The translations under genes were made by a program, and so were the position numbers. Below are positions 1-64,000 of a stretch of 64,000 bases of DNA, one piece after another. How positions within the stretch are numbered: the stretch's first letter is position 1; each line of letters opens with the position of its first letter. The DNA lies in contig BQFW01000008.1 in the NCBI GenBank assembly GCA_020891255.1, positions 2,728,001 through 2,792,000 on the forward strand, in the 5' to 3' direction. The notes beneath the pieces are model-generated. The model made no database searches and was not told where the DNA came from. It saw only the letters and a program-made list of their open reading frames with translations. Source of the stretch: Entomortierella parvispora E1425 (taxonomy: Eukaryota; Fungi; Mortierellomycota).

Positions 1-1174
1 TCCATCCACTACTCTCATACTTTGTCAACTTTGGCCACAATTTCGTCATCCATTCCAACGGCTTCTTGCACGGCGCTTCGTTCCATGGAGTCTCTATCGG
101 AAAGCAGTGCACCACAACGTTGGAAAAGTCCTTTCTCTCTTGAATTCTCATTTTCAATATGTAGAGCGAGTCCAGCTCCTTCAGTCTCACCAATTGCTCC
201 AGAAACTTTGTGTTGGCTTCAGACTTTGCCGACCACTCCAAGAAGTTGATCTTTAAGCACTTTAACCGAGTGCAAGTCCACTCCTTCTGAATGCGTTCTC
301 CTGACCAATGCACGAGTCTCATCACATCAAAGACCGAGAACGTGGACACAGACAGCTTCTCCAGCTCTGTGAACAATCTCAGGATCCGTTGCAGCATCCA
401 CGGTTGCAGGTTACTGCTGCCCATCAGATTCAAGCCCCTGAGAGAATGTGCGTACATCAACAGGGTCTGAAAGGTGCCAGGGCCCAAAGGTCGACAGCTG
501 AGGGCCAGCTCTGTCAACTCGAACCCCTGCCTCAGAATCTGGACAGGGAGAAACTGGTCGGGTTCCTCGCACGAGATCCGCAAATGGGTCAGTGTCGTGA
601 GCCACATTTGGAACCAGGGCGGAGGAGGTACACGAAAGGTCATTTTTCTGAACCAGCTCTGAGGCGTAAACGTGAGGTGCAAGGAATACAGCTGAGGACA
701 ATGGGCTAACCAGGCCAGGTCTGCTCCCCAGGGATCGTAGATGACGAGAGCGAGGTGTTCCAAGTAGTTGAACATAGGTGGCCACGTTTTCCCCCTTGTC
801 ATCATCGCCATCTTTGCCTTCACGAAGCTGGTCGCCTTGATCCTTGTCTTTGCTCCGGCGGAATCCACGCTCGCTTCTTCTTCCAATTGTTCACCATAGA
901 TCATTATTTCCCTCAACAATTGGTCCATATGAATATCCATCAAGCTCAGTCTCAAGCTGCGGATATGGTTTTGATGCTGACGGAGAGAACATGCTAACTG
1001 CGATATCATCCCGTCGCGTGGGAATCCTGCTGGGCGATCATGCACAAAGGCAAGGTCGCGATAGAGCACAGGGATGAAGGACTTGTTCCATTCCTTGCTC
1101 ACCCGACTGCACACTGCTAGAGCTGGAGGCTGCAGATACGTTGAGACTTCGAGTCGGACTTCGGGGACGTTCAT
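1..1174 (-). CDS. F-box/LRR-like protein, 3' end runs off the window; tandem paralog of 1490-2746
   Basis: Not in the ORF track; hand translation from ATG 1174 gives MNVPEVRLEVSTYLQPPALAVCSRVSKEWNKSFIPVLYRDL (F-box-like). It ends WTCTRLKCLKINFLEW...PCKKPLEWMTKLWPKLTKYESSGW, aligning to WSCLGLKRLHIKILEW...PCDEPLPWMNAMWPKFKGYKSGGW of the neighbour. Confidence 0.8.
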   Translation of the reverse strand, partial: MNVPEVRLEVSTYLQPPALAVCSRVSKEWNKSFIPVLYRDLAFVHDRPAGFPRDGMISQLACSLRQHQNHIRSLRLSLMDIHMDQLLREIMIYGEQLEEEASVDSAGAKTRIKATSFVKAKMAMMTRGKTWPPMFNYLEHLALVIYDPWGADLAWLAHCPQLYSLHLTFTPQSWFRKMTFRVPPPPWFQMWLTTLTHLRISCEEPDQFLPVQILRQGFELTELALSCRPLGPGTFQTLLMYAHSLRGLNLMGSSNLQPWMLQRILRLFTELEKLSVSTFSVFDVMRLVHWSGERIQKEWTCTRLKCLKINFLEWSAKSEANTKFLEQLVRLKELDSLYILKMRIQERKDFSNVVVHCFPIETPWNEAPCKKPLEWMTKLWPKLTKYESSGW

Positions 1175-1489
1175 TTCTTGAGAGGCGAGTATGTGGCGGG
1201 GGTTGGTTGGATTGCAAAGGTGAGCTCAGGGAAGGTGTCGAAGGGCAAGAAAACAGAGAGGGGGGGGGGAGAGGGGGGAGAAGGAAGAGAATCGCCCTGT
1301 GTTCATGCTGCGTGCCACAAGGGAAAATTAAGGAGAGGTGGAAGAACACTTGTGGCGAACAGCGGAAAAGCTGGAACAGCATCCATAGAGGTCGATGCGG
1401 CGAAAAGTCACTGTCACTTTGAAAGGGGCACCATGCTGGTGAGGGTGGTATAATTAAGATCTTTATTTGTTCATTGTCTGTTCGATTGT

Positions 1490-2746
1490 CTATGGAGTAC
1501 GAGCCGCGGATCCGAGATAGTTATCCAGCACTACCTCCAGGGCTGATTGTAAAGTACAATTGAAAAACAGATCGTGTCTGGCCTGCTGTAAAGATTTTTT
1601 CCCCTGACGACTTTCCCATCCACCACTCTTGTATCCTTTGAACTTTGGCCACATCGCGTTCATCCAAGGGAGTGGCTCATCACAGGGGTCATCGTTCCAC
1701 TTGCACGGATCCTCCTTCCACGAATAGTTGTGTGCCACAATGGTTCCACCACGATCGCATCTCATCGTTTCAATCTCGAGAAACTCCAACTCCGTCAGTT
1801 CTGCTAATTGCACCATGAGATGCCTGTTCTTGTCTGCTTGTGAGTTCCACTCCAAGATTTTGATATGCAAGCGTTTGAGTCCAAGACAGCTCCATTTCAC
1901 TCCCCCATCTTTGATCTCTGCCTCTCTATACCATGGGACTGACATGAGATTTAAGACGGGGAACTCTGAGATGATCACAGTTTCCAGTTTAGTAAATGTT
2001 CCCAGAACAGGTTGAATCACCCATGCATGTGCCTTTTTTTCAGAGACATCCAGATTGCGCAAAGAAGCTTTGAAATCCTGGAGGACCGGCGTGGTTGTGT
2101 CCACGGGAAGGACGGTCAGATCTGTCAGGACGCTACACTGGTGCAGGATCTGGCTCTCCAAGACACTGCTCAATGCCCCATGCGAGATCCGGAGATGCGT
2201 TAGCGTCGTGGTCCAAAAAGGAAGGGCCAAGATGTCGAACATGGACGTGATCGGCGATATCAGGGGGTCGACGTCCTCTTTACGCCAAGAATCAGGGGCA
2301 TTCAGGAGGTTCAGGGACTGGAGTCGAGGACAATGGACGAGCCAGTTCAGTTGGGGCGACCGATCATCAAAGACGGTCAAGGAGATAGATTCCAAGTCGG
2401 GGAACAAGATCGTTTTGGAGGTGGTCCTCTGAGGCTTTTTTCCCTTTTTGTCAGCGTCCTTGGGAGCACATCCCTCGATTTCGCACAAGAGTCGGTCGAG
2501 TTGGGAAGCAAGCAAGTGCAAGCGCAGGCTGCGAATGTGGGCCCGATGGAGATAGATGGAGGAGGCTAGCTGGGGGTGGTACCAACGGTTCGGGGATGTC
2601 TTTGAGGAAGAATGGGTAAAAGTAAGGTTTCGGTAGAGCTCTCGATTGAAGACGGAATAGAAGTTCCTTGAGACGAGCGTGCAGGAGAACAAGTCCGGGA
2701 GTCGCAGATACTTGGCCACCTGGATCTGGATCTCGGCGACTTCCAT
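1490..2746 (-). CDS. F-box/LRR-like protein (418 aa)
   Basis: N-terminal EIQIQVAKYLRLPDLFSCTLVSRNFYSVF F-box-like motif; LxxLxL repeats (LESISL, LQSLNL, LTHLRI); C-terminal WSCLGLKRL motif; single exon. Confidence 0.8.
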   Translation of the reverse strand: MEVAEIQIQVAKYLRLPDLFSCTLVSRNFYSVFNRELYRNLTFTHSSSKTSPNRWYHPQLASSIYLHRAHIRSLRLHLLASQLDRLLCEIEGCAPKDADKKGKKPQRTTSKTILFPDLESISLTVFDDRSPQLNWLVHCPRLQSLNLLNAPDSWRKEDVDPLISPITSMFDILALPFWTTTLTHLRISHGALSSVLESQILHQCSVLTDLTVLPVDTTTPVLQDFKASLRNLDVSEKKAHAWVIQPVLGTFTKLETVIISEFPVLNLMSVPWYREAEIKDGGVKWSCLGLKRLHIKILEWNSQADKNRHLMVQLAELTELEFLEIETMRCDRGGTIVAHNYSWKEDPCKWNDDPCDEPLPWMNAMWPKFKGYKSGGWESRQGKKSLQQARHDLFFNCTLQSALEVVLDNYLGSAARTP

Positions 2747-2749
2747 GGC

Positions 2750-3150
2750 GGACGAAGGAAGGCGAGAGGGTGTAAGATGGAGAGAGGAGGGGAAGGAGAA
2801 TGAAGGATGGATGATAGAAGAGAAAGAGAAGAGAGAAAGAAAAAGAAAAAGAAGGAAGAAAGAAAAAGAAGGAAGAGAGAAAAAGAGAGAAGAGGGGGAA
2901 AAGAGAAGCAGAAGAAGGTGAGCAATGCGGCAAAAGTCGAGTCACGCGCTCGGTCCGCCTCATTCTTTTGGAGTTTGACTGGCGGGAGCAGTGGGTGAGA
3001 GCACCAAGAAGGAGGAAGGACGGAAGGAAGGAAGGAAGGAGAGCATGAGGAAGGAGAGGAAGGGAAGGGGGGAACGCGTCTTTTTTTTTCTTTGTGCTTG
3101 TGTTTGTGTCTGTGTCTGTGTCTGTTTCTGTGTCTGTGTCTGTGTCTGTG
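2750..3150. repeat. GA-rich low-complexity tract and (TGTGTC)n microsatellite between divergent genes
   Basis: Purine-rich runs ~2750-3070 and tgtgtc hexamer repeats ~3105-3150 are directly visible. Confidence 0.7.
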
Positions 3151-4044
3151 CCCTGTCTGTTCCTGTGTGTCTGCACTAGTCTGCACCTGTCTCTTCTCTT
3201 GGCTTTCTTGTCTTCTCCGCGGATGACTATAAACTGGAAGAAGATCCCTTGTTGCTTCAATTGCTTCGCCGTTCGTTCCTGGCTTGGTTCCTTGCATCCA
3301 TCTCCATGTTGTAAACTGGATAGCGCCGCCTTTGGCCCCATTCTTCAATTGCAATGTGGTTTTCTCATGTACATGTACTGTACTCTTCCTCTTTGTGCCC
3401 ATCCTTAGCGTGTGCTGCAAACGGTAATTGAAACACCCGCCCTCGCCCACCAGCGCACCGAGCGGAGAGCCGTTTTTTTTTTGTGCTTGGAGTACCGTCC
3501 TTCATCATGCAATTTGCAGCACCAGAGGCCAGAACCAGTGGCCAGCTCACCTTGAACTTTGCCACCGTAACCTGCCTCTTTCCCTTCTCATTAGCCCAAC
3601 CGCCCCTGACTCATCTCTTTCATCTCTTTTTTTTTTTTTCTTCATCATCCTTTCCATCTCCTCCTCATTCACGTCATCTCTGCCCCCCATTGGCCTCTGT
3701 CCCGCCCAGAGTAAGTTCAGATGGATAAAACACAAAAAACATTAAAAAAAAAAAAATCGAGAGCCGCAAGATGATTGATTCTCCCAACCTGCTCTGCTGT
3801 GTTACTAACGGGGCACTCTTTCCTTTGGACCATCAGGTTATTTTCCAGCTGCACTACTTTGCTCTTTGCGACCAGCTTGCTTCTTCTCATTCCAAACAGA
3901 CACCTGTTCCCGTCGACTGTGCCTATTGAACACACAAGAGTAAGACGCCTGTTGCGGATGAACAAGACTGCAATTGAACATTTTCTCGCGCCATTGTACT
4001 CAATACCTATCTATTGTTTCCTATTGTTTGCAGGGAGCCGTGAG

Positions 4045-7000
4045 ATGACGAACCCCACCAGTCCAAAGGAGGGTCACTCCTGGTTCAGCAAAACAAAAGG
4101 GAAAATGAAGAAGGCGTTCCAGCCCGCGAAGGGCAACAATAATGGAAGCACAGCAAGCAGCTCTCCGCCTACCAGCCCTTTGTCCAGCAGCCATTCAACT
4201 CCGACGTCAACTGTCAAAACGGTGTCTCGCGCCCTAAACGCTCCGAGCCCAGCCAAACTAGCTCCAGTGGTAGCTCTGGAAGCAGCATCGATGGTCCCGC
4301 CGTCCTTCAACCCAGATATCTTTCCCAGTCAAATCGCGCGAACAAATGATATTCACCCCCCTAAAATTGCTCAGCGTATCGATAGCACAGCTCAGCTCGT
4401 CCATTGCGCCCGTTTGCTCCAGCGCATGGACTCTCCATCGTTTTCTCTGTCCGCTCCCGCCTCTTTGTCCACCAACGAACAGCTGAATCTCAGCAACGAG
4501 GACCGTGAGTGGATGAAGAATGTGGAGAATTTGTCTGTGGAAAAGGACAGGATCCACCAACTGCTGACTGGAGTGGCCAACGAGTTCATTTCGGATCCCA
4601 TCAAGGACGAAGATGCCATTCGCGAGGTCATCATTGTTGGTCCCGTTTTGAGAAAGGATCACTTTCGAGCTCTGCTCAACTGTCTCCTCGCCGAGTTCCG
4701 GAACGCTCCCCTCTTGGAAATCGGAAAGCTCCCAGGTCTGGTTCAGTTGGTTCAAGACGCCCCGCCAGACTACCTGGAGACCAACGACCTGATCGACATC
4801 CTTGAGCTCATCAGAAAGCGCCTGGAGGGCACAGATACCCATTCGGAAAAGTACTTGTTCCAACTGACCATGGCCATCTCAAAGGTGCTCAGTGTCATGG
4901 CCGATCTCAACATCAAAGAGTTGGACAGAGTCGAACAACACCAGCCCCTTCGTACCATTTTGGCCGGAATGAAGATTGACAGCAACCCCTACCTGCGATA
5001 TCAGGCCGTCTACGCTGTTCAAGCCCTCCGCTGTGTTCCAGATGACGAGACGCCTTCCCGCTGCTTCTTCAGGCACTTTGTCAACGTGGCCGGTGCCGCC
5101 ATCAAGCTGTCTGGCGTCATGCAGGCCGACATCAATGGTTTTGCTGGTGGTGTCAAGGAGATCCAGTCCAGTCTCACCAGCGTGATCAGTTTTGTAAAGT
5201 CAACAGTGGAGGAAGACATTCCTGCCTTTATGGAAAATGGTGCTGGACTTGTTGACTGTCTGAAAAACATGATCAAGTCGGACAAGAGGCATCCCTGGTA
5301 CGTCTCCCTCCGCGCTGCTGAGGACTTGATCAAGACTGGCAACCTTCTTGCTTTGAAGGAGTTGTTCTTTGCTGCTCCGAGTCACGACAGCTACTTGTTC
5401 CAGTGGGGATATTGCCAGTTGCTGGGTGAAATCGCGGTGGATCTATCCTGGGATCAGGATACTCGCTGCAAGGCTGTCCAGTTCCTAGGCGAGATTTACA
5501 AGCTGAGCTCGGAGCTCCAGGTCAAAGAGTGGATCTTGACCATCCTCAGTTACATTTCGACCTTTACAGACGAGCCCACCAACGCCAAGGCCTCAATTCT
5601 GATCGAAGACCTGAGCACTGGAAATGAGGGAGCACCCCAGCCCCATTACTTTGTTGGACGTCGACTTCCGTTGCCAAAGTTGTCTCCGCTCCTGTTCAAG
5701 GTCAACAAGACAGCCAATCTCGAGCCCACTCTTCTCAAGATCAAGTGGGAGATTACTCAAGGCAGGCGCGGCATGTATGTTCCCTTGATGTCCAAGGCCA
5801 ACCCCAAGGACTCCGGCGAAAAGTTGGATCCGCTCGATCAACGAGTGTTTGACTTTTTGGCGAGCAAAAAAGAAGTCATGTTGATCCTCGGCGGTTCTGG
5901 TTCCGGTAAGACCACCTTTAACGAGCATCTGGAACGCACTCTTTGGGAACAATACCAGCCTGGCGGTCCCATCCCGCTCTTCATCGATTTGAAGGCCATG
6001 GGCAATTTGAATCAGGTCGACATTGCTGAAAAGAAGCTGTCCAACTACCTTTTCAAGCCCGAAGAGATCCGGGAGCTGAAGGAGTACCGACGGATCATCC
6101 TCATTTGTGATGGATACGACGAGGCCAAGACGTTTGCCAATCTCCACAAGCAATTGAAGAGTCAGAGGTGGACTTCCTTCCAGGTCGTGGTCTCTTGTCG
6201 AAGCCAGTACCTTACGAATGCCAACTACCGAAGCTTTTTCGCGCCTCAGACTACTGGCCAAAAGTCGCAGGCCCTCTCTTTGTTTGATGAGGCCGTGGTC
6301 ATGCCCTTTAGAGTTGATCAGATCCGCGATTATATCGAGAAATTCCGAGAAACCGAGGATGCCAGAGACGTTTTTGGTGAGCGACCCATCTGGACCACCG
6401 ACTACTACTTTAAGCAGCTTGGTAGTCTGATGGAGCTGGTCAAGAACCCGTTCATGTTGCGACTCGCCCTTACTACCCTCCCTGGCATCGTCGATGGCGA
6501 GAGCGGTCTCCCCAAGGTCCTGACAACCCGCTTTGAGCTCTTCTTGGCTTTTGGCAAGCAGCACTTTGAGAAGGAGCTCGATAAGCTGAGCGAACAGCGA
6601 GGTGGCAATATGCCTGCGGACGAAGCGAGCGCCTTTGACATCTTGCAGAGCGACTTTTTCAGCTGCGGTATCCACTTTTCCATGCGACTTGCGCACGCTA
6701 TCTTTGTCAAGAACGAGGGTGTCAACCGGGTCGAGTACTCGCCCAAGGAAAAACCAGGCTGGAAGACACCCTTCTTCAGCCCCAAGACCAAGGCCGAGAT
6801 TCGATTGCTGCGTGGCACCATTCAAGTGGCCCGTCATTTCGTGGAAGAGTCTGGACGATATGGTATCTCAAGTTCTAAGGACGTGTATTCTTTCATCCAT
6901 CGGTCCATCATGGAATTTTATTGCGCTTGTCAACTATGTGATATTATCGCGGACCCTTTGCATGAGCACAACCATGCAGAAGAGAGTCAACACACTGTTC

Positions 7001-9528
7001 TTGCAGAGTGTTTGGACCCTGCGGCCAGCCCGCTCTTGCTCTCGGGCCACCCTCTCAACCACAGGAGCATCATCTCAGAGCCCTCAATCGTTCATTTCTT
7101 GGTCGAGCATTCGCAAATGCACCCCGAGTTCCAAGAACAGCTCCGTGAGGTCGTTGAGCGATCCAGGATTGACAAGACTGTCAGCCAGGCTGCCGCCAAT
7201 GCCATTACGATCCTTGTCAAGGCAGGGATCCACTTTAGTGGAGAGGATCTCTCAGGCATCCAGGTCCCAGGCGCCGATCTCGCTGGTGGATATTTTGACT
7301 CTGCAATTCTAAGAGATACAAATCTGACAGATGTCAACCTTTCCAGGGCCTGGTTGCGCCAAGCTGACTTTACCAATGCTCAAATGACCGGGGTTCAATT
7401 CGGAGAGAAACCGTTCCTCACCTTTGAGGGGGTCAGGGCTCCATCCATGGCACTCTCACCCAATGGCAAGAAGGAGTTTGCAGTGGGATTTGCAAATGGT
7501 GAAATCAAGGTTTTGGCCACGTCGGACTGGAGTACGCGCCTGACTCTTCAAGGACATACAGAGCACGTCTCAAGCGTATCTTTCTGTGATAAGGGTCGAT
7601 ATCTTGCTTCCGGAGGTGCGGATACAGACGTTCGAGTGTGGAACCTTGAGAACCCCTCAGACTGTCGTATTCTGAAGGGCCACCCCAAGGAGGTGAACTA
7701 CCTGGCTTTCTCTCCAGATGGTCGTAACATTGCTACGATCTGCATGGACAAGAAAATCAGAATATGGGCTGCTGACTCCTTCTCGCTCTTGTTCGAGATG
7801 GAGGACGGTGACGACTTGCATCTTAATCTTGCCTGGTCACTAGATGGAGAGCAGCTCGCAACCCGTGGTATGGATGGAGCGGTTCGACTTTGGGACCCAA
7901 AGTCAGGAGTGCTACAAGAACGAGTGCCCACTGGATCCAATCGCGGCGCGGGTATAGTCTATTCGCAAGATGGTGAATGTTTTGCCACAGGTGCCGGCCA
8001 AGACGTCTTTGTGAAGGAACTTCAAGTCGAGGGTCATTCTCTTGTGATGAAGGGGCACACAGACTCTGTCCTGGGAGTGGCCATTTCCCAAGATGGTCTT
8101 TGGGTTGCTTCGGCCAGCTCCGATCAATCTGTTCGTCTCTGGGATCGACGCACCGGAAGAGCCATCCTGGAACTCACTGGGCATACTTTCCTTGTTGGTG
8201 AGGTGGCGTTCCTGAACGAAGAAACCCTTCTCTCCTTCAGTCTTGATGGAGAAATGCGTTTCTGGGACTTGAGCAGTGTCATCTCTCATGACGGCGCCCT
8301 CAGTGGAGTTGTTGACCCCGTCCTTCGAGGCCATAGAGGCGTCATCACAGGAGTCTCTTTCTCTCCTGACGGCAAGACTCTCTTGAGTGGCGGCAACGAC
8401 AAGACTGTTCAAGAGTGGGATGTCATTACTGGAGTCTCTCAGACCATTGTGGAGGATCATTGTCGCGTTTCAAGAGTCGCCGACGTGGCCAATAGCGGTC
8501 CCAAGGCTGTCCAAGACTTTGATGCGGAGACTGAGGTCTATGAGACGGTCGATCACAGTCCCTCACGCGTCTTGGGTGTTTGTTACACACCTGACGGACG
8601 GCGGATGGCCATTACGGAGTTGGCAGAGGAGCAAACGCTTTGCAGTCTCAAGATTGATGAGGAAACTGTCGTTGTTGATGGAAGCCTCCGATTAGTCGAT
8701 GAGAAATGTGCAGCGGTAGTTTATTCTCCTTGCGGCCGTTGGATCGCCTTGGGAGAGGCAAGCGGCACCATCCGACTTTGGGATCGTCAGTCAAACACGG
8801 AGACAGCTCTGACTGGCCACACAGACAGCATCAAAGGCGCTGCATTTTCGGTGGACGGTCGACAGATGTCTTCATGGAGTGAGGATCGCACCGCACGATT
8901 TTGGAACACTGAAGATGCCACCTGCACAAGCGTCATGGAGGAGGAGGTCATTGCTATGGAGTTCTCTCCCTGCGGCACCATGGTGGCCTGGAGTCCAATT
9001 GATGCCTTCCTCTTTGGGGCCAAGGATCGCAACTCTTGGCGCACCCTTCACATCCGCGATTTGTCCTCCCAGGAGGTGATCCACAAGCTAAGACACGACT
9101 GTGGAATCCGATCCATCGCCTGGTCTGCCCATGGTATTCTCTCTGCGGACAATGAGCAAAAGGCTCGATTGTGGCAATTGCAACCCCCTGCCAGTGACTC
9201 TCAAGAACAAGAATGGACATGCGTGGCCATTCTCAAAGATTTTGTTGAGGTGGTCAACTCCTTTTCCTGGAGTCCACCTTCAATCTCGCCTCCCCTTTTT
9301 GCAACAGGCTGCGCTGATGGGTCTGTGGGCGTGTGGGTTGTCCTCGGCGAGAACAAGGATGGCAGGCAGCAAGTGAACATCCGTCTGAAGTGGGGTTCGA
9401 CCAACCGACTGACGGCCTCTGATGCCAACATCACAAAGGCCAGCGGTCTCGACACCATTCAGAAAAAGTTGCTCTGTCAACGAGGTGCCATTGATACCTC
9501 CGCTTCTCTGGAAGCCATCGAAGAATAA
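4045..9528 (+). CDS. NLR-like STAND protein: Arm-like helical N-domain + NACHT + pentapeptide repeats + WD40 repeats
   Basis: Walker A GGSGSGKT (~5890), Walker B IILICDGYDE, VVVSCRSQYL, pentapeptide DLSGIQVPGADLAGGYFDSAILRDTNLTDVNLSRAWLRQADFTNAQM, many GH...WD/WN repeats. ATG 4045 follows a ttgcag acceptor, so the upstream part of the 3775 ORF is probably intron/UTR. Confidence 0.9.
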   Translation: MTNPTSPKEGHSWFSKTKGKMKKAFQPAKGNNNGSTASSSPPTSPLSSSHSTPTSTVKTVSRALNAPSPAKLAPVVALEAASMVPPSFNPDIFPSQIARTNDIHPPKIAQRIDSTAQLVHCARLLQRMDSPSFSLSAPASLSTNEQLNLSNEDREWMKNVENLSVEKDRIHQLLTGVANEFISDPIKDEDAIREVIIVGPVLRKDHFRALLNCLLAEFRNAPLLEIGKLPGLVQLVQDAPPDYLETNDLIDILELIRKRLEGTDTHSEKYLFQLTMAISKVLSVMADLNIKELDRVEQHQPLRTILAGMKIDSNPYLRYQAVYAVQALRCVPDDETPSRCFFRHFVNVAGAAIKLSGVMQADINGFAGGVKEIQSSLTSVISFVKSTVEEDIPAFMENGAGLVDCLKNMIKSDKRHPWYVSLRAAEDLIKTGNLLALKELFFAAPSHDSYLFQWGYCQLLGEIAVDLSWDQDTRCKAVQFLGEIYKLSSELQVKEWILTILSYISTFTDEPTNAKASILIEDLSTGNEGAPQPHYFVGRRLPLPKLSPLLFKVNKTANLEPTLLKIKWEITQGRRGMYVPLMSKANPKDSGEKLDPLDQRVFDFLASKKEVMLILGGSGSGKTTFNEHLERTLWEQYQPGGPIPLFIDLKAMGNLNQVDIAEKKLSNYLFKPEEIRELKEYRRIILICDGYDEAKTFANLHKQLKSQRWTSFQVVVSCRSQYLTNANYRSFFAPQTTGQKSQALSLFDEAVVMPFRVDQIRDYIEKFRETEDARDVFGERPIWTTDYYFKQLGSLMELVKNPFMLRLALTTLPGIVDGESGLPKVLTTRFELFLAFGKQHFEKELDKLSEQRGGNMPADEASAFDILQSDFFSCGIHFSMRLAHAIFVKNEGVNRVEYSPKEKPGWKTPFFSPKTKAEIRLLRGTIQVARHFVEESGRYGISSSKDVYSFIHRSIMEFYCACQLCDIIADPLHEHNHAEESQHTVLAECLDPAASPLLLSGHPLNHRSIISEPSIVHFLVEHSQMHPEFQEQLREVVERSRIDKTVSQAAANAITILVKAGIHFSGEDLSGIQVPGADLAGGYFDSAILRDTNLTDVNLSRAWLRQADFTNAQMTGVQFGEKPFLTFEGVRAPSMALSPNGKKEFAVGFANGEIKVLATSDWSTRLTLQGHTEHVSSVSFCDKGRYLASGGADTDVRVWNLENPSDCRILKGHPKEVNYLAFSPDGRNIATICMDKKIRIWAADSFSLLFEMEDGDDLHLNLAWSLDGEQLATRGMDGAVRLWDPKSGVLQERVPTGSNRGAGIVYSQDGECFATGAGQDVFVKELQVEGHSLVMKGHTDSVLGVAISQDGLWVASASSDQSVRLWDRRTGRAILELTGHTFLVGEVAFLNEETLLSFSLDGEMRFWDLSSVISHDGALSGVVDPVLRGHRGVITGVSFSPDGKTLLSGGNDKTVQEWDVITGVSQTIVEDHCRVSRVADVANSGPKAVQDFDAETEVYETVDHSPSRVLGVCYTPDGRRMAITELAEEQTLCSLKIDEETVVVDGSLRLVDEKCAAVVYSPCGRWIALGEASGTIRLWDRQSNTETALTGHTDSIKGAAFSVDGRQMSSWSEDRTARFWNTEDATCTSVMEEEVIAMEFSPCGTMVAWSPIDAFLFGAKDRNSWRTLHIRDLSSQEVIHKLRHDCGIRSIAWSAHGILSADNEQKARLWQLQPPASDSQEQEWTCVAILKDFVEVVNSFSWSPPSISPPLFATGCADGSVGVWVVLGENKDGRQQVNIRLKWGSTNRLTASDANITKASGLDTIQKKLLCQRGAIDTSASLEAIEE

Positions 9529-9712
9529 AACAACGGGTATTAATATATACCATCTGCATTGGTCTTCATTCATATTTATCAAAAATAAAAAGAAAAAAAA
9601 ACTGGATGAGAACTGTAGGATCCAAACAATATTTATTATTTACAAAAAGTTTGCGATGAACCAGGGGAGGTGGGAATTGTTGAATGTTGGGAGGAGGATC
9701 TAAAGCGAGACT

Positions 9713-11156
9713 TTAAGCGGTCTCGGCAAGTCCCTCGACGAGGGCCTTGAGCTTGGCGAGATCAGCACCCAAGAGCTCACCGACCTTGGCACCCTTGTGG
9801 TAGGTCTGGAAGGTGGGCATGGCACGGATTCCGGCGGTGGAGGCGACCTCAGCGAGCTCATCAACATCAACCTTGACGAAGGTGATGCCCTCGAACTTCT
9901 CATCCTTGGAGAAGGTCTCGTACTTGGGGGCGATGACCTTGCAGGGACTAATGTTCAAAAGAATACAATTGTAGGCTGTTAGAATAGATTTTCATTATGC
10001 AGGAGATAGTAAGAGAAATACAAGCGAACAGACCCCCTCCTGGTCCCCATACTAAATTCATGCAGGAAATAGAATGATGGAACGCAAGGGCCTCCGAGGA
10101 AAAAAATGAAAGAGAACAATCCTGCAAATCTTGTAAAGCGTTTTTGGCAAAGTTGCGCCCGACGCTTCGCCACGACCTCATCGCTCGCTCGCTCTCTCTT
10201 TCCAGTTTGCCCTGTGCGCCATCGATGCAGCTGTCACGTCGCGAGAACTGGGGACATGGGAGTATGAAAGAGAACAGCCAAAACCTGAAACAGTGGCTCG
10301 CTCGCTCACTCCACTCCACTCCACAAGAACACTACTGATTGTCCACAAGGACAACACGAGGTGTAAAAAAAGAACAGGAAAGAGAGAAAAGAAAAAAAAA
10401 GAATTGGTGCTACCGATCCACCCTCGCCTTCCACCACAAGTGCACACAAGATTTGCATTGTAGTAACAAGAGAGCAAAGTGAACAAGGCGAGGGAAAGAG
10501 AAAAGAACTAGTTCCAGACTTTTTCCACAGCTCCAAGAGAGCCTTGAAAAGGGCGAGGGCGAGGGAGGTAAGAAAGAGAGCTCGCGACAAGATCTTCCGT
10601 TCCGTCCGCACCTTTACCCACGCCCCACTGTGCGATATCGAGAAAAGCGAGGGAATAAAAAAAAGAAAAAGAAAAAACCAGAAAATAGACACGGAAGCAG
10701 GATGAAAAAACAAGAGGGACAGGCCCTTGTTCCTTAGTGTTCCTTTGGCTTCCTTTGATTCGAAAACTCTAAACGGGGTGGTGACGGCCTCCCGGTTCCC
10801 GACTCTTATTTTCTTTCTTTTTTGTCCTCAACTCTGTGTTCGTGTTTTGTGTGTCCCGGAAGGAGTCCCGTCGTGTCTTTGACTCGTTCATGCATCCTTT
10901 GGTGGAAGAGGACTCCTGTCTGTCTGTCTGTCTGTCTATCCTGTCAACACCATCGCAAACACAGCACAGCAATTGAAAGACAACCAGAGGAGAAAAAGAA
11001 CCCAAAAAAGTGCACAGCTGCGGAGTCAGAGAAGAAAAAAAAGAGATGAGATTGATTTACATACCCGCACCAGGTGGCGTGGTAATCGACGATGACCTTC
11101 TCGCCAGAGGCAATGAGCTTGTTGAACTCTTCGGTGGATGTGATAGCCTTGACCAT
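9713..11156 (-). CDS. TRX1: Thioredoxin (108 aa), 2 exons: 11156-11065 and 9947-9713
   Basis: MVKAITSTEEFNKLIASGEKVIVDYHATWC-G / PCKVIAPKYE...FVKVDVDE...IRAMPTF. A GTATGT...TAG intron restores WCGPC in frame. Confidence 0.95.
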
Positions 11157-11627
11157 TGTGGATAGAGTGTGTGTGTGTGTGTGTTGAGGGAGTGAGTGAA
11201 AGTGAAGTTGATACAAAAAAAAAGAAGACTGAAAGCAGCGCAGATCGAAGTGGACTCTTTATAGTCGGAGCGTCGTGTGCAATTATAGATATCACCATCC
11301 CGAATGACGCCATTGAGCCCAGATTTCAAATCCCTCTCTAATTGCACACCGTCTGACAAACGATTTCCATCCCCCACTGTTTCTGCTGACCGATCTCTCT
11401 CTCTCGAGCTCATTCTCGCGCCTTCGGTGGCCACAAATGACGCTTTTTTCGCTCTTGTTGTCGCACCTTCTCTCTCCTTCGTCCCCCTATGCTTGGCGCT
11501 ACTCGCACCTTCTTGAAAACCACTCTAGGGCGCGGGATAGCGAAGAATAAATGTCCACAACGTGTATGGTTTATTGAGCAAAAAGGCATCGTTCGTAGTT
11601 GTCGCGCTGTTCGCTGCGCAGCCATGC

Positions 11628-13851
11628 TTAATTCCATGCGTTTGCGGAGAGGATATCGTTTGAATTACTTGTGTGCAAGGCGGAAGTTTCCCCTCCATAT
11701 GAAGATCCATCTGTCCCCGCTGCTGTTTCGCTGGAAGGATGGTCCAAGGTCGACTGCCGCTGTTGCTGTTGGTGCTGTTGGTGGTGTTGTGGTTGCTGCT
11801 GCTCCTGTTGTTGATGGTGCTGAGTCTCCTCCCCTGCGCCACTCAATGCCTTGAAGTAGTTTTCCCAGAGACCAACAATCTCCCGTTGGTGCTTGACCAT
11901 ACTGGCCAAGAACGCCTCAACGCTCTGTTTAAAGTCCTCGACCTTTTCCCGATCGAAGCGATCAAACTCTTGACGGATCAAACTCGAAATCTCTTCAAAG
12001 TCCTTTTTGCTCGTCTCCACGCGCTGCTCCGCCTCTGTGATTTCCTGTGAAAGTTGCTGAATCTTTTCCGGTTTGGTCTTGCGACTGGGTTGGTTCATCT
12101 TGTCAAAGTTGGCCTTCTTTTTTGAAAGATCGTTCTGGGCCAAGACCATGGTCTGGTTGAATTTGGCTCGGGCCATGAATGCAATCTTGATCGATCCAAT
12201 AGTTCGGATATATTCGTCCACAGTGTGTTCCAACGTCAGCACGTCCATGTGCGCCTGCTTGTCATGAAGCTCCTTGATCCGGATCTTGAGATTTCCTAGG
12301 ACTAGTAATGAGTTTGCTAGAGGTTTGTTGAGCTCCGTTCCTGCGAGGGACACAATACTCTCGCCAAATTCGGAGGATGCCACGCCAAGGTCCTTCCGCT
12401 GCTTGATAATCGCCTCAATGGCCTTGAGGAGCGACTTTAGTTGACTGTCCAGAACATCCAGTTGGGTCTTTCTTGACTCGAACCACTGTGAATAATTAAA
12501 ATGATAATAAACACAATTTCCCGTTTTAGATCACACTCTCAATGTCAAGGGTGGGCTGTAGTTGTAGAAAGCCAAATGTCATACCTCATCAGTCTCGTGA
12601 ACTTTGGTAAAAGTAGTTGCACTAGAGAGTGTCTCTCCAACTTTGGTCATGAATCCCTTTGAGCTATCCTGACGCTTTTCCTTGATCTAAATAGACAGCA
12701 GTAACGTTTGCATCAAAAGGCGGCGTCATGCACGACTTGGAATACCTCCGAAGAGCATTCTTTTTTACCTCAGCCACGAGACTGTCGCTCTCCAGGAAAA
12801 GCTTGAGATCTGGATCGCCATAGAGCATAGGGTGCGCCGTCATTTTTCGAAGACATCTCTCCAGTGCGATACGTCGGCTCTCCACAAACTCGTCTTGGAA
12901 TCGACCCAGTGCATGCTTCTCTGACACGGGTGGCACAATGACGCCTGGGTTGTGTGCTGTCAGTTGGTTGTAAAGCCACAAAAAGTCCCTGTATCTTCTC
13001 TGCACTGTGAAATCATTCGATTTGTACGCTGAGGAGTTTGTCTATTGGAGAAATAGGCAGCCATCTTGTTAGATTCATATTCGTCATCTGCCACCCATTT
13101 GGGTGGTGGTGCGATTCTAAAAGACATACCCGAATGTGCACTTTGTAGACAATATGAGGGCTGATGACGTCGCCGATCTTTTGGGGCTCTCCCACCGTAA
13201 TTTCAAACCAGGGAAGGACCCCATTTTCTGGAAGGCGCAGAGACGACATCTAACAACAGCCCTAGGGTATTAGTTGTTGCTCCGATTTGCACTCAAGTAG
13301 CGCCATTTTTTTTTTACCTGTGATCCCAAAGAGCGTGTGGACGCTGGCCGGAAGGGTCCTGCATCGTCGCTACTCCTTGCACTGTCCTGTCCCTGAGCTG
13401 CAGTCTGTTGATGATCGTCACTGTCATAGCGGGGATTCGAATCGACGCTGCTCCATCTTTGGTGACCACCACTTCCGCTCGTCTCCTGTCCACCCAGAAT
13501 CGGTGCTGCGAACGGGGTCTCTTCTACAGATCCAGCTGCAAGGTTGATGGCTGAAAAGGATTTTTGAAGGTGGGCTCCCGATCCTTCTGTGATGTGATCC
13601 TCGTTATCATCGTCGTTGTCCTCGTGGTGGCGGTGGACGTCAGTCGACTGGGGGTAGTACTCGTGAAAGTTGAGCGACTGCGAGGTCCTCAAAGTGGACG
13701 AGATGGCAGAGCCGCTGAGGGCGTCATCTGCAAAGGGATTGGATTCTGAGAAGGGATCGATGAAAGTGGAGGCATCAAGAGTGGTGCTTCCTTCTGCTGA
13801 TGTAGTGCTTCCATGAAGCAGGTCCGAGACAGAGTGGGTGGGGGATGTCAT
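11628..13851 (-). CDS. VPS5: Retromer sorting nexin Vps5/SNX1-2 (PX + BAR), multi-exon
   Basis: PX motifs FEITVGEPQKIGD..HIVYKV, VQRRYRDFLWLYNQL, PGVIVPPVSEK, RFQDEFVESRRIALERCL; BAR C-terminus QEFDRFDREKVEDFK..VGLWENY. Confidence 0.9.
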
Positions 13852-14159
13852 TGGGTCGTTCTTCCACTGAGTGGTGCGTGTGTGTCTGCGTGTGTCTTGA
13901 ATGGATGCGCTGTTTGCTTCCTTATATGCTGTTATGTTGTCTGTGCTCCTGCTAGTCCTTGTGTTGACCTTGGTGATTGTCTCCTTGCTTGCTTGTACAA
14001 AAGATGGGAAGGAATGTGAGTTGAACGGAAGAATGAAACGCGACACACCATGGAGTGCCTTGCATGGCATGGCACGGGTTCACTTTCTCGATGGTCACGT
14101 GCACCCAGATCCCCACTTTTTTTTTTCTCTCTGCTGATCTGAATCCCTGATCAGCTCTG

Positions 14160-17100
14160 CTCATGACGACTCGTTCGTCCCCAGTCCTTTCATCCATTCA
14201 CCAGTATCACTGACGCCGTTGTATTCTTTTTCTCTTCTGTATGTTTATTGTTCGTTTGCATCGTATCAATATGAAGATAAAAAATAAAAACTTGCCTCTA
14301 GACTTTTGGAAGCACAAAGAAAAAGAACACAAAGGTTAGTTTTTGTTGGCTTCACAAGCGTTGCCGCTTTTTTTTCTTTCATTCAAAGAAACAGAGGGAA
14401 AGGGGATGGATTTTCAGTTGGGTGCAATAACTATCAACACTGTGATTCAGGCGGTAATTCCAGCTTTAATTGCGTTTGTATCATCATAGTTGTCCGATGT
14501 AGGTTGGACAGTGGAAATTGGAGGGAAAGGTGAAATAGGCGAGCCATTGAATAAAAGGCAGAGAAACGACAGACTTACAAATTACATGTTCAAAACAGAC
14601 AGGTTGGAAGAGATGTTGGATGGACAAAAGGAATTGGAAGGGCGGAAGGGTGGAGGAGTAAGGGAAAGAAGAAAACTCTGCCATCGATTCACAATGCCAC
14701 TTTTATACTGTAAGGGACATTAAGACTGCGACAATAGTTGAAGCCACCCATTTCGGTGTTGTTGTTGAAAATGAGGCAGAACATCAAGGAATCAAAGAAC
14801 GGAGACGCGTCCTCCTTATAGCCTGTTGCCAATTGGCCAAACCCCCAAACTCAAAAAGATCACTGCAAAACCCAAAAAAAATCCAGCAAAAAAAAAATCC
14901 ACAGACAAACAAGACGATAGCACGCGTCCCCGTTCGCAAAGGGGCACCGATTGGATGCTGGGGGACCGGGCGAATAGAGGCCAGTAAAGGATACACAGAG
15001 AAGAATAGACAGAGAGAAGATGGGGCAAACAATTCAGTTCAGAAATGCTCAGCAAGAACAGCAAGAAGGAAGACTGACTATCGAGCGGCTCGCAGCTCTC
15101 AGGTCGTCAAGACCAGTTGTGCAAGCAGGTATACCCGCGGAAGGGTATGTTGTTTCAAGAAAGATGTCTGTGCCACCATCTCGCCCGCCATCAATTGGTC
15201 ACAAACTGTTCGTGTCCGAACTTTGCGCTCTCTCCTCGCTCGTTCCTCCAATGCCTTTTCCATCTCTAACACAAAAAACCACCGAGTGAGCAGAAGCAAA
15301 GACCTATGTGGTTCCAACAACAACAGGAGATGTCGGCAGGGATAAATCTGACTTTGAACATCTATTGAACACAGGCCAAAACGCACACTAAGAAGCAGAT
15401 GAAAAAGAAGAAGACAAGGAATGGAAAAAAGATTGGGTGCATGGGCGTCGATCATGGACTCACTGACTTGCCCCCTGTTCTTATTCACTCCTCCTTGTGG
15501 CCAGCTGCAGCTGCACCTCTCAACGACCAACCAGCAGCGAGCAACCACTCTGAGCACACACACAGAAAGAAGTGCAAGGCAGACAGTTCAATGAGACGAA
15601 CAAGCACGCACGAGTCTGGCGCCAAAAGTAGGGGTACAGAACAGAGAGCAGAAAAAACAAAACAGACAGGAACCGGTCTAACCCACCACTCGCGCGCTAC
15701 CAGTGGGATGGCATGGTCGTATCGACCTTTCCTTCTTCCTCCCTTTCCTTTCTACCTCGCACTTCCCGCTTTCTCCCTCCATTCCTGTTCGCCGTCGACA
15801 TATCACCCCTCCATTCGTCTTGCTCAATTTCCACTTTTTTGGGTTTTTTTTGTTTTTCTTCTTTTCCTCTTCTCCCTTTTTTTTCCCTCTCTTCGGCTCT
15901 TTCCTCCTTCCTCCCCGACCCGTTCACAGAGTACAGGGGCAACATGTCCTTCGCAGCTTCCGCTGCCTTCATCGGCTCCCCCCCCCACTCTCTATGTCTA
16001 CTATTATTCTTGTGCAAATACTGCCGCTCCTTCAGGGTCTCTGTTCGCCCTTGCCATTAGTGAGCAGGCCAACAGTACATCGATGGTGATTCAAGGGCAG
16101 GGTCTAAATGTCCAGGGATCCAGTCCTATAAAAACACCCATAGGAGCCTGGATGTTCCCCAACTCGCAAAATCAATTTATATTACTCCTGGATCAGTCAC
16201 CACCAGCGATAATAACGTTGCAGCCTCAGTCGACACCAGTTATCCCTCTCGCACAAGTTCTCTGGAACGGAACTAACAATGCGAACTGGACATTCGTCGA
16301 TCAATCAGGGGCACCTGGACTCCTTCCCTCGGGACTTACGCAGCTCTGGACAGCTTCTGGAAATACTACTGGAAGTGCTGAAGGCTCAGCGGTGTATGAA
16401 ATATATTCTGCAGCTCTAACAGACGGCGGACCACTTCCATTTGTCAACAAGCTGGATATTTCTAACGTAGTGAGTGGAGCTCAGTCGACATCCTCTTGGC
16501 TCAAGCAAGCAAATGGCGTTGACGCCACATCATCCCCACGAGTGGTTCGTTTGCTTGGAAATGTATCTACAGGCGTGAATGTAGCTGCTGTAGGGAAATG
16601 TTCCACGGCCGGCACATGCTTGGCTTTCTTTGCTGATTCGGGCTTTGGGGTAAGAAAAGTGAGAGGGCAGCTGTGAAGTGCCAGACAACGTGAATTGCAG
16701 TCTCCCTCGTAGCGCATCAACTTGTTGAATGTTTCCCAACTAAAAACTCGTCGTGCAAATCTTACCCTTGATAGGTCCAAGTACCTCAAACATCACCAAC
16801 ATACGACCCTACCGGCTGTGTCACATGTATGACCTTGAAGTTTTCAATGTTGTCAAATGAAAAGATGTGAAGAACTGACGATGAATACGATCCTTAATTT
16901 TCAGCGACTAGCGGCTCGACCAATTTGATCATTATGGTTACAACATCAGGTGTGTTCACTTTCAACTACGGTGCAGCCAACCTGCAGACTACTCCCTGGG
17001 TCAACGTTTCGAAATCCACACTTCCAAGCGCAGTCCTATCGTGCGGTGTTAGTGGCTCTAAACTGTATGCTGTTCTTCAAGGTAAAGAGAATGACCAGAA

Positions 17101-17955
17101 AAAAAATAGCTTTTCCGAATAATTCCAGTTCCCTTCAAACTTACCAACATCCTACGAAAAATATATTGTTGCATCAGGCGGTTCTATGCCCGCCATTCGT
17201 ACCGCATCAATGTCAGCAACAAGCTGGGAATGGCAAACCGCAACTTTGGTCCAACCCGTAGTGCAAGCTTCGCCCTCACCGCCAGCTACAGGATCATCAG
17301 GTGATAGTGGTGGCGCCCCTGGTTCTGGTGGTAGTAATGGAAGCAACGGCAGTAGTACAAATCCTAACGACAGCTCATCTGGAAGTAAAACAGGCAAGGG
17401 TGTCATCATCGCAATCGCGATCGTCGCCGCCTTGCTCCTGATTCTCATCCCGATCCTGATTCTCTGGTGGTGCCGCCGCAAGCGCCAGAACGACAAGAAG
17501 TACGAGGAACGGACCAAGGAGCTGAAAAAGTCTATTGTGATGGATCAAGATGGTGGGAAACGCATGTGCTCGTCCCTGCCTCTGCCCCGCGCGATTCCTC
17601 GTGCCCCCCAACATTCCCCTGTCACGTTCTACTTGGAGACCCCTGGGGCCACCCCTGCCCTCGGCGGTATGACCCTGATCGGCCATGACCGTAGCAGCCA
17701 CTCGGGATCGTCTAGCATGCCGGGCTCGAGCACGATGAGCTATGACGAAAGGCTGTCAGTGCACCCGTCGCACCCTTCGATGCAGTCTCTGCCGTCGATA
17801 CAGTCTCCCACGATGCAGTCTCCGCTACAAATGCAGGCTCAGCCATCGATCCAGTCCTTGCTGCATCCTTATCAGCAGCCCTCCAGGACTTGGTCGCAGG
17901 ATGGTGGCAGCGTGGCCAATGACGGCTCGCCCTCGCCCAGGACCTTGAACCCCTC
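14160..17955 (+). repeat. Tandem duplication unit A (~3.8 kb): upstream region plus membrane-protein gene copy A
   Basis: ctcatgacgactcgttcgtccccagtcc begins at both 14160 and 17953, and the following ~1.7 kb is colinear with small indels. Confidence 0.9.
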
Positions 17956-17959
17956 ATGA
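15944..17959 (+). pseudogene. Single-pass membrane protein copy A: +1 frameshift in a C9 run and C-terminally truncated (join 15944-16649, 16775-16826, 16905-17081, 17178-17959)
   Basis: Exons 2 and 3 (52 and 177 nt) equal those of copy B; total 1717 nt = 3n+1 because of C9 at 15978-15986; TM IIAIAIVAALLLILIPILILWW-CRRKR; stop created at the duplication junction. The frameshift may be a sequencing error. Confidence 0.6.
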
Positions 17960-19659
17960 CGACTCGTTCGTCCCCAGTCCTTTCATCCATTCACCAGTAT
18001 CACTGACGCCGTTGCATTCATTTTCTCTTCTGTATGTTTATTGTTCATTTGCATCGTATCAATATGAAAATATAAAAAATAAAAACTTGCCTCTAGACTT
18101 TTGGAAGCACAAAGAAAAAGAACACAAAGGTTAGTTTTTGTTGGCTTCACAAGCGTTGCCGCTTTTTTTTCTTTCGTTTCAAAGAAACAGAGGGAAAGGG
18201 GATGGATTTTCAGTTGGGTGCAATAACTATCAACACTGTGATTCAGGCGGTAATTCCAGCTTTAATTGCGTTTGTATCATCATAGTTGTCCGATGTAGGT
18301 TGGACAGTGGAAATTGGAGGGAAAGGGGAAATGGGCGAGCCATTGAATAAAAGGCAGAGAAACGACAGACTTACAAATTACATGTTCAAAACAGACAGGT
18401 TGGAAGAGATGTTGGATGGACAAAAGGAATTGGAAGGGCGGAAGGGTGGAGGAGTAAGGGAAAGAAGAAAACTCTGCCATCGATTCGCAATGCCACTTTT
18501 ATACCAAGACATGAAGACTGCGACAATAGAAAAACGCGTCCTCTTCATAGCGCTGTTGTGAGGCGTGACTTTTTGCCAATTGGCCGAACCCCCCAACTCA
18601 AAAAGAGCAGTGCAAAACCCAAAAAAATCCAACAAAAAAAAAATCCACAGACAAACAAGACGATAGCACGCGTCCCCGTTCGCAAAGGGGCACCGATTGG
18701 ATGCTGGGGGACCGGGCGAATAGAGGCCAGTGAAGGATACACAGAGAAGAAGAATAGACAGAGAGAAGATGGGGCAAACAATTCAGTTCAAAAATGCAAC
18801 AGCAAGAAGGAAGACGGACTATCGAATGGCTCGCAGCTCTCAGGTCGTCTAGACCAGTTATGCAAGCAGATATACCCGCGGAAGGGTATGTTATTTCAAG
18901 AAAGATGTCTGTGCCACCATCTCGCCCGCCATCAATTGGTCACAAACTGTTCGTGTCCGAACTTTGCGCTCTCTCCTCGCTCGTTCCTCCAATGCCTTTT
19001 CCATCTCTAACACAAAAAACCACCGAGTGAGCAGAAGCAAGGACCTATGTGGTTCCAACAACAACAGGAGATGTCGGCAGGGATAAATCTGACTTTGAAC
19101 ATCTATTGAACACAGGCCAAAACGCACACTAAGAAGCAGATGAAAAAAAGAAGACAAGGAATGGAAAAAAGATTGGGTGCATGGGCGTCGATCATGGACT
19201 CACTGACTTGCCCCCTGTTCTTATTCACTCCTCCTTGTGGCCAGCTGCAGCTGCACCTCTCAACGACCAACCAGCAGCGAGCAACCACTCTGAGCACGCA
19301 CAGAAAGAAGTGCAAGGCACACAGACAGTTCAAGGTATGGCGCCAAAAGTAGGCCAGGGACACAGAACAGAGATCAGAAAAAAACAAAACAGACCAGACA
19401 GGCACCGGTCCAACACCCGCGCGCTGCCAGTGGGATGGCATGGTCGTATCGACTTTCCCTCTTCCTCCCTTTCCCTTCAACCTCGCATCTCCTGCCTTCT
19501 CCCTCCATTCCTGTTCGCCATCGACATTCATCCCTCCATTCGTCTTGCTCATTCCCTTTTTGTTGTATTTTTGTTTTTGTTCTTTTCCTCTTCTTTCTTT
19601 TCTCCTCTACTCTTTCTTCCTTCCTCTCCCCGGCCTGTCTTAAAGAGTCCAAGGGCAAC

Positions 19660-22600
19660 ATGTCCTTCGCAGCCTCCGCTGCCATCGTCGGCCCCAACCT
19701 TTACGTCTACTATTACTCTTCTGCAAATACCACCGCTCCTCTGGGATCCCTATTCGCATACACTGCCCCCAATGCAACTTCGAATACACTGTTGTATACA
19801 GGACAGAGTCTCATCAACTCGGGGCCCAATCCTGTAAAATCTCCCACCAGTGCCTGGATGTTCCCTAATTCGAAAAACCAGTTGATCCTCCTCCTGAGTC
19901 AGTCATCGCCAACGATATTGTCATTGCAACCTCAGTCCCAGCCTCAGCCACTCGTCAACCAAGTTCCCTGGAACGAGACTGGCATCAACAATGTGAATTG
20001 GGCTGTTACAGATTTGTCCTCGGTGTCTGGACTCGTTCCCGCAGGCCTTTCACAACCGCAAATCTCGATTGCTTCAGGAAATTCAGGAACTTCAGAGGGC
20101 TCGGGGATGTATGAGCTTTACTCTGCTCTTGTGCAAACGGCTTCGCAGCTTTATATAACCAAATTAGATATCTCGAACGGTGGAGCCGGGGTGATATCCT
20201 TGTGGCCAAGGTCTATTGGAAATATTGATCCTACTTCGTCTCCACGAGTGGTTCGTCTGCCTGGAACCTCAACTATGGGTGTGGATGTAGTTGCAGTAGG
20301 AGGGTGCCCTCCTACTAACAGCTCAAATCCAGGAGGAACGTGCCTGAATTTTTTTGTCGACGGAACCTTTGGTAACGCGGTAAGCTCAGCGTGAGGAGAA
20401 ATGAGAAAAGGATGGAGAGAGCATGTGTCTGTGTGCAATGTGGTTTTTGCCACTGTACGTTTTGCCGCTTTGGAAGGTAGTCCTGAAGCTCTGAACCCAG
20501 CCCCTCTTTGCTCACTCCTTCACTTCAGAGGGGCTGGGCGCAAATCTCACCCTTTCCTATGGATGACCCAAAATAATTTTTTCGTCCAAAAAAGGAAAAA
20601 AAATTCTCTGATAAATAGTGTAATTTAAAAACTTTAAATAAATTCACTCTAATAATAATAAAATAGTGAGAGTAATGCCAGCCATGCAGCCATGCCATCG
20701 CTCGTCGCCCGGCTTGAATGGGGTTAATTTCTTCCATTTTTTCATTTTTCATCGCCACCACTTTCTTTCATAAACCCCGCGTTCCGATCTTGCATTCAGC
20801 TCCTGCCACCTCTTCTTTATACCCTTCATCTGATTAAATGACAAAGATGGCAAGCAAAAGACCAATCGAGCAGAGGTGAGGAGACGCGTCTCGGGTGTCC
20901 ATGATGCTCAGAGTCGCCCACGCGTCCATCTGCTCATTTTTCTTCATCTCTTCATATTTTCTGTTGTAGTCATGATGCTCTTAGCAAATCTGATCAAGAT
21001 ATCCCGGGAACGCCGAGAAGATCGCGTAGCACCAAGGTGAGTAGCTTGATGTGGTGCCTGGTGGCCTCTTCCTGGTGTGGCCTCTTCTAACTCTGTGATT
21101 TACAATAGGGTGAGGGACGATTTCGTCTTGATTCCCCAGGTGCTCCTCCGCGAACCCCGCAAACAACACAAACCCCACGAGCACCACGAGCACCACGAAC
21201 TCCACGAACCCCGCGCACCTCACAAACCTTACAAACGCCAAGATTCATACAGTCACCAATTGTGGCCAACCAAGTATGAAAAAAATCGTTAAAAAATATG
21301 TGCTGCTCGCGTTTTTCTTTTCTAACAGATGTATCCACCTCCTCCCATTCATATCGATTAGGGAACTACCAATGGTTCTGGTGCTACCGATATGGCCCAA
21401 CCTTTACCCTTTGTCATGGAGGCACAGGCTCTTTCTCCGACTTCTCAGGCTGCGTACATTGGAGGATCAACGCAATTCAACATTGGAAAAAATTCGACGC
21501 CACCCATCACTGGAGAAGAACCGCCACGACTCAATGTTGGAGAGAATTTGACGCGATCCAATGTTGGAGAAGAATCGCCGCGACCCAGCAATGCGTCGGA
21601 GGAGTTGACGTTCGATCCTTTCTGTGATAACACTGATGGAGAACCAATCATGACGTGGGGTTCTGATAACTATTATGTAAGAACCCCTTTGAGGAAAAAG
21701 TGGTCATCGATGCAGCCATCGTCATCAGCTCCTTCTTCACCCGCCAATTCTGTCGGCTCTCCGTTGCAGTCATTCTCGTCACCATCAAATGCGGTTCTTA
21801 GCCAACCTTTACCGTTTATACAAAAAAAGCGATGAACGCGAAGACGAGAGTGATGTCCAGGTAAGTCGAGTTTAATTATGAAATGGCGATGTTCTGGACT
21901 TGCATTAACTCTCACATTAAAATGCATATATGTCTGTAATCTTCATACTGCAGGATCCATTATGTAAAGAGGCTATTCAAGCTTGCCGAAAGCGTTTTCA
22001 TCACTCACCAAAGGAGGAGCAGCTTCGTGTTGTCAAACATATATACAACAAGCAGGATTGCTTACTGCTTGCGCCCTGCGGGTGGGGAAAAACACTTGTA
22101 TTTTCTCTGCCAATGGTGATGTGGAAGGACAAGATTACGGTCGTCATTTCGCCGTTGATTGCCCTGATGCAGGATCAGATAAAGGTATGCCAGCATACAA
22201 TATACCAGTCTAACAGGTATACTTTTTCTAACATATCGCGCAATGCGACCCTGTGTTAATACTCTAGAAACTCAAAGAAAAGGATGTCACTTGTTTGCTA
22301 CTCTCGACCTACAACGGCAATCGAGTTAACGACAGTGACATTAAATTAGTTAAGGAGGGACATTACAGAGCTGTGTTCATGTCGCCAGAAGTCATTTTCG
22401 GGAAAGGATCTACTGCATGCAAGGTTCAGGACCTTTGGAACAATAAGTATTGGAAAAGTCAACTATGCTCCATCGTCGTAGATGAAGTCCACTGTGTAGA
22501 TAAATGGAAAGATTTTCGGCCGTATTATTCGCAAATTGGATCATTGCGTGGTAAGGTACCTGGGGTGCCGATCGTAGGCCTGACTGCAACCCTCCCACCC

Positions 22601-25600
22601 GATTCGCTCCAGGAAATCAAGAATAGCGTCTTTCTCGCCTCGTCCACCGTTCATGTCATTCGTGTGGATGACATTCGTGATAACATCCAGCTCGAAGTTC
22701 ATACCTTTTCACTAAGGAATCGAGTCAGACAACTGGCGAAGTTGCTGGACAATACAAAGACGATTGTCTATTTTGACAGCATCGCACTTCTCAGAGATGT
22801 ACAGGACAAGTTAAGGCCATTGAGGCCTGATCTGCGAATGGACGCATTTTTCTCAACCCGCCTTAGTTCTTCCAAGGATAAAGTCCTGCTCAAGTTCATT
22901 AATAGCGAGATTGATGTCCTGTTGGCTACTGATGCCTGCGGCATGGGATGCGATATCTCAGATGTTATCACTGTGTTCCAATATGAGTAAGTTGAAACGT
23001 AACTAAGGTTGGACAATGCGGATGAAATGAGAGACGATCTTACTTACTTCAAGATATTTTCAATGATATGAAGTCTGCCTCACGATTTGACGAGTCTTGT
23101 GCAGAGGTTCGGTCGAGCAGCGAGGGGTCCTGGAACTAAAGGCTTTGGGATCCTCTTGGCGCCTCCAACTACCAGCAGGAAATACAACAAGAGACCTGAC
23201 ATCTTAAATTTCGTTGCCCCCCAATTGACAAGGACAAGGACAAGGAAAAGGACAAGGAAAAGGACAAGGACAACAGTCGGAGGAAATGTCGGTGGCATGT
23301 GGTGGATGAATATCTAGGGAACAAAATATCCTCTCGTACCAAATGTTGTGATGTATGTCTCGGTGAGTCTTGTCGCCGCAAGACGACCGAACTTACTGGT
23401 CAAATTGGGCCCGAACTGACTATACCAAAGGGGAAGAGCGCGGACAAAGATCAGGATGTAGGGAGGAACAGGTTATTGGAGTGGAGGAAGAACGAGTGCA
23501 AAAAATGGACAGGAGAAGAAGTGTCCTTCGTGGACTTCGAGCTTTGCGTTTTGCCCGATAAAGTACTCGCAAGGTTGTGCTACAAGCTCTTTGCGGCCAC
23601 CACTACTGAAATGGTGAGGTTGATAGCTGACAGCTGTGATTTTGTGCCAGTGGATTGCGATCATTTTGAAATGATCGCTGAGGTTGTGGCGAAAGCCCTG
23701 GGCGAGATAGAAAGTACGAAAAATGATCAAAATTCCTTGGTAGTCGAAGAATAGCCCATCAATTGACCGAGCCAAGATGACAAGGAGATGGAGTCACTGC
23801 TTGCATCTGATGACCCTGCACAACCAAACATTTACAGCCGGCCGGGCCATTTAACATCGCACGAGCCCAGGTCCCATTCATTCATTCTTCTTTAGTTAGT
23901 ATTATTATTGTCATAAAATATCATTCAGCTACAACATGGTCGTTGGCCTCGACTTCCTCCATATCCACAGTATCGTAGCTATCGCTTTTTCTGAGAAAAC
24001 ATGCTATAGCACTCTCTGCCATTTTGTGCGCGCCAACAGTTTGAAGGTCAACTACCACGGATGGAGAAGGCCGAGTGTCTTGCTTGGATGCCCAAAGGAT
24101 TCCACAGAACTGGAGATTGTCTCTGACAAGCTCAACATCCTCTTTCGTGGATGGTTTTTTGTGAGCAGTGCTGTTGTACTTGGTTTCTATCTCCCGTTCG
24201 AAATTACGTGCAATGGTTTGAAATATCTCGACGTTTGTTGAGATTTGTTCGCGAAGATAGTCCCAGCTTGCGTTTGGCCCTTTCGCTGCATGAGTGGCTT
24301 TGAGGAGGAAGTTGATGATTTCTTGGTACATGTCCGTTGGCATCCATGCTTGAGGAATGCCTTTAGGGTTCACCAGCATGCTTGAAAGGACCCTGTGTTC
24401 CCATTCACGCGTCCACAGGTGGCGCATGCCGTGGAGAAATCGTAGTAGCTCAAGGGCATATTTGGAATTGCCTCCGCCGTGCATCATCAATGCCACGGTT
24501 GGTAGCACACATCTTATCCGCCCAAGATCGCCAGCCTTAATAGCAGCAGAGAGTTCGATGAAAACGATCATGTCTCGGAGGAAGAGAAGAGCATTGATAT
24601 CTGCTGGAGTGCAGGGCCGGCCATTGAGCAAGGGATTGGCATGCTGCAGACTAGCTATGGCGTAAATGACAAGATCAACGAATCTTGTCATGTCAGACTC
24701 CACTGAGGTATGAAGATCTTCCCAGAGTACCATTGACATTGCGTCGAAAACAATCTTCAGCAGTTCACTGGTTGGCTTGTACTCCGGTTTATCCGTGTTA
24801 AAGCCTTTACTGGCCAATAGGGAAATGAATGATGCAAGTGAGCCTGGGGTATTGGCATCGGCGCCAAGATGTGTCTTGTAGATCGTGGAGCAAAGTGTCA
24901 TTTGGAGATGGAAGAGCTGAAACGTAGGATGTACCCAACCAAGACTGCCGAATGGATCCGACTCAACCATGCGGTGTACCTTGAGAGATAAAAGTCTAGA
25001 GACAGTCATCTGATCACCGGCCACTATGATGTCCCTGGTGGTCTTGCTGAACCATTCATCGCTTAAGCCGAGATCTATCTTTGTTATGTTTTCCAGCACT
25101 GCGAGATTTCCGGCAATAGTCGACTCATCGATCTTCATGGTTGGCAATGGAAAAGTTTTCGTCTTAACAACCTTCAGTACGTCAATGGCCGGCATGGGAA
25201 TCACGCAAACACTGGGTGATCGAGGCAAAAACTGCGAAATGGCAGTCGACAGATGTGTGCGGCAGGCAGCCCTAGTCATGGTGCGGTCGGTGCTTGTGGG
25301 GAAAAAAATGCTGGCGCTTGGCTCTGGCCTGTCCACTCTGAAGCAAACCATTGGGGATGATCGAGGTATTTCAGCACTCCTGGAGCTCCCGAGATTTGAG
25401 CTGTCGGGAATCAGAATCACGGTAGCAGCTGTGCCGTTGTCGAACGTGTCTCTTTTTCCTACTCTCTGGTGATGGTGCCTTGTGGCAATGTTGATGTTGT
25501 CGTATACAATGTAAAAGTCGTTGTTGAGGACTGCCACCTTCACCCTCTCCTGTGCGTCTTTGGTCAAGGCCTTCAATGCCCTGTGAATCTGATCATATGA

Positions 25601-28600
25601 CACGCAAAGTCCAAGAGCCGACAAAGTCTCTAAAACTCGTCTGGGAGCTCCCAGGCAGTGAAGATAGATGCCCATTACCATCTGAAAAGCATTGCATTGC
25701 TGGGATCTCAAGAACATGAGCATAGCAGAGATGCAGCCACGAACAGAGCTGGGTTTTTCGACCGCGCCTGCGAGCAGGTGTAGCGCTTCCCACAGTTTCT
25801 TCATCATTGTTGCCGATGTTGTCACTGCCGTTGTTGACGGTGTTATCGCCGTTGCTGTCGATGTCGTTGTCGCCGCTATTGTCGCTGTTGTCGCTGTTGC
25901 TCTCGGTGTCGTTCTCACTGTCGTTGCCGTTGTTGTTGCCTTCGTTTACTCTGGTGCTACCATCGCCACTGTTCGTACCATTTCCCTTGCTAAGCATGCC
26001 GTCCAAAAGTCGTGTCAAAAAAGAAGCTTCGCCGGCGTAAGAGTCGAGAAACCCGTTCCTGAGGATCTTATCGATATTTTCCTCCGACATTCTATTGTGC
26101 GGGAATCGGTAGGCTGGGTGTGGGCCATCGTCACCTACGACGCCGTTCTTGAGGCGATCAAGCTCCCGTTTAGTCCTTGAGACAACGACGTCTACAGCGC
26201 TGTTCACAAATGGGGCATCCCATTCTTTGATCTTGCGTAACTTTTGGCTCCAAATTTTGATAACGCGACGAGGACCGTCTTTGTGATAGAATTGATGAGT
26301 CCAGCGCTTGATGTTTTCATCTTGAGAGTTAAACAGCTTCTCGAAGAAGGCGGGAAGTGAAAGCTGTTGTTCCCTGATGTAGTTAAGAATCATTGCAACT
26401 TTGTGGGTAGAGGAATGCTAAAAAGAAAAATAATTGTTAGACGCCTGTGGGAGTGACATATTGCTGGTTTCTTTGGACAACCGGTCTTCACATACATGCG
26501 GCTTCCTTGTTGATCCGGGCATTCGATCCTCTCCATTGGTCGCTCTGAGTGTGGGGGAATCGGGCATGCACATCTATACGTAATTCGTAATTCACTTGAG
26601 AGGTAATTCATAAATTACGATAAGGATGTTTTCGAAACCATGTGCTGAATTTACCTGCAGTGTCGATGAGTTGAACTGCTCCTCCATGTCGGCCGTTAAA
26701 GTCCTAATCCTATCACTGAATTTCACTGCATGTTAGAAATTTGCGTAAACCTGGGGGCAACTAAAGTTGCGACAGGGTAGGCAGGTTGGGGTATCTCATG
26801 CTTACGCGAACTGAGGGGTGCTCAGATTCCTAGATCGTCGCGAGTTTTTTCTTGTGGGGGTCCTCATGTAATCGTTCCCAGAAACCCATATCATCGGCGT
26901 CTCTGTTCGATTACTTCCTAATCTCCGAAGCCAGAATGGGCTATCGAATGGCTCTCCATCAGTGTTGTCACAGAAAGGATCGAGCAGAGACTCCTCTGAC
27001 GCATGCTTGGGTCGCGGTGATTCATCTCCAATGCTGGGTCGCGGCGACTCTTTTCCAATGTTGGGTGGCGTCGAATTTTTTCCAATGTTGAATTGCGTTG
27101 ATCCTCCAATGTACGCAGCCTGAGAAGTCGGAGAAAGAGCCTGTGCCTCCATGACAAAGGGTAAAGGTTGGGCCATATCGGTAGCACCAGAACCATTGGT
27201 AGTTCCCTAATCGATATGAATGGGAGGAGGTGGATACATCTGTTAGAAAAGAAAACGCGAGCAGCACATATTTTTTAACGATTTTTTTCATACTTGGTTG
27301 GCCACAATTGGTGACTGTATGAATCTTGGCGTTTGTAAGGTTTGTGAGGTGCGCGGGGTTCGTGGAGTTCGTGGTGCTCGTGGTGCTCGTGGGGTTTGTG
27401 TTGTTTGCGGGGTTCGCGGAGGAGCACCTGGGGAATCAAGACGAAATCGTCCCTCACCCTATTGTAAATCACAGAGTTAGAAGAGGCCACACCAGGAAGA
27501 GGCCACCAGGCACCACATCAAGCTACTCACCTTGGTGCTACGCGATCTTCTCGGCGTTCCCGGGATATCTTGATCAGATTTGCTAAGAGCATCATGACTA
27601 CAACAGAAAATATGAAGAGATGAAGAAAAATAGAGCAGATGGACGCGTGGGCGACTCTGAGCATCATGGACACCCGAGACGCGTCTCCTCACCTCTGCTC
27701 GATTGGTCTTTTGCTTGCCATCTTTGTCATTTAATCAGATGAAGGGTATAAAGAAGAGGTGGCAGGAGCTGAATGCAAGATCGGAACGCGGGGTTTATGA
27801 AAGAAAGTGGTGGCATTGAAAATGAAAAAATGGAAGAAATTAACCCCATTCAAGCCGGGCGACGAGCGATGGCATGGCTGCATGGCTGGCATTACTCTCA
27901 CTATTTTATTATTATTAGAGTGAATTTATTTAAAGTTTTTAAATTACACTATTTATCAGAGAATTTTTTTTCCTTTTTTGGACGAAAAAATTATTTTGGG
28001 TCATCCATAGGAAAGGGTGAGATTTGCGCCCAGCCCCTCTGAAGTGAAGGAGTGAGCAAAGAGGGGCTGGGTTCAGAGCTTCGGTAGTCCTGGGAAATAT
28101 TCTACCGCCTAAGCTTGCACTGAATTTTCTCTTGACAGTTTACATCAGCACAAGCAAGTCCGCCATACGACTCGTCCAGTTGTCTCATAGGTAATTTCCG
28201 ATATGCACCGCTGAGGAAGAAGACGAGCAGGGTTTATTGACGATTAGCCTTCGTGGCTTTATTTCTGGATGTCCAGCCACTAGTTCGAGCAAACTGCTTG
28301 TAATGATTTCCAAGACGGGTACATGGACATTCAATTACGATGTCGAATCCGCCCAACTACAATCGACTCTTTGGAGCTCGGTTTCGAGCGTTTCTCAGGC
28401 AGGGATTTTGTCGTGTGGTATCAGTGGCACACAGCTGTTTGCTGTTTTTGGAGGTAAAAACGAACGATAGGATACGTAGAAAACATCTGAGTAGAGGTCA
28501 AAGTGAGGGAGGGTTGAAGCGATTCAAACAGTCTCCATACCAGCGTGCCCATTGTTTCTAATAGTCAGCCTATTCTTGTCGTGAAAACTATAGGCAGTGC

Positions 28601-29894
28601 TCAACCCACTATCAAGACTGCACAAATGACAGCAACATCTTGGACCTGGCAAACTCCTACTCTGACCCAGCCTTCGCTTCTGCCCTCGCCGCCACCGCCG
28701 CCTACAGGATCATCAGGTGATAGTGGTGGCGCCCCTGGTTCTGGTGGTAGTAATGGAAGCAACGGCAGTAGTACAAATCCTAACGACAGCTCATCTGGAA
28801 GTAAAACAGGTTTGGGCAAGGGTGCCATCATCGCAATCGCGATCGTCGCCGCCTTGCTCCTGATTCTCATCCCGATCCTGATCCTCTGGTGGTGCCGCCG
28901 CAAGCGCCAGAACGACAAGAAGTACGAGGAACGGACCGAGGAGCTCAAAAAGTCCATTGTGATGGATCAAGGCGGTGGAAAACGCATGGGCTCGTCCCTA
29001 CCTCTGCCCCGCGCGATTCCCCAAGTGCCCCCAAGGCATTCCCCTGTCACGTTCTACTTGGAGACCCCTGGGGCCACCCCTGCCCTCGGCGGTATGACCC
29101 TGATCGGCCATGACCGTAGCAGCCACTCGGGATCGTCTAGCATGCCGGGCTCGAGCACGATGAGCTATGACGAAAGGCTGTCAGTGCACCCGTCGCACCC
29201 TTCGATGCAGTCTCTGCCGTCGATACAGTCTCCCACGATGCAGTCTCCGCTACAAATGCAGGCTCAGCCATCGATCCAATCCTTGCCGCATCCTTACCAG
29301 CAGCCCTCCAGGACTTGGTCGCAGGATGGCGGCAGCGTGGCCAATGGCGGCTCACCTTCGCCCAGGACCTTGAACCCCTCCCCCCGGACCTTGAACCAGC
29401 AGCACCAGCACAGCTTCAGCGACAATGAAAGCACGGCGGGACCTGGGTCCGTTGATGGATACCATTCCGACGCGCGTCTGAGCCGTGGTGGTATCTATGA
29501 TGACAAGCATGAGATCATGAGCCCTGACCGAGACCCGTATGGACACCATGAGCGCTCGACCACGAGCATGAGCTACCTGAAGAGTCCTGCCTTGACCGAA
29601 TTGGAACACCCCCGCTCGACCACGACGATGAGCTACATGAAGAGTCCGGCCTTGACGGACTTGGAGCCGCCCATGCCCCTCATGTCCCCCATGTACTCGC
29701 CCCCCGCCCATTACCAACACTCGAGCACGGACAGCGCCGTCACGGCCAACTCGACGCTGGGCGCTCCTATGGTCCAGATGGCGACCAAGCCTAAACGCAT
29801 CCGGATGGAGGACATGGTCTCCCCAGGCCTCATCAACGCCCAATTGATCCTCCAGCAGTCGCAAAAGCCTCAGAAAGTGTCCAGCCTCCGTTAA
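19660..29894 (+). CDS. Single-pass membrane protein copy B, 749 aa (join 19660-20379, 28139-28190, 28277-28453, 28594-29894); transposon in intron 1
   Basis: Canonical GT-AG sites give an open 2250-nt frame: S/T/N-rich putative ectodomain, G/S linker, TM helix plus RRKR, and a long S/P-rich tail. Confidence 0.8.
20476..20484. repeat. 9-bp target-site duplication GGTAGTCCT (left)
   Basis: Identical 9-mer directly abuts both TIR ends (20476-20484 and 28083-28091). Confidence 0.95.
20485..21506 (+). repeat. Left terminal inverted repeat (1022 bp)
   Basis: Reverse complement of 27062-28082; the few differences found (near 20745-20755, 20935, 21315) are all outside the predicted exons. Confidence 0.95.
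20838..23754 (+). CDS. Transposon-encoded RecQ-like SF2 helicase, multi-exon, starting in the left TIR; two homopolymer frameshifts
   Basis: Motifs APCGWGKT (I), VISPLIALMQDQ (Ia), VDEVHC (II), LTATL (III), LLATDACGMGCD (V), QRFGRAAR (VI), and Zn-like CRWHVVDEYL..CCDVC. Frameshifts at A7 21822-21828 and C6 23217-23222. Confidence 0.85.
23921..27730 (-). CDS. Academ-type (DUF6589-like) DDE transposase, multi-exon, starting in the right TIR; one homopolymer frameshift
   Basis: Candidate catalytic motifs IVYDNINI, VAGDQMTV, FQLFHLQM, PTDMYQEIIN. ORFs 25593-26393 and 23921-25918 join by removing one base at T5 25754-25758 (RRRGRK-PSSVRG). Confidence 0.8.
27062..28082 (-). repeat. Right terminal inverted repeat (1021 bp)
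   Basis: Mirror ORFs in the track (e.g. 21077-21292 + vs 27275-27490 -) and direct base comparison. Confidence 0.95.
28083..28091. repeat. 9-bp target-site duplication GGTAGTCCT (right)
   Basis: Matches 20476-20484. Confidence 0.95.
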
Positions 29895-30441
29895 AACATA
29901 TGTGTCCGTATACTCTTATTTATTTTTTCTTTTCCTCTCTCTTTCTCTTTTTTCCCCCTTCTTTCTTTACACTCTTTTCTTTATTACCATTTCATTACCT
30001 CTTTTCTGGCGTATTTTCTCTCTTTCTCCCTCAATCCCTCTTCCCGTCCATGGGTTGCTTGCAAACCCCGTCATGGGACAGAAAGCGAAGGAAAGATTCC
30101 CCCCTTTTATATCTTTAAAAAAAATCCAAAAATGATGATACGACGAACCATAATAAAAAAAAAAATGTTGATGACTATGCTTCATTTTTTAGGTGGCAGT
30201 AGTTCTCGATCATCGTCCCAAATCGACCTCTCCGTTTTGCATTGTAATCTTTGGAGGGATTGTTTTCTAGGACTCTGTCAGCAACAAGAGATGGCAGCCA
30301 TGGAAGAGCTTGGGGTGAGGAGGAATGGATCCAAAGGGCAGCCTGCGAGGCGACGACACACCCGACACACCATCAAAAGAAGTTTTGCACGACAAAACTT
30401 GTTTTTTTTTTAATTCGCATTCCCACAATCCTCACACTTGT

Positions 30442-33400
30442 CTATTTGTACCCATCGCCAACGCCGCATCGTTCCGGATTGGGTTCATTACCGGCCCAAG
30501 TGGGAAACTCGACCGCGCCTTTGAGGATCAGGGCAAAGACAACAAAGATGGCCATGTTGCAAATCTGTGTGCCCGCATCCAACGCCGCCGCAAGCACGAA
30601 CGTGTACCTCCGCCACCATTCATGGCGGTACCGCAGGACCACGAACGCGAAGATAAACGCGACCACGCCGGCAGAGACCACGAAACTGGCGGGTGCCTGG
30701 GGCACAAAACTGGCGCCTGCGCAGACCAGAGGCATGTTGACCAAGTGCCAGGGCACACGACGGAGGCAATACTCGAGTGATCGAGAAGAATAGGAAGCTG
30801 GGTCGTGGAGGTTGTGCGGGTCGTGGTGGGTACGTGAGGAGCAGGATCGACCTTCGTAAATATGAGGTGGGAGGGACACTTTTTCCTTGGACTGCAAATA
30901 GTCCAGATTCGATTCCTCTGCTCCTTTTTTTGATGCGTCTTTGGACAAACCTGACAAGGGCCAACAGTCTTTTCTGCCTTGTCTCGATGATCGCACTGGT
31001 TCCATGTGCGCCGTAGAAGAGGACAGTCCAGAGGGTTGGTCGCGGCGATCGGTATGATGGGGCTTGGGATAAGTAGCCGTGCTTGTCTCTCCAAACGCAA
31101 CTTCAGAGTCTTGATGGATGGCCTTGGAAGGGACACCCCCCGACTCGACCGTAGCCTCTGAGATGTGAGCCACAGAGGGGCAGGTACACTTTGGCAAAAA
31201 GAATAGCAACGGCGACGAGTCTGGACTTATTCCCTTGCAATAGGAACCAAACGGAGGGTAGTGTCTTGAGAGCAAATAGAAAGGGACCGGGATGAATAGA
31301 CCGAGGACAAAGCACAGCGGGAGGAAATGGTAAATGGATGAAGGAGCAAAGAGCCTGGTCGGGGAAATTGCGCCCCACAGGAGTGACGCAGAAAAGAAGA
31401 GATCCAGGTTACGAAACGACCAACCACTAACGCGATCAAAATAAAATTAAAGAAAAAAAATCCCCCGAAGGGAAAAAATTAGCAACGCAATTGTTGCCCA
31501 ACCCTTTCGAATCGTGCTCCTCCTCTCCTTTTCCTCTCCCCTTCGTCACGAGAACCCTAATAAATTACCTTCTAGAGTCAGCATCGAACAAGGCTTGACG
31601 ATTGTAGAGCAGGACCCAGTCCAAGACCTTGATATTGACAAAGGCGCCCACCACTGTTCCGTAGATGACGGTGATCAAAATCTTCCTAGGGGGCACCTTC
31701 ATGTAATGACCCAGTTTGAGTCCCTGGGTCAAGTTCATGCATTGGTAGAGGGTCATGTAACTGTAGCACTTAAAGACTGAGTTGGCGAGTTGGTTGCCGG
31801 CTATGGAATCCATAGAATTGGGAGTGCGAAGGCACGGTAAGCAATCGATTCAAGGATTCGCGTTGGTCGTTGACGTGAGATCTTACGCAAGAGGTAGCCA
31901 CAGACCACTTCGCTCAGCACATTGAGTCCAATCTGAGAACTGGAGAGCGCTTGGATAATGGCCATTGGAATCGCGAAAATGGCAGAGAGCAGCAGTGCAA
32001 TGATCAGGGCATACACGGGCAGGTGGATATCGGACGTATTGCAGACCACAACTGACATCACAAAGCACAACACAAAGAGTGCTCCGAACCACCGTCCAGG
32101 GATCTAGAGTGGATTGAAGAGAGAGAGGTCAAAATGCTGACCACACTCTTGTTAAGCAATTGAATAGGCAAGACCATACTTACCTCGGGGTAGACCTTCA
32201 TCAACCGCGTGTGGATATCCTCAGTGCCAAACATCTCTGTCGGGATCTGCTCCCACCGCGCAATCTCCTCGCGCTCTCTCTCGGTCAACTGATGAGTAGG
32301 TCCTGCAGCTGCGGAGGCACCACCTGCAAGACCAGCGGCCATAGAGGCGGCAAGCTCCTGTTGTTGGGACAACTGGCGGTAATGAGACGACTGATGGAAA
32401 CTCTGTCGATCCTCAGCGCCTCCCAGTCCTGCGATCCCTCCAATCCCAGATCCACTATCCAGAACATTAAGATCATTCCTGAACGACACCGACTCGCTGT
32501 TCTTGCGACTGCCTCGAACGCTTCCACTGCCAGCGATGTAAGCTGTAGTGTCACTGATCCTAGGAGGAGCATCGAGTTCCTCATGCAACGATCCAATCGA
32601 CATGGGTGCCAACTCCAGAATACTCAACTGCGTGGAAGGGGTATGAGTTTGGTTGGATGCTGTTATGGTCGTGTCTTCCAGCTCGTTCGCGTTTGAAAAG
32701 CGAGCTTGAATTCCTTGGACAAGTTCTGATTTCTGTATCCTGGCCAGCCTTCTCACAGTCCTCGTCTTGGCGATCAACCAGATATCTGGTCCATAATAAA
32801 GCGCCACATGAACAAACGTAGCCATGACAGCCATAAAGCTTGTTCCATAAGTGATTGCGAAGTAGGGTGTCATGATGATGGGCGAGTACGACTCATACAT
32901 GGTCACATTGAAGGTCAGATCGGGGTTGACAATCTTGGAGATATCATAGAGCTGTGCCTTGTTATCAAAGAGATTGGAGGACACAATCGGGTACGACATG
33001 GCGGACCAGTAGTTGGTAAAGTAGATGAGTGGAGTAATGAGCCAGAGCATGAGGATCAATCCCACGAAAAAATTGCATTGTGCCCACTATGTGTAAAGAT
33101 GAATCCACTTGTTAGGTTTTTTTTCTGTTGAAGAACAGCTCTACACCAGAACTTACCCAAGGGGTGAACAAGGGACCGACGCCACTGATGATCGACCAAT
33201 CTAGCGAGATGCAGCCCATCCCTAGACCAGTATATCCACTGCCGAGCTTTCTCAAAACATTGCTTGACGGCTTGATCCAGCAAAGCAACGCCATCGAGGT
33301 CAAAACGGGCATGAACATCCTTGGGAGCCATTGGTACAGAAAGATGGCCAAGAAAGCGTACCAGAACAATTGCATCCTGGTGAACCATCGCGTCAAAACC

Positions 33401-36400
33401 TTGTGCTCGTGAAGGGTGTTGTACAGAGACACATTGACAAGTGTCGAAGGCCAGATCATGACGGATGGTTTGATCACATAGTCCAAAAGAAACCATGCCT
33501 AGGAGCATGAACAAAGGTCAGATATGATTCTCGCTGCCACCGATAACAAAAAAAAAAAAAAATCAATTGTGGGCCTACCATACTGAAACCGATACACTGT
33601 GAGCTGATGACAAGACCAATGCCGGTCCAGGGTCCCAATGGCTCGTTGAAAACTAAAGACTGGATCGCCAAAACATTCGTAGCATAGGCCTATTGTCCAA
33701 ATTCAGAAAAAAGGGCCACATTAGATATCTAATGACAACTCATGAATCGGGCGCCGATCACGCTTTCAATTATTCTTACCGGCGAACATCCAGCAGCGGC
33801 AGCGATTCCGATGAGCATGTGCTCCTTCATGTTGAACTTGCCCGGATTGAGAGTAAACGTCCAAGAGTATTTCCTTCGAGGCCTCACAGATCCGATACCA
33901 CTTAGGCTCTCCACTCCGTTCTTTGTACTCGCCACATTGGATCTGGCAAGAGTGCTCCTGTCTGTACCCCGGATAGGTCCTCCAGTCGGATTACCTCCTG
34001 TCCTTCTCACTCCATTTCCGCCAAAGGATCCAGTACTATCATCCGAATGGACTCCGACGTCAGGTTCTTCCTGTCGCCAGCAGCAGCTGAACAGATGCTC
34101 CAGCCATGCCGCGCCAGGGATCCAGATCTCAAATTCCCGCGTCGGCAGCCACCTTGCCATGGCCTTGCCACAGAAATAGGATGCCAACTGAACAAAGTAG
34201 ATGGAAAAGTAGGCCGAGCTGCTCCGAAAGAAATTGTACTCTGAAATGGCCGAGCCCATGACGACAAACAAAGTGGAGAGAATCCACATCCGAAACGTAA
34301 AGCAAGGAAGACTGGGGTCGTCTATGATGCCAACAGTCGCGCGAACGACTTGAATCGGGGAGTTCTCCATCGCAATTCCTCTAGCACTTACGCCGCTATT
34401 TGCAGTGGCGCCTCCAGTGGCGCCACCGATACCGCTGGTTGTCAGCCCTCCAGGACTCGCACCAGCTCCGTCATAGTTGGAGTAAAGGCTAGCGACGTTA
34501 CTTAAGTTGGTGAGTCGACTGTGTTGACGATGTCGAGCCGAGATTTGTTGGGAGACCGTGTCAACACTACAAATCGAATAAACAGATCGCCCTCGAGCAG
34601 CATCAGTAGAGGTTGCCTGGTTGATTGGAGCACTCCTAACTTCTTGACTGACATTTGAGACGCGGCCCTTGGGACTATACAAATCTTCAGAACTTTGGGA
34701 CAGTTCCTTTGACAGTGGAGTCAAGGGTGATATTGACGCGGCTGACTTTGAGCTGATACCGATGTTAGTGGCTGGCATATCCTGCAGTGGTATCTCTTCA
34801 TAGGTGGCATCGTCTTCCAAGTCCACTCGTCTAACCTCCAAATTTGTCGCAGAGCCATTCTCTACTCCTCGGCCGAGCGTGGTTGAGGATTCATTAAAAG
34901 AATCAAACGTCAACGGCTCCATAGCAAAGCCCAAGCCTAAGCCCAGGCCAGGGATTTTGAGATCCATCCCCATTGGCATGCCGACTTGTCCCAGTTCCAG
35001 GTAGGAGCTATCAGTCTTGCCTCCCAAGCCCTTATGGACACTGCTTCCTCGAGACGATCCCTCCGTGCCACCTTGGCTCGCAAATCGTTTTCGTCCAATG
35101 CTCTGTCCACTGAGAACTGATCCTGTACTAGAACCGACTCGGCGATGAGGTCGGGATACTGATTTTAAAAGTCCAGATGCAGGTCGCCCAGAAATTCCTG
35201 TGTTATGAGGTGGATGCTGTTGCAGCTGATGCTCTGCTTTGATTGAACTCCCTTCCTTTGACTGAAAAAAGTGCGATTTGGTGGTTTCTGAAGGTGAGTT
35301 TCCCTCCTCATCCGTTTCCTGAATGGGTGTGATGGCTAAAGAGGTGCCTGAAGATGAGTATGAATCCAGACCACTCCCAGCGCTACTGCTTCCCGGCATT
35401 GACGAACAAGATTGTTGTTGTTGTTGCTGTTGTTGTACCCGCTGTTTGTGCCTGGCTGCTGATTCTGCAGCTGCAGCTGCCGCCTCTGCAATGGCCGCCC
35501 TAGCCTCAGCCGCGATGGATGCTGCAGCGGCTGCGGTCGTGAGTGCCTTTTGTTCCTTAAAAACTCGAGCAGCCCTCTGAAAATCCTGGATCTGCCGCTC
35601 GTAGTTGTACTGGGCAAATTCCTGGCGAACAAACTGACTCGAGTAATTGTAATCCATAGTGGCGTCGCCACCGCCGCTGTTGCCCCCGTTTCGAGTAGAA
35701 GGTTTTCGACACTTTTCCTTTTTGCTGCCAAGTTTTCCGTGGAACTAGAGTGCGGTAAAAAAAAAAAGAATGTGAGCTCGAGGCATTTTTTTTGTGGGTA
35801 CGCTCTTGGTGATTCATCAGTCGCTGTTCTTACATTGCTCTCGATGGTCTTTTGGAGTCTCTGGGCTTTGCTGGAGGTACTACCGCCACCGCCGCCGTTG
35901 ACGCTCTGCACTTCAGCACTCCCAACAGAGCCTCCGCCGCCACCATCGAAAGCTCCACAGCGTCCCTGGGCGTGGGCACAGCTACAGCAACAACAGCAAC
36001 TCTCGTTGTTGGGCGAGAGAATGTTTTCCTGACTGCCATTCATATTCGGGAAGCCTTCCTGACAACACGTCAAATCTTCCCTGCTGCTGCTGAATAGTGA
36101 TCGTTGAGAGGCAGAGAGCTTCTTGATCGTGTTGGCTGCCAACTTTGAGGACAGGGCTCTCAAGGGACCCGGTGACGGCGAAGACGACCGAGTGTTGTTA
36201 TTGCTGTTGTTGTTGCAGTTGTTGAGGGAAGACCCCGAGTTGGAATGTTCCATCTCTGTGCCTCCCAGGATGGCCAGAGCGCCTGTTGACTGACTTGTTG
36301 CCATCACTGGTGTTGGGCTCGCCAGCACTGACACAGATCCCATGGAAGGTCGTCTTGAATGTGGTTGCCGCTGTTGTTGCTTGGGACAGTTTTTACAATG

Positions 36401-38467
36401 TCGACCACTCTTCCCATGACAGTTCCCTGATCCCGCTCCTGATCCTGGTCCTCCTTGACTTGACGCAGGTAAAAGTTGATGGCTCATGCCCCCGACTGCA
36501 GATGCTGAAATAGAAGCACGAAGGTGGGGATAGGCGTCGTTTGGGTAGGGGGTGGATGTCCCGTTGTGATAGCCTCCAGCCAGCATGGGTCCTTCTGAAC
36601 CAGCAGAACTAGGACCCCAGGAAGGAGAATAGTGGCCGAGATGGGACAGTCCTGGCAGTGCAGGTGGATCGTATTCTGAGGCATCGGCCGAGCTGGGGGC
36701 ATAATCTGATTGCAGAGTATGCAAGGTGGTGGTGCTCCCACCAGCAGCAACGGCAGGAGCAGTGGCAGTGAGATGGAGTCCAGGGTGGTTGGGCAGGTCG
36801 CTGGTGGAGGTAGTATTGCTGTTGGGGCCACTTCCGAGTTGATAGAGCGGATGGGCAGCAGGAGAGGATGAAGGGATGGAAGAGAGGTTGAGGAAGGAGT
36901 GGTTGGCATGCTGGTAGAGTGTGTGAATGGTGTTGTGATTGCTGTGCGTGGTGCTGTGAGTGTGACTGGGTGGGGAGGACAGGCTGTTCCCAGGGGACGA
37001 CGGTCGCTTGGCCCAGACCGATCCAGGGGTCGATGTCTCTGGTCCGGGTGTCTGATTCCCACTAGCGTGATGTGCTGCACACGATGGTTGATGTAGATGG
37101 TGGTGCTGCTGCTGCTGCTGTTGTGATTGACCTCCTCCACCTGCACTCTTGTGGCAAGGACAGGATCCTGTTGTAAAGGATCCGACCCCTGATACGGGTG
37201 TCATCGAGAAGGGAGAGGCCAGGCTCGATGTGCTCTGTGAGTGGGGGCCATGATGACCGTTGCTAGCGCTGTTACTTGAGATGGAGGCAAGGGTGCTAAC
37301 GGATGGAAGGGTGAGCGAAAAGTTGAGTTCATCTTGCTGCTGCAGCTGCATCTGCATCATGCGCCATTGATCCATCGATCCAGGGGTCTTTGGAGTCGCC
37401 GTCATCCCTGTCCCTTTCCCTGTTGTTCCTGTCAAAGACGATGTGGGGGTGGGATAGCCCGATGCATGATGATGTTGTTGTTGTTGATGATAGTAGTGGT
37501 GAAGGGGCCCAGGGGTTTTAGGGGTGGCAGGCGTTTGAAGCGTATGAGGGTGCTGTCCGTGAAAGAGATGACTGCTTTGGAAGGAAGAAGGGTGTTGATG
37601 TGCTGGACGCCCGTTGTTTGCAGTTGTCTTGGACGTGACAATCGCAGGCGGAATAACAATGTCCGATCGCAACGGGCGTTGTCTTCGCGTTTCAGGGACG
37701 ATTATCGGGGCAGGGGTTGTTGTGCTTGTAGAAAGAGCTGTTGCAGGATGAGAAGGGACAGGGGGAGCATTGCTATTGTTGTTGTTGTTTTTGCCGTCAT
37801 TATTGTTGTTGTTGTTTGTGTCGTGGAGGGAGGCAGGGGACAAGAGTGCGTGAGATGCAATGGAAGAAGGGCCAGCAACCGTTGGTGTTGTTATTATGGA
37901 TGTTGTTCCAAAAGCTGTAGAGTGGATCGAGGCGTTTCCACTTGCAGGAGTCGCAGGAAAGTAAGAGGACCTGGCCGAGTACGGGGTCATGAGTCCATTG
38001 GCTCCTCCTGCTGGCGTTGCCGGCGTGCCTGGCGTCCTGGCGGTTGAATGAGTCGAGGACGATAGCAAAGCTGGATCCTGTGGAGGACGAAATTGGGCCA
38101 GGTTGAAATGGTGTGACACAGTCGTTGTTGACGGGAGAGCAACGGCATCTTGGTCCATGTGGGTGACACCAGTTGAGCCATTGTTCTCGCGATGGACAGT
38201 GGATGGATCGATCTCCTGTGGTGGATGATGTGGGCCGTGGTCTTCTTGTTGCTGCTGTTGTTGCTGGTTCGGTTGTTCTGACGACTCGGTTGTGGAGGGT
38301 GCTATCGTGTCTGCGGGTTCACTTCCAAAGGTGCCCATGCCAAACTCTTTTTTGCGCCGGGGCATGGAAATGACCACCGTGGCCTTGGGCGGCTTGGGTG
38401 CCTTTGGTTCCTTTGTCTTTTTCTTTTCTGATTTCTCGGTCCCATTTGACTTTGCCCAACTGATCAT
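30442..38467 (-). CDS. OPT-family oligopeptide transporter with very long low-complexity N-terminal extension, multi-exon
   Basis: OPT motifs NSPIQVVRATV, DDPSLPCFTFRMW, LNPGKFNMKEH, DIHTRLMKVYPEV, LKLGHYMKVPPR, YTFVLAAALDAG. Exon 38467-35834 splices in phase 0 (GTAAGA..CTAG) to 35744, in frame with ORF 33729-35657. The 5' exon linkage is less certain than the OPT core. Confidence 0.8.
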
Positions 38468-38689
38468 TGTGTGTTGTTGTACAGGATGCGATGAGGAATG
38501 AGGATGGCGTTACGTGGATGAAGAAAGAGCCGCAGGTGAAGAGGGGAGAGAGAGTGTGGATAAAAGAGGACCAGCCTCTTTGTGCAATGGATCCACGAAG
38601 AACAGGGTCGTCAAAGGCGAGATGGATGTGTCGTATAAAGACAGTAGGGCAACAGACAGGCTATAGGCCACGATCGATATAGGTAGAGG

Positions 38690-39680
38690 AGAAGAGTGAG
38701 AAAGAAAATCAAAGAGGGCAGAAGGGGATGAATGAAAGGGGATGAAGTAATCGGAGAGGCGTGCAGAAGAGAAAAAGATGTGGTGGCCCGAGTGGAGTAC
38801 TAGAGTCTGGTGGACTTTGTCCTGAGAGAAGGGAGATGATGGATCAAAAGGGGGGGCCTTGAACTGGCTGCTGAGCAAGGAGCAAGGGCAAGGGAAGCCG
38901 TTGGCGGACGAAAGGGAGCAGACGAGCGGAGCAAAGAGGGTGTGTATGTTGTTAATAGACTGAGGACTGAGGACTGAGGAGAAAGGGAGAGAGAGAAAGA
39001 TCAAGGGACGGTTTATCGACAACGGGCCTAGGATATAACTTGCCTGGTTGAATGGCATGCAGAGATGTAGAGATGAAGAGATGTTGAAAGAATGAAAGCG
39101 TGCAAGAGCAAGAGAGAAGGATGAGAGGACACGAAAGGAAAGAGAACAGAAGAGAGGAGTGGATGGGATGGGATGGATGAAATGAATGGGTGAGACAATG
39201 GAGAGTAGGAGAGGGTGGCTCCGTCTTTGTGCTTTCACGATCAAGCGAGAGAGTGGGGAAAGAAGGAAGAGTGAAGAGAGAGATATATAGAAAGAGAGGT
39301 AGAAAGAGATAGAGAGAGATAGAGAGAAAGAGAAAAGGAAAGAGAGGAAAAGAGACTAGAAGCACACGGTTGAGTATGTCCATATCCATCCCCTGCCTTT
39401 GTGCGTCATGGCATGGAACGCGACTTTATTGTCCGAAGCAGGACCGAAGAGTAGTAGCCGCGCCTTCTTCCAGGACAGGACAACAGTACCAGAATAGAAC
39501 AGGCACAACGGAGAGAGAGAGACAAGGATAGAGAGACAAAGGATAGAGAGACAGGAGCAACAGGGTCCCTGGTGCTGCACACCGTGGTCTGTCCATCTGT
39601 CCTACATACATACATACATACACAGGAGAAAAGAGCAGATCGAGAAGGAACAAAAAAAAGAAGCGACTGAGCCAGGGGTC
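38690..39680. repeat. GA-rich low-complexity and short tandem repeats upstream of the OPT gene
   Basis: Runs of gaga/gaaa and short tandem units (ggatg, taca, ccatggt) are directly visible. Confidence 0.6.
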
Positions 39681-40286
39681 CATGGTCCATGGTCCATGGC
39701 CGCATGCTTGCTACGCATACACTTTTTTGGACATTCACACACGCGCGTCGTGCCTCGGCCCGCAGGCTCAGGACTGTTGTGTCCATTCCTGACAGACTGT
39801 TCAGACTGTCAGAGAGTGAATGGATATGTGAGCAAGGGGGAAGGAAGAGGAAGCCTGTTTGAAGAGAAGAAGGAGGAGATGAAAGAAGAAAAGGGCAAGG
39901 GCGAAAAAGACGGAGACTGACTTTCCTTCTCTTTCTCTCTGTCTTTCTATCTTTTGTCCTTTGTCGACAAATAAAGACCATGGCCCATGGCGAAAAGTGC
40001 GCCGAGTCGAGACCGCCTTTTGTCTCTTCTCTCTCTGCATGTGTGCGTGTGGATGCATGCCTGTTCTTCATCTGCATCCTGTCTACATGTCCACATGCGT
40101 CATTGATTCACATCCTAATTCTATGAACCATGACATGCCATCGGTGACACAACCTCGAGAACAAGAGATACAAAGGTCGAGGTGGGGACTCTCTTTCTTC
40201 CTACTTTCCCTTCTTCTCGTATTCCTTTGACTGTGCCCTACCCTGTCCCCCCCTGTCCTTCCCACCGTCCCTCCGTTTGAGCCAAC

Positions 40287-41550
40287 ATGATCCTCCCCGA
40301 GATCTGCTCCATATATCGCCCTGTTCCTCGATCACCCAGACCTGCTCAGCTGTGCACAGTACGTGTCTGCCAACAATGGCTCGAGACCCTTTCACCTTGC
40401 ATCTAAATACCACTGCCTCGATCTAAACTCACTCAAAGAGGGCGCACCAAAGAGAGGCCATTCCCCCTCTGCATCTGCTATCCAACAGTATGGGCGTAAT
40501 GTGCAAGACCTGACTGACCCTCGGGATACACTGTTACTTTATGTTACTTTATCCGTTCGACGGCTAAAGACTGTGCACATCCAATCCATCTACACTCTCG
40601 CCTCAGACTCCACGGATGAACTGAACAAAAATCATCCGGCCCCTCCTACACAACACTGATATCCAGCAGCTCTATTTTGATATCGCTCCGGGTCAAGGTA
40701 AAAAAACCGATCTTCGACTCATTGTTTTGTTTTTGACAGGGATTAACTAGGGTAAATATGTTTTTTCTTGAACCACTGCCTGGTGCAATATGTGGCCCTT
40801 CAGACCAACGGTGTCGAGCTTAGTAAAGTGGCCAAGTCTGTTTCGAATCAGAACCGGCCGTTCCAAAGTCTCAAGAAGCTGTCCCTCGCCGTGTGCCGTG
40901 AACCTGGCCTACGGGTCATCACTGACTGACTTTCTATCTGTCCACAGTTGGAAGAGTTCCATCTCTCGCGTCTTCGAAGTGAACCTTGATATCTTTACAG
41001 AGCTTAAAGGTCTTTGTCCTCGATTACATACACTAGCGCTTTGTGGCGTGTACTTCGAAAGGATGCAGCTTCCAGAGGTCATTCAGTCCTTCCCTGCGTT
41101 GACAGACATTTCATATAACAGGGTCATATACAGGAACATTGTTCTTCATGACATTGGAGAATCGATTCTCAGATCTGACAAGTTTAGACTTGTATGGCTG
41201 CGCGGGTATTAGGGATTGGATATCATTGCAGATCTTGTTCTCATGTCCACGACTCGTCCGATTTATTTCAACCTTGCCAGTACGGCGTATCTCCCTTCTT
41301 CTCCATCAGATCAACGCACGGCTGTGGAAGAGTCTTATTCGCATCGATTTTGGGTTTGCTCGGGACTGAGGCATCTAGAAGTTGCCAAATTTGCGTGGTC
41401 GTATGAACCAGAGTGGAACGCAAGGGCAATGGAGCAGCTGAGGGCTTTGAGAGATCTGGCGGTTTTCATCGTCCGACTACCCTGGCCTAGAGGTGGCATT
41501 GGAAAAAAAGTTGTCAAGTTTTTGCCAATTTTTGGCCTGGCAACCAATTG
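40287..41550 (+). pseudogene. Decayed F-box/LRR gene with multiple frameshifts and stops
   Basis: Frame-hopping translation MILPEIC / IALFLDHPDLLSCAQ / VCQQWLETLSPCI* (F-box), SAIQQYGRNVQDL, LKGLCPRLHTLAL, LTSLDLYGC, WVCSGLRHLEV. Confidence 0.7.
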
Positions 41551-42085
41551 ATGATCCACCAAAATAAATGAAACAACAGGCTGGGCTTTAAGCATGAGTG
41601 GCCCCTTTGTCGACACCGATAGGATGACATTGTTCAGCTTGAAAACAGCTCTGCTTCAGAGGTGTCACAGCGCAGAGTTTCCGTGCTGATATGTAGTACC
41701 CTCCCTCATCTACAAACTCTTCTTCCTGCCAAGGATCAACTGTGTAAAAAAAAAAGCAGTTGCTCAGTCGAAGTTCATTTTTGCTTGACCAAAAGTCAAA
41801 ACGTCGTGCCATGCCCTGATCTCCCCGTGCCATGCCCTAATCTCCCCACTCAGGCACTCATTGCAACCTTGTGATCATCCATCAGCAGTAGACACCCCCT
41901 AGGGGATTTCAAAGGGTAGCTGGATGGATGATGTCCACCGTCAGCGCTGAATCCTGGTACCGCCACCTCCTGCATTAAAGGAAAAAAAAAAAAAAGGAAA
42001 AAAAGTCCCTCATTTCACTTCTCTTTGATCTTCATCTCTCCCTCCACCACTCTTTTCTACCTCAGACTTTCACTTCCATTGGACC

Positions 42086-44508
42086 ATGTTGTCAAGCTGC
42101 CTACTGAGTATAGCTGCCCTAGCGACCGTCCTGTTTCCTGTAGCGAATCCACTTCCAGCATCTACCAGCAAGCGATTTCTTCTACCAGATGCAGCTCGAG
42201 CGGACGATATCGATGGCGTTAGTATCCTCATGAAGGGCCAGGCCGAAACACTTCCTATCATCAAAAACACTTTTTTGCTCCTTTCCAGACCTACTGATTA
42301 CTACGAAGGGATGGCAAACTGTCTGAAAATGGGCGAAGGTACGACTCTTTCACTTTTTACCTGCAAATTCGCCCATCGCAGCTAACCCATCCCAGTCGTG
42401 GTAATAACTGGACTTCCATCTTCTTTTCCCCTACTGCCCCCCTCTTGCCTGTTCAAAAAAATACAGGTGGATACGTCTTTGTGGCAGGAACAGCAGCCGC
42501 AAAAGATCTGGTCGATTTACTCAAATCCAACGCTCCCGCCAACGAGGAAGTCCAGGGAGTCGATCGATTCTGGGTATATAACGGTGAGAGCCAGTTCCAG
42601 TCTTTTGTTCCTTTCCCAAGGTTCAGTCCTCGATCTAATCCGTTTGTTCATTGATCTTGCACCTCAACAGCTTTCCCTGGTGTCTTTGGAAAATGCCTGG
42701 CTGTCAACAAGCAGACTGGGACGACGGAATCGCTCGCCTGCAGCACTCCATTGCCCACGGTCTGCTAAAACAGCGTGATGCGGCGTGTATATATCTTTCG
42801 GGACGATACACGTCAAATCATTGTGAACGCGTCCGTTGGCCAGATCCAAGGTTGGCGCGACCAAAACGCATTCCGATTTCTTGGGATCCCATACGCCGAG
42901 CCGCCCACAGGAGAGCGCCGTTTCGCAAAAGCGGTTCTGAAAGCACCTTTCACCAATGGCGTATGGGATGCTATCGACTACCGATACATCTGCCCTCAGA
43001 TGCCATTGCTGCCCGATCGACATGACATAAACAAGCTCCAGGAAACATTGCTTTCCGAGTTGGAAAACTTGGCCCCCGAAGACGAAGATTGTCTGTTCTT
43101 GAATGTCTATACACCAAGTCTCAAGGGTTCAGGGAAAAGTGGACTCCCCGTTATTGTATATGTCCATGGAGGGGGCTACTCCTCCTTCTCTGGGTCCACC
43201 GTTCTTTTTGAGCCTGGTCATATGATTGCTCGAGGTGGTGTGGTCGTGGTGACCTTGAATTACCGCTTGGGGTTCTTGGGCTGGTTTGAGAACCAAGACA
43301 CCTGGAACCGGACTGCAGTGCCTGGAAACCAAGCTGTCCACGACGTTGTCCTCGCATTGAAATGGGTCCAAAAGAACATTGCTGCCTTCGGAGGGGATCC
43401 TGGTCGCGTCACCGCCATGGGAGAAAGTGTGGGCGCCGTCACCGTCCGGGCTTTGCTGTCGGCTCCCAGCACTTGGAACTTGTACCAAAATGTGATTATG
43501 GAATCCGATCCCATTTCCCTCCCCTTTAAACCCGCTGCGATGGCCGCTCAGGAGACGACCTATTTCATGGAGGCGCTTGGATGTGCGCCCCAAGATATTA
43601 TCTGTGCGAGAGCCGTCCCTATCAAGGACCTTCTCAAAGCCCAGCTCGTTGCCTTTGACCGTGCCTTGGCTGACAACTACTGGGTCACCTTTGGTCTTTT
43701 ATACCGCCCAGTCATTGACGGTGACCTGATTGCTGCCAACTTTTCAGAATTGGCCAAGCAAGGTCGACACAACACACAGGCCAACATCCTTTGGGGCACC
43801 ATGCATGATGAAGCAGGACTATATGCAGTACCGTACTGGCATGACCTTGTCCCTGTCAGCAACGCTAGTGCTGCTCTCCTGGAGCTTTTTGAAAAAGAGC
43901 GCATCGCCACCGTTTTGAACTCTGGTTTCTTTCCCCTCAACCAGTCTCAGCCAGACAGTTTCCGTATTACAGCGACACGGTTCGCAACCGATTATTTCTG
44001 GCTCTGTCCTTTGCGGTATCTATCCCATCTGGTTTCGCAACACAAACGAACCTTTCACTACCGCTTCGATCGAGGGCGCGACATCCCTTTGGTCAATGAC
44101 CCCTTCTGTGGCTCCAAAACAAACAGGTGGTGCCACAGCTTAGATATACAGCCCAGTTTTGGATCTGGCGATGCTGTCCCGGGGTACTTCCAGGACGGGG
44201 ACGATGCCCGGTTTGCGCGCCAGGTCATTGATCGGCTCACGAGCTTTGCCAAGACAGGGGATCCGAACCCCCAGCCGGGGCAGGTTGGCTATGAGGCGTC
44301 GAATCCAGATGTGACGAGCGTTCTATGGATTGCTCATGAAGGAGGAAGTGGAGGAGATAGGTACAATCCAACTCTGGACTTGAATGTGGAGTCGGCGATG
44401 ACCTTTGATGCCGAGGCAGATGCGTGCGATTGGATGGAAAAGGACTTTTTGTTTGATTTCTTGTACCATGATCCCGCAAAGTACAAACCAACGAAACCCA
44501 TTGTGTAA
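42086..44508 (+). CDS. Secreted type-B carboxylesterase with Cys-rich N-domain; in-frame TAA at 42766-42768
   Basis: Signal-like MLSSCLLSIAALATVLFPVANP; FLGIPYAEPP, EDCLFLNVY, VHGGGY, GESVG nucleophile elbow, GTMHDEA, WCHSLDI; two introns before 42671. Confidence 0.85.
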
Positions 44509-45737
44509 TTTCCCTGTAGATAGGATCATGTTCAGTTTGATCTTTTTGCAAAGAGGTTTACATCATCATACACTGTTGGCCGGGTGCCCAACGATCTCTG
44601 GCTGGACTTGTAAAACTTTCCAAGGCTCTCTGCTGCAGCTGCACATCATTTTTTTTTTCTTTTGGGGGAAGACCGGGATTACACACTCGAATTTGAATGG
44701 CTAATTTTAATGCAACCCGCTTTCTGCTTCCTCGCGTCCTTTACGCGACTCTACCTGAACTGTTGCTACTGCTATCAGTAGTCTGCCTCGCTTCCCCTTC
44801 ATGCAGTTGGAGACATGCCCACCTAATGTGCAAGCGCACCTCCACTTACTGAAGAGGCACGCACGCACAGACCATGATTATTGTGTTGAGGCACGACGTT
44901 GTTTTTGACCTTGGGGTGCTGCTGGGCCATCCAATTGCCCACTGGGTCGCACAGGACGGAGAAATGAGAAGAGGAGCCTGGACTAACTTTTTTCAGAAAT
45001 TGCACCGGGGAAGCAGCAGCGAAAAAATAAAGTCGAGTCATTTTCCCAGATTCGACTTGTGCTTTTTTGGAGTGCTTTTTGGCCCTCTTCCTTGGGTAAT
45101 CAAAGGGGAGCCATGGAGGTACCCTACCATTCGTTTTTTTTACCAAGGATGGAGGTCCCACACCCCAGAAAAGCCCCGCTTTCCAGCTGTGGGAAATTCT
45201 ATTTTGGTTGGGATGTGAGACACACTTTTGTGGATCCACTTTTGTCACTTTTGTCCGCCCTTTTTGTCCCACGTACGCCATGGTTCGTCTTCCGCCGCAT
45301 CTACTTTATCTCGTACGTATTGGGCCATGGAGGGCTTTGGATCCCTTTTTCCTTGGAGCTTTTTGTTTCCCTCAAGGCCACACAATCGGCAAACAAGCAA
45401 CAAAGGGGGTGGTTGGTTCGTGGATGGTTCAATTGCTCAATTGCCCAACCGCAAAGATCATGCACGTTTGACCTCGTCGGTCATGCTGTCATTGGGGGGT
45501 ATGTATCTATCTCGTCGAGAGAGAAAAGAGGAAAGGGGTGGGGTTCCATTTCTCACAGAAAACACGCCATCGTCACCATTCTCTTCCCTTGGGCTCCCGT
45601 CTACTATAAATCACATCCTCCTATCGAGCTTTCCGCCCTTTTTTTTCTTTTTTCATCAATTGTTCCTCTCTCCTCTCCCGTTCCTTCACTCTTCCCCCTT
45701 TTCTATACTCCCTCACCCACAACATCACAAATCCAAC

Positions 45738-46148
45738 ATGAGCTTCCCCAGCGGCCCCTTCCAGATCAAGCTTCGTGACGAGGATGTCGTCCTCGATGTC
45801 AAGCAAGGCACGACCGAGCCCGGTGCCGAGGTCATTATCTGGCGCAGCCGTCGCCACGAGGACGACAACGACAACCAAAAGTGGGTCTATGAGGACGGTC
45901 AGATCAAGAACTTGAAGAGCGGTATGGCCCTCACCGCCACCAGCTTCAACCGCGGTGCCGGTTTCGCCCAGTACCCCAGCGAGGGCAACGAGAAGCAGAA
46001 CTACGACTACTACGATTTCACCATCAGTGCCCAGGAGGACGAGGATCTGGTCATTGGTGTTACTTCCAGGGAGGAGGGCTCCTCGGTCACCTTGGTGCGT
46101 CGCGACAATGATGATTTCAAGCAGATGTGGGAGCTTGTTCCTCTGTAA
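45738..46148 (+). CDS. Ricin-B (beta-trefoil, CBM13-like) lectin, 136 aa, no signal peptide
   Basis: VLDVKQG..PGAEVIIW, NQKWVYEDGQIKNLKSGMAL, KQMWEL (QxW motifs); strong C/G third-position bias. Confidence 0.85.
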   Translation: MSFPSGPFQIKLRDEDVVLDVKQGTTEPGAEVIIWRSRRHEDDNDNQKWVYEDGQIKNLKSGMALTATSFNRGAGFAQYPSEGNEKQNYDYYDFTISAQEDEDLVIGVTSREEGSSVTLVRRDNDDFKQMWELVPL

Positions 46149-46902
46149 ATAAGGGGTTTTGACAGATCCACCCCGCCATAACCATCCAGCTTTCAGCGAC
46201 TCGACCCGACTTGACTCAATACCAAAACCCATCCATCCCCTCCCCAAAAAAAATGCACATAACTCCCTTGAAACTTGCTCCTCTGGCTGTCCACCCATAC
46301 CTTTTTTTTTCATTCGTGGCAGCCAACGAGCCTGTTTGTACCATTTGAGAAATAAAAAGGCGATCTGAAGCTGTTACCCAAAAAATGGAACACTACCGAA
46401 AGAACGAGAAAGATGAGGAACTCATGAGCGCGTGTGAACTAGAACAGATAAAAAGTTGTCAGCATGTGAGTGCAAGCGGAAAAAAGATCACCACTTTCTT
46501 GGTCTTTGTCGAAACAAAGGTCGTGGGAGCAAACCATTCTCACAAGTGGCTGTTGACGCCCAGCCTTCTTTCTCGGGTCAAGGAAAGGGGAACAGGGCGC
46601 GTGCGTGCGGGCGGGCGTGCGTAGGACAACGCCATTCAAAAAATCGTGACTGCTAGAAGAGCTTGGGCTTTCTCTTAACTTTTTTTTTTTTTTTTTTTTT
46701 TTTTTCATGCCAACGACACGTCCGTCCACGGGCACGCCATTGGTGCCCTCTCTTTTCCTTCCACAAAGCGCTTCAGGGATGCATGAACCCTGAAGAACAG
46801 TAGCTTTGCCTGCCTCCTTGAATCAATCGCGTTCTTAATTCAAAAATTAACTTTGTATCCTCTGCCAGACTGCAGTAGCACTCTTTCATTGCACTTGTCC
46901 TG

Positions 46903-47480
46903 TCCAACGATCTTTGCAACCACCCCGGCGCCAACGGTGATGTCGCCATCACGAACAGCAAAACCGCGAATCCACCTCCATGTAAATAAGATTGTCCAAG
47001 TCGCCATCGAAACCGTCTGGAAGCTGGATCGCGCCTCTCAATTCGATTGTACCAAAAGTAGAAACGTGGTCTATAGTTTGTCGAGAAGGACGTGGAACGT
47101 CCACCTTCCTCTGTCCCCAAGAGATACATCTCCGAAGTGAATGTCGAGTACGTCTTCACGGATCCCAGTGTCGCCAAGACTTGGCGTCAGACAACGTCCT
47201 CCGACTTGACGCCCGTTCAATACAACTCTCAGATAACCGCCCGCTCCACGGTGCACCGCCGACTGTTCCAAATGTGTGGATGTTGAAGCAGACCGAGTTC
47301 TGGGTGGATATGAATCAAGCTACCTCCACAGCCGATACAGACGATACCATGGTTTACAGTGCCGACGACAAGCTCCCCATGACCAGGCATGACAACGATG
47401 GACCTTCAGGAAAGACTTGCACGGGTACTTCATTTCTCTGTGTCTCTGGACCCATGGACAGATTTGGCAAATAAATACGT
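46903..47480 (-). pseudogene. tuf: Decayed EF-Tu (tuf) fragment, domains 2-3
   Basis: Across frames: [100 protein letters not shown]. These are colinear with EF-Tu [54 protein letters not shown]. Confidence 0.8.
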
Positions 47481-50400
47481 GCTAACTCCACTCGTCTATC
47501 TATGTTTAGGACAGGAAGACCTGAAACTTGCACCCCATGTAGCCACGCAGTGATACTCACTGAACGTAACATGAGTAAAGAAGACTGCAGGTGAATTTAC
47601 GAGGACGTTTTGCCTGAGCTGATCTTTGCATCGATATACGCGTTTTTTTTTGTTTTTTTTTTGGACGGTACACCCTAGACTCATCATGATTCATGATGAG
47701 TTTTCGTTTCGTTTCTCTTCAAGGGATCTATAAGGACCCCCATCGTACCTTTATTGACATGCACACAGGAGAGATGAAGGATGCCGAAGGAAAAAGGATA
47801 GTAGCCACAAAAAAAGTGCTCAATGCAAAAAAGCAAGGACAGGGAAAGACAGGGAAACGAGAAAGGGGAGAGACATACGACATGGTATGACTGAAGACAG
47901 GAAAGGAGAGGGAAGAGTTGCGAGACAACAGGGGACAGAAAGAGAAAGAGAAAAAGAATGGTTGCCGAGAGAAAATTGATCCTAGACAAAGTTCCAGTGA
48001 GTAAGAACTCAAGTTCTTGGTTCTTCGCAGCAAATTCAAAGGCGTGCTGAGTTTTTTTTTCTCATCAACTCTGTTTGCTGGAAGAAAAAGGACGTGGTCG
48101 CAGGCCTACTTCACATACCTACTATGAAGAATCAGAGTACGTCTTTGGAGATACCATCAGGGTTGCCATTGGTTGTAGAGTCGTTGGAAGTGGAGTTAGC
48201 AAGAACAAGGAAGGTGAAGCGATGGAAACATCAAGGCGATGGATGTATGGCGCGTCGTGCCCGTTTGGTGGCGACAGACTCAATCTGCACACGTGACTCA
48301 GTCATGCATACGCGCGTGTTGCGAGAGATCTAGCCTCTGCGGTGCAAGACCATTTCTCAGATCCTTCCAAAGTAAACCCGACTCTAGATGACACCAAACT
48401 AAACAGCAGCGGACCGTAACATGATTCGCTGGCCCCCTGCCCATGACCGTCTCTTGAAGATTCTTGGTAATTGTCATGCGCCACTGATAGAAAATACCCG
48501 TGTTAACACATGAACTTCTTTGAGTCAGGGCTCGGCTCGACTCGATGAGTCGACGCCATTAGATGATAATATACAGTCAATTCAAAAGTCTAAAAAAGAA
48601 GAAGGGCAATGCATACGTTCAATGTTGGTATTGGATGGCAAATATCCACAATCCTCTCGCACGTACATTTTGTAGCCTCAGAAAGTCAAGATAAACTGTC
48701 ACTCTTGTAATCAGATCAAACGCCTGTCCATAGAATGCGCGCGTGTTCTTGTGAGCAGCATTTTTTCTCCCTGGTCGCATCGATCGCGTTTCGACCTTTC
48801 CTCATTCACCCGTCGTCTCATAGACTAAACCCTTCCCCCCTGATCCTATATATCCTACAAACGGACAAACGGCGAAAACCGAGCTGACCAAAGAAAAGAG
48901 ATGCAGGTGGAGGCTAGTGCGCCATGTCAGAGGCGTCCCTGTAATCTGTGATGACTTTTTGTAAAGAGAAAAAAAAAAAAAAAAAGGCCTGGGAAAGTAG
49001 ACCCTGGAGGATTGGACATGTGCCCAGTGAATGTACAATGATTTCGCAACGTGTGCTCTTGATTCTTGGAGAGACGTCAAGATAATAACAGCTCTTTTCG
49101 TCAGCTGGAATGTGCTTTAGGACACAAAGAGGGGGTGAGGAGATCTCCGAGTCCGACTTTGGAAACGGGAAACGAAAAACAGTGTGGCACAGGCTCTATT
49201 GAAGACTCGGAAAGGTTAGAAAAGGCCTTCTGTTGCGCGCATAAGATCAAGATACAACTCCCCTCCTCTCCTTTCGACACCATGTGCCGAATCTGACTGG
49301 ACAGCAAAGGCGCGCAAAAAAACTGGTTTGATCCGTTTTTTCAAAGCCAGCCTCCGGGGAGAGCAAGGCGAGGTAGAATGCGGGGGGATCATCAGACAGG
49401 TTGAATGGAGGTACAGTAGTCTGTAACAAACTACAGTAGGTACAGTAAAACGTCAAGATGTGAATGGACTATGGGCAAGAAAAGGTCGCCCTTGGGAGCC
49501 CACACCTTCAGATTTCCACAACCAACAAAATTGCAGATCCTCGAGCACAGGCACAGGGCATGCTTAAACGACTGGACCAGGACGTTCGGAGAAAATGGGC
49601 GAAATCGACACCGCGCAGGTTCACCATGCCAGACGGACCAACGGAGAGCCAATAGATTTTCGTCTGTTTGCTCTCGGGTTGTCGTTACACAGCCTCAACA
49701 CAATCGAGGGTGTGATCTGTCTGTCTTTGGGTTGCATGGAGTCCAAAGCAATCCTTTGGTTTCTCCCTTCTCTCTCATTGTAGGCTTTAGAAAGGTGACC
49801 CCTTGATATATTTAATCAATGGTCAATCCCAATCCGACAAAATTGAATGGGATCGGCCAACATGAGCTTTGGAAATAGCATGCACCCCCTGCTCCCACAG
49901 GCAGGGAAAAGGCCAACTCTCCTTTCTCTCTGTGCCGCCCGCCCAACCGCTCTTTTTGTTTCGGTTGTCAATCATCACCAAGATCGATCGTACTTTTTTT
50001 TTCTTTGATCGATTGAAGAAAGATACTACTGTGGTTGTCTCACAGCCACTTGTTCACGTTGTTGGCGTCGGGGTCCAGGCGTAGTAGGGGGACATCAATG
50101 GCGCCATGGATGCATTGCAATTAACAGAATAAGCTCGGCTCAAGAAAGAGACATATGAGATGGAGATAGAGACCATATGGAAACGAGAAGAGCGATGTTG
50201 GTGAGTATGAAATATGAATAGGCGTGATGCTGATGAAGCTAATGATGCTGGCCGAGGCGCGAGGAGGGAGCAAGCCAGCCAGCCAGCCAGCCAAAAAAAA
50301 AAAATCTAGAGCTCTCGACTTTCACTACCGTTGCCGCCAATCACATCCCGTGCAGTGCGACCGTGACAGATTCTATGGTCCTACGTAGCCGCGCGTCTTT

Positions 50401-51200
50401 TGTTTATTTGCAGGAAGATCCTCTTCCAAGAGCACTTTCTTCGATGCATGTTCACCCGCACTCCTTGGCTCTTACCCTTCCTGCCCCCCTGTCCCATTCA
50501 ATCCCAATTCAAATTCAATTGACCACAAATTGGCCTGCCCTCGTCCGTCGACACTGGATATCTGCTGCCAGCCTGTCGTTGACTGGCTGGCTGATCGAGG
50601 CTGCGATCTGGTTGGCTGACGAACGCATCCTTCAGGAACGTGGATGGGGGTTGGCCCCCCTTGTCACCACTGTTCGCCTTTCCTTTCGCGTCCACCGGGA
50701 TGGAAATGGACCACAACAGTTGCAATCAACAACCAGACAAAGGAGGAGGGGGGGGGGTGACCATGCCCTTTTTATTCCCAACACTCATGAGAGGCTGTGG
50801 GCCACCCTTTTTCCACCTTCCCTTCCTCCCTTTGATCGACTTTTCTTCACCCTCACGCACTTTTTCTCTTCAATAGACACCTTTGCACTGAGACAACCCA
50901 CGCCAACAAACAAACACTGTCCAAGATACACTCTGCACCTTTGTCTCTTCTTCATCAAGCAAATTATCTCCCGCATCATCATCCTTATCTTCATCAGCAC
51001 CCTTGCGCACAACCCTGCACGTTCAGTTGCCCTGTCGTTAATATCCCATCCTTCCCTCCTTACACATCCACCACTCAACCTCTCTTTCTTTAATTCACCG
51101 CTGTCTTTTTTATTTGTTCACATCACTCCTCCCTCTCCCCTCAGTTACTCCTCGTCCCCTGACTCCCCCTTCCCCTCTGTGCTCGTCCACTCCACCCCTC

Positions 51201-54200
51201 ATGTCTTTTCACAGCCACAGCAGCCATGATGACCCAGGGCGTCAGCACCACGATACCGTCTCTTCCCCTCCTCCACCCACAAATGCCTATGTGCCTGCTT
51301 CAAAAACAGTTCTATCGCCAACTTTTTCTGCATCTATGGCCGCTTCTTTGGCTGCACAGCTCTCGGCCAAGAAAGCCTACATCCACCTCCCGTCAATACA
51401 AAAAGTCATCTCAAGCCATGCTTCCAAAGAAGAGTCTGAGAAGGACACGAATGCACCAGACTACGATCAGGCCATCACTAATATCCCAGCCCTGGACCCT
51501 CTTCCACCGCCGCCAGTCTATGACATTGTCAACTGCCCCACCTCCCAGACCCTTCTTCTGGTCTCCTCCCTCATCAACACAATCTTGTCCGTCAATGACC
51601 GGTTAGCCTGTCCAAAGATCACCTTGTTCCACTCCAGAGCCATTCCCAATATCTCCATAGAAGCCTACCTGACCCGCATTCTCCAATACGCACCCTTCCA
51701 AAATGAGGTGCTGCTCATCATTTTGCTCTATTTCGACAGAATTGGAGGCGGATGCAAACCTACTCAAGTCTTGACCAACACTATCCCAAAAGCCCTCTTG
51801 CGTCGAGCATCCATGACTGCCGAGGATGTGGAGCCAAAGACTAAAGTGGAGGACAATGACAACAGCAATGGCTACAAGGACGAGAAAAAGGTCCACCCCG
51901 AGGTCCCTGCAGAGAGCACTGCCATGGAAGAGGACGAGGAGGAGGACGAGGAGGAGCCCATACCGGATGAGATCTACACATCCTCGTCTGAGTCACCGGT
52001 GGGGTCCAAGTTGATCATTAACAGCTTCAACATCCATCGACTGTTGATTACCAGCATCCTTGTCGCCTCAAAGTTCTCGTCCGACGTCTTCTATCCTAAC
52101 GTTCGCTACGCCAGGGTAAGATTTCCTTCCAGCCTCTTCCTAATCACAATGCATTCCGAATCCATCCATCGATCCATCCATCCCGCGTGTTGCACAAGAA
52201 TGCTTTTCCTGCATCTGGACTGCTCCGTGCTTTGCCTACCTTGACCCTTATTTTTTTTGATCCCCCTCTAATGACCTTCACATCTTCTCCAGGTTGGTGG
52301 TTTGCCCTTGTCGGAGCTGAATCAACTAGAGCTCGAGTTTCTCTTCCTCTCCCAATTCGAGCTCAACACCACGGAGACAGAGTTGCAGAGTTATGGGAAC
52401 AAATTGTTGATGTACCACCAACGACTCAATGGAACGGAGCGTGCAACTGTGGATGCCATTACCCCAGGCAAAGGAGAGTACGTCCGGATTGTGGAAAAGA
52501 AACCAGTGGTCCTGGATAGCAAGCAGCTCGCCCACCACCATCCTCATCAGCAACATGACTCCATCCCCATCGCCTACGTGCCCACGGAACAGGTGGTCGT
52601 TACTCCCCGGTCTACCGAGTCAAAGGGGGTTGTGGTTCCAGGGCCCTACCGTGATAGTAGGGAGATCATCCCAGATGACGATGAAGTCATGTCGGAGAGA
52701 GCAGAGGACCATGTTGGATCGCCCACCCCCTCGGACTGGGGCAGTGGTCAGAGCACGCCTGTCATTCGATCCAAGCAATTGTCGACCACAAAGTACTCCA
52801 ACCAGAGATCCAACAAGATGAACCTCGACCACATGATCTGGCCTACGAATGAGATGGCGACCAAGTACACCCCCTCCCATTACAGCGGGATGGTCATGGA
52901 CGAAGATGCAGCCAGGATCGAAGCCGAGTTCAACAAAGCATCACCCCCACCAGAAGAGCAGAGCAGCGAACCCAATCCAAAGCGCAAGCTGCAGCGTCTG
53001 TCCTCAGGAGCTTTGGAGACAACCCCCTCCAAGCGTGTCAATGTCCTCAGCAGGATTAACACCGGTGTCGAGAAGGACACTAAGGACAAGGAGAAAGACA
53101 ACAAGGACAAGGAGAAGACGCCCACTTCGACCAACAACAAGAACATCTTGCGTCCTCTGTTGCGCAAGATTGCTTCTTTTGCTCACCGATCCGAGGCTCC
53201 TGCGGCAGCACCAGAACCCGAGAAACCAGAGCACCCAGCACTTCGATCCCATCCTTACTTGGTGCGCCATCGCATCTCACCAGACACGTCTAGCACCAAT
53301 TTGCAATCGGAGGATGGAAACGAGGAGATGAGGAGCCCAGTCACGCCAACGTCTTCGGAATCATGGCACCGTGATGGGTACTCTTCTCAGAGTCATAGCC
53401 AGGCCCGACCTTCATCGTTCCAGATGAAACCACCACCCCCACCCTACAGTGGACAGGACAACGTATATGACAGTCGGGACCGCGGAATGCGATCATCTAC
53501 TGGACCTATTGCTCCTGTGGGCCGTTACCGTCGCCAACATCGTTCTAGAGAGCCATCTCTGTCGTCGCTGGCTTCAGAACTGACGTTTGAGCCCACCAGG
53601 CCTTCACTTTCACCGATGCACGAGGAAGAGAACGCCATGGAGCGGACAACAGCACGTCATTCGGCGACGCTTGCTCCATTTTATTTCCCACCTCGACCCC
53701 AGTCTATCCAAAGAGCGTATTCCTCTGAGGAACCTATGCACAACGATCCCTCTGGCAGCCGTATGTTCTCGACCCCACCTGCAACACCAGTCAGCCGCAA
53801 TGCTCATGGTACGCCAGGTGCTCAAGACGATCAAAGTCGGCCATCCACAAACATGCAGGTCGGAACACCTGCTCCTTCCACGGTGGCCTCTCCATCTTCC
53901 GCCGTGGACGAGGATGCCATGCACTGCGATGAGGACATGCCTTTGAGCAGGATACCATCCAAGAAGGCCGTTTTCTCGGAACCCTTGTCAGCTGTCCGGC
54001 CGGGTGCACCTCGGGCGATTCCTGAGGATGCTGGTGAGACTTCATCCAGCAGAGGTGCAGTGGAAAGGGTAGGATCAGGTGCAGGCGCATCTTCAACGTC
54101 GTCATCGTTATCCTCCAACACTGCCACCAGACATCGCGAAGAGACAGAATCAACATCTGGTAGGCATTGGACAACGAGACATGCGCCTGCACCATCATCC

Positions 54201-55163
54201 CATCCTTATCCTCCTCATCCTGCTGGTCAATATCCTCACATCCAATACGTTGCCTCCTACCCTCCTGCTCCTTCCCACTCGGCTCCGATCCAGTTGAAGG
54301 TCGAGTCACCTCGATCGGGAATGTCACCCTACCCTCCAAACACACAGGTCACCCCGATGTGGAGCAGCAACAACTCGACACCTCGACCCGCGACTCCCAT
54401 GCCCGGAAGCAACCACAGCAAGATCCAGAGCGCTCCGATCCAGGCGGTTCCAGCGGCTCGATCGAGTCGTCAGTTCGCGCCCATTCGACCGAGGACCGTC
54501 CAGGCCACAACGGAAGACGAGCAAAAAGAGCAAGGAGCCCCAGCGACTACTGAGGTGACCTCTCCTTCTGCCGCCACCGCTCCAATGACGAGCAGCAGGC
54601 GCAAGAAGTTGTCGGCCGAGGCAGCAAAGGCTCAGCAATTACAACAGCTAAAGCAGCAGCAGTTGCGACCCTTGATGCCCACGGTCATGGCCTCGTCATC
54701 TGCAGTGGCCTCTCCTTCAACTACGACGACTGTTGCCGCAGCCCCTCCACCATATCGACCCTCGTTTGTGACATATCCCTCTCCATATACCCATCATCCT
54801 GGTCTTACTGTCATCCCTGGCCCCACTCCCAATGGCGCCCCTGTGCCACCGCCCATGATCATGGCGGTGGATTACTCCCATCCTGGAGCGGCACAATTCC
54901 TGGCAGCAGCTCCTGGTTACCATCCCGGCGGTGTTCACTCACATTTGCAGTCGGGTCGTCACCTTGTTCATGTGCAGCACCCTCCTGGCACGGCTCCGGC
55001 TCGACTCTTTATACCCATCATCCCCGTCATGTACAACAATAATGTGGCTGGTGTCAGACCACCGGTACTGTCCCCAACGGCTTCACTGCCCTCTCCTGGC
55101 AGCAAGTCAGCTGGCAAGTCTTCTGCGCCGGCCAGGATTGCCCCTAGGCTGCATCGGCCATAA
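51201..55163 (+). CDS. PHO80/PCL-like cyclin with long disordered C-terminal tail (join 51201-52115, 52293-55163)
   Basis: FHSRAIPNISIEAYLTRILQY, NIHRLLITSILVASKFSSDVFYPNVRYAR-VGGLPLSELNQLELEFL. Confidence 0.85.
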
Positions 55164-55753
55164 AAAAAAAAGAAAAAATCCAAAAAAAAGAGGGATTTTT
55201 CTTCTCCGCCCCGTTGTTGTTCCTCCAGTCTCTTTCTTTCCCCCCTCTTTCTGATGTTTCCTAATGTCTCTCTCTCTACCCTTTGATGATCCTCAACGAC
55301 CTTTTTCCCTTTTCCTCAACGACAGCACCCTTCATGAAATGGATTCATCAAAGAATTGTACCATAGCTCTTTCAATAAACACACACACACACTCCCAAAC
55401 AAAGAACGCAAACAACACAACAGACACCCAAAAAAGACGCGTTTCTGCTCAAAAACGATTTTTTTATTTTTTGGTCCAAATCCAAAAAATGGGTCTCTCC
55501 CCCCAAAAAAGACGCGCTTTGTTTTCCATGTGGCCCCTTAAGTCGCACTCTTTTCTCCCTCCCAGTGTTGTTTTCGCCAGAGAGAGGGGAAAAAAGTGCC
55601 CGCGCTTTTTTTTTTCGCTTCTGGGGTCCCTTCGAGTTTTATCTTTTCTTTTTGAACAATCCATCACGCCGCCCGTTTTTTATTCATTCCATCACCAGGA
55701 ACACAATCACATCCACCCTCTTAAGCAGACAACCGCCGCAGGACAACACAACC

Positions 55754-58624
55754 ATGGGTCAAGTTCAGAGCAGACAGGATGAGCATTACTTCAAGCTCGA
55801 TGGCACAGACAAGGACGCGCTTCTCAAGCGCTACACTGGTGAGTTGGACCAACAGCGTGGCGACTCTATCGCTCTCGTCTCTCTCTCGTTTTTATTTTTT
55901 GGTGGAAAGCCACGTTTTTTTCTTTTTTCTTGGACGTGTTGTTGCCCTGGGTATCCGTCATGGACAACGGACAACAAACGGAAAGGAAACAATCAGGCAA
56001 CGAACAACACTCATGGACGCGAAACTTGTCTGACAATCAGGGGGGACCACAATCACGGACGGGTCAGGAGCACAAAGGAAACGCGACAATCAACACGTCC
56101 TCTTCATGTTGTGCTCTGTCCACTTTCATGGTGGAAGAGATGGAGGGAGGGAGGACTTGATTGGTTGATGGGTCGGTTGATTGGGCCGTCTGATTGATTG
56201 GTTGATTGTTTGCAGCGGGGCACTCAGTGGACATCAAGGAAACTCGGTTTGGACTCGGGCGTGGCCACACTAAAGAGTCATACCGCACTTGTTGTGGTCT
56301 CCCTCTGAGGAGAGAATGTGTGGACAGTCTGCCCTTTTTTCATCTCTGCTGTGGTAGCTTGAAACTAAGCGTTTCCTTTTGGTTATTTTAGAGCTTGCTT
56401 CATCCGCCCGTGGCGGCAAGGTCCTCGAGACCTCTGACGAGCTCTTTGGCGAGGGATTCCATTTGATCAAGGAGGGTCCTGCTATCGAGGACAAGAACAG
56501 GGAGACTGCCAATGGCTTCTGGAAGGTAATGCAAAAAGGGGGGAGCCATTTTTTTTTGTTCTATGCTTGTCCTTCACCGTGAGGAGGAATTAGGGGAGCC
56601 GGGGGAAATCGACTCCACATTCAAAAAAAAAAAGAACCCGGCCCCGCCGTCATGCAAAAGAAAAACCCAAATTTTGGAAACGGAAAAGGTTGTTATTCAC
56701 CCGTGGTGCATTTTCTTTCTTTTCTTTTGTCCTTTGACAACGACTTGTCGACTGTCTTGAACCGCCATGATTTTTTTATAACGGCTTTTGGCGCTTGTCT
56801 GCCGCAGGACGGATGGGAGACCAGGTAAAGATAATGATTTGAATACTGGAAAAAGAGAGCAGAACTGATGGCAATTGCTCTTTTGCGCCTGCTCAAGAAA
56901 ATGAACTGTGCTAACATGACCTCTTTGTTTTTCTCTCAATCCCTCTATCTCTTGCTGGCTTCCTACGACTATTCCCTCTGTCAAAACCCTCGGTATTACC
57001 CTTCAACTGATATTAACGACAAATCAACAGGAGACACAACAAGGACTCGCACCACACCGCCATTATTCAATTGGCTGCCCCTGGAACCATTGCTGGATTC
57101 GATGTTGACACCTCTTTCTTTGACGGAAGCCACCCCGCCTACGCCTCGATTGAGGGTGCCATCATCATTGAGGGCGTCAAGGAGAAGTACGAGGTAAGGA
57201 ATCCTGGCGCTAAGATATAAACGGCCAGCATGCAGGGTCCAAATTCCTAACTTTTCCCCGTTGGATCCTACATTTTCTTTTTCGTCCAAAAAAAAAAATA
57301 GTGGAAGGAAATCTTGCCCAAGATCAAGTTGAACGGAAACTCGCACCATATTTATGGACTCAAGGCATCGGATGATGTCTATACCCATGTCCGTTTGAAC
57401 ATGTACCCCGACGGTGGAATTGTAAGTATTCGGGGGCGAGTTAATACTCAAGAGTACATCTCATTTTCGTGAACCCGGTAACAAAGTATATTGACCACGG
57501 ATCTGCTTTCTAGGCCCGCCTTCGTGTTTTCGGAAATGTCTCACCCATCTTCCCCGAGGAGAAGGCTGTTTTCAACTTGTCTTGCCTCTCCAGCGGCGCC
57601 CGTGTCATCAAGACTAGCGATGACCGTTACGGAAAGCCCTCGAACCTCATTCTCCCCACCAAGGGTGCCAACACCCGTGACGGATGGCAGACTCGCCGCT
57701 CTCGCAAGGAGGGCCATCACGACTGGGTCGAGATCAAGTTGGGCGCTGCTGGACTCTTGGAGACTTTGGAGGTCGACACCACCCATTTCCGTGGTAACAA
57801 CCCCGACTTTATTAGCTTGGATGCTTGCACCAGCGAATATGTAAGTTTTTAAAGGTTGATCTTTGTAACAAATGAATCAGTTTTGTCCGCTGTCATATCG
57901 GGCTGCGGAAGAAAACTAGAAGCATTTTGTGCTAACAAGGGTTTTTCATTATTTTTATTATTAGAACGATGTCCAATTCGACCCTGAGGTCAAATGGACT
58001 CAGCTGTTGTCCAAGACCGAGATCGAGGCTGACAAGAAGAACATTTTCAGCATTGCGACCGGTGAAGTCAGCTATACCCACGTCCGCCTGAACATCTTCC
58101 CTGACGGTGGCATCTCCCGTGTCCGTGTCTTTGGTGTCCGCGTTCCCGAGCCCATTGCTGAGACTGTCGTGGCTGAGGAGACTGTTGTGGATGAGTTGAA
58201 GGTGGTCGAGACTGAAAAGGAGAACAAGGAGGATGCTGTCGTTGTTGCTGTTGAGAAGGATGAGATTGTGGCTGTCAAGGAGACCATCACCACTACCACC
58301 ACTGCAGCCAAGAAGGGATCCAAGAAGGCTACGACGGCGACCGTTCAGCTCACGACCGATATCTCCTCCGTGGAGACCCTTGTGGGCGATGAGATCGCTG
58401 CTGACGTCAAGGACGAGACTGCCACCACCAAGAAGACTGCTGCCAAGCGTGGACGTCCCAGCACCAAGGGCGCTGCAACGGCTGCTGTGGCTGCCACCAA
58501 GTTGGCTGCTGGAGGAAAGAAGAAGGCCAAGGGTCGCTCTGCCAGTGTCTTGGATGAGGAGGATGAGGCTTCTTCTGAGGTTGCTGTTTCTTCTTCACCT
58601 CGCAGCAAGAAGGCTCGCGAGTAA
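55754..58624 (+). CDS. DAL2: Allantoicase, multi-exon, with low-complexity C-terminal extension
   Basis: Two allantoicase repeats: SDELFG, DGWETR (17-nt exon 56808-56824), GFDVDTSFFDG, HVRLNMYPDGGI; DGWQTRRSR..HDWVEIKLG, VDTTHFRGNNP, HVRLNIFPDGGISRVRVFG. Confidence 0.92.
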
Positions 58625-59290
58625 AGGAGAACGAAAAACAAATACGACAAAGGAGGGATATATACGTTGAACGTTGAAGGGTTTCTGGGATGAACACAAT
58701 AAGATAATAAACCATTAGTCAATTTTTATGATGAACAGAAAAGTGGGGGTCCCTTGTTCATCGAACTCTTTTTCGGGCTGCTACCCTTTTCGTGTCTTGT
58801 TAGCAGAGAGGGGGAGTGATCTTGCTTCTTGGGGTGTCATCATCATCATGGTCTTTCCTGCAACTTACTTCTGAAGACGGTAGGCTGTCCTGCAGCTTTC
58901 TTCGCATTCGGAGCGAAAAAAAAAAAAAAAAAAAAAAAAAATCTCGAAATTGTTGAATTGCTGCAGTGCCATGGGATCACCCCCTGGTGTCTCCGCAAAG
59001 TCGCCCTGTCCATCCCACGGTCCCCTGTTGAGTAGTTTGGTCGGCTTGGACTTGGGGATCATTTGCCTTGAAGAGGAACTCTCCACAGTATCGATTTAAA
59101 GTCATTTTTTTGAATATCATGGTACGATGGCGCACCCACACTGTCATATCCAGCACACGTATCGCCAAAAAAAAAAAAAAAAAAAAGGATCACGTGCACA
59201 GCACGCGCCGCTTCGCACGCACAGTGCACACACATGCATGCATTGACTTCATGTCGGCGTCATTCTTTCTTTTGTTATTTCCCATTGACA

Positions 59291-61654
59291 ATGGCGACGC
59301 GAAAACCGAGAGCAAAGTCTGCACGCATCGAGCCCATGGACATGGAATCCTCCTCCTTGCAGGTGACAGTCCAGCGAAAGGAGCAACAGCCGCAGCCGCC
59401 GTTGTCACGGCAGCAACCACCTTTAGAGCAACAGCAGCTCCCACAGCCATCAGAGTCACCCCCAAAGCAGCAACTACCCCAGCAGCACCAAACACACCAA
59501 CCACCACAAATACTGTCACCACCACCTAAGCCAATAACTCCATTACCACAAGAACAAGAATGTCAACTCCTCTCAGCCAGTGCGGGAAAGCTTGCAACGG
59601 ATATCCCCGAGATTCTTCTCATGATCATGCAGCATTGGTCACACAGCAAAAGGACCTTGGCCCGCCTGCGTCTTGTATCTCGATCATTTAGGGATGCAGC
59701 TGATCGATACTTTCGAATCCCACTCCGAATCGAGGACGTGAAGTATGGAGCGGAGCGCTTTCCTCGCCTTGAGAGACTACGAGCAGTACACCTTTTACAG
59801 TGTCCTCACCTCATCTCTGTGCTCAGAGTGGTGGATATCCCGGTCGCTGAGGACAACTGTGGTATCCCCTTTGATTTCATAGCAACAAACTGCACCGAGC
59901 TGAAATCATTATCGATCTTCCCCAGGTTTAAGGTCAAAGGAGAGCAAATTTATGCGCGAGTGGATCATCCTTATCAGCAAAATCTGATCCAGCAGCTGTT
60001 GCTAGGATCTATGGCACGCTCCCTGTCAGGCACAGACACTGCGACATCCACGGAAGTATCACAGCCATCGTCAGGGCCGGTACCGGAGCAATTTGGACTA
60101 CCTTCCCCGAAAGATGCCTGTTATCGGCTGAAAGAGCTGATAGTAGGGGGGCCCATTCCAGAGTGGGATATCTATCCTTTGCTGGGAGCCCCCTTTCCAG
60201 CCAGTGACCTCTGCAGAGTTCCGGAATCATTGCTAGGACTCGAAGTATTGTCCATCAAGGGCCTGCGGGATTGGAAATCGCGAGAGTTCACCATGTTCTG
60301 CCAACACTTTCCACAACTGTCGCAGTTTGCTCTCTGCATCTGGCGCCCAGAACATATCACAGCAGACCAGCGATCAACCATCATGGCCTGCTCCAACGAA
60401 ACATCTACATCCACGACAACGACCACCCTGATGTCCATTCCAAAGGCGCCTTCATACCCTACCCCGCAGCGATTGGGTATCAAGACACTTCAGCTCAGCG
60501 GGATGACTTCCTTTGGAACGGACGATATACGGAGACTGCTGGACAGTTTTCCTGATTTGGAAGAATTGGACATTCGGTTCAGTCAACAGCGTTCCATTAG
60601 TTGCATTGAAAAGTCAAGTGCAAAAGTCGCCCCTGTTTTCACTGGCTTGAAACGGCTCTCGATCAAATACACCAGTCCAATTACTCTGAGGACCATTGGA
60701 CCCTGTCTTGTGGACCTGGAAGAGCTGTCGTTGATATGTTCTGGATACCTTCTGGACCGGCGCACCTCGTACATTGTGGATGCCTTCAAAAAACGACAAA
60801 CCCAACTGGCGGAAAGTCCCAAACGCTTTCTCAAGAAGCTGGAGCTCAGTCACGCAACCAACGAAACTTCCTGGAATACAGTCAACAAATTTGTGAAGAG
60901 AGCTGGTCTTGCTCTTCTGTTGTCCAAGATGGACCAGTTTCACTATCTGGAGACGTTGGTCCTGGGTGCAAAGCTGTCCCTTTTCATGAAAGTCACCAAA
61001 CCGGTCAAGGCCTTTCGCGTAGCAGAGTACAGGTTTCCACCTTGTTTTCAGACGCTGAGAGTGCTCGAGTTGAAGGCCCCAGAGGAGCACGAGCGAGGTC
61101 GTGTACCGGATGATGTTCAGGATGAGTTTTGGAAAGAGTATCTGCCGAGAATGCCGAGGCTCCAAACGCTCGCAATTCATGATGTCTGGGGTCTTGATCG
61201 GTTCCCATTCAGATGTGGCATGAAACAATCGCCGCTAGAGCCGAGTGCTTGTTGGTTTGCAAAAATAGAGAAAGTCAATGGTGTGCAGCAGTGTGCCTGC
61301 CTAATGCATACCGTCAGCACTGACATCTCCAAGACGGAGCCAGCACCTTCCTGTCGGTACATGGCAGTTAACAGGAAGACGACTAATACAGAAACCCTCC
61401 CGACGCCCATCATGCCGGCGCTACCTTTGCCGATCCCTCGGCTAACAAAGTTGACTCTCCACCTCTATGGACAACTGAAGAGGCCGATCATGGAACGATG
61501 GCCGGTCGCGTTTTTCGACTGGATCGATACACACTTTCCAGAGATGGAAGCGCTTCATCTCCGATGCACAGACTTTGCAGTGGAGATTCGCAATGCCATG
61601 CGAGTGGAAGCCAAGAAAAAATGGCCAGATATGGACTTTGTGATGGACGAGTGA
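59291..61654 (+). CDS. F-box/LRR-like protein with Q/P-rich N-terminus
   Basis: DIPEILLMIMQHW..TLARLRLVSRSFRDAA F-box-like motif followed by LxxLxL repeats; long open frame. Confidence 0.75.
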   Translation: MATRKPRAKSARIEPMDMESSSLQVTVQRKEQQPQPPLSRQQPPLEQQQLPQPSESPPKQQLPQQHQTHQPPQILSPPPKPITPLPQEQECQLLSASAGKLATDIPEILLMIMQHWSHSKRTLARLRLVSRSFRDAADRYFRIPLRIEDVKYGAERFPRLERLRAVHLLQCPHLISVLRVVDIPVAEDNCGIPFDFIATNCTELKSLSIFPRFKVKGEQIYARVDHPYQQNLIQQLLLGSMARSLSGTDTATSTEVSQPSSGPVPEQFGLPSPKDACYRLKELIVGGPIPEWDIYPLLGAPFPASDLCRVPESLLGLEVLSIKGLRDWKSREFTMFCQHFPQLSQFALCIWRPEHITADQRSTIMACSNETSTSTTTTTLMSIPKAPSYPTPQRLGIKTLQLSGMTSFGTDDIRRLLDSFPDLEELDIRFSQQRSISCIEKSSAKVAPVFTGLKRLSIKYTSPITLRTIGPCLVDLEELSLICSGYLLDRRTSYIVDAFKKRQTQLAESPKRFLKKLELSHATNETSWNTVNKFVKRAGLALLLSKMDQFHYLETLVLGAKLSLFMKVTKPVKAFRVAEYRFPPCFQTLRVLELKAPEEHERGRVPDDVQDEFWKEYLPRMPRLQTLAIHDVWGLDRFPFRCGMKQSPLEPSACWFAKIEKVNGVQQCACLMHTVSTDISKTEPAPSCRYMAVNRKTTNTETLPTPIMPALPLPIPRLTKLTLHLYGQLKRPIMERWPVAFFDWIDTHFPEMEALHLRCTDFAVEIRNAMRVEAKKKWPDMDFVMDE

Positions 61655-61848
61655 ACGCATAGTACGTGCAGGACTTCTCACGAATAAAGATCTTTTTTTC
61701 GCGCGATTGTTCTTCCCTTTGCTGCACGCACGTGATTTTTTTTTTTTTTTTGTCCTTTTGTTGAAAACGTGCGACGCATGCATGCATGCGGTCGTCTGAC
61801 ATTCTACCTTTCCTTTTCGACATTCCCAAGGGCCTGAACTTAACTTGC

Positions 61849-64000
61849 ATGCAACAACACCAACCGTCGCTGCCTCAGCGTCAGCAGCAGCAGCAGCAAC
61901 AGCCACAACAGCGCCCACAGCAGCATCGACGGGCTGCCAGCAAAGACCATCCTCAGTCGCGGCATCAAACGCCTCCGCCACCGCCGTATCTGCGCATCCT
62001 CTTTCCTCGTCACATTCAACAGCGAGAGCCCGTCCCTCAATTGCTGAAGGCACCCCATCCAGACCTTGATGCAGAGGCGTACCATTTCTTAGCATTGCTG
62101 GTGAAGGACTTCATTAATACATGGTACTCGAGCTTTTCGTCGGACCCAGAATTAGTCGCGGCCATTGTCAATGTGGTCCATCAAATTGCTCGAGAACTGG
62201 AAAAGAGGAGTCAGCAGGTAACGAGACTATATTCTTTTTTCAAGCTCTCTATATGCCATAGGCGACTGGATCTAACATAACAGCCCTCCTTCCTCTATAT
62301 AGGTTGACTGGGTCGCGCTTTTGCTGCAGGAAGTGCCTGAAGTTCTGAAGGCACACTACTCCGACTATCGACAGGCAGCTCAAAAATTCGACACGGCTTT
62401 TGCACCCAATCAATCGATCGAATCCATCTTTCACGGACTGCAGCCTCACTTTGCGCTCAGGGACAATGAAGAATCAGAAAAGGAATATCTGAGGCAGCTT
62501 GCGGATGAGATCTTGAAGGCTCTATTGCCAAAAGTCGAGTACCAGTCAGATTGCGTGCGATGGCTGGTCAGGGAGATCATGTGCTGCCTCATCCTCAGGA
62601 GTGTTGTCGAGATCTTGACAGAGCCGGACATGATCAACTACATTGTAAACACTGTATGTGCCCTCTTCACTATGGATGCGATGGAGTTACTTGGTGTCCG
62701 TGGAGACTGAATGCTGACGTTCTGCATCTTTCTCTCTAGTTACTGGCTAGCTTTGAACCGACGGACAAGGAGTATGAGGATTTCTTGCAAAAAGGAGCAG
62801 AGGACATTATCAGACTCAAAGAGCATGACAAACTATCGTCTTTTTTGTCAGGAATGCACAGTACGCCGTCTTCATCAACAAGAGGAAAACTCATACATCG
62901 CTCATCGACGCCTAATATCAAAACTACAGACGAGATGGTTGATTTACTTCAGGATGCACAAGCCTCTGTACTGGAACCATCGCCTAGTGACCGCCACCAT
63001 CCACCCCCTCGACTTAGTCATGCAAAGACCTCGCCATTCTTGTCAAGACCTGAAAGGCATGACAATATCCTCACTCAAAGACTTGCAGGGGCGGAGACCA
63101 GAGGTGTACATTCACCACCCCCAGGCAAGAGTACTTCTGGTGGATCAAACAATGGCAACAGCAGGATATCTGTGTCACCACAATACATCCCGCCTGAAGA
63201 GGCACCACTACCAATACCCGTGAACGAGTTCAGCAATATTGGTCAAAAATTACAATACCCCGATTCTCGGATATCCAACACATCAAAGTCTACAGCTCAG
63301 TCTGGGATCTCAACAGCCAAACAGCAGCATGGTCGCAACACCTCAGCACGAAATTCTAATGTGTGGCCAGCATGGATATGGAACCAAGCTGTTTGGACTG
63401 TGACGGTCGCCCCAGCTGAGTATACCTCGTATATGATCAAAAATGTTTTGATCCCATTCGGTGCCATGCTGGTGGCGTTTCTGCATTTCATGACGGCACT
63501 CCCAAACCGAATCTCTCAGGTGTCACAGTCTTTGGCATGGATCTATTCAGAAATTGAGGCTCCAGCACATGTGGAACTGGAAGCTGGAGTCTTTGGACTT
63601 TTGAATGAAGTCTTTTATCTCGAGCAACGGAATCCCGTCATCTGGAGGCAATGGGAAATTATGGGCTGGCCGCTTGTCAGGACCTTAGGAGGCGGGGCAA
63701 TTGATAGGTAAGACGTTTGTTTTGTTTTTCCCTTGGGCCATTGTTGCACTTTTTAGATTATTACTTCACATGTCTGACGAGGCATTTGTGGTTCATTCTT
63801 GGTTGGTGTTATACACTCTAGACTTTTGGCGCATGGAGTTCACTGGATATTTGCAGAAAAGCAACTAGTCACCTACATCCAGGCTGGTCGGAGGGCACTC
63901 TGGCCGGACCCCAACTCATCTCCCCCTCGACCAAGAGGTGTAAATGAGATGGAGAAAGCACGAAAGGAAGCGGAGCTCAGGATTTTACGCACAATTCCAG
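61849..64000 (+). CDS. PXA-domain (Mdm1/SNX13-14/Pxa1-like) protein, 3' end runs off the window
   Basis: FLALLVKDFINTWYSSFSSD, EKEYLRQLADEILKALLP, VRWLVREIMCCLIL; Nexin_C-like RALWPD..EKARKEAE at the window end. Confidence 0.8.

Follow-up and report, generated by a model that had tools for sequence, protein, structure and literature searches.

Two neighbouring genes of Entomortierella parvispora E1425 encode membrane proteins with strongly divergent ectodomains but nearly identical flanks and cytoplasmic tails, raising the question of whether the pair is a recognition locus at which ancient alternative specificities have met, or a pair of old paralogs that have been homogenised only in part. 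The material analysed was one haploid assembly (38.9-Mb genome); the window is the whole stretch of 64,000 nucleotides in which the genes lie, and all positions given here are numbered from its first letter.

Organisation of the tandem locus

A 3.8-kb unit occurs in tandem (14163-17955, then 17956-20484 together with 28083-29380, from self-blastn and the identity profile), the self-blastn matches in the window being 14160-16594 with 17953-20300 and 17201-17955 with 28617-29380 (Table 1). Both gene copies are on a single 3.3-Mb contig, joined by a microhomology junction, and they are the only two in the genome. Identity between the units is perfect up to the junction on either side of it, for 23 nt at the end of unit 1 and for 59 nt at the start of unit 2. 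Copy 1 ends there, its TGA stop (17957-17959) being sequence of the unit-2 upstream region, and it lacks the C-terminal motif that is conserved in the family. The conserved upstream element is a snoRNA (a tRNA scan of the locus was empty), and the stretch that bears it is kept in the Haplosporangium locus, L011.

Table 1. Positions of the features of the locus in the window
Feature	Position	Strand	Basis or remark
Tandem unit 1 (upstream region and gene 1)	14163..17955	+	self-blastn, identity profile, alignments
snR77-like C/D-box snoRNA, unit 1	14412..14491	-	Rfam RF01181, 51.1 bits against a gathering score of 50
Gene 1 family-conserved ATG (15944) and C9 run (15982-15990)	15944..15990	+	sequence, alignment
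Gene 1 (EMPS_06531) exon 1, propeller frame	15984..16649	+	matches annotated protein P0003; alignment
Gene 1 exon 2, 52 nt	16775..16826	+	P0003 sequence, splice sites
Gene 1 exon 3, 177 nt	16905..17081	+	P0003 sequence, splice sites
Gene 1 exon 4: propeller end; stalk, TM helix and truncated tail from 17286	17178..17959	+	
Repeat junction, 3-nt microhomology (CTC)	17953..17959	+	alignments, sequence
Tandem unit 2 (upstream region and gene 2 to the junction-equivalent point)	17956..29380	+	interrupted by transposon at 20485-28082
snR77-like C/D-box snoRNA, unit 2	18208..18287	-	Rfam search
Gene 2 exon 1, 240 codons, propeller	19660..20379	+	NCBI: separate 244-aa protein (P0004)
TIR transposon, 7.6 kb, in gene 2 intron 1	20485..28082		self-match, sequence, domain search
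Gene 2 exon 2, 52 nt	28139..28190	+	splice sites
Gene 2 exon 3, 177 nt	28277..28453	+	splice sites
Gene 2 exon 4: propeller end; stalk, TM helix and full cytoplasmic tail from 28702	28594..29894	+	

Each gene has four exons, not three; the preliminary description was right that exons 2 and 3 are of equal length in the two copies. Splice sites are intact and neither propeller contains an internal stop. In gene 1, the family-conserved ATG and the propeller are in different frames, owing to a 7-nt insertion in the C-run relative to gene 2. A candidate true start or signal peptide further upstream, an in-frame ATG (MAWSYR) accompanied by a hydrophobic stretch, was ruled out because in-frame stops lie just 5' of the conserved methionine at four of the five relatives' loci checked, with none in the stretch of L011 that was read. 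The joined, spliced model of gene 2 has 749 codons, and its tail ends with the conserved C-terminal SPGLINAQLILQQ motif; searches with gene 2 were made one exon at a time. Most of its exon 4 is annotated by NCBI as a separate 422-aa protein (P0001), and the public annotation thus breaks gene 2 into two false genes.

The transposon in gene 2, which brings intron 1 to 7.76 kb, has TIRs of 1.16 kb that are 95% alike and a target-site duplication of 9-10 bp, GGTAGTCCT(G). It carries a DUF6589 open reading frame on the minus strand (23921-25918) and a split DEAD/Helicase_C helicase on the plus strand (21930-22990). Nine genomic copies have left TIRs that are 99-100% identical, and the transposon in copy 2 is very young.

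Divergence between the two copies

The two copies form a mosaic of segments of different age. Identity is 91-100% in the flanks, which comprise 1.4 kb of upstream sequence including the snoRNA and, in the last exon, the part for stalk, TM helix and tail, whereas in the centre, from about codon 12 to 17285/28701, it is approximately 60% for nucleotides and 54% for protein. In a 100-nt profile, identity is 92-100% across most of 14199-15590 (14709-14890 being rich in indels), 45-66% over 15885-17250 and 85-100% over 17251-17942. Earlier estimates by eye hold up well against these values: the upstream DNA had been sampled at about 97% and the exon-1 peptides put at about 50% identity (54% by alignment), while the introns, said not to align, score barely above shuffled sequence (z 2-3.9) and are essentially unalignable. 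The sharp boundary claimed for the divergent block is found at its 3' end only, at 17286/28702, where 36 of 60 positions match before the limit and 107 of 107 after it; the 5' boundary is graded, identity decaying from about 99% up to 15555, through 80-89% over 15685-15885, to about 60% beyond.

Substitution estimates (NG86) agree with the earlier picture in that the ectodomain block diverged long ago (dS about 1.3), whereas the backbone shared by both copies is young (dS about 0.1). In the divergent coding sequence dS is 1.26 and dN 0.39, in the tail after 17286 they are 0.11 and 0.022, and the upstream region has diverged by about 2%. In the propeller block the two copies differ from each other as much as each does from a related taxon: exon-1 dS is 1.33 between gene 1 and gene 2 (G1 and G2), and 1.15 and 1.18 between the respective copies and a metagenome relative, L009. 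For the tail, dS is 1.02 between G2 and L009 but 0.11 between G1 and G2. Moreover, the tail is itself patchy. Its 24 substitutions in 670 nt fall in stretches of 0 of 117 nt, about 8% mismatch over 17403-17611, 0 of 242 nt and about 9% over 17854-17932, and the longest mismatch-free run, of 243 nt, has a permutation P of 0.0004. Such clustering around a long clean run points to several events of different age.

The suggested dN/dS analysis gave no sign of diversifying selection, omega being 0.27-0.31 overall and at most 0.60 in any 40-codon window, in a test weakened by synonymous saturation. An omega of about 0.3, the intact splice sites and the lack of internal stops show instead that both propellers were constrained, and that of copy 1 is undecayed despite the missing motif, the most conserved of the family, and the out-of-frame start codon. 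Trees leave G1, G2, L009 and L010 unresolved. In the exon-1 tree the G1 and G2 branches are about equal (0.42 and 0.46), and the best trees, one of them built from separately translated exon pieces placed side by side, join G2 with L009 at 49-61% support; monophyly of G1 and G2 is not rejected (p-AU 0.27-0.46).

Predicted architecture and relatives of the protein

The product is a predicted single-pass membrane protein. From the N-terminus it would comprise a six-bladed beta-propeller, a stalk rich in Ser, Gly and Pro, the TM helix, and a disordered tail that ends in a conserved helix (SPGLxNAQLILQQ). The divergent block coincides exactly with the predicted propeller domain. In the AlphaFold model, made from a 16-row alignment, residues 1-343 form the propeller with block-mean pLDDT mostly of 75-93 and one block of 57; a run on the P0003 sequence alone reached a pLDDT of only 39.6. 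No signal peptide is recognisable and there is no hydrophobic leader at the conserved start, where the conserved N-terminus (MSxxAAAAF) is modelled as a propeller strand. VIA-align comparison with six-bladed propellers gave Z of 19-21 over 246-276 aligned residues (rmsd 3.1-4.6 Å, identity 6-14%), the fold scoring Z 20-21 with the lectins RSL, AofleA, FleA and AAL and Z 19-20 with Kelch domains and sialidases too. As the lectin and Kelch fold matches are tied, no family can be assigned. The closest ESM Atlas clusters are fucose lectins (0.81), which is a lead only.

Profile searches accord with the earlier statement that no known family could be recognised: the propeller has no Pfam hit at E <= 0.1, including the fucose-specific lectin family PF07938, and no sequence match in the PDB, where the family profile also gave no significant hit. 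The Kelch repeat profile likewise has no Pfam match, the similarity being in fold only, and there is no WSC or Mid2 match, the only hits being sub-threshold ones in the TM and juxtamembrane region. The same predicted six-bladed fold is found in fucose lectins (RSL, AAL, FleA/AofleA) and Kelch proteins, but the RSL, AAL and FleA lectins are soluble, whereas the propeller here would be anchored through a TM helix with a long tail. With single-pass fungal sensors of the Wsc/Mid2 type the protein shares its layout: the stalk is rich in Ser, Gly and Pro, a basic cluster comes after the single TM helix, and the cytoplasmic tail is disordered; unlike them, it has a predicted folded propeller in place of a mucin-like rod, and no signal peptide was seen. 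This anatomy suggests a ligand-binding surface receptor or sensor, perhaps lectin-like.

The family was found here only in Mortierellaceae. The three other Mortierellaceae genomes examined have one copy each; in Haplosporangium and M. polycephala that gene has a downstream OPT neighbour that is common to both and to this window. Between species the propellers are only 30-50% identical, indicating a fast-evolving domain. A word-based protein search with the tail returned only the two window-encoded products and one metagenome ortholog, and with the propeller returned nothing but the query itself, while a family-profile search added three further annotated Mortierellaceae proteins. The full HMMER search found 12 proteins, two of which (P0009 and P0013, a bacterial Ig_7 protein and a repeat-stretch protein without clear family) were rejected as chance repeat matches. 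Scans of JGI metagenomes with propeller and tail queries found no relative, the 90%-identity clusters of the window's proteins are singletons, and neither exact or near copies in other samples nor a second isolate in any collection were found.

Origin of the mosaic

Recent conversion between old paralogs, the outcome against which the preliminary description had set its recognition reading, is the simplest reading of these data. The genes are probably old tandem paralogs whose flanks have been gene-converted repeatedly while the propellers escaped, since age discordance between segments of one pair is a classic sign of conversion. Short, repeated conversions between neighbours would keep the upstream region and, in the last exon, the stretch coding for stalk, TM helix and tail nearly identical, and the propeller centre and the three introns would have remained unconverted approximately since E. 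parvispora split from its nearest sampled relatives. Their escape may reflect a divergence now too high for heteroduplex formation, distinct uses of the two propellers, or both, such that selection may hold the propellers apart. The present junction, which would have removed the tail of copy 1, could date from the duplication itself, or it may have arisen afterwards by a microhomology deletion within a larger repeat; as conversion rarely reaches the very end of homology, identity flush with the junction calls for a junction younger than the propeller split. The transposon would have entered intron 1 of copy 2 later. That both limits of the divergent block lie at the edges of the propeller domain would not be expected from neutral conversion alone.

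Partial concerted evolution of tandem paralogs around a diverged core is known, for example, from human RHD/RHCE and the opsin genes. These share with the present locus neighbouring copies, discordant segment ages, perfect patches among older ones and a core that escapes homogenisation. In contrast to those cases, what escapes here is a whole predicted structural domain, introns included; homogenisation extends to 1.4 kb of non-coding sequence upstream, with a snoRNA gene; and one copy is truncated at the repeat junction. On our reading this is partial gene conversion in a clean form but of an ordinary kind, and a recognition function is only a candidate.

In one genome, conversion between paralogs and allelic recombination before a capture event look alike. 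It is possible, although unlikely, that the propellers are ancient balanced (idiomorph-like) types of a single gene for recognition or adhesion, and that ordinary recombination in the population homogenised its flanks before a recent unequal or microhomology-mediated exchange joined two haplotypes in tandem. Such an origin would be consistent with a divergent block that is exactly the putative ligand-binding domain, with the graded 5' decay of divergence seen around balanced polymorphisms, with the young junction indicated by its flush identity, with an undecayed propeller in a truncated gene, and with a G1/G2 split as old as splits between taxa, for which the best trees weakly pair G2 with L009. 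However, the failure to reject G1+G2 monophyly, an omega of about 0.3 with no window above 1, and a family that is single-copy and unremarkable in the other genomes examined all speak against it, and no second isolate was found in any collection; long-running conversion would account just as well for the three or more age layers in the flanks, and no Mortierellomycota allorecognition locus is described in the literature searched. Slightly more doubtful is the functional extension by analogy, in which the propellers would be alternative specificities, older than the species, of a receptor for self/non-self, mating or partner recognition, united by unequal exchange and with conversion tolerated outside the specificity domain. 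Homothallic fungi do unite two MAT idiomorphs, and fungal allorecognition and idiomorph loci include the Neurospora het loci and cell-recognition haplogroups as well as MAT. Such loci likewise have a hyperdivergent centre, near-identical flanks and divergence as old as species splits; there, however, the alternatives are alleles in different individuals with demonstrated trans-species polymorphism and phenotype, whereas here both forms are in one haploid genome.

An equal mosaic, with its sharp 3' boundary, young junction and propeller divergence equal to that between taxa, would also result if a recent duplication of the whole unit had been followed by replacement of one propeller through hybridisation with, or introgression from, a related Entomortierella. 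This course of events is improbable: there is no known donor and no third copy in the genome, two crossovers sited at the domain limits are needed, and the older (about 8-9%) and younger (0%) tail patches call for further events anyway.

It is highly improbable that the Nanopore assembler misplaced two haplotypes of a heterokaryotic culture as a tandem pair. Nanopore data were assembled with SMARTdenovo and polished with Nanopolish and Pilon, and the frame of copy 1 is broken at a C9 run, an error-prone type of site in such assemblies; but the locus is enclosed in a 3.3-Mb contig with 409x coverage, the two units meet in mid-exon at a clean microhomology joint of 3 nt, the RNA-seq-informed annotation ends the gene 1 model at the stop codon just past it, and only one copy has the transposon and its target-site duplication. 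A further scenario, in which the genes duplicated recently and only the ectodomain then diverged very fast by adaptation, would be in keeping with the rapid evolution of the family's propellers between species but can be dismissed, since a dS of 1.3 near saturation and unalignable introns beside a tail dS of 0.11, with an omega of 0.3, show that protein-level selection is not the cause.

The meaning of the locus for E. parvispora depends on its isolates. If they differ in propeller type, it would be a first candidate recognition locus for Mortierellomycota; if they do not, it would simply be a sensor gene in two copies with converted flanks, of which one is truncated and an active transposon has entered the other. 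The analysis also defines an unnamed receptor-like family, with a predicted beta-propeller, stalk, TM helix and conserved tail helix, found here in Mortierellaceae only, and it provides a natural example of concerted evolution halting at the edges of one protein domain, in a phylum in which such dynamics have been little described.

Organisation of the locus and its gene models

The Entomortierella parvispora assembly (38.9 Mb, 20 contigs, with the window on contig 8 at 2,728,001-2,792,000) is Nanopore-based, was polished with Nanopolish and Pilon, and was annotated with AUGUSTUS using RNA-seq (PMC8759367). A search with the tail open reading frame retrieves P0003 (EMPS_06531, gene 1) of this species, together with two more NCBI-sourced products encoded by the window. 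The repeats found on self-comparison show that the locus consists of a ~3.8-kb unit repeated in tandem, with the second unit interrupted by a transposon. All splice sites of gene 2 are canonical and its exons total 2250 nt (749 codons plus stop); exons 2 and 3 measure 52 nt and 177 nt in both genes, a preservation of length already recorded in the preliminary description. In the public annotation gene 2 is split and appears as two hypothetical proteins, P0004 and P0001; searches with this gene were run exon by exon rather than with the joined model.

Coordinates of features in and around the two units
Feature	Position	Strand	Remarks
Upstream neighbour	12664-14070	minus	looks by eye like a different, PX-type gene
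Gene 1 exons	to 16649; 16775-16826; 16905-17081; 17178-17959		model fixed by P0003
Gene 2 exons	19660-20379; 28139-28190; 28277-28453; 28594-29894		same structure as gene 1
P0004 (244 aa)	19660-20394		gene 2 exon 1 read into intron
P0001 (422 aa)	28620-29894		most of gene 2 exon 4
Direct repeat	14160-16594 and 17953-20300
Direct repeat	17201-17955 and 28617-29380
Inverted repeat	20485-21649 and 28082-26946		95%
Transposon (7.6 kb)	20485-28082		1.16-kb terminal inverted repeats (TIRs); target-site duplication 9-10 bp, GGTAGTCCT(G)
snR77-like C/D-box snoRNA gene	14412-14491	minus	duplicated upstream region
snR77-like C/D-box snoRNA gene	18208-18287	minus	duplicated upstream region
Gene 1 tail	17286-17402		no substitutions
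Gene 1 tail	17403-17611		about 8% substitutions
Gene 1 tail	17612-17853		no substitutions
Gene 1 tail	17854-17932		about 9% substitutions
Gene 1 tail	last 23 nt		no substitutions
OPT gene, downstream neighbour	30442-38420

The transposon sits in intron 1 of gene 2, 105 nt from the start of that intron, and carries a DUF6589 open reading frame and a split DEAD/Helicase_C helicase. Nine copies are present in the genome, with left ends 99-100% identical; the right TIR of every copy is 95% like the left, so the asymmetry is constant within the family and does not indicate age. The family is very young and the insertion in gene 2 recent, and by its target-site duplication the element looks closer to Mutator than to Academ. 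A third copy of the snoRNA (81 nt, 99% identity) lies on contig 9 at 1342809-1342889, and the element is nearly identical in the Haplosporangium locus L011 (8898-9041).

In Haplosporangium and Mortierella polycephala, a single-copy family gene is flanked by PXA-nexin and OPT transporter genes, with the PXA/Nexin_C gene directly upstream (6126-8373 in L011). An OPT gene is the downstream neighbour in the window too, where the nexin gene (61986-63999) is inverted and found 32 kb away on the downstream side; E. parvispora thus differs from those genera by a local rearrangement. Dissophora ornata has one family gene, the neighbours of which differ from those in Haplosporangium and M. polycephala.

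In gene 1, a 7-nt insertion in a C-run puts the conserved start codon (15944) out of frame with the propeller, and annotators therefore chose an internal Met as the beginning of the protein. Of five relatives' loci examined, four have in-frame stops a short way before the conserved Met, which identifies that Met as the start used by the family; the C9 run in gene 1 may reflect either real slippage or a homopolymer error still left in the assembly. The gene 1 tail enters unit-2 upstream sequence and reaches TGA at once, and gene 1 is thus short of the final ~170 residues of a full tail, including the motif SPGLxNAQLILQQ that is present in every full-length family member.

A predicted propeller family

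In agreement with the preliminary description, which recognised no known family, the propeller has no Pfam match, and matches in the TM/juxtamembrane region are sub-threshold. With both exon-1 peptides as queries, a full HMMER search returned 12 proteins, and a final word search three more. Named relatives are exclusively Mortierellaceae hypothetical proteins (Haplosporangium spp., M. polycephala, Mortierella sp. GBA30 and D. ornata), the remainder being metagenome or Logan fragments. AlphaFold modelling from a 16-row alignment, with the relative P0007 as first row, gave a confident all-beta domain (residues 1-343), a TM helix (392-422) and a C-terminal helix (594-620). By Foldseek and VIA-align the modelled domain falls among six-bladed propellers at 6-14% identity, with VIA-align Z of 20-21 for the fucose lectins RSL, AofleA, FleA and AAL and 19-20 for Kelch domains and sialidases; a weak ESM Atlas lead (0.81) agrees with the six-bladed propeller/fucose-lectin direction. 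On this model, a propeller fold is assigned without a family assignment. Four cysteines align in full-length members and both E. parvispora copies, two of them invariant in 12/12 exon-1 rows, and together with the stalk and a basic cluster after the TM helix they suggest a predicted outward-facing propeller, despite the absence of a signal peptide.

Divergence and probable exchange between the two copies

Identity between the two units, read from an identity profile and printed alignments, is 92-100% over most of 14199-15590 (an indel-rich patch at 14709-14890 excepted), 45-66% in the centre (15885-17250) and 85-100% from 17251 to the junction, with 91-100% in the homogenised tail from 17286, bearing out the near-identical upstream DNA and linker-TM-tail first described. 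Likewise, exon-1 peptides put at ~50% identity are 54% identical by alignment, and introns said not to align score barely above shuffles (z 2-3.9). The proposed sharp boundary holds on the 3' side only, where 36/60 positions are identical before 17286/28702 and 107/107 after, a point within exon 4 at which propeller gives way to Ser/Gly stalk; the 5' switch is gradual, running across the 5' UTR and as far as about codon 12 of the CDS. The indel-rich upstream patch (~180 nt, against 18505-18640) contains a 47-nt indel and scrambled sequence, the rest of the upstream region being ~98% identical. The pyrimidine-rich 5' UTR is 75-78% alignable between the Logan relative L010 (1-240) and the window (19496-19723 and 15763-16010), the propellers sharing only 38-40% protein identity despite this.

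Nei-Gojobori estimates for gene 1 (G1), gene 2 (G2) and L009, the nearest relative, on a 2.4-kb metagenome contig
Comparison	dS	dN	omega
G1-G2, all divergent CDS (325 codons)	1.26	0.39	~0.31
G1-G2, tail after boundary	0.11	0.022	~0.2
G1-G2, exon 1	1.33	0.36	0.27
G1-L009, exon 1	1.15	0.34	0.29
G2-L009, exon 1	1.18	0.44	0.37
G2-L009, tail	1.02	0.13	0.13

Exon-1 dS between the copies matches that against L009, whereas tail dS between the copies is far lower; the two propellers therefore parted about as long ago as another taxon branched off, and the tails are ten times younger. Maximum likelihood trees built from exon 1 alone, or from exon pieces placed next to one another, group both genes with L009 and L010 in a well-supported (99-100%) clade and leave its internal order unsettled, the best joining gene 2 with L009 (support 49-61%) and monophyly of the two genes not being rejected (p-AU 0.27-0.46). 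Their exon-1 branches are nearly equal (0.42 for gene 1 and 0.46 for gene 2).

The 24 substitutions in the homogenised tail are clumped (longest substitution-free run, P = 0.0004 by permutation), and the upstream regions are about 2% diverged. At least three age layers in the flanks point to several exchanges rather than one event. Unit 1 ends and unit 2 starts at 17953-17955 with 3-nt microhomology (CTC), and identity is perfect up to the junction on both sides, which suggests that it formed after the propellers had split. It may have arisen by a later deletion at microhomology within an older and larger repeat, or it may mark where a recent duplication was joined.

Origin of the mosaic

The simplest account, and a rather probable one, is that of old tandem paralogs with repeatedly converted flanks and an unconverted propeller block, in which conversion would keep acting on the flanks and skip the propellers. 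The preliminary description had put forward balanced allorecognition or adhesion alleles, or ectodomain swapping, at a candidate recognition locus. Such an allele-capture or recognition reading, which, if true, would be the interesting outcome, is unlikely; the selection signal is purely purifying, with omega between the genes of ~0.3 and no 40-codon window above 0.6. Replacement of the block by an introgressed cassette is decidedly improbable, and an assembly artefact very improbable indeed. Rapid adaptive change following a recent duplication is effectively refuted by the segment ages and trees, the history of the two genes being a mosaic. Under the account of old paralogs with converted flanks, the match of the unconverted block to a single domain hints at different uses for the two propellers, or at heterology that now prevents exchange.

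Follow-up and report, generated by a model that had tools for sequence, protein, structure and literature searches.

Terminal inverted repeats of an AcademH-type transposon in Entomortierella parvispora probably carry the start codon and leader exons of both its helicase and its transposase gene

An AcademH-type DNA transposon of 7,598 bp is present at positions 20485-28082 of the window, a 64-kb stretch of the genome of the soil fungus Entomortierella parvispora E1425 (Mortierellomycota; GCA_020891255.1, contig BQFW01000008.1, 2,728,001-2,792,000, forward strand). The element has a 9-bp TSD and near-identical 1,022-bp terminal inverted repeats (TIRs), and its RecQ-like helicase gene (+ strand) and DUF6589 transposase gene (- strand) are convergent. 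Very probably, the TIRs carry the start codon and leader exons of both genes, and the two proteins share an N-terminus (Table 1). The same assessment, made for this explanation as a whole, covers the view that the element is an autonomous, recently active cut-and-paste transposon of the AcademH type.

Table 1. Features of the element and its flanks (window positions)
Feature	Positions	Strand	Basis
Left 9-bp TSD, GGTAGTCCT	20476-20484	.	Direct sequence reading; same 9 bases at 28083-28091
Left TIR, 1,022 bp, probably feeds helicase gene	20485-21506	+	Inverted-repeat comparison
Leader exon 1, 38 nt, ATG 20838, ends in phase 2; mirror 27730-27693	20838-20875	+	Translation
Leader exon 2, alternative in-frame start 20973; mirror 27582 (or 27594)-27531	20985-21036	+	Donor side: RNA joint 21036/21109; acceptor predicted
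Leader exon 3, Pro/Thr/Arg-rich, TPR repeats; mirror 27458-27294	21109-21273	+	Both boundaries in X2 contig
Helicase-gene exon 4; TIR part 21362-21506 identical to other arm, 27206-27063	21362-21860	+	Contigs, sequence comparison
RecQ-like SF2 helicase body; exons 21954-22184, 22268-22986, 23074-23754 including stop	21954-23754	+	Pfam, PDB hits, RNA-contig introns
Transposase large last exon: conserved helical N-terminal domain, low-complexity N/D/S stretch, DUF6589 catalytic core	23921-26417	-	PF20231
Transposase exons 4-6: 27206-26806, 26715-26655, 26573-26496; 27206-27062 is TIR	26496-27206	-	RNA joints; translation equals NCBI P0062
Right TIR, probably feeds transposase gene (ATG 27730)	27062-28082	-	Inverted-repeat comparison
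Right 9-bp TSD, GGTAGTCCT	28083-28091	.	Direct sequence reading

The helicase contains the Pfam domains DEAD and Helicase_C and matches the WRN, RecQ and BLM sequences in the PDB (E about 1e-15). In the transposase, a Pfam search detects DUF6589 (PF20231, E 1e-91) alone and no transposase family. The AlphaFold model of the transposase (pLDDT 82) aligns in VIA-align with Hermes (Z 12.1), the P element transposase (9.4), ISCth4 (8.0), and Transib and RAG1 (about 7). The model suggests a DDE RNase H fold with a helical insertion that is closest to Hermes. Invariant D, D and E residues are candidates for the catalytic positions.

From the outside inward, the left TIR begins with a tip that is conserved in Podila elements and contains a 12-nt palindrome. 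Behind the tip come an upstream region with the 5' UTR, the start codon, all of exons 1-3 and the initial 145 nt of exon 4. The first arm-specific bases inward of the TIRs are 21507 (left) and 27061 (right). The first-pass annotation had joined four left-TIR exons in frame into one peptide and placed a mirror copy on the other arm. This holds: all four exon sequences are present and exact on the opposite arm, and the first 133 aa of the helicase and the transposase are identical. The next approximately 70 aa are similar. Past the TIR, the sequence from 21507 to about 21710 is diverged yet homologous to the transposase arm (similarity score 170 vs. 41 ± 8 for shuffles). In the NCBI models, the intron 1 acceptor lies 12 nt upstream and in frame, and exon 2 starts at 20973. 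The NCBI proteins P0062 and P0001 contain four extra residues, HDAL, from this acceptor, with which 137 aa are identical. This version of exon 2 aligns better with Podila (HD motif). The peptides NSTPPITGEEPPR and NSTPPNIGK are diagnostic for the leader/arm-specific junctions.

The leader is basic and [ST]P-rich in composition. It is most closely matched by itself and one translated tandem-repeat artefact (P0063), the only hits in a phmmer search of 1.8 billion representative proteins. A gene product identical to leader residues 1-137 is not on record in an exact look-up in Logan. The two TIR arms differ by four events, three of which are homopolymer lengths. That these differences fall only in non-coding parts is correct as to location. 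This pattern has no evidential weight, as four events would all be non-coding by chance with P = 0.14 if all were real, and the one at 21312, the only one in the read-compared stretch, is contradicted by the reads.

Run X2 is from the same sample as the assembly and is labelled 'DNA?'. No run is listed as RNA, and run X1 is DNA. We treat X2 as RNA because its contigs have nine exact GT..AG skips and depth is lost in intron-bearing stretches. Of the GT-AG introns predicted in the TIR, 21037-21108 and 21274-21361 are skipped exactly by X2 contigs. Intron 1 (20876-20984) is outside the compared stretch, and its acceptor is the one that differs in the NCBI models; the splicing evidence comprises two of the three TIR introns and six introns downstream. 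The latter are 21861-21953, 22185-22267 and 22987-23073 on the helicase side (GT..AG on +) and 26418-26495, 26574-26654 and 26716-26805 on the transposase side (GT..AG on -). At the introns compared, the X2 contigs, which drop rare variants, contain spliced forms alone. X2 holds 0.77 of the element's words, compared with model predictions of 0.72 (spliced) and 0.76 (intron 1 retained). The difference from the spliced model makes it likely that part of the RNA is unspliced or that the 5' UTR is longer.

The ends of the contigs form the branch that is expected if a shared leader joins both arms, which is part of the explanation rated above as very probable. A 463-nt X2 leader contig ends at 21506, the last base common to both arms. 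The 5,102-nt X2 contig that holds the two gene bodies begins at 21477, and the first arm-specific base follows exactly 30 nt later. On the transposase side, this contig ends just past the compared stretch, and an X1 DNA contig has the mirrored end. The link between leader and gene bodies is one of assembly-graph topology, not of a single read or long cDNA.

As assembled, neither gene is open throughout. The leader had been said to run into the helicase, and in the window its ORF stops at 21833-21835, short of the helicase, because of an A7 run at 21816-21822. The mirror copy had been said to splice in frame into the transposase; the RNA joints agree with this, and the assembled frame is broken at 25754 (T5). 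DNA and RNA contigs read A6 at 21822, C7 at 23216 and T4 at 25754. With these read-supported homopolymer lengths, both claims stand, giving a 795-aa helicase and a 1,097-aa transposase that are open from the TIR ATG. Two other E. parvispora copies (L001 and L002) also have A6 where the window has A7. A programmed +1 frameshift at the A7 run is excluded by A6 in the DNA and RNA contigs and in these copies. A short intron bridging the frames (21677-21714) is likewise excluded: it is 38 nt long, its phases are mismatched, and the stretch is coding on the other arm. The NCBI models of the 1,101-aa transposase (P0062) and of a 799-aa helicase in L001 both begin at the TIR ATG. Public gene models thus already carry the common start of both proteins.

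The transposon family has about ten nearly identical copies and is transcribed. It is absent from other sequencing runs labelled as E. parvispora. Perfect 9-bp TSDs flank three independent insertions in the E. parvispora genome (the window copy, L001 and L002), as well as the P. verticillata (L003) and P. humilis (L009) elements. The differences among the three E. parvispora copies compared are one change of two adjacent bases and ten single-base indels, all within or next to base runs.

In six further elements from five other Mortierellomycotina species, both genes start in the TIR and share 8 to approximately 95 aa. P. verticillata and P. humilis have homologous four-exon leaders with the same intron phases (2, 0, 0), both arms open, and about 95 and 81 aa shared, respectively (protein alignment score for leader homology 78 vs. 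39 ± 7 for shuffles). The first exon ends in phase 2, at CAGA(A/G)|GT in P. verticillata and M. alpina (alignment reading) and at CTCAG|GT in P. humilis. Ten codons are common to both genes in the L. gamsii element, and 29 and 8 codons in two Gamsiella families. The relatives with only 8 to 29 shared residues have no comparable sequence there. The P. clonocystis contig breaks off within coding TIR sequence. The M. alpina element (L004) has TIRs, one of them with a degenerate tip, and exons resembling the leader, but an open frame was not obtained; this locus is without an annotated helicase. The convergent helicase/DUF6589 pair occurs in the eight related elements in which both genes are annotated. 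These include Mycena vitilis (L007), where a long TIR was looked for and not found. MVEG_10419 and several helicase models of relatives look 5'-truncated or mis-started.

TIR arms are 100% identical within elements, and TIRs are barely alignable between genera. This combination suggests that concerted evolution keeps the arms identical. Conservation of TIR DNA between genera does not differ between exons and introns, so purifying selection on the leader sequence is not detected. As to conserved splice sites and coding constraint in other copies, the layout and intron phases recur in Podila, and constraint on the leader sequence does not appear. As judged from sequence, the conserved feature is the layout and not a domain, and selection may act on this layout and the open frame rather than on a particular leader sequence.

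The mRNA of the RecQ-like helicase would be launched from the left TIR and that of the DUF6589 DDE transposase from the right TIR. Splicing would remove the same TIR introns from the two mRNAs, and each ORF would be open from the TIR ATG, with a common start of 133 residues. The conserved TIR tip is the probable transposase-binding end, and upstream sequence plus 5' UTR would fill the next approximately 350 bp up to the start codon. Transcription probably starts within the TIR, as the 463-nt leader contig cannot extend outside it, although the end of a contig does not mark a transcription start. The suggested duplicated promoter-plus-leader module is borne out for the start codon and the leader exons: the module is transcribed and spliced, and its frame continues into one gene on the left and another on the right; the promoter would also be placed there. 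A common localisation and phospho-regulation of the two proteins, which had also been suggested, are not supported in that form, given the predicted disorder of the leader, exons that are conserved no better than introns between genera, and relatives in which as few as 8 to 29 residues are shared. Matched expression of two partner proteins from identical promoters is the likely benefit, and the leader may contribute a common basic, [ST]P-rich disordered tail.

Translation would start at the TIR ATG. Alternatively, the TIR exons could be a transcribed and spliced 5' leader only, with one or both proteins starting at a downstream Met. The leader sequence evolves as fast as its own introns and is predicted to be disordered (pLDDT under 50, residues 1-270), and the NCBI models P0007, P0018 and the 545-aa L003 helicase start downstream of the TIR ATG, all of which would fit such a leader. 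However, the P0007 start falls within an intron of the better-supported gene model, no ATG occurs between 20718 and 20838, and the TIR ATG has A at -3. The frame is also open from this ATG into both catalytic domains in the window element and six others. The chance of an open frame over 250 codons (helicase arm) or 265 codons (transposase arm) is about 1e-6 each at local base composition. A downstream start is therefore improbable.

Shared use of the module by both genes is also favored over its use by one gene alone. In the latter case, the second copy would be a passenger, present through TIR symmetry, and the gene next to it would have an internal promoter of its own. At 112, the depth of the leader contig falls short of double the body depth (79) and of the sum expected if all transcripts of both genes carry the leader, and the leader-to-arm link comes from contig topology rather than single molecules. 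Against this, the contig with two gene bodies starts in shared sequence on the helicase side, and both arms are open beyond the TIR in every element examined, which a passenger copy would not keep. We regard a passenger copy as very unlikely. Least credible of all is that identical arms and shared exons arose from collapsed or mis-joined repeats. The assembly does contain homopolymer errors in these copies, but three copies occur at different sites, each with its own TSD. The TIR DNA contig is twice as deep as the internal one (1627 vs. 839), and independent assemblies of five other species have the same layout.

Given shared leader exons, the common N-terminus could be a functional coupling device, in which concerted TIR evolution keeps the disordered heads identical and the enzymes are imported, modified or assembled together at the transposon ends. 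This extension is speculative and rather doubtful. If it were true, an element could alter the N-termini of both proteins in one step by sliding its inner TIR edge.

The usual view of TIRs is of non-coding binding sites that carry promoters at most (MuDR). With TIRs that are also coding, as in the window element, any TIR change affects the promoter, the binding of transposase and both protein N-termini together, and through TIR homogenisation the heads of the two proteins evolve in concert. Annotation tools for TEs would mis-call such genes if they mask TIRs or start models inside them, and the frameshifts in this assembly would lead to an element family that looks intact and is transcribed being wrongly taken for dead. 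With its nearly identical copies, its expression and its absence from other runs with the same label, the family is a candidate system for work on a live AcademH element and on the role of its helicase.

AcademH elements have a helicase gene beside the transposase, 9-10-bp TSDs and TIRs, and occur in fungi including Mucoromycota, according to PMC10045372 and PMC10799480; the 9- or 10-bp TSD is given as a criterion in PMC10045372. The window element has a 9-bp TSD, TIRs, and a superfamily-2 helicase beside the transposase, and the original AcademH call fits the TSD and the helicase. The transposase model (DDE RNase H fold, helical insertion, nearest to Hermes) is compatible with Academ and not specific to it; the class rests on the TSD, TIRs and helicase. 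No description of a TIR-embedded start codon with shared exons was found in the searchable literature, in agreement with the initial impression that such exons are undescribed. This literature did not cover Kojima 2020 (Mob DNA 11:15), reportedly the paper defining AcademH. As far as it extends, shared coding exons in TIRs are an apparently new layout, and MuDR-type TIR promoters are already known.

MuDR has two convergent genes (mudrA and mudrB) and a 9-bp TSD, and its TIRs are roughly 0.2 kb with promoters only. To our knowledge, MURA and MURB have no TIR-encoded residues in common. In maize MuDR, each TIR carries the promoter of the adjoining gene (PMC10401008). The TIRs of the window element, in contrast, are 1 kb and hold an ATG, three introns and 133 codons. 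With respect to a MuDR-like expression layout, no part of the RNA leader contig falls outside the TIR, and the contig is connected to each of the two arms. The transposase differs from the MULE type of MuDR/Mutator: Pfam finds DUF6589 alone, and the IS256-type ISCth4 (Z 8.0) ranks below hAT and P. Poxvirus ITR genes and Euplotes Tec elements also have coding sequence in terminal inverted repeats that is present twice. In those cases whole genes are duplicated, whereas the window element has two copies of a single 5' gene fragment, each fused to a different gene body. TnpA and TnpD of En/Spm have a common 5' exon and one promoter through alternative splicing of a single transcript. In the window element, the sharing instead comes from two DNA copies of the exons in the TIRs.

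When read-supported homopolymer lengths are used, the first 133 residues of the helicase and the transposase are the same, as the first-pass annotation had proposed. The four exon stretches that it placed in one TIR have exact copies on the other arm; joined, they stay in frame, and their translation reproduces the peptide that it quoted. The arms are alike from the tips up to 21506/27062, and arm-specific sequence begins at 21507/27061. Only four differences separate them: a substitution of two adjacent bases, and three single-base indels that lie within or next to runs of T. The ~70 residues that follow the shared 133 are significantly similar between the two proteins (score 170 vs 41 +/- 8 for shuffles). 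The paralogy therefore reaches beyond the present TIR edge. The TIR also contains an upstream ORF (20718–20837), from ATG 20718 to a TAA that immediately precedes the main ATG at 20838; this ORF is relevant only if transcription begins upstream of 20718.

Run X2 and the assembly derive from one sample; the run is labelled 'DNA?'. It is treated as RNA because it contains spliced forms only, has nine exact GT..AG skips and is lower in depth in intron-holding stretches. Splicing of the predicted TIR introns is seen in X2 contigs for the second and third (Table). This evidence does not extend to intron 1, for which the NCBI models take an in-frame acceptor at 20973, 12 nt upstream of the proposed one. 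The 463-nt X2 leader contig terminates at 21506, the last shared base. A 5,102-nt X2 contig with both gene bodies begins at 21477, 30 nt ahead of the first helicase-specific base, and its transposase-side end falls just outside the aligned stretch. The mirrored end is seen on the transposase side in a contig of the DNA run X1. The contig ends form a Y-shaped graph, the shape that a single leader common to both arms should give.

Table. Features of the window element and of related elements in other species.
Feature or locus	Window position	Strand	TIR and TSD	Evidence or shared coding
Transposon, 7,598 bp	20485-28082		bounded by inverted repeats	
9-bp target site duplication (TSD)	20476-20484 and 28083-28091		perfect direct repeat GGTAGTCCT	read from sequence
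TIR introns	21037-21108, 21274-21361	+		X2 contigs
Helicase introns	21861-21953, 22185-22267, 22987-23073	+		X2 contigs
Transposase introns	26716-26805, 26574-26654, 26418-26495	-		X2 contigs
Podila verticillata L003			perfect TIRs about 825 bp; TSD TCGAAAAGA	about 95 aa shared
P. humilis L009			perfect 900-bp TIRs; TSD TTATCTCGC	4-exon leader, about 81 aa shared
P. clonocystis L006			coding TIR sequence at both ends	contig is element's internal part
Linnemannia gamsii L005			250-bp TIR	10 codons shared
Gamsiella multidivaricata L008				two families, 29 and 8 codons shared, without introns
Mortierella alpina L004			TIRs present	leader-like exons, no open frame obtained

The proposed reading of the leader exons into the helicase fails in the window copy as assembled, where an A7 run at 21816–21822 leads to a stop at 21833–21835, ahead of the helicase domain, but holds with the read-supported A6. 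In the same copy, the transposase frame is interrupted at 25754 by a T5 run. The X1 and X2 contigs both give A6, T4, and C7 at 23216, against the window. Four window sites (21312, 21822, 23216 and 25754) are contradicted by read-derived contigs, which match the window at 24436 and 26552, sites where the two other copies, L001 and L002, differ. The three copies differ almost exclusively by indels of a single base, located within base runs or next to them, among them the L001/L002 equivalents of 24436, 26552 and 20855. Assembly errors probably account for the apparent frameshifts, which would otherwise be copy-specific lesions at most; genes annotated in repetitive parts of this assembly should therefore be treated with caution. 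With the homopolymer lengths taken from the reads, the reading frames of both the 795-aa helicase and the 1,097-aa transposase are open from the TIR ATG. The transposase equals the NCBI model P0062 except for a 4-residue acceptor variant, and the annotated 799-aa helicase on L001 starts at the TIR ATG.

The plus-strand gene encodes an SF2 helicase with Pfam DEAD and Helicase_C domains; among PDB sequences, it matches WRN, RecQ and BLM best (E about 1e-15). The minus-strand gene encodes a DUF6589 protein (PF20231, E 1e-91). In structural alignments, the AlphaFold model of its core (pLDDT 82) is closest to Hermes (Z 12.1 over 298 residues), followed by P element transposase (Z 9.4), ISCth4 (Z 8.0) and Transib/RAG1 (Z about 7). 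The fold of the modelled core is of the DDE RNase H type and includes a helical insertion domain. Nineteen homologues all keep D-N, G-D-Q and several E residues. Over 23074–26417, one RNA contig runs unbroken from the last helicase exon through a 166-bp spacer (23755–23920) into the last transposase exon. The 3' ends of the convergent mRNAs abut or overlap, and double-stranded RNA could form.

The genome is that of Entomortierella parvispora (assembly GCA_020891255.1), and the nearest database protein is EMPS_07069. The copies L001 and L002, on other contigs, occupy separate insertion sites with their own 9-bp TSDs (TATGAGTGC and AAGTTCTGT, respectively), and models from about ten loci fall in a 90% protein cluster. 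The family has therefore moved recently. The element's words are next to absent from the genome-sized runs X5–X8 and X11, which bear the same species label; the family may be strain-specific, for example through recent invasion, or else the species labels may be loose. Diverged local duplications of 89–97% identity, unrelated to the transposon itself, flank the insertion (14160–19757; 17270–17955/28686–29380).

Across the relatives, the sequences indicate one constant, that both genes begin at a TIR-embedded ATG. How much coding sequence the two share shifts with the position of the inner TIR edge (Table). In P. verticillata, a 4-exon leader homologous to that of the window (L003:9769–10295, starting at 9769) is open and in frame on both arms. 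At this locus, the NCBI model MVEG_10419 is started from an ATG (10002) that falls in the apparent leader intron 2, which has three CTAAC boxes. The NCBI helicase model of P. humilis begins at the TIR ATG. At the G. multidivaricata locus (L008:7772–20476), two distinct helicase/DUF6589 elements abut, and about 7 bp (14032–14038) belong to the TIR tips of both; the helicase of the first is a 562-aa gene without a Pfam hit. Mycena vitilis has a convergent gene pair, and a long TIR was searched for at that locus (L007) and none was found. The conserved TIR tip contains a ~12-nt palindrome (CCAGCCCCTCT...AGAGGGGCTGG; 20497–20508 and 20527–20538, mirrored in the right TIR), a likely transposase-binding or hairpin element. 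It is also present in P. verticillata and P. humilis, and M. alpina keeps the inner arm.

The leader is rich in Pro, Thr, Ser and Arg, is positively charged overall, contains ten [ST]P sites and is predicted as coil (pLDDT under 50 over residues 1–270, from a shallow alignment). A phmmer search with the leader gave no match beyond its own cluster. The leader intron phases of the window element (2, 0, 0) recur in P. verticillata. Between genera the leader exons are no better kept at the DNA level than the leader introns. The Entomortierella and Podila leader proteins are recognisably homologous (score 78 vs 39 +/- 7). Within any one element, the two arms match at 100%, and between genera the TIRs are barely alignable except at the tips. 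The arms have therefore presumably been homogenised, a pattern suggestive of concerted evolution. Each TIR is most probably a module that combines a promoter, a 5' UTR, a start codon and a leader, so that transcription of the two partner enzymes is matched and both carry a shared N-terminal tail. What selection keeps would be the layout and the open frame, not a particular sequence. That the tail serves specifically in import, modification or co-assembly is speculative.

Entire genes within terminal repeats occur elsewhere. For duplicated TIR-encoded coding exons that feed two different genes, no description was found in the literature searched, which excluded the key AcademH paper; public gene models already carry the shared start, without comment. 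In MuDR, the TIRs contain promoters (PMC10401008). AcademH is already known as a kind; TSDs of 9 or 10 bp and a helicase are reported for it (PMC10045372). The window element likewise has a 9-bp TSD and a helicase and, together with its DDE-fold transposase, fits AcademH.

Follow-up and report, generated by a model that had tools for sequence, protein, structure and literature searches.

Background

To our knowledge, AcademH elements are among the least understood groups of eukaryotic DNA transposons, and we know of nobody who has shown what their helicase does, or why they make target site duplications (TSDs) of 9–10 bp instead of 3–4 bp. Other DNA transposons offer partial parallels. Maize MuDR makes a 9-bp TSD and carries two convergent genes driven from long terminal inverted repeats (TIRs), which hold promoters and 5' UTRs only; its second gene, mudrB, does not encode a helicase, and the transposases of Mutator-like elements (MULEs) have a more compact catalytic core. 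The hAT and P elements make 8-bp TSDs and are without a helicase, and hAT transposases possess a C-terminal dimerisation domain. AcademH itself was reportedly recognised as a lineage of the Academ superfamily by Kojima (2020, Mobile DNA 11:15). It is distinguished by an encoded helicase and by 9–10-bp TSDs, whereas those of AcademX measure 3–4 bp (PMC10045372). Reported fungal hosts of AcademH belong to Basidiomycota, Ascomycota and Mucoromycota (PMC10799480), and Academ elements have expanded in bivalves (PMC10294476). No active AcademH element is described in the texts that could be searched.

Boundaries and inverted ends of the element

The window analysed here, the whole stretch of 64,000 nt from Entomortierella parvispora E1425, holds a 7,598-bp element at positions 20485–28082 which is very probably an AcademH-type DNA transposon that moves autonomously by cut-and-paste (class II). 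A preliminary description had placed it, together with a perfect 9-bp TSD, at 20476–28091, and this proved exact to the nucleotide: GGTAGTCCT is found at 20476–20484 and again at 28083–28091, on both sides directly abutting a TIR end. The element starts with GAAGCTCTGAACC at 20485 and ends with GGTTCAGAGCTTC at 28082, and its terminal 30-nt sequence occurs twice in the window compared to a chance expectation of 0. The insertion point is 82 bp past the stop codon of a single-exon host gene, and the next gene begins about 535 bp beyond the element. A location within a host intron is not supported by the annotation.

The near-identical cores of the two TIRs extend over 20485–21506 (plus strand, 1,022 nt) and 27062–28082 (minus strand). 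Aligned over 1,022 nt, the arms show five differences: three 1-nt indels (at 20745; 20935/27632; 21312/27256) and two adjacent substitutions (20752–20753). All five are located upstream of the ATG or within introns 1 and 3 and hence are non-coding, just as had been claimed initially for TIRs of about 1 kb. A weaker inverted similarity of about 75–93% reaches further inward, to about 21650 and 26946; on the left side this diverged continuation (21507–21650, plus strand; arms I3, I5, I8 and I9, 74–93% complementarity) is coding and belongs to exon 4. Next to the left terminus there is a 12-bp palindrome whose arms, CCCAGCCCCTCT and AGAGGGGCTGGG, enclose a spacer of 19 nt (20496–20538; z = -3.5), which is mirrored in the right TIR at 28029–28071. 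The palindrome arms are identical in the related element of Podila verticillata, where the spacer is different. A solo TIR, a non-autonomous derivative or a second family was not found in the window.

A family of nearly identical copies

At least nine full-length copies are present in E. parvispora, at nine different loci spread over five contigs, amid different host genes and with differing flanks. With 99.85–100% identity they form an essentially undiverged multi-copy family: the alignment of the nine shows not one unambiguous base substitution, and the differences from copy to copy are mostly homopolymer indels. Perfect 9-bp TSDs, mutually unrelated in sequence, border eight of the nine; the remaining one has 7 bp. 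One might attribute such near-identity to segmental duplication, gene conversion or a collapse or expansion of the assembly instead of recent transposition, the more so since this is a long-read assembly (Nanopore/Pilon, PMC8759367) whose copies differ chiefly by homopolymer indels. However, all nine copies end at precisely the same two nucleotides, they lie next to different host genes on five contigs, each has a TSD of its own, and no flanking homology between copies was seen beyond the TIR ends. Identical end nucleotides, different loci and separate TSDs together are the signature of transposition, which makes duplication or an assembly artefact extremely improbable. The family looks very young and appears recently active. 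This substantiates the recent insertion proposed in the preliminary description, which had named a fixed single decayed copy as the finding to speak against it; the undiverged multi-copy family is the opposite of this.

For the insertion in the window neither an empty site nor an excision footprint was found, the JGI metagenomes containing no pre-insertion junction. The terminal 23-mer of the element is likewise absent from metagenomes. The host protein adjoining the insertion was found in the reference assembly only, and no second isolate was found.

Two convergent genes with a common beginning

The element carries two convergent genes of seven exons, each of which starts inside its own inverted end. 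The gene for a RecQ-like helicase is located on the plus strand (20838–23754; annotated proteins P0063 and P0064, exact splice mapping), with exons at 20838–20875, 20970–21036, 21109–21273, 21362–21860, 21954–22184, 22268–22986 and from 23074 onward, separated by GT-AG introns of 72–94 nt. The gene for a DUF6589 protein, a putative DDE transposase of the Academ type, is located on the minus strand (23921–27730), with exons at 27730–27693, 27597–27531, 27458–27294, 27206–26806, 26715–26655, 26573–26496 and 26417–23921, again with GT-AG introns. In the left TIR lie the terminal motif, what is presumed to be the promoter with the 5' UTR, the start codon of the helicase gene (20838) and its exons 1 to 3 with the beginning of exon 4. 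The right TIR holds the transposase ATG at 27730 and the same set of exons. Each arm supplies the gene reading inward from it with its ATG, three complete exons and a portion of exon 4.

Since the TIRs encode both gene starts, the two proteins share an identical N-terminus of 138 residues, which is of low complexity and basic; homology between transposase and helicase can be recognised up to about residue 205. The relative in Gamsiella has the same layout with an unrelated peptide of 29 residues, which suggests that the architecture and not the sequence is kept. We found no published description of a TIR-encoded shared N-terminus in searchable texts, and 1-kb TIRs with start codons and first exons are not mentioned there for AcademH. 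Tentatively, the TIR may be seen as a cassette of promoter, start codon and first exons which supplies both enzymes with a shared N-terminal module and thereby couples them, a possibility that we consider somewhat doubtful. The two proteins might, for instance, enter the nucleus in the same way, bind the same partner or be tethered jointly to the ends of the transposon. If true, the expression of both genes would be tied to the integrity of both TIRs.

Both genes are full length, and in the window copy their reading frames are broken in homopolymer runs only, as had been noticed from the beginning. There is one such break in the transposase and there are two in the helicase. The transposase has a +1 frameshift in an A5 run of the coding strand (25754–25758, a T-run on the plus strand; minus-strand gene), which occurs in five of the nine copies, while the other four have the in-frame A4. 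One of these, copy L003, encodes the unbroken 1,101-aa model P0062. In exon 4 of the helicase, an A7 run in place of A6 (21822–21828, plus strand; column 6261 of the nine-copy alignment) causes a +1 frameshift private to the window copy (1/9). A C6 run in place of C7 (23217–23222, plus strand) causes a -1 frameshift in eight of nine copies and splits the helicase core from the conserved C-terminal domain; C7 is present in copy L001 alone, whose helicase has 799 aa. The frameshifts of the window copy are probably Nanopore homopolymer errors; the A4/A5 split (4 versus 5 copies) may be a real polymorphism rather than an error. Were the frameshifts real, the window copy could move only if mobilised in trans by intact copies, for instance L003, providing transposase, and L001, providing helicase.

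A predicted DDE transposase

The minus-strand gene product matches DUF6589 (Pfam PF20231, E 1e-91), which Pfam lists as a domain of unknown function and which has matches in 1,767 representative protein clusters (E up to 1e-3). No paper or supplement linking DUF6589/PF20231 to a transposable element superfamily was found in the searchable literature. Compared with solved structures and other Pfam families, the transposase sequence gave no match even in profile searches (E up to 10). An AF2 model (pLDDT 84) predicts an RNase H-type DDE core with an all-alpha insertion domain. In fold it comes nearest to Hermes (Z 10.6, Foldseek probability 0.99) and the P element transposase (Z 8.7), followed by retroviral integrase cores, Tn5 and RAG1. 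Three candidate catalytic residues, numbered as in P0062 and all encoded on the minus strand, stand out by conservation across 25 and 44 relatives: D576 (25499–25501; motif VYDNINI, strand beta-1; at least 90% conserved in both alignments, A1 and A2), D738 (25013–25015; motif AGDQMT, right after beta-4; invariant in A1 and A2) and E969 (24320–24322; motif DMYQEIINFLLK; invariant in A1, at least 90% in A2), the latter being placed by the predicted structure in the helix after the all-alpha insertion domain. The spacing is 162 residues from D to D and 231 residues from D to E, with the large alpha-helical insertion in between. Judged by predicted fold and conserved residues, the DUF6589 protein is most likely a DDE transposase. 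Upstream of the catalytic core, residues 275–332 of P0062 are conserved and form a confident four-helix fold, for which no informative structural match was obtained; the best score, Z 5.1, went to an unrelated domain, and a role in DNA binding is not supported.

The similarity to Hermes exists at the level of the fold only. Sequence identity to the transposases of hAT (Hermes) and the P element is about 10%, and neither Pfam nor PDB gave a match to them by sequence. With no hAT Pfam match and a 9-bp TSD, membership in hAT was rejected. A Mutator-like element (MuDR/MULE) deserves consideration for its TSD of similar length and its long TIRs, from which two convergent genes are transcribed, and IS256-family ISCth4 is among the fold matches (Z 7.1). 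Yet the best folds are hAT and the P element and not IS256, there is no Pfam match to MULE or Transposase_mut at E up to 10, the D-D and D-E distances and the large alpha-helical insertion differ from the more compact MULE core, and the second MuDR gene is not a helicase. MuDR resembles the element in layout and TSD length and belongs to a different transposase family, and a Mutator-like origin is very unlikely.

A helicase of the RecQ family

The accessory gene is, by its sequence, a member of the RecQ helicase family. The best PDB matches are WRN, RecQ and BLM (E 1e-36 to 1e-30); taken together with RECQ1/4/5 the range is 1e-36 to 1e-19, compared to about 1e-10 for DEAD-box RNA helicases. 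The initial reading of a RecQ-like helicase is borne out by this order of scores. Both RecA-like domains match cellular RecQ proteins (WRN, BLM, bacterial RecQ), and a Cys-rich stretch, CCDVCLGESC, follows the helicase core where the zinc-binding subdomains of RecQ sit. The Pfam content is limited to DEAD and Helicase_C, and no Pfam match to RQC, HRDC or RecQ_Zn_bind was obtained in P0064 or the C-terminal ORF. This and the TIR-encoded N-terminus set the helicase of the element apart from cellular RecQ. Its conserved C-terminal domain runs to the stop codon at 23754, and orthologues align into 23281–23739.

Relatives and classification

The pairing of transposase and helicase is also found in Podila, Linnemannia, Gamsiella, Coprinopsis and Trametes. 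The Podila verticillata element has the same terminus, a perfect TIR of 825 nt and a 9-bp TSD. For the Linnemannia and Gamsiella elements no TSD is recognisable; the latter abuts another copy. Homologues of the DUF6589 protein occur in Mortierellaceae, Agaricomycetes and, distantly, in a bivalve. A paired helicase was not found at this clam locus. The Coprinopsis, Trametes and clam loci show no detectable TIRs and are probably old copies.

These data permit a comparison with the published description of AcademH. A DDE transposase and a separate SF2 helicase of the RecQ type are joined in one TIR-bounded unit, TSDs are 9 bp long in eight of nine copies and in Podila verticillata, Pfam finds DUF6589, DEAD and Helicase_C but no XPG nuclease, which differs from AcademX, and the family is distributed over fungi and animals (Mortierellaceae, Agaricomycetes, a bivalve). 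Hosts in Mucoromycota and Basidiomycota, distant animal relatives and a low copy number are further common features. The AcademH-like nature suggested in the preliminary description is supported by the enzyme pair together with these TSDs.

Two other assignments have to be weighed. The first is KolobokH, another fungal lineage of DNA transposons which encodes a RecQ helicase (PMC9587614). The termini of the element, 5'-GA...TC-3', fit the RR...YY rule of Kolobok, and one Actinomortierella gene model fuses DUF6589 to a downstream helicase, the helicase of KolobokH lying downstream of the transposase domain (PMC9587614). However, the Kolobok TSD is the 4-bp TTAA (PMC9587614), whereas the TSDs found here are 9 bp long, all different and none of them based on TTAA. 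Furthermore, the KolobokH transposase motifs FDCSWSH, DGDLDSNKT, DLKH and NEAFN are unrelated to those of the element transposase, and the DUF6589 motifs are absent from published Kolobok alignments. TSD length and transposase motifs effectively refute KolobokH, which we regard as highly improbable.

According to the second, DUF6589 would represent an unnamed superfamily, a helicase-carrying DDE lineage outside Academ that converged on AcademH architecture and TSD length. In its favour, the AcademH placement draws on features other than sequence similarity to a named Academ transposase, Pfam gives DUF6589 no function, and the XPG fusion typical of AcademX was not seen among the 44 long relatives scanned from the best 150 matches. 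Against this, the combination of DDE transposase, RecQ-like helicase and 9–10-bp TSD in fungi and animals is the published definition of AcademH (PMC10045372), the family is abundant in Mucoromycota and Basidiomycota, clades from which AcademH is known (PMC10799480), and the distant homologue belongs to the bivalves, where Academ has expanded (PMC10294476). We therefore consider an unnamed superfamily unlikely. The grounds for the assignment to AcademH, and for taking DUF6589 as the putative Academ transposase, are the architecture, the length of the TSD, the range of hosts and the exclusion of these rivals. We take the element to be an additional, very young member of the AcademH type and not a new system.

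Conclusion

The following course of transposition can be envisaged. The transposase would bind the conserved termini, consisting of GAAGCTCTGAACCCAGCCCC and the 12-bp palindrome, excise the element and reinsert it at a target cut with a 9-bp stagger. The helicase would serve as an accessory factor acting on the DNA ends or on the target, and the shared N-terminus would give both proteins the same localisation or partners. At least one preprint proposes that the DUF6589 domain may serve as a virulence factor or in epigenetic regulation; our results most likely provide this Pfam family with a function as transposase. The host is a soil fungus that can be cultured, and it holds at least nine essentially undiverged copies whose genes look intact. 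This makes a practical start for assays of transposition in the presence and absence of the helicase, for which the defined termini, the candidate catalytic residues and the defined gene structure offer the handles.

Boundaries and copies of the element

The element at 20485–28082 (7,598 bp) is genuine and complete: a very young representative of an already known group of transposons. A repeat search within the window yielded collinear inverted-repeat arms from 20485 to ~21650 and from ~26946 to 28082. The terminus GAAGCTCTGAACCCAGCCCC... begins at 20485 and its exact complement ends at 28082, and both termini are abutted by the target-site duplication (TSD) GGTAGTCCT, at 20476–20484 and 28083–28091. 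This 30-nt terminus occurs twice in the window, both times at an element end (0 expected by chance), and no related fragments were found elsewhere in the window. In a global alignment the outer 1,022 nt of the terminal inverted repeat (TIR) arms show five differences: three 1-nt indels (20745, 20935/27632 and 21312/27256) and a pair of neighbouring substitutions (20752–20753). According to the gene models all five lie upstream of an ATG or within introns. Judged by TSD and TIR alignment, the preliminary description was correct, including its coordinates 20476–28091, its perfect 9-bp TSD and its TIRs that differ at only a few non-coding positions.

The top protein match was EMPS_07069 of Entomortierella parvispora (100% identity), the 90%-identity cluster of which comprises seven distinct models from the same genome. 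The loci of the cluster members yielded nine near-identical full-length elements, spread over five contigs of GCA_020891255.1 and including the window's own copy (L004). They are 7,593–7,600 bp in length and 99.85–100% identical to the window's copy. All nine terminate at the same two nucleotides. Eight have a perfect 9-bp TSD, each of a different sequence, and the remaining one (L006) has 7 bp; a target-site consensus was not evident among the TSDs of the nine copies. A search for an empty site corresponding to the window's insertion found none. The nine-copy alignment has 21 variable columns, nearly all of them single-base differences in homopolymer length, and the few substitution-like columns adjoin homopolymer runs. 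Therefore, there is no unambiguous base substitution over ~68 kb of copies. GridION Nanopore reads, processed with SMARTdenovo, Nanopolish and Pilon, underlie the assembly (PMC8759367), and homopolymer length errors are expected for Nanopore chemistry and multi-copy repeats.

Gene structure and shared N-terminus

For the gene models, annotated proteins were matched exactly and in a splice-aware manner to L003, another of the nine copies, and then projected onto the window. There are two convergent genes of seven exons each, the helicase on the plus strand (20838–20875, 20970–21036, 21109–21273, 21362–21860, 21954–22184, 22268–22986 and 23074 onward) and the transposase on the minus strand (27730–27693, 27597–27531, 27458–27294, 27206–26806, 26715–26655, 26573–26496 and 26417–23921). 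All introns (12 out of 12) are of the GT...AG type and 72–95 nt long. Both ATGs are located 353 nt inside the respective element end, and in both genes TIR sequence spans exons 1–3 and reaches into exon 4. Transposase residues 1–140, used as a query, matched the annotated helicases with 100% identity; the two proteins are identical through residue 138, and their homology can be recognised as far as about residue 205. These TIR-encoded shared exons are the only feature of the element that may be new.

Within exon 4 (21507–21650 versus 26946–27061) the TIR identity falls abruptly from 99.5% to ~75–93%, and past this drop helicase and transposase are still homologous for ~65 residues more (DPFCDNTDGEP, W.S.N.Y.RTP.RK). 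This points to homogenisation of the outer 1,022 nt alone, or to a formerly longer repeat.

The transposase frame of L003 is followed end to end, in a single frame, by a Podila orthologue. Compared with this coding sequence, the window has as its sole difference A5 for A4 at 25754–25758 (A5 in five and A4 in four of the nine copies), and this is why the annotation is split into two proteins, P0057 and P0060. In the helicase gene, A7 for A6 at 21822–21828 is private to the window's copy, and the run at 23217–23222 reads C6 here and in seven other copies and C7 only in L001, the helicase product of which has 799 aa. The C-terminal 150 residues of the helicase are Cys-rich (CCDVCLGESC). Since the Linnemannia and Gamsiella helicases align across the C-run into 23281–23739, these residues are conserved and C6 represents a frameshift. 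The simplest explanation is an under-called C7 run; the alternative would be a real mutation common to eight copies. Apart from these three homopolymer breaks both genes are complete, as had been noted from the sequence.

Identity of transposase and helicase

The sole Pfam match of the transposase is DUF6589 (E 1e-91). Modelled with AlphaFold2 (pLDDT 84, pTM 0.87), its core has the order beta1-beta2-beta3-alpha-beta4-alpha-beta5, followed by an all-alpha insertion and then a helix. Among known structures it most resembles the transposase of the hAT element Hermes (VIA Z 10.6 over 305 residues, rmsd 7.5; Foldseek probability 0.99). The P element transposase matched with Z 8.7 (280 residues) and retroviral integrase cores with Z ~7.5, and Tn5, ISCth4 and RAG1 were also among the best matches. 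Candidate catalytic residues are D576 in beta1 (VYDNINI, codon 25499–25501), D738 after beta4 (AGDQMT, codon 25013–25015) and E969 in the helix (DMYQEIINFLLK, codon 24320–24322), all three being invariant or conserved to at least 90% in the alignments of 25 close and 44 distant relatives. From the modelled fold, the structural matches and the conserved D/D/E we conclude that DUF6589 is a DDE transposase that contains an insertion domain. With an exhaustive HMMER search, 1,767 representative clusters with DUF6589 were found at E <= 1e-3. A preprint (bioRxiv 10.1101/2025.10.24.684071) proposes that this domain may be a virulence factor or an epigenetic regulator; the present evidence indicates a transposase domain.

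The helicase carries DEAD and Helicase_C domains, and neither an RQC nor an HRDC domain was found in it with Pfam. Among solved structures the closest are WRN, RecQ, BLM and RECQ1/4/5 (E 1e-36 to 1e-19), ranking over the DEAD-box RNA helicases (E ~1e-10), which substantiates the RecQ-like character proposed before. A second helicase of the same genome, P0087 (EMPS_02081, on a contig of 3.99 Mb), is just 40% identical, and E. parvispora seems to hold several AcademH-like families.

Classification

AcademH elements encode a helicase and have TSDs of 9–10 bp, those of AcademX being 3–4 bp (PMC10045372). AcademH is recorded from Basidiomycota, Ascomycota and Mucoromycota (PMC10799480), and Academ has expanded in bivalves (PMC10294476). 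Every published AcademH feature that can be tested here was found, and the helicase and 9-bp TSD pointed out in the preliminary description agree with PMC10045372. By comparison with these published descriptions, the element very likely belongs to AcademH. KolobokH, also fungal and also carrying a RecQ helicase (PMC9587614), is the serious rival. However, the Kolobok TSD is the 4-bp TTAA, against 9 bp here, and the KolobokH transposases in the alignment of that study bear the unrelated motifs FDCSWSH, DGDLDSNKT, DLKH and NEAFN; no DUF6589 motifs were found in this alignment file. MULE and hAT identities were also rejected, as matching Pfam domains were lacking for both and the TSD length is wrong for hAT.

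Relatives in other species and terminal palindrome

The family was found throughout the Mortierellaceae, more distant members being present in Agaricomycetes and, in one case, in a clam, and in several genera the helicase partner adjoins the transposase. In Podila verticillata (L016) the genes are convergent, with an 825-nt perfect TIR, the same terminus GAAGCTCTGAACCCAGCCCC and the 9-bp TSD TCGAAAAGA. The Gamsiella multidivaricata element (L015) has a TIR of ~820 nt with both ATGs at mirrored positions, and its two proteins have a 29-residue N-terminus in common, of unrelated sequence. Linnemannia gamsii (L014) has a 250-nt perfect TIR. Orientation is divergent in Coprinopsis cinerea (L011) and Trametes cingulata (L013), the Coprinopsis helicase being 29% identical to that of the window (E 7e-25).

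At L015 8980–20911 (JALLKS010000069.1) a 12-kb stretch contains three DUF6589 genes, and 10 nt beyond one complete element a further terminal motif begins; apparently insertions are clustered here, either side by side or nested. In Actinomortierella ambigua, P0211 (KAF9969049.1, 1,248 aa, 8-kb contig) has DUF6589 followed by DEAD and Helicase_C on the same strand. Either two gene models were wrongly merged here, or the protein stems from a lineage with fused transposase and helicase.

A perfect 12-bp palindrome, CCCAGCCCCTCT ... AGAGGGGCTGGG, is located 11 nt inside each terminus, at 20496–20538 and mirrored at 28029–28071. In Podila (L016 9606–9650) its arms are identical to those in Entomortierella, in contrast to the spacer of 19–21 nt. 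Folding of the palindrome as single-stranded DNA gives z ~ -3.5, and the putative structure shows no covariation. It could be a recognition site for transposase or helicase.

Mechanism and insertion site

The anatomy of the element, its conserved terminus with the palindrome, and multiple insertions, each with its own duplication (9 bp in eight out of nine), are established. The DDE transposase would act by cut-and-paste with cuts staggered by 9 bp, and the helicase may be an accessory factor on the ends or the target. Promoters probably reside in the TIRs, and the basic, putatively disordered N-terminus common to both proteins may serve localisation or the coupling of the two. The annotation places the insertion between two genes and lends no support to an intronic position: a 244-aa single-exon gene ends 82 bp before it, and ~535 bp separate it from the start of a 422-aa membrane-protein gene. 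No Pfam domain was found in these flanking genes (19435–20394 and 28545–29894), the downstream gene showing just the signal of a single-pass transmembrane segment.

The value of the E. parvispora family is practical: this is an AcademH family with defined parts that is probably active.

Follow-up and report, generated by a model that had tools for sequence, protein, structure and literature searches.

The question raised by this locus was whether a short, interrupted stretch of similarity to elongation factor Tu (EF-Tu) on contig BQFW01000008.1 (3.3 Mb; assembly GCA_020891255.1) of the fungus Entomortierella parvispora E1425 is what remains of a bacterial gene, as had been proposed from the letters alone, or whether it should be explained by the fungus's own nuclear gene for mitochondrial EF-Tu (tufM, product TufM), by another eukaryotic source or by the assembly itself. 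All positions given here are those of the window, i.e. the whole 64-kb stretch of that contig that was analysed. The explanation that we favour, and consider probable rather than certain, is that a tuf (EF-Tu) gene of bacterial type has left a fossil without function in fungal nuclear DNA.

The homology to EF-Tu was far above chance. A single 46-residue piece of the relic matched the Pfam family GTP_EFTU_D3 (PF03143) with E=3.6e-8 (34.1 bits as compared with a cut-off of 27), and the best PDB matches of a relic piece were likewise EF-Tu (E=2.8e-9). When EF-Tu fragments were compared with the relic DNA using tblastn, E-values of 1e-15 to 1e-17 were obtained, including a single HSP of 111–116 residues (E=6e-15 to 2e-17) that led from the GRGTVVTGR motif of domain 2 into domain 3. 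The separate pieces of domain 2 gave no match to its own Pfam family (PF03144), whereas the profile alignment was collinear through this domain. In all these searches the relic pieces were used apart, with exons and relic pieces joined only for alignments and trees. At the DNA level, blastn found no match to the relic in E. coli genomes, a protein search with the 134-residue relic open reading frame (ORF) gave no candidate sharing three 5-mers, the pieces being short and decayed, and the relic ORF was not found as a called gene anywhere.

The anatomy of the relic was determined by frameshift-aware DNA-to-profile alignment, using a profile built from ~200 EF-Tu sequences, which returned a single path that was collinear with EF-Tu, without introns and non-coding. 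Five frameshifts were placed along this path (near 47404, 47300, 47211, 47054 and 46960) together with one in-frame stop, at 47189–47187 within the best-kept piece, while in the C-terminal piece the original stop was gone and the frame continued for 19 codons. The relic, on the minus strand, agreed with the original prediction of an intronless, frameshifted and stop-containing relic of EF-Tu domains 2 and 3 at this place, and both motifs that had been quoted for it were also found, NYRPRFYF in the frame of the ORF at 46773–47177 and a 12-letter C-terminal motif in that of the ORF at 46840–47007. Regarding the extent, which had been given as 46903–47480, the place was right and the outer limit of 47480 lay ~30 nt too far out, as the homology starts at 47449. 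With no intact reading frame present, the locus must be regarded as a gene fragment and not a gene. No trace of the GTPase domain (PF00009) was seen, with four EF-Tu queries at E-values up to 5 giving no G-domain HSP in 46000–49500, i.e. within 2 kb upstream of the relic.

Table 1. Features of the EF-Tu relic and of the neighbouring homopolymer, in window coordinates unless otherwise stated
Feature	Position	Strand	Evidence or remark
Whole EF-Tu relic	46906..47449	(-)	Frameshift-aware profile alignment, score 205; tblastn HSPs; Pfam D3
Span of the relic in the protein: end of domain 1 linker, domain 2 and domain 3	EF-Tu positions 201-393/394		
Remnant of the domain 1-domain 2 linker (PTPERDLDKPF.. 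region)	47405..47449	(-)	Homology begins at this remnant
Domain 2 relic in two frames (..PGHGELVVGTVNHGIV.. then ..AGGYLRVVLNG)	47212..47402	(-)	Frameshift near 47300
End of domain 2 and start of domain 3, best-kept piece	47055..47210	(-)	Pfam GTP_EFTU_D3; PDB EF-Tu
Middle of domain 3, strongly decayed, ~11 codons deleted	46961..47053	(-)	Frameshifts at the borders near 47054 and 46960
C-terminal motif	46906..46959	(-)	Pfam D3 positions 87-105, E=0.0038; comparison with fungal TufM
A26 homopolymer (T26 on the plus strand)	46680..46705	(-)	200 nt 3' of the relic

With regard to its setting, the relic is flanked by two annotated genes, one for a RicinB lectin and the other, ~5 kb away, for a cyclin, the lectin, esterase and cyclin genes all being located on the same 3.3-Mb contig, and no gene has been called on the relic itself in GCA_020891255.1. 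Illumina contigs of the source sample covered 44500–46668 and 46715–48954 with zero differences and at a depth of 74–77x, equal for relic and flanks; the only runs containing the relic stretch were those of the source sample, which are not independent of the assembly. The 2.2-kb short-read contig bearing the relic (46715–48954) also bears 1.5 kb of non-bacterial flank. The shared 3.3-Mb contig and the equal depth show the relic to be physically linked to vertically inherited host genes, at the copy number of the host. These contig and depth data are consistent with a relic that is single-copy, silent and nuclear. The short-read contigs break at 46669–46714 (T26) and at 48955–48997 (A17), where continuity is given solely by the Nanopore assembly. 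It was also seen that 46150–51100, i.e. ~5 kb, has no annotated gene, as compared with a genome average of one gene per 3.3 kb; this interval yielded 10 ORFs without a Pfam match, no tRNAs and no sign of other decayed genes. Relics of the bacterial neighbours fusA, rpsJ, secE and nusG were not found anywhere in the 64-kb window, nor were tRNA genes. A direct repeat of a 10-mer and a 9-mer had been considered as the mark of a second copy in tandem or of a target-site duplication, and was rejected when local alignment proved no better than for shuffles.

For comparison we assembled a bacterial set of 80 labelled tuf loci from a bacterial genome scan, Mycoavidus not being among the 80, and a metagenome set of 120 loci retrieved with the degenerate pattern Y-R-P-Q-x-[FY]-x-R-T-A-D, which included Saccharomyces-like, Pezizomycotina-like and Basidiomycota-like tufM as well as one locus, L100, that is an early-branching member of the fungal clade. 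A protein search seeded with the long exon of L100, for which the best 120 matches were listed, gave labelled TufM from Mucorales, Umbelopsis, Bifiguratus, Calcarisporiella, Glomeromycotina, Zoopagomycota, chytrids, Blastocladiomycota and cnidarians. Among these best 120 matches every other early-diverging fungal lineage was present and none was from Mortierellaceae. The host TufM was thus represented by other fungi only, and the assignment of the relic as not being of host type rests on phylogenetic bracketing. As for the missing Mortierellaceae, for which annotated proteomes exist, their TufM may be more divergent or may have ranked beyond the matches listed.

Some observations on the sequences themselves should be mentioned here. 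A search seeded with the eukaryote-type metagenome fragment P0151 retrieved four kindred fragments, followed by bacteria. In a library of 50%-identity clusters the top representatives (P0001–P0005) were EF-Tu with duplicated domain-3 segments, probably tufA/tufB assembly chimeras, which made the score ranking misleading; the search of this library gave for the most part chimeric or fragmentary, unlabelled EF-Tu representatives. In many unrelated eukaryotic tufM from metagenomes (P0008, P0017, P0040, P0070, P0115, P0150, P0151, L146 and L182), the glycine codon directly following RTAD[VI]TG was interrupted by an intron, into which the called ORFs run at that point, and which looks like an old conserved position; the relic is collinear across the site. 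A loss of RTADVT from the relic at this intron site had been considered and was dropped, as the profile alignment requires no such deletion.

Comparing the relic with these sets, we found that it carries residues of bacterial rather than fungal type, with the host homologue represented by other fungi. Over 177 aligned columns its identity was 42–46% to labelled bacterial EF-Tu and 31–40% to ~110 fungal, animal or unlabelled kindred TufM, with Dikarya-like sequences at 26–30%. We also counted diagnostic columns, defined as those in which each of two groups is conserved and the two have different residues. In 24 such columns between Proteobacteria and Mucoromycotina plus Glomeromycotina, the relic had the bacterial residue in 13, the fungal in 1 and neither in 10; the corresponding counts were 4 bacterial to 0 fungal against all labelled fungi, 5 to 0 for the bacterial state against the unlabelled kindred groups, and 4 for Proteobacteria to 1 for the other side against plant or algal types. 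All of the fungal and cnidarian TufM retrieved had RPQ[MLIV][FY].RT[TA]D and RFT.REGGKT[VI]GTG, the sampling comprising Mucorales, Umbelopsis, Glomeromycotina, Zoopagomycota, chytrids, Blastocladiomycota and Dikarya-like sequences in addition to cnidarians, in agreement with the fungal motifs RPQ(M/L)F and TVGTG that had been given at the outset. Where fungal TufM has RPQ[MLIV][FY] the relic reads RPRFYF, and its C-terminal motif has the bacterial and plant residues A, A and A as opposed to T, T and T in fungal and animal TufM. Taken on their own, the two motifs cannot serve as the bacterial markers they had been thought to be, since plant and algal mitochondrial EF-Tu also has YRPQFY and TVGAGVV. 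The broader claim, of a relic of bacterial and not of fungal mitochondrial type, held up in the column counts as well as in the tree, where positions within the fungus–animal clade were disfavoured.

In a quick tree the relic formed a branch of 3.9 changes per column on the bacterial side of a split, supported at 99%, that sets off the fungus–animal clade. Its placement was determined on a reference tree of 53 taxa by grafting it in turn onto all 103 branches under LG+F+G4. The best positions were in Proteobacteria, next to Thiobacillus or on the stems of the beta or gamma groups, with Alphaproteobacteria and deeper bacterial branches also accepted. Positions nested in the fungus–animal clade cost 12.9–19.9 lnL and were all rejected (AU p<0.05); under LG+C20+F+G4 they cost 8.3–9.2 lnL, a marginal rejection (p 0.04–0.05) with the ranking unchanged. 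The stem of the fungus–animal clade was accepted (delta lnL 1.9–3.7, with 3.7 under LG+F+G4), and a constraint that only required the relic to share one side of a branch with this clade, and so allows the sister position, was not rejected (p-AU 0.78). Plant-like or algal and other eukaryote branches were not rejected either (delta lnL 0.55–2.7, with 2.5 for the plant-like branches under LG+F+G4 and 0.55 under C20). As the sampled fungi and animals bracket Mortierellomycotina, the relic is unlikely to descend from an ordinary, vertically inherited TufM of the host.

Judging from these sequence comparisons, a bacterium is the most likely donor, with Proteobacteria at large fitting best. The proposal of endosymbiont or bacterial DNA therefore stood with regard to its bacterial type and not with regard to a Burkholderiaceae donor, as the position beside Burkholderia and Caballeronia was mildly rejected (p 0.018 under LG and 0.044 under C20), with Mycoavidus EF-Tu outside the sample. 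Endosymbiont sequences evolve fast, and because of this, and of the sampling, Mycoavidus may still be the donor in spite of the mild rejection. The natural endobacterium of E. parvispora E1425 is Mycoavidus sp. B2-EB (PMC8759367). We would only tentatively suggest that the fragment is a fossil, akin to the nuclear Wolbachia transfers (nuwts) considered below, that goes back to an ancient endobacterium related to Burkholderia and belonging to the Mycoavidus/Glomeribacter lineage; this would imply that, tens of millions of years ago, DNA of the endosymbiont leaked into a nucleus of Mortierellaceae.

Several other explanations had to be weighed against a bacterial origin. One is a decayed copy of the host's nuclear tufM, either a 5'-truncated retrocopy with an A26 poly(A) tail or an old DNA duplicate. 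The relic indeed resembles processed pseudogenes of nuclear genes for mitochondrial proteins in being intronless, 5'-truncated and followed by an A-rich tract, and the T26 tract, correctly described in the original prediction, reads as A26 on the same strand as the relic and lies 200 nt 3' of the coding end, a mildly suggestive position, as the chance of such a tract within 300 nt in this orientation is ~0.7–2%. The trees moreover accept the relic as a sister of the whole fungus–animal clade, the host's own TufM is absent from the comparison set, and the VKTY of the relic resembles V[RK]PY and KTY of some eukaryotic mitochondrial EF-Tu. Against this, the relic differs from such pseudogenes in its bacterial-type residues: it lacks states common to all retrieved fungal TufM, both in the columns (13:1) and in the C-terminal motif (A/A/A versus T/T/T), and nesting it among fungi costs 8–19 lnL when tested with 18–42 labelled or kindred fungal TufM. 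Furthermore, no convincing direct repeat flanks the relic as a target-site duplication, and the tract is a pure A26 where ~7 of 26 positions would be expected to have changed at ~0.3 substitutions per site. Since a pure 26-mer is too clean for the age of the relic, we judge the tract to be probably an unrelated homopolymer maintained by slippage; A or T tracts of at least 20 nt occur 3 times in the 64-kb window. On balance we find a copy of host tufM unlikely.

We find it quite improbable that the fungus took up, as cDNA or DNA, a mitochondrial EF-Tu gene of a non-fungal eukaryote (plant, algal or protist type) and that the relic stems from it. The placements did accept plant-like and other eukaryote branches as given above, and KTY and GVVAK are found in mitochondrial EF-Tu of plants and algae (P0133, P0151 and L146), yet the genes of this type are rich in introns (~9 exons in L104 and ~8 in L146), many with one directly after RTAD[VI]TG, and an RNA intermediate would be needed because the relic is collinear across those sites. 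At the diagnostic columns the relic also agreed with Proteobacteria four times and with these eukaryotes once, and Mortierellomycota have received genes far more commonly from bacteria (PMC11291939). Finally, an assembly artefact or bacterial contamination, with the relic lying outside the fungal chromosome, seems to us extremely improbable. The sole public run with the relic stretch is probably the assembly's own source and the T26 and A17 homopolymers are not spanned by any short-read contig, but in a live contaminant the gene would be intact and not show five frameshifts with a loss of 50% of the residues, the depth of the relic equals that of its flanks, and one contig holds it together with non-bacterial sequence. 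The genome was also sequenced from a ciprofloxacin-cured line in which loss of the endobacterium had been checked by PCR, with the chromosome-scale contig resulting from an Illumina-polished assembly of 409x Nanopore data (PMC8759367).

Returning to the favoured reading of a bacterial-type tuf fossil, a ~0.55-kb fragment containing only the second half of the gene would have entered the nuclear DNA of the Entomortierella lineage between genes, most likely when a broken chromosome was repaired. Its coding capacity would never have been present at the new site or would soon have been lost, and neutral drift amounting to ~0.3 substitutions per site may afterwards have given rise to the five frameshifts, the stop and the deletions. 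The age is suggested by the universally invariant residues of EF-Tu, of which 52% are kept in the relic and 48% lost, and which thus point to an old relic with ~0.3 substitutions per nucleotide. A second run of the source sample, which looks like an RNA library, gave no contig on the relic, and because the relic has neither an open frame nor an annotation nor a transcript contig, it most likely has no function. Points that tell against a bacterial fossil are the very long branch of the relic, the accepted positions on the fungus–animal stem and among plant or algal types, the bracketing in place of the host TufM, the lack of bacterial neighbour genes in the window and the A26 tract downstream.

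As compared with bacterial EF-Tu (tufA/tufB; GTP_EFTU, GTP_EFTU_D2 and GTP_EFTU_D3), the relic has kept domains 2 and 3 with the C-terminal motif, but it differs in having no GTPase domain, no open frame and no operon neighbours, and in having lost about half of the invariant residues. Dead bacterial insertions are known from other eukaryotic nuclei, such as the Wolbachia-to-insect and Wolbachia-to-nematode transfers (nuwts) and other pseudogenes derived from lateral gene transfer. Like nuwts, the relic is a fragment of a bacterial housekeeping gene in a host chromosome, truncated, frameshifted, unannotated, apparently unexpressed and by all appearances decaying neutrally; unlike them, it is found in a fungal host as a single isolated 0.55-kb piece, should be much older and is more decayed than is typical, and its link to a resident Mycoavidus is only putative. 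Functional bacterial xenologs have been reported in Mortierellomycota, with Burkholderiales and Actinomycetia as the main donors (Ciach et al. 2024, PMC11291939). They concern the same host group and the same direction of transfer, and the relic would be in line with that reported bacterial gene flow, but those xenologs are intact genes, often with acquired introns and found in proteomes, whereas the relic is the fossil, no longer coding, of a gene of the informational class; pseudogenes are not mentioned in that study (PMC11291939).

Surveys of gene transfer in early-diverging fungi use predicted proteins and will thereby register only those transfers that yielded working genes, whereas the relic indicates that raw, unselected bacterial DNA may also enter these nuclei and persist there. 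Should more scraps of this kind be found and point to one donor group, they could form an unbiased record of bacterial partners and of the duration of the partnerships, and they would test whether DNA of endohyphal bacteria leaks into their hosts as that of Wolbachia does in insects. If the endosymbiont reading is true, presence or absence of the relic at the lectin–cyclin locus across Mortierellaceae could help to date the symbiosis. As a single fragment the relic is a modest curiosity, and its use for dating requires that the donor and the orthologous sites be established.

As a side observation, the RNA-like run contained a 679-nt contig with a depth of ~2058, at 45683–46361, which falls exactly on the gene for the 136-residue RicinB lectin (45738–46148). 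This small lectin hence seems to be very highly expressed, with a transcript that would stop ~210 nt past the stop codon.
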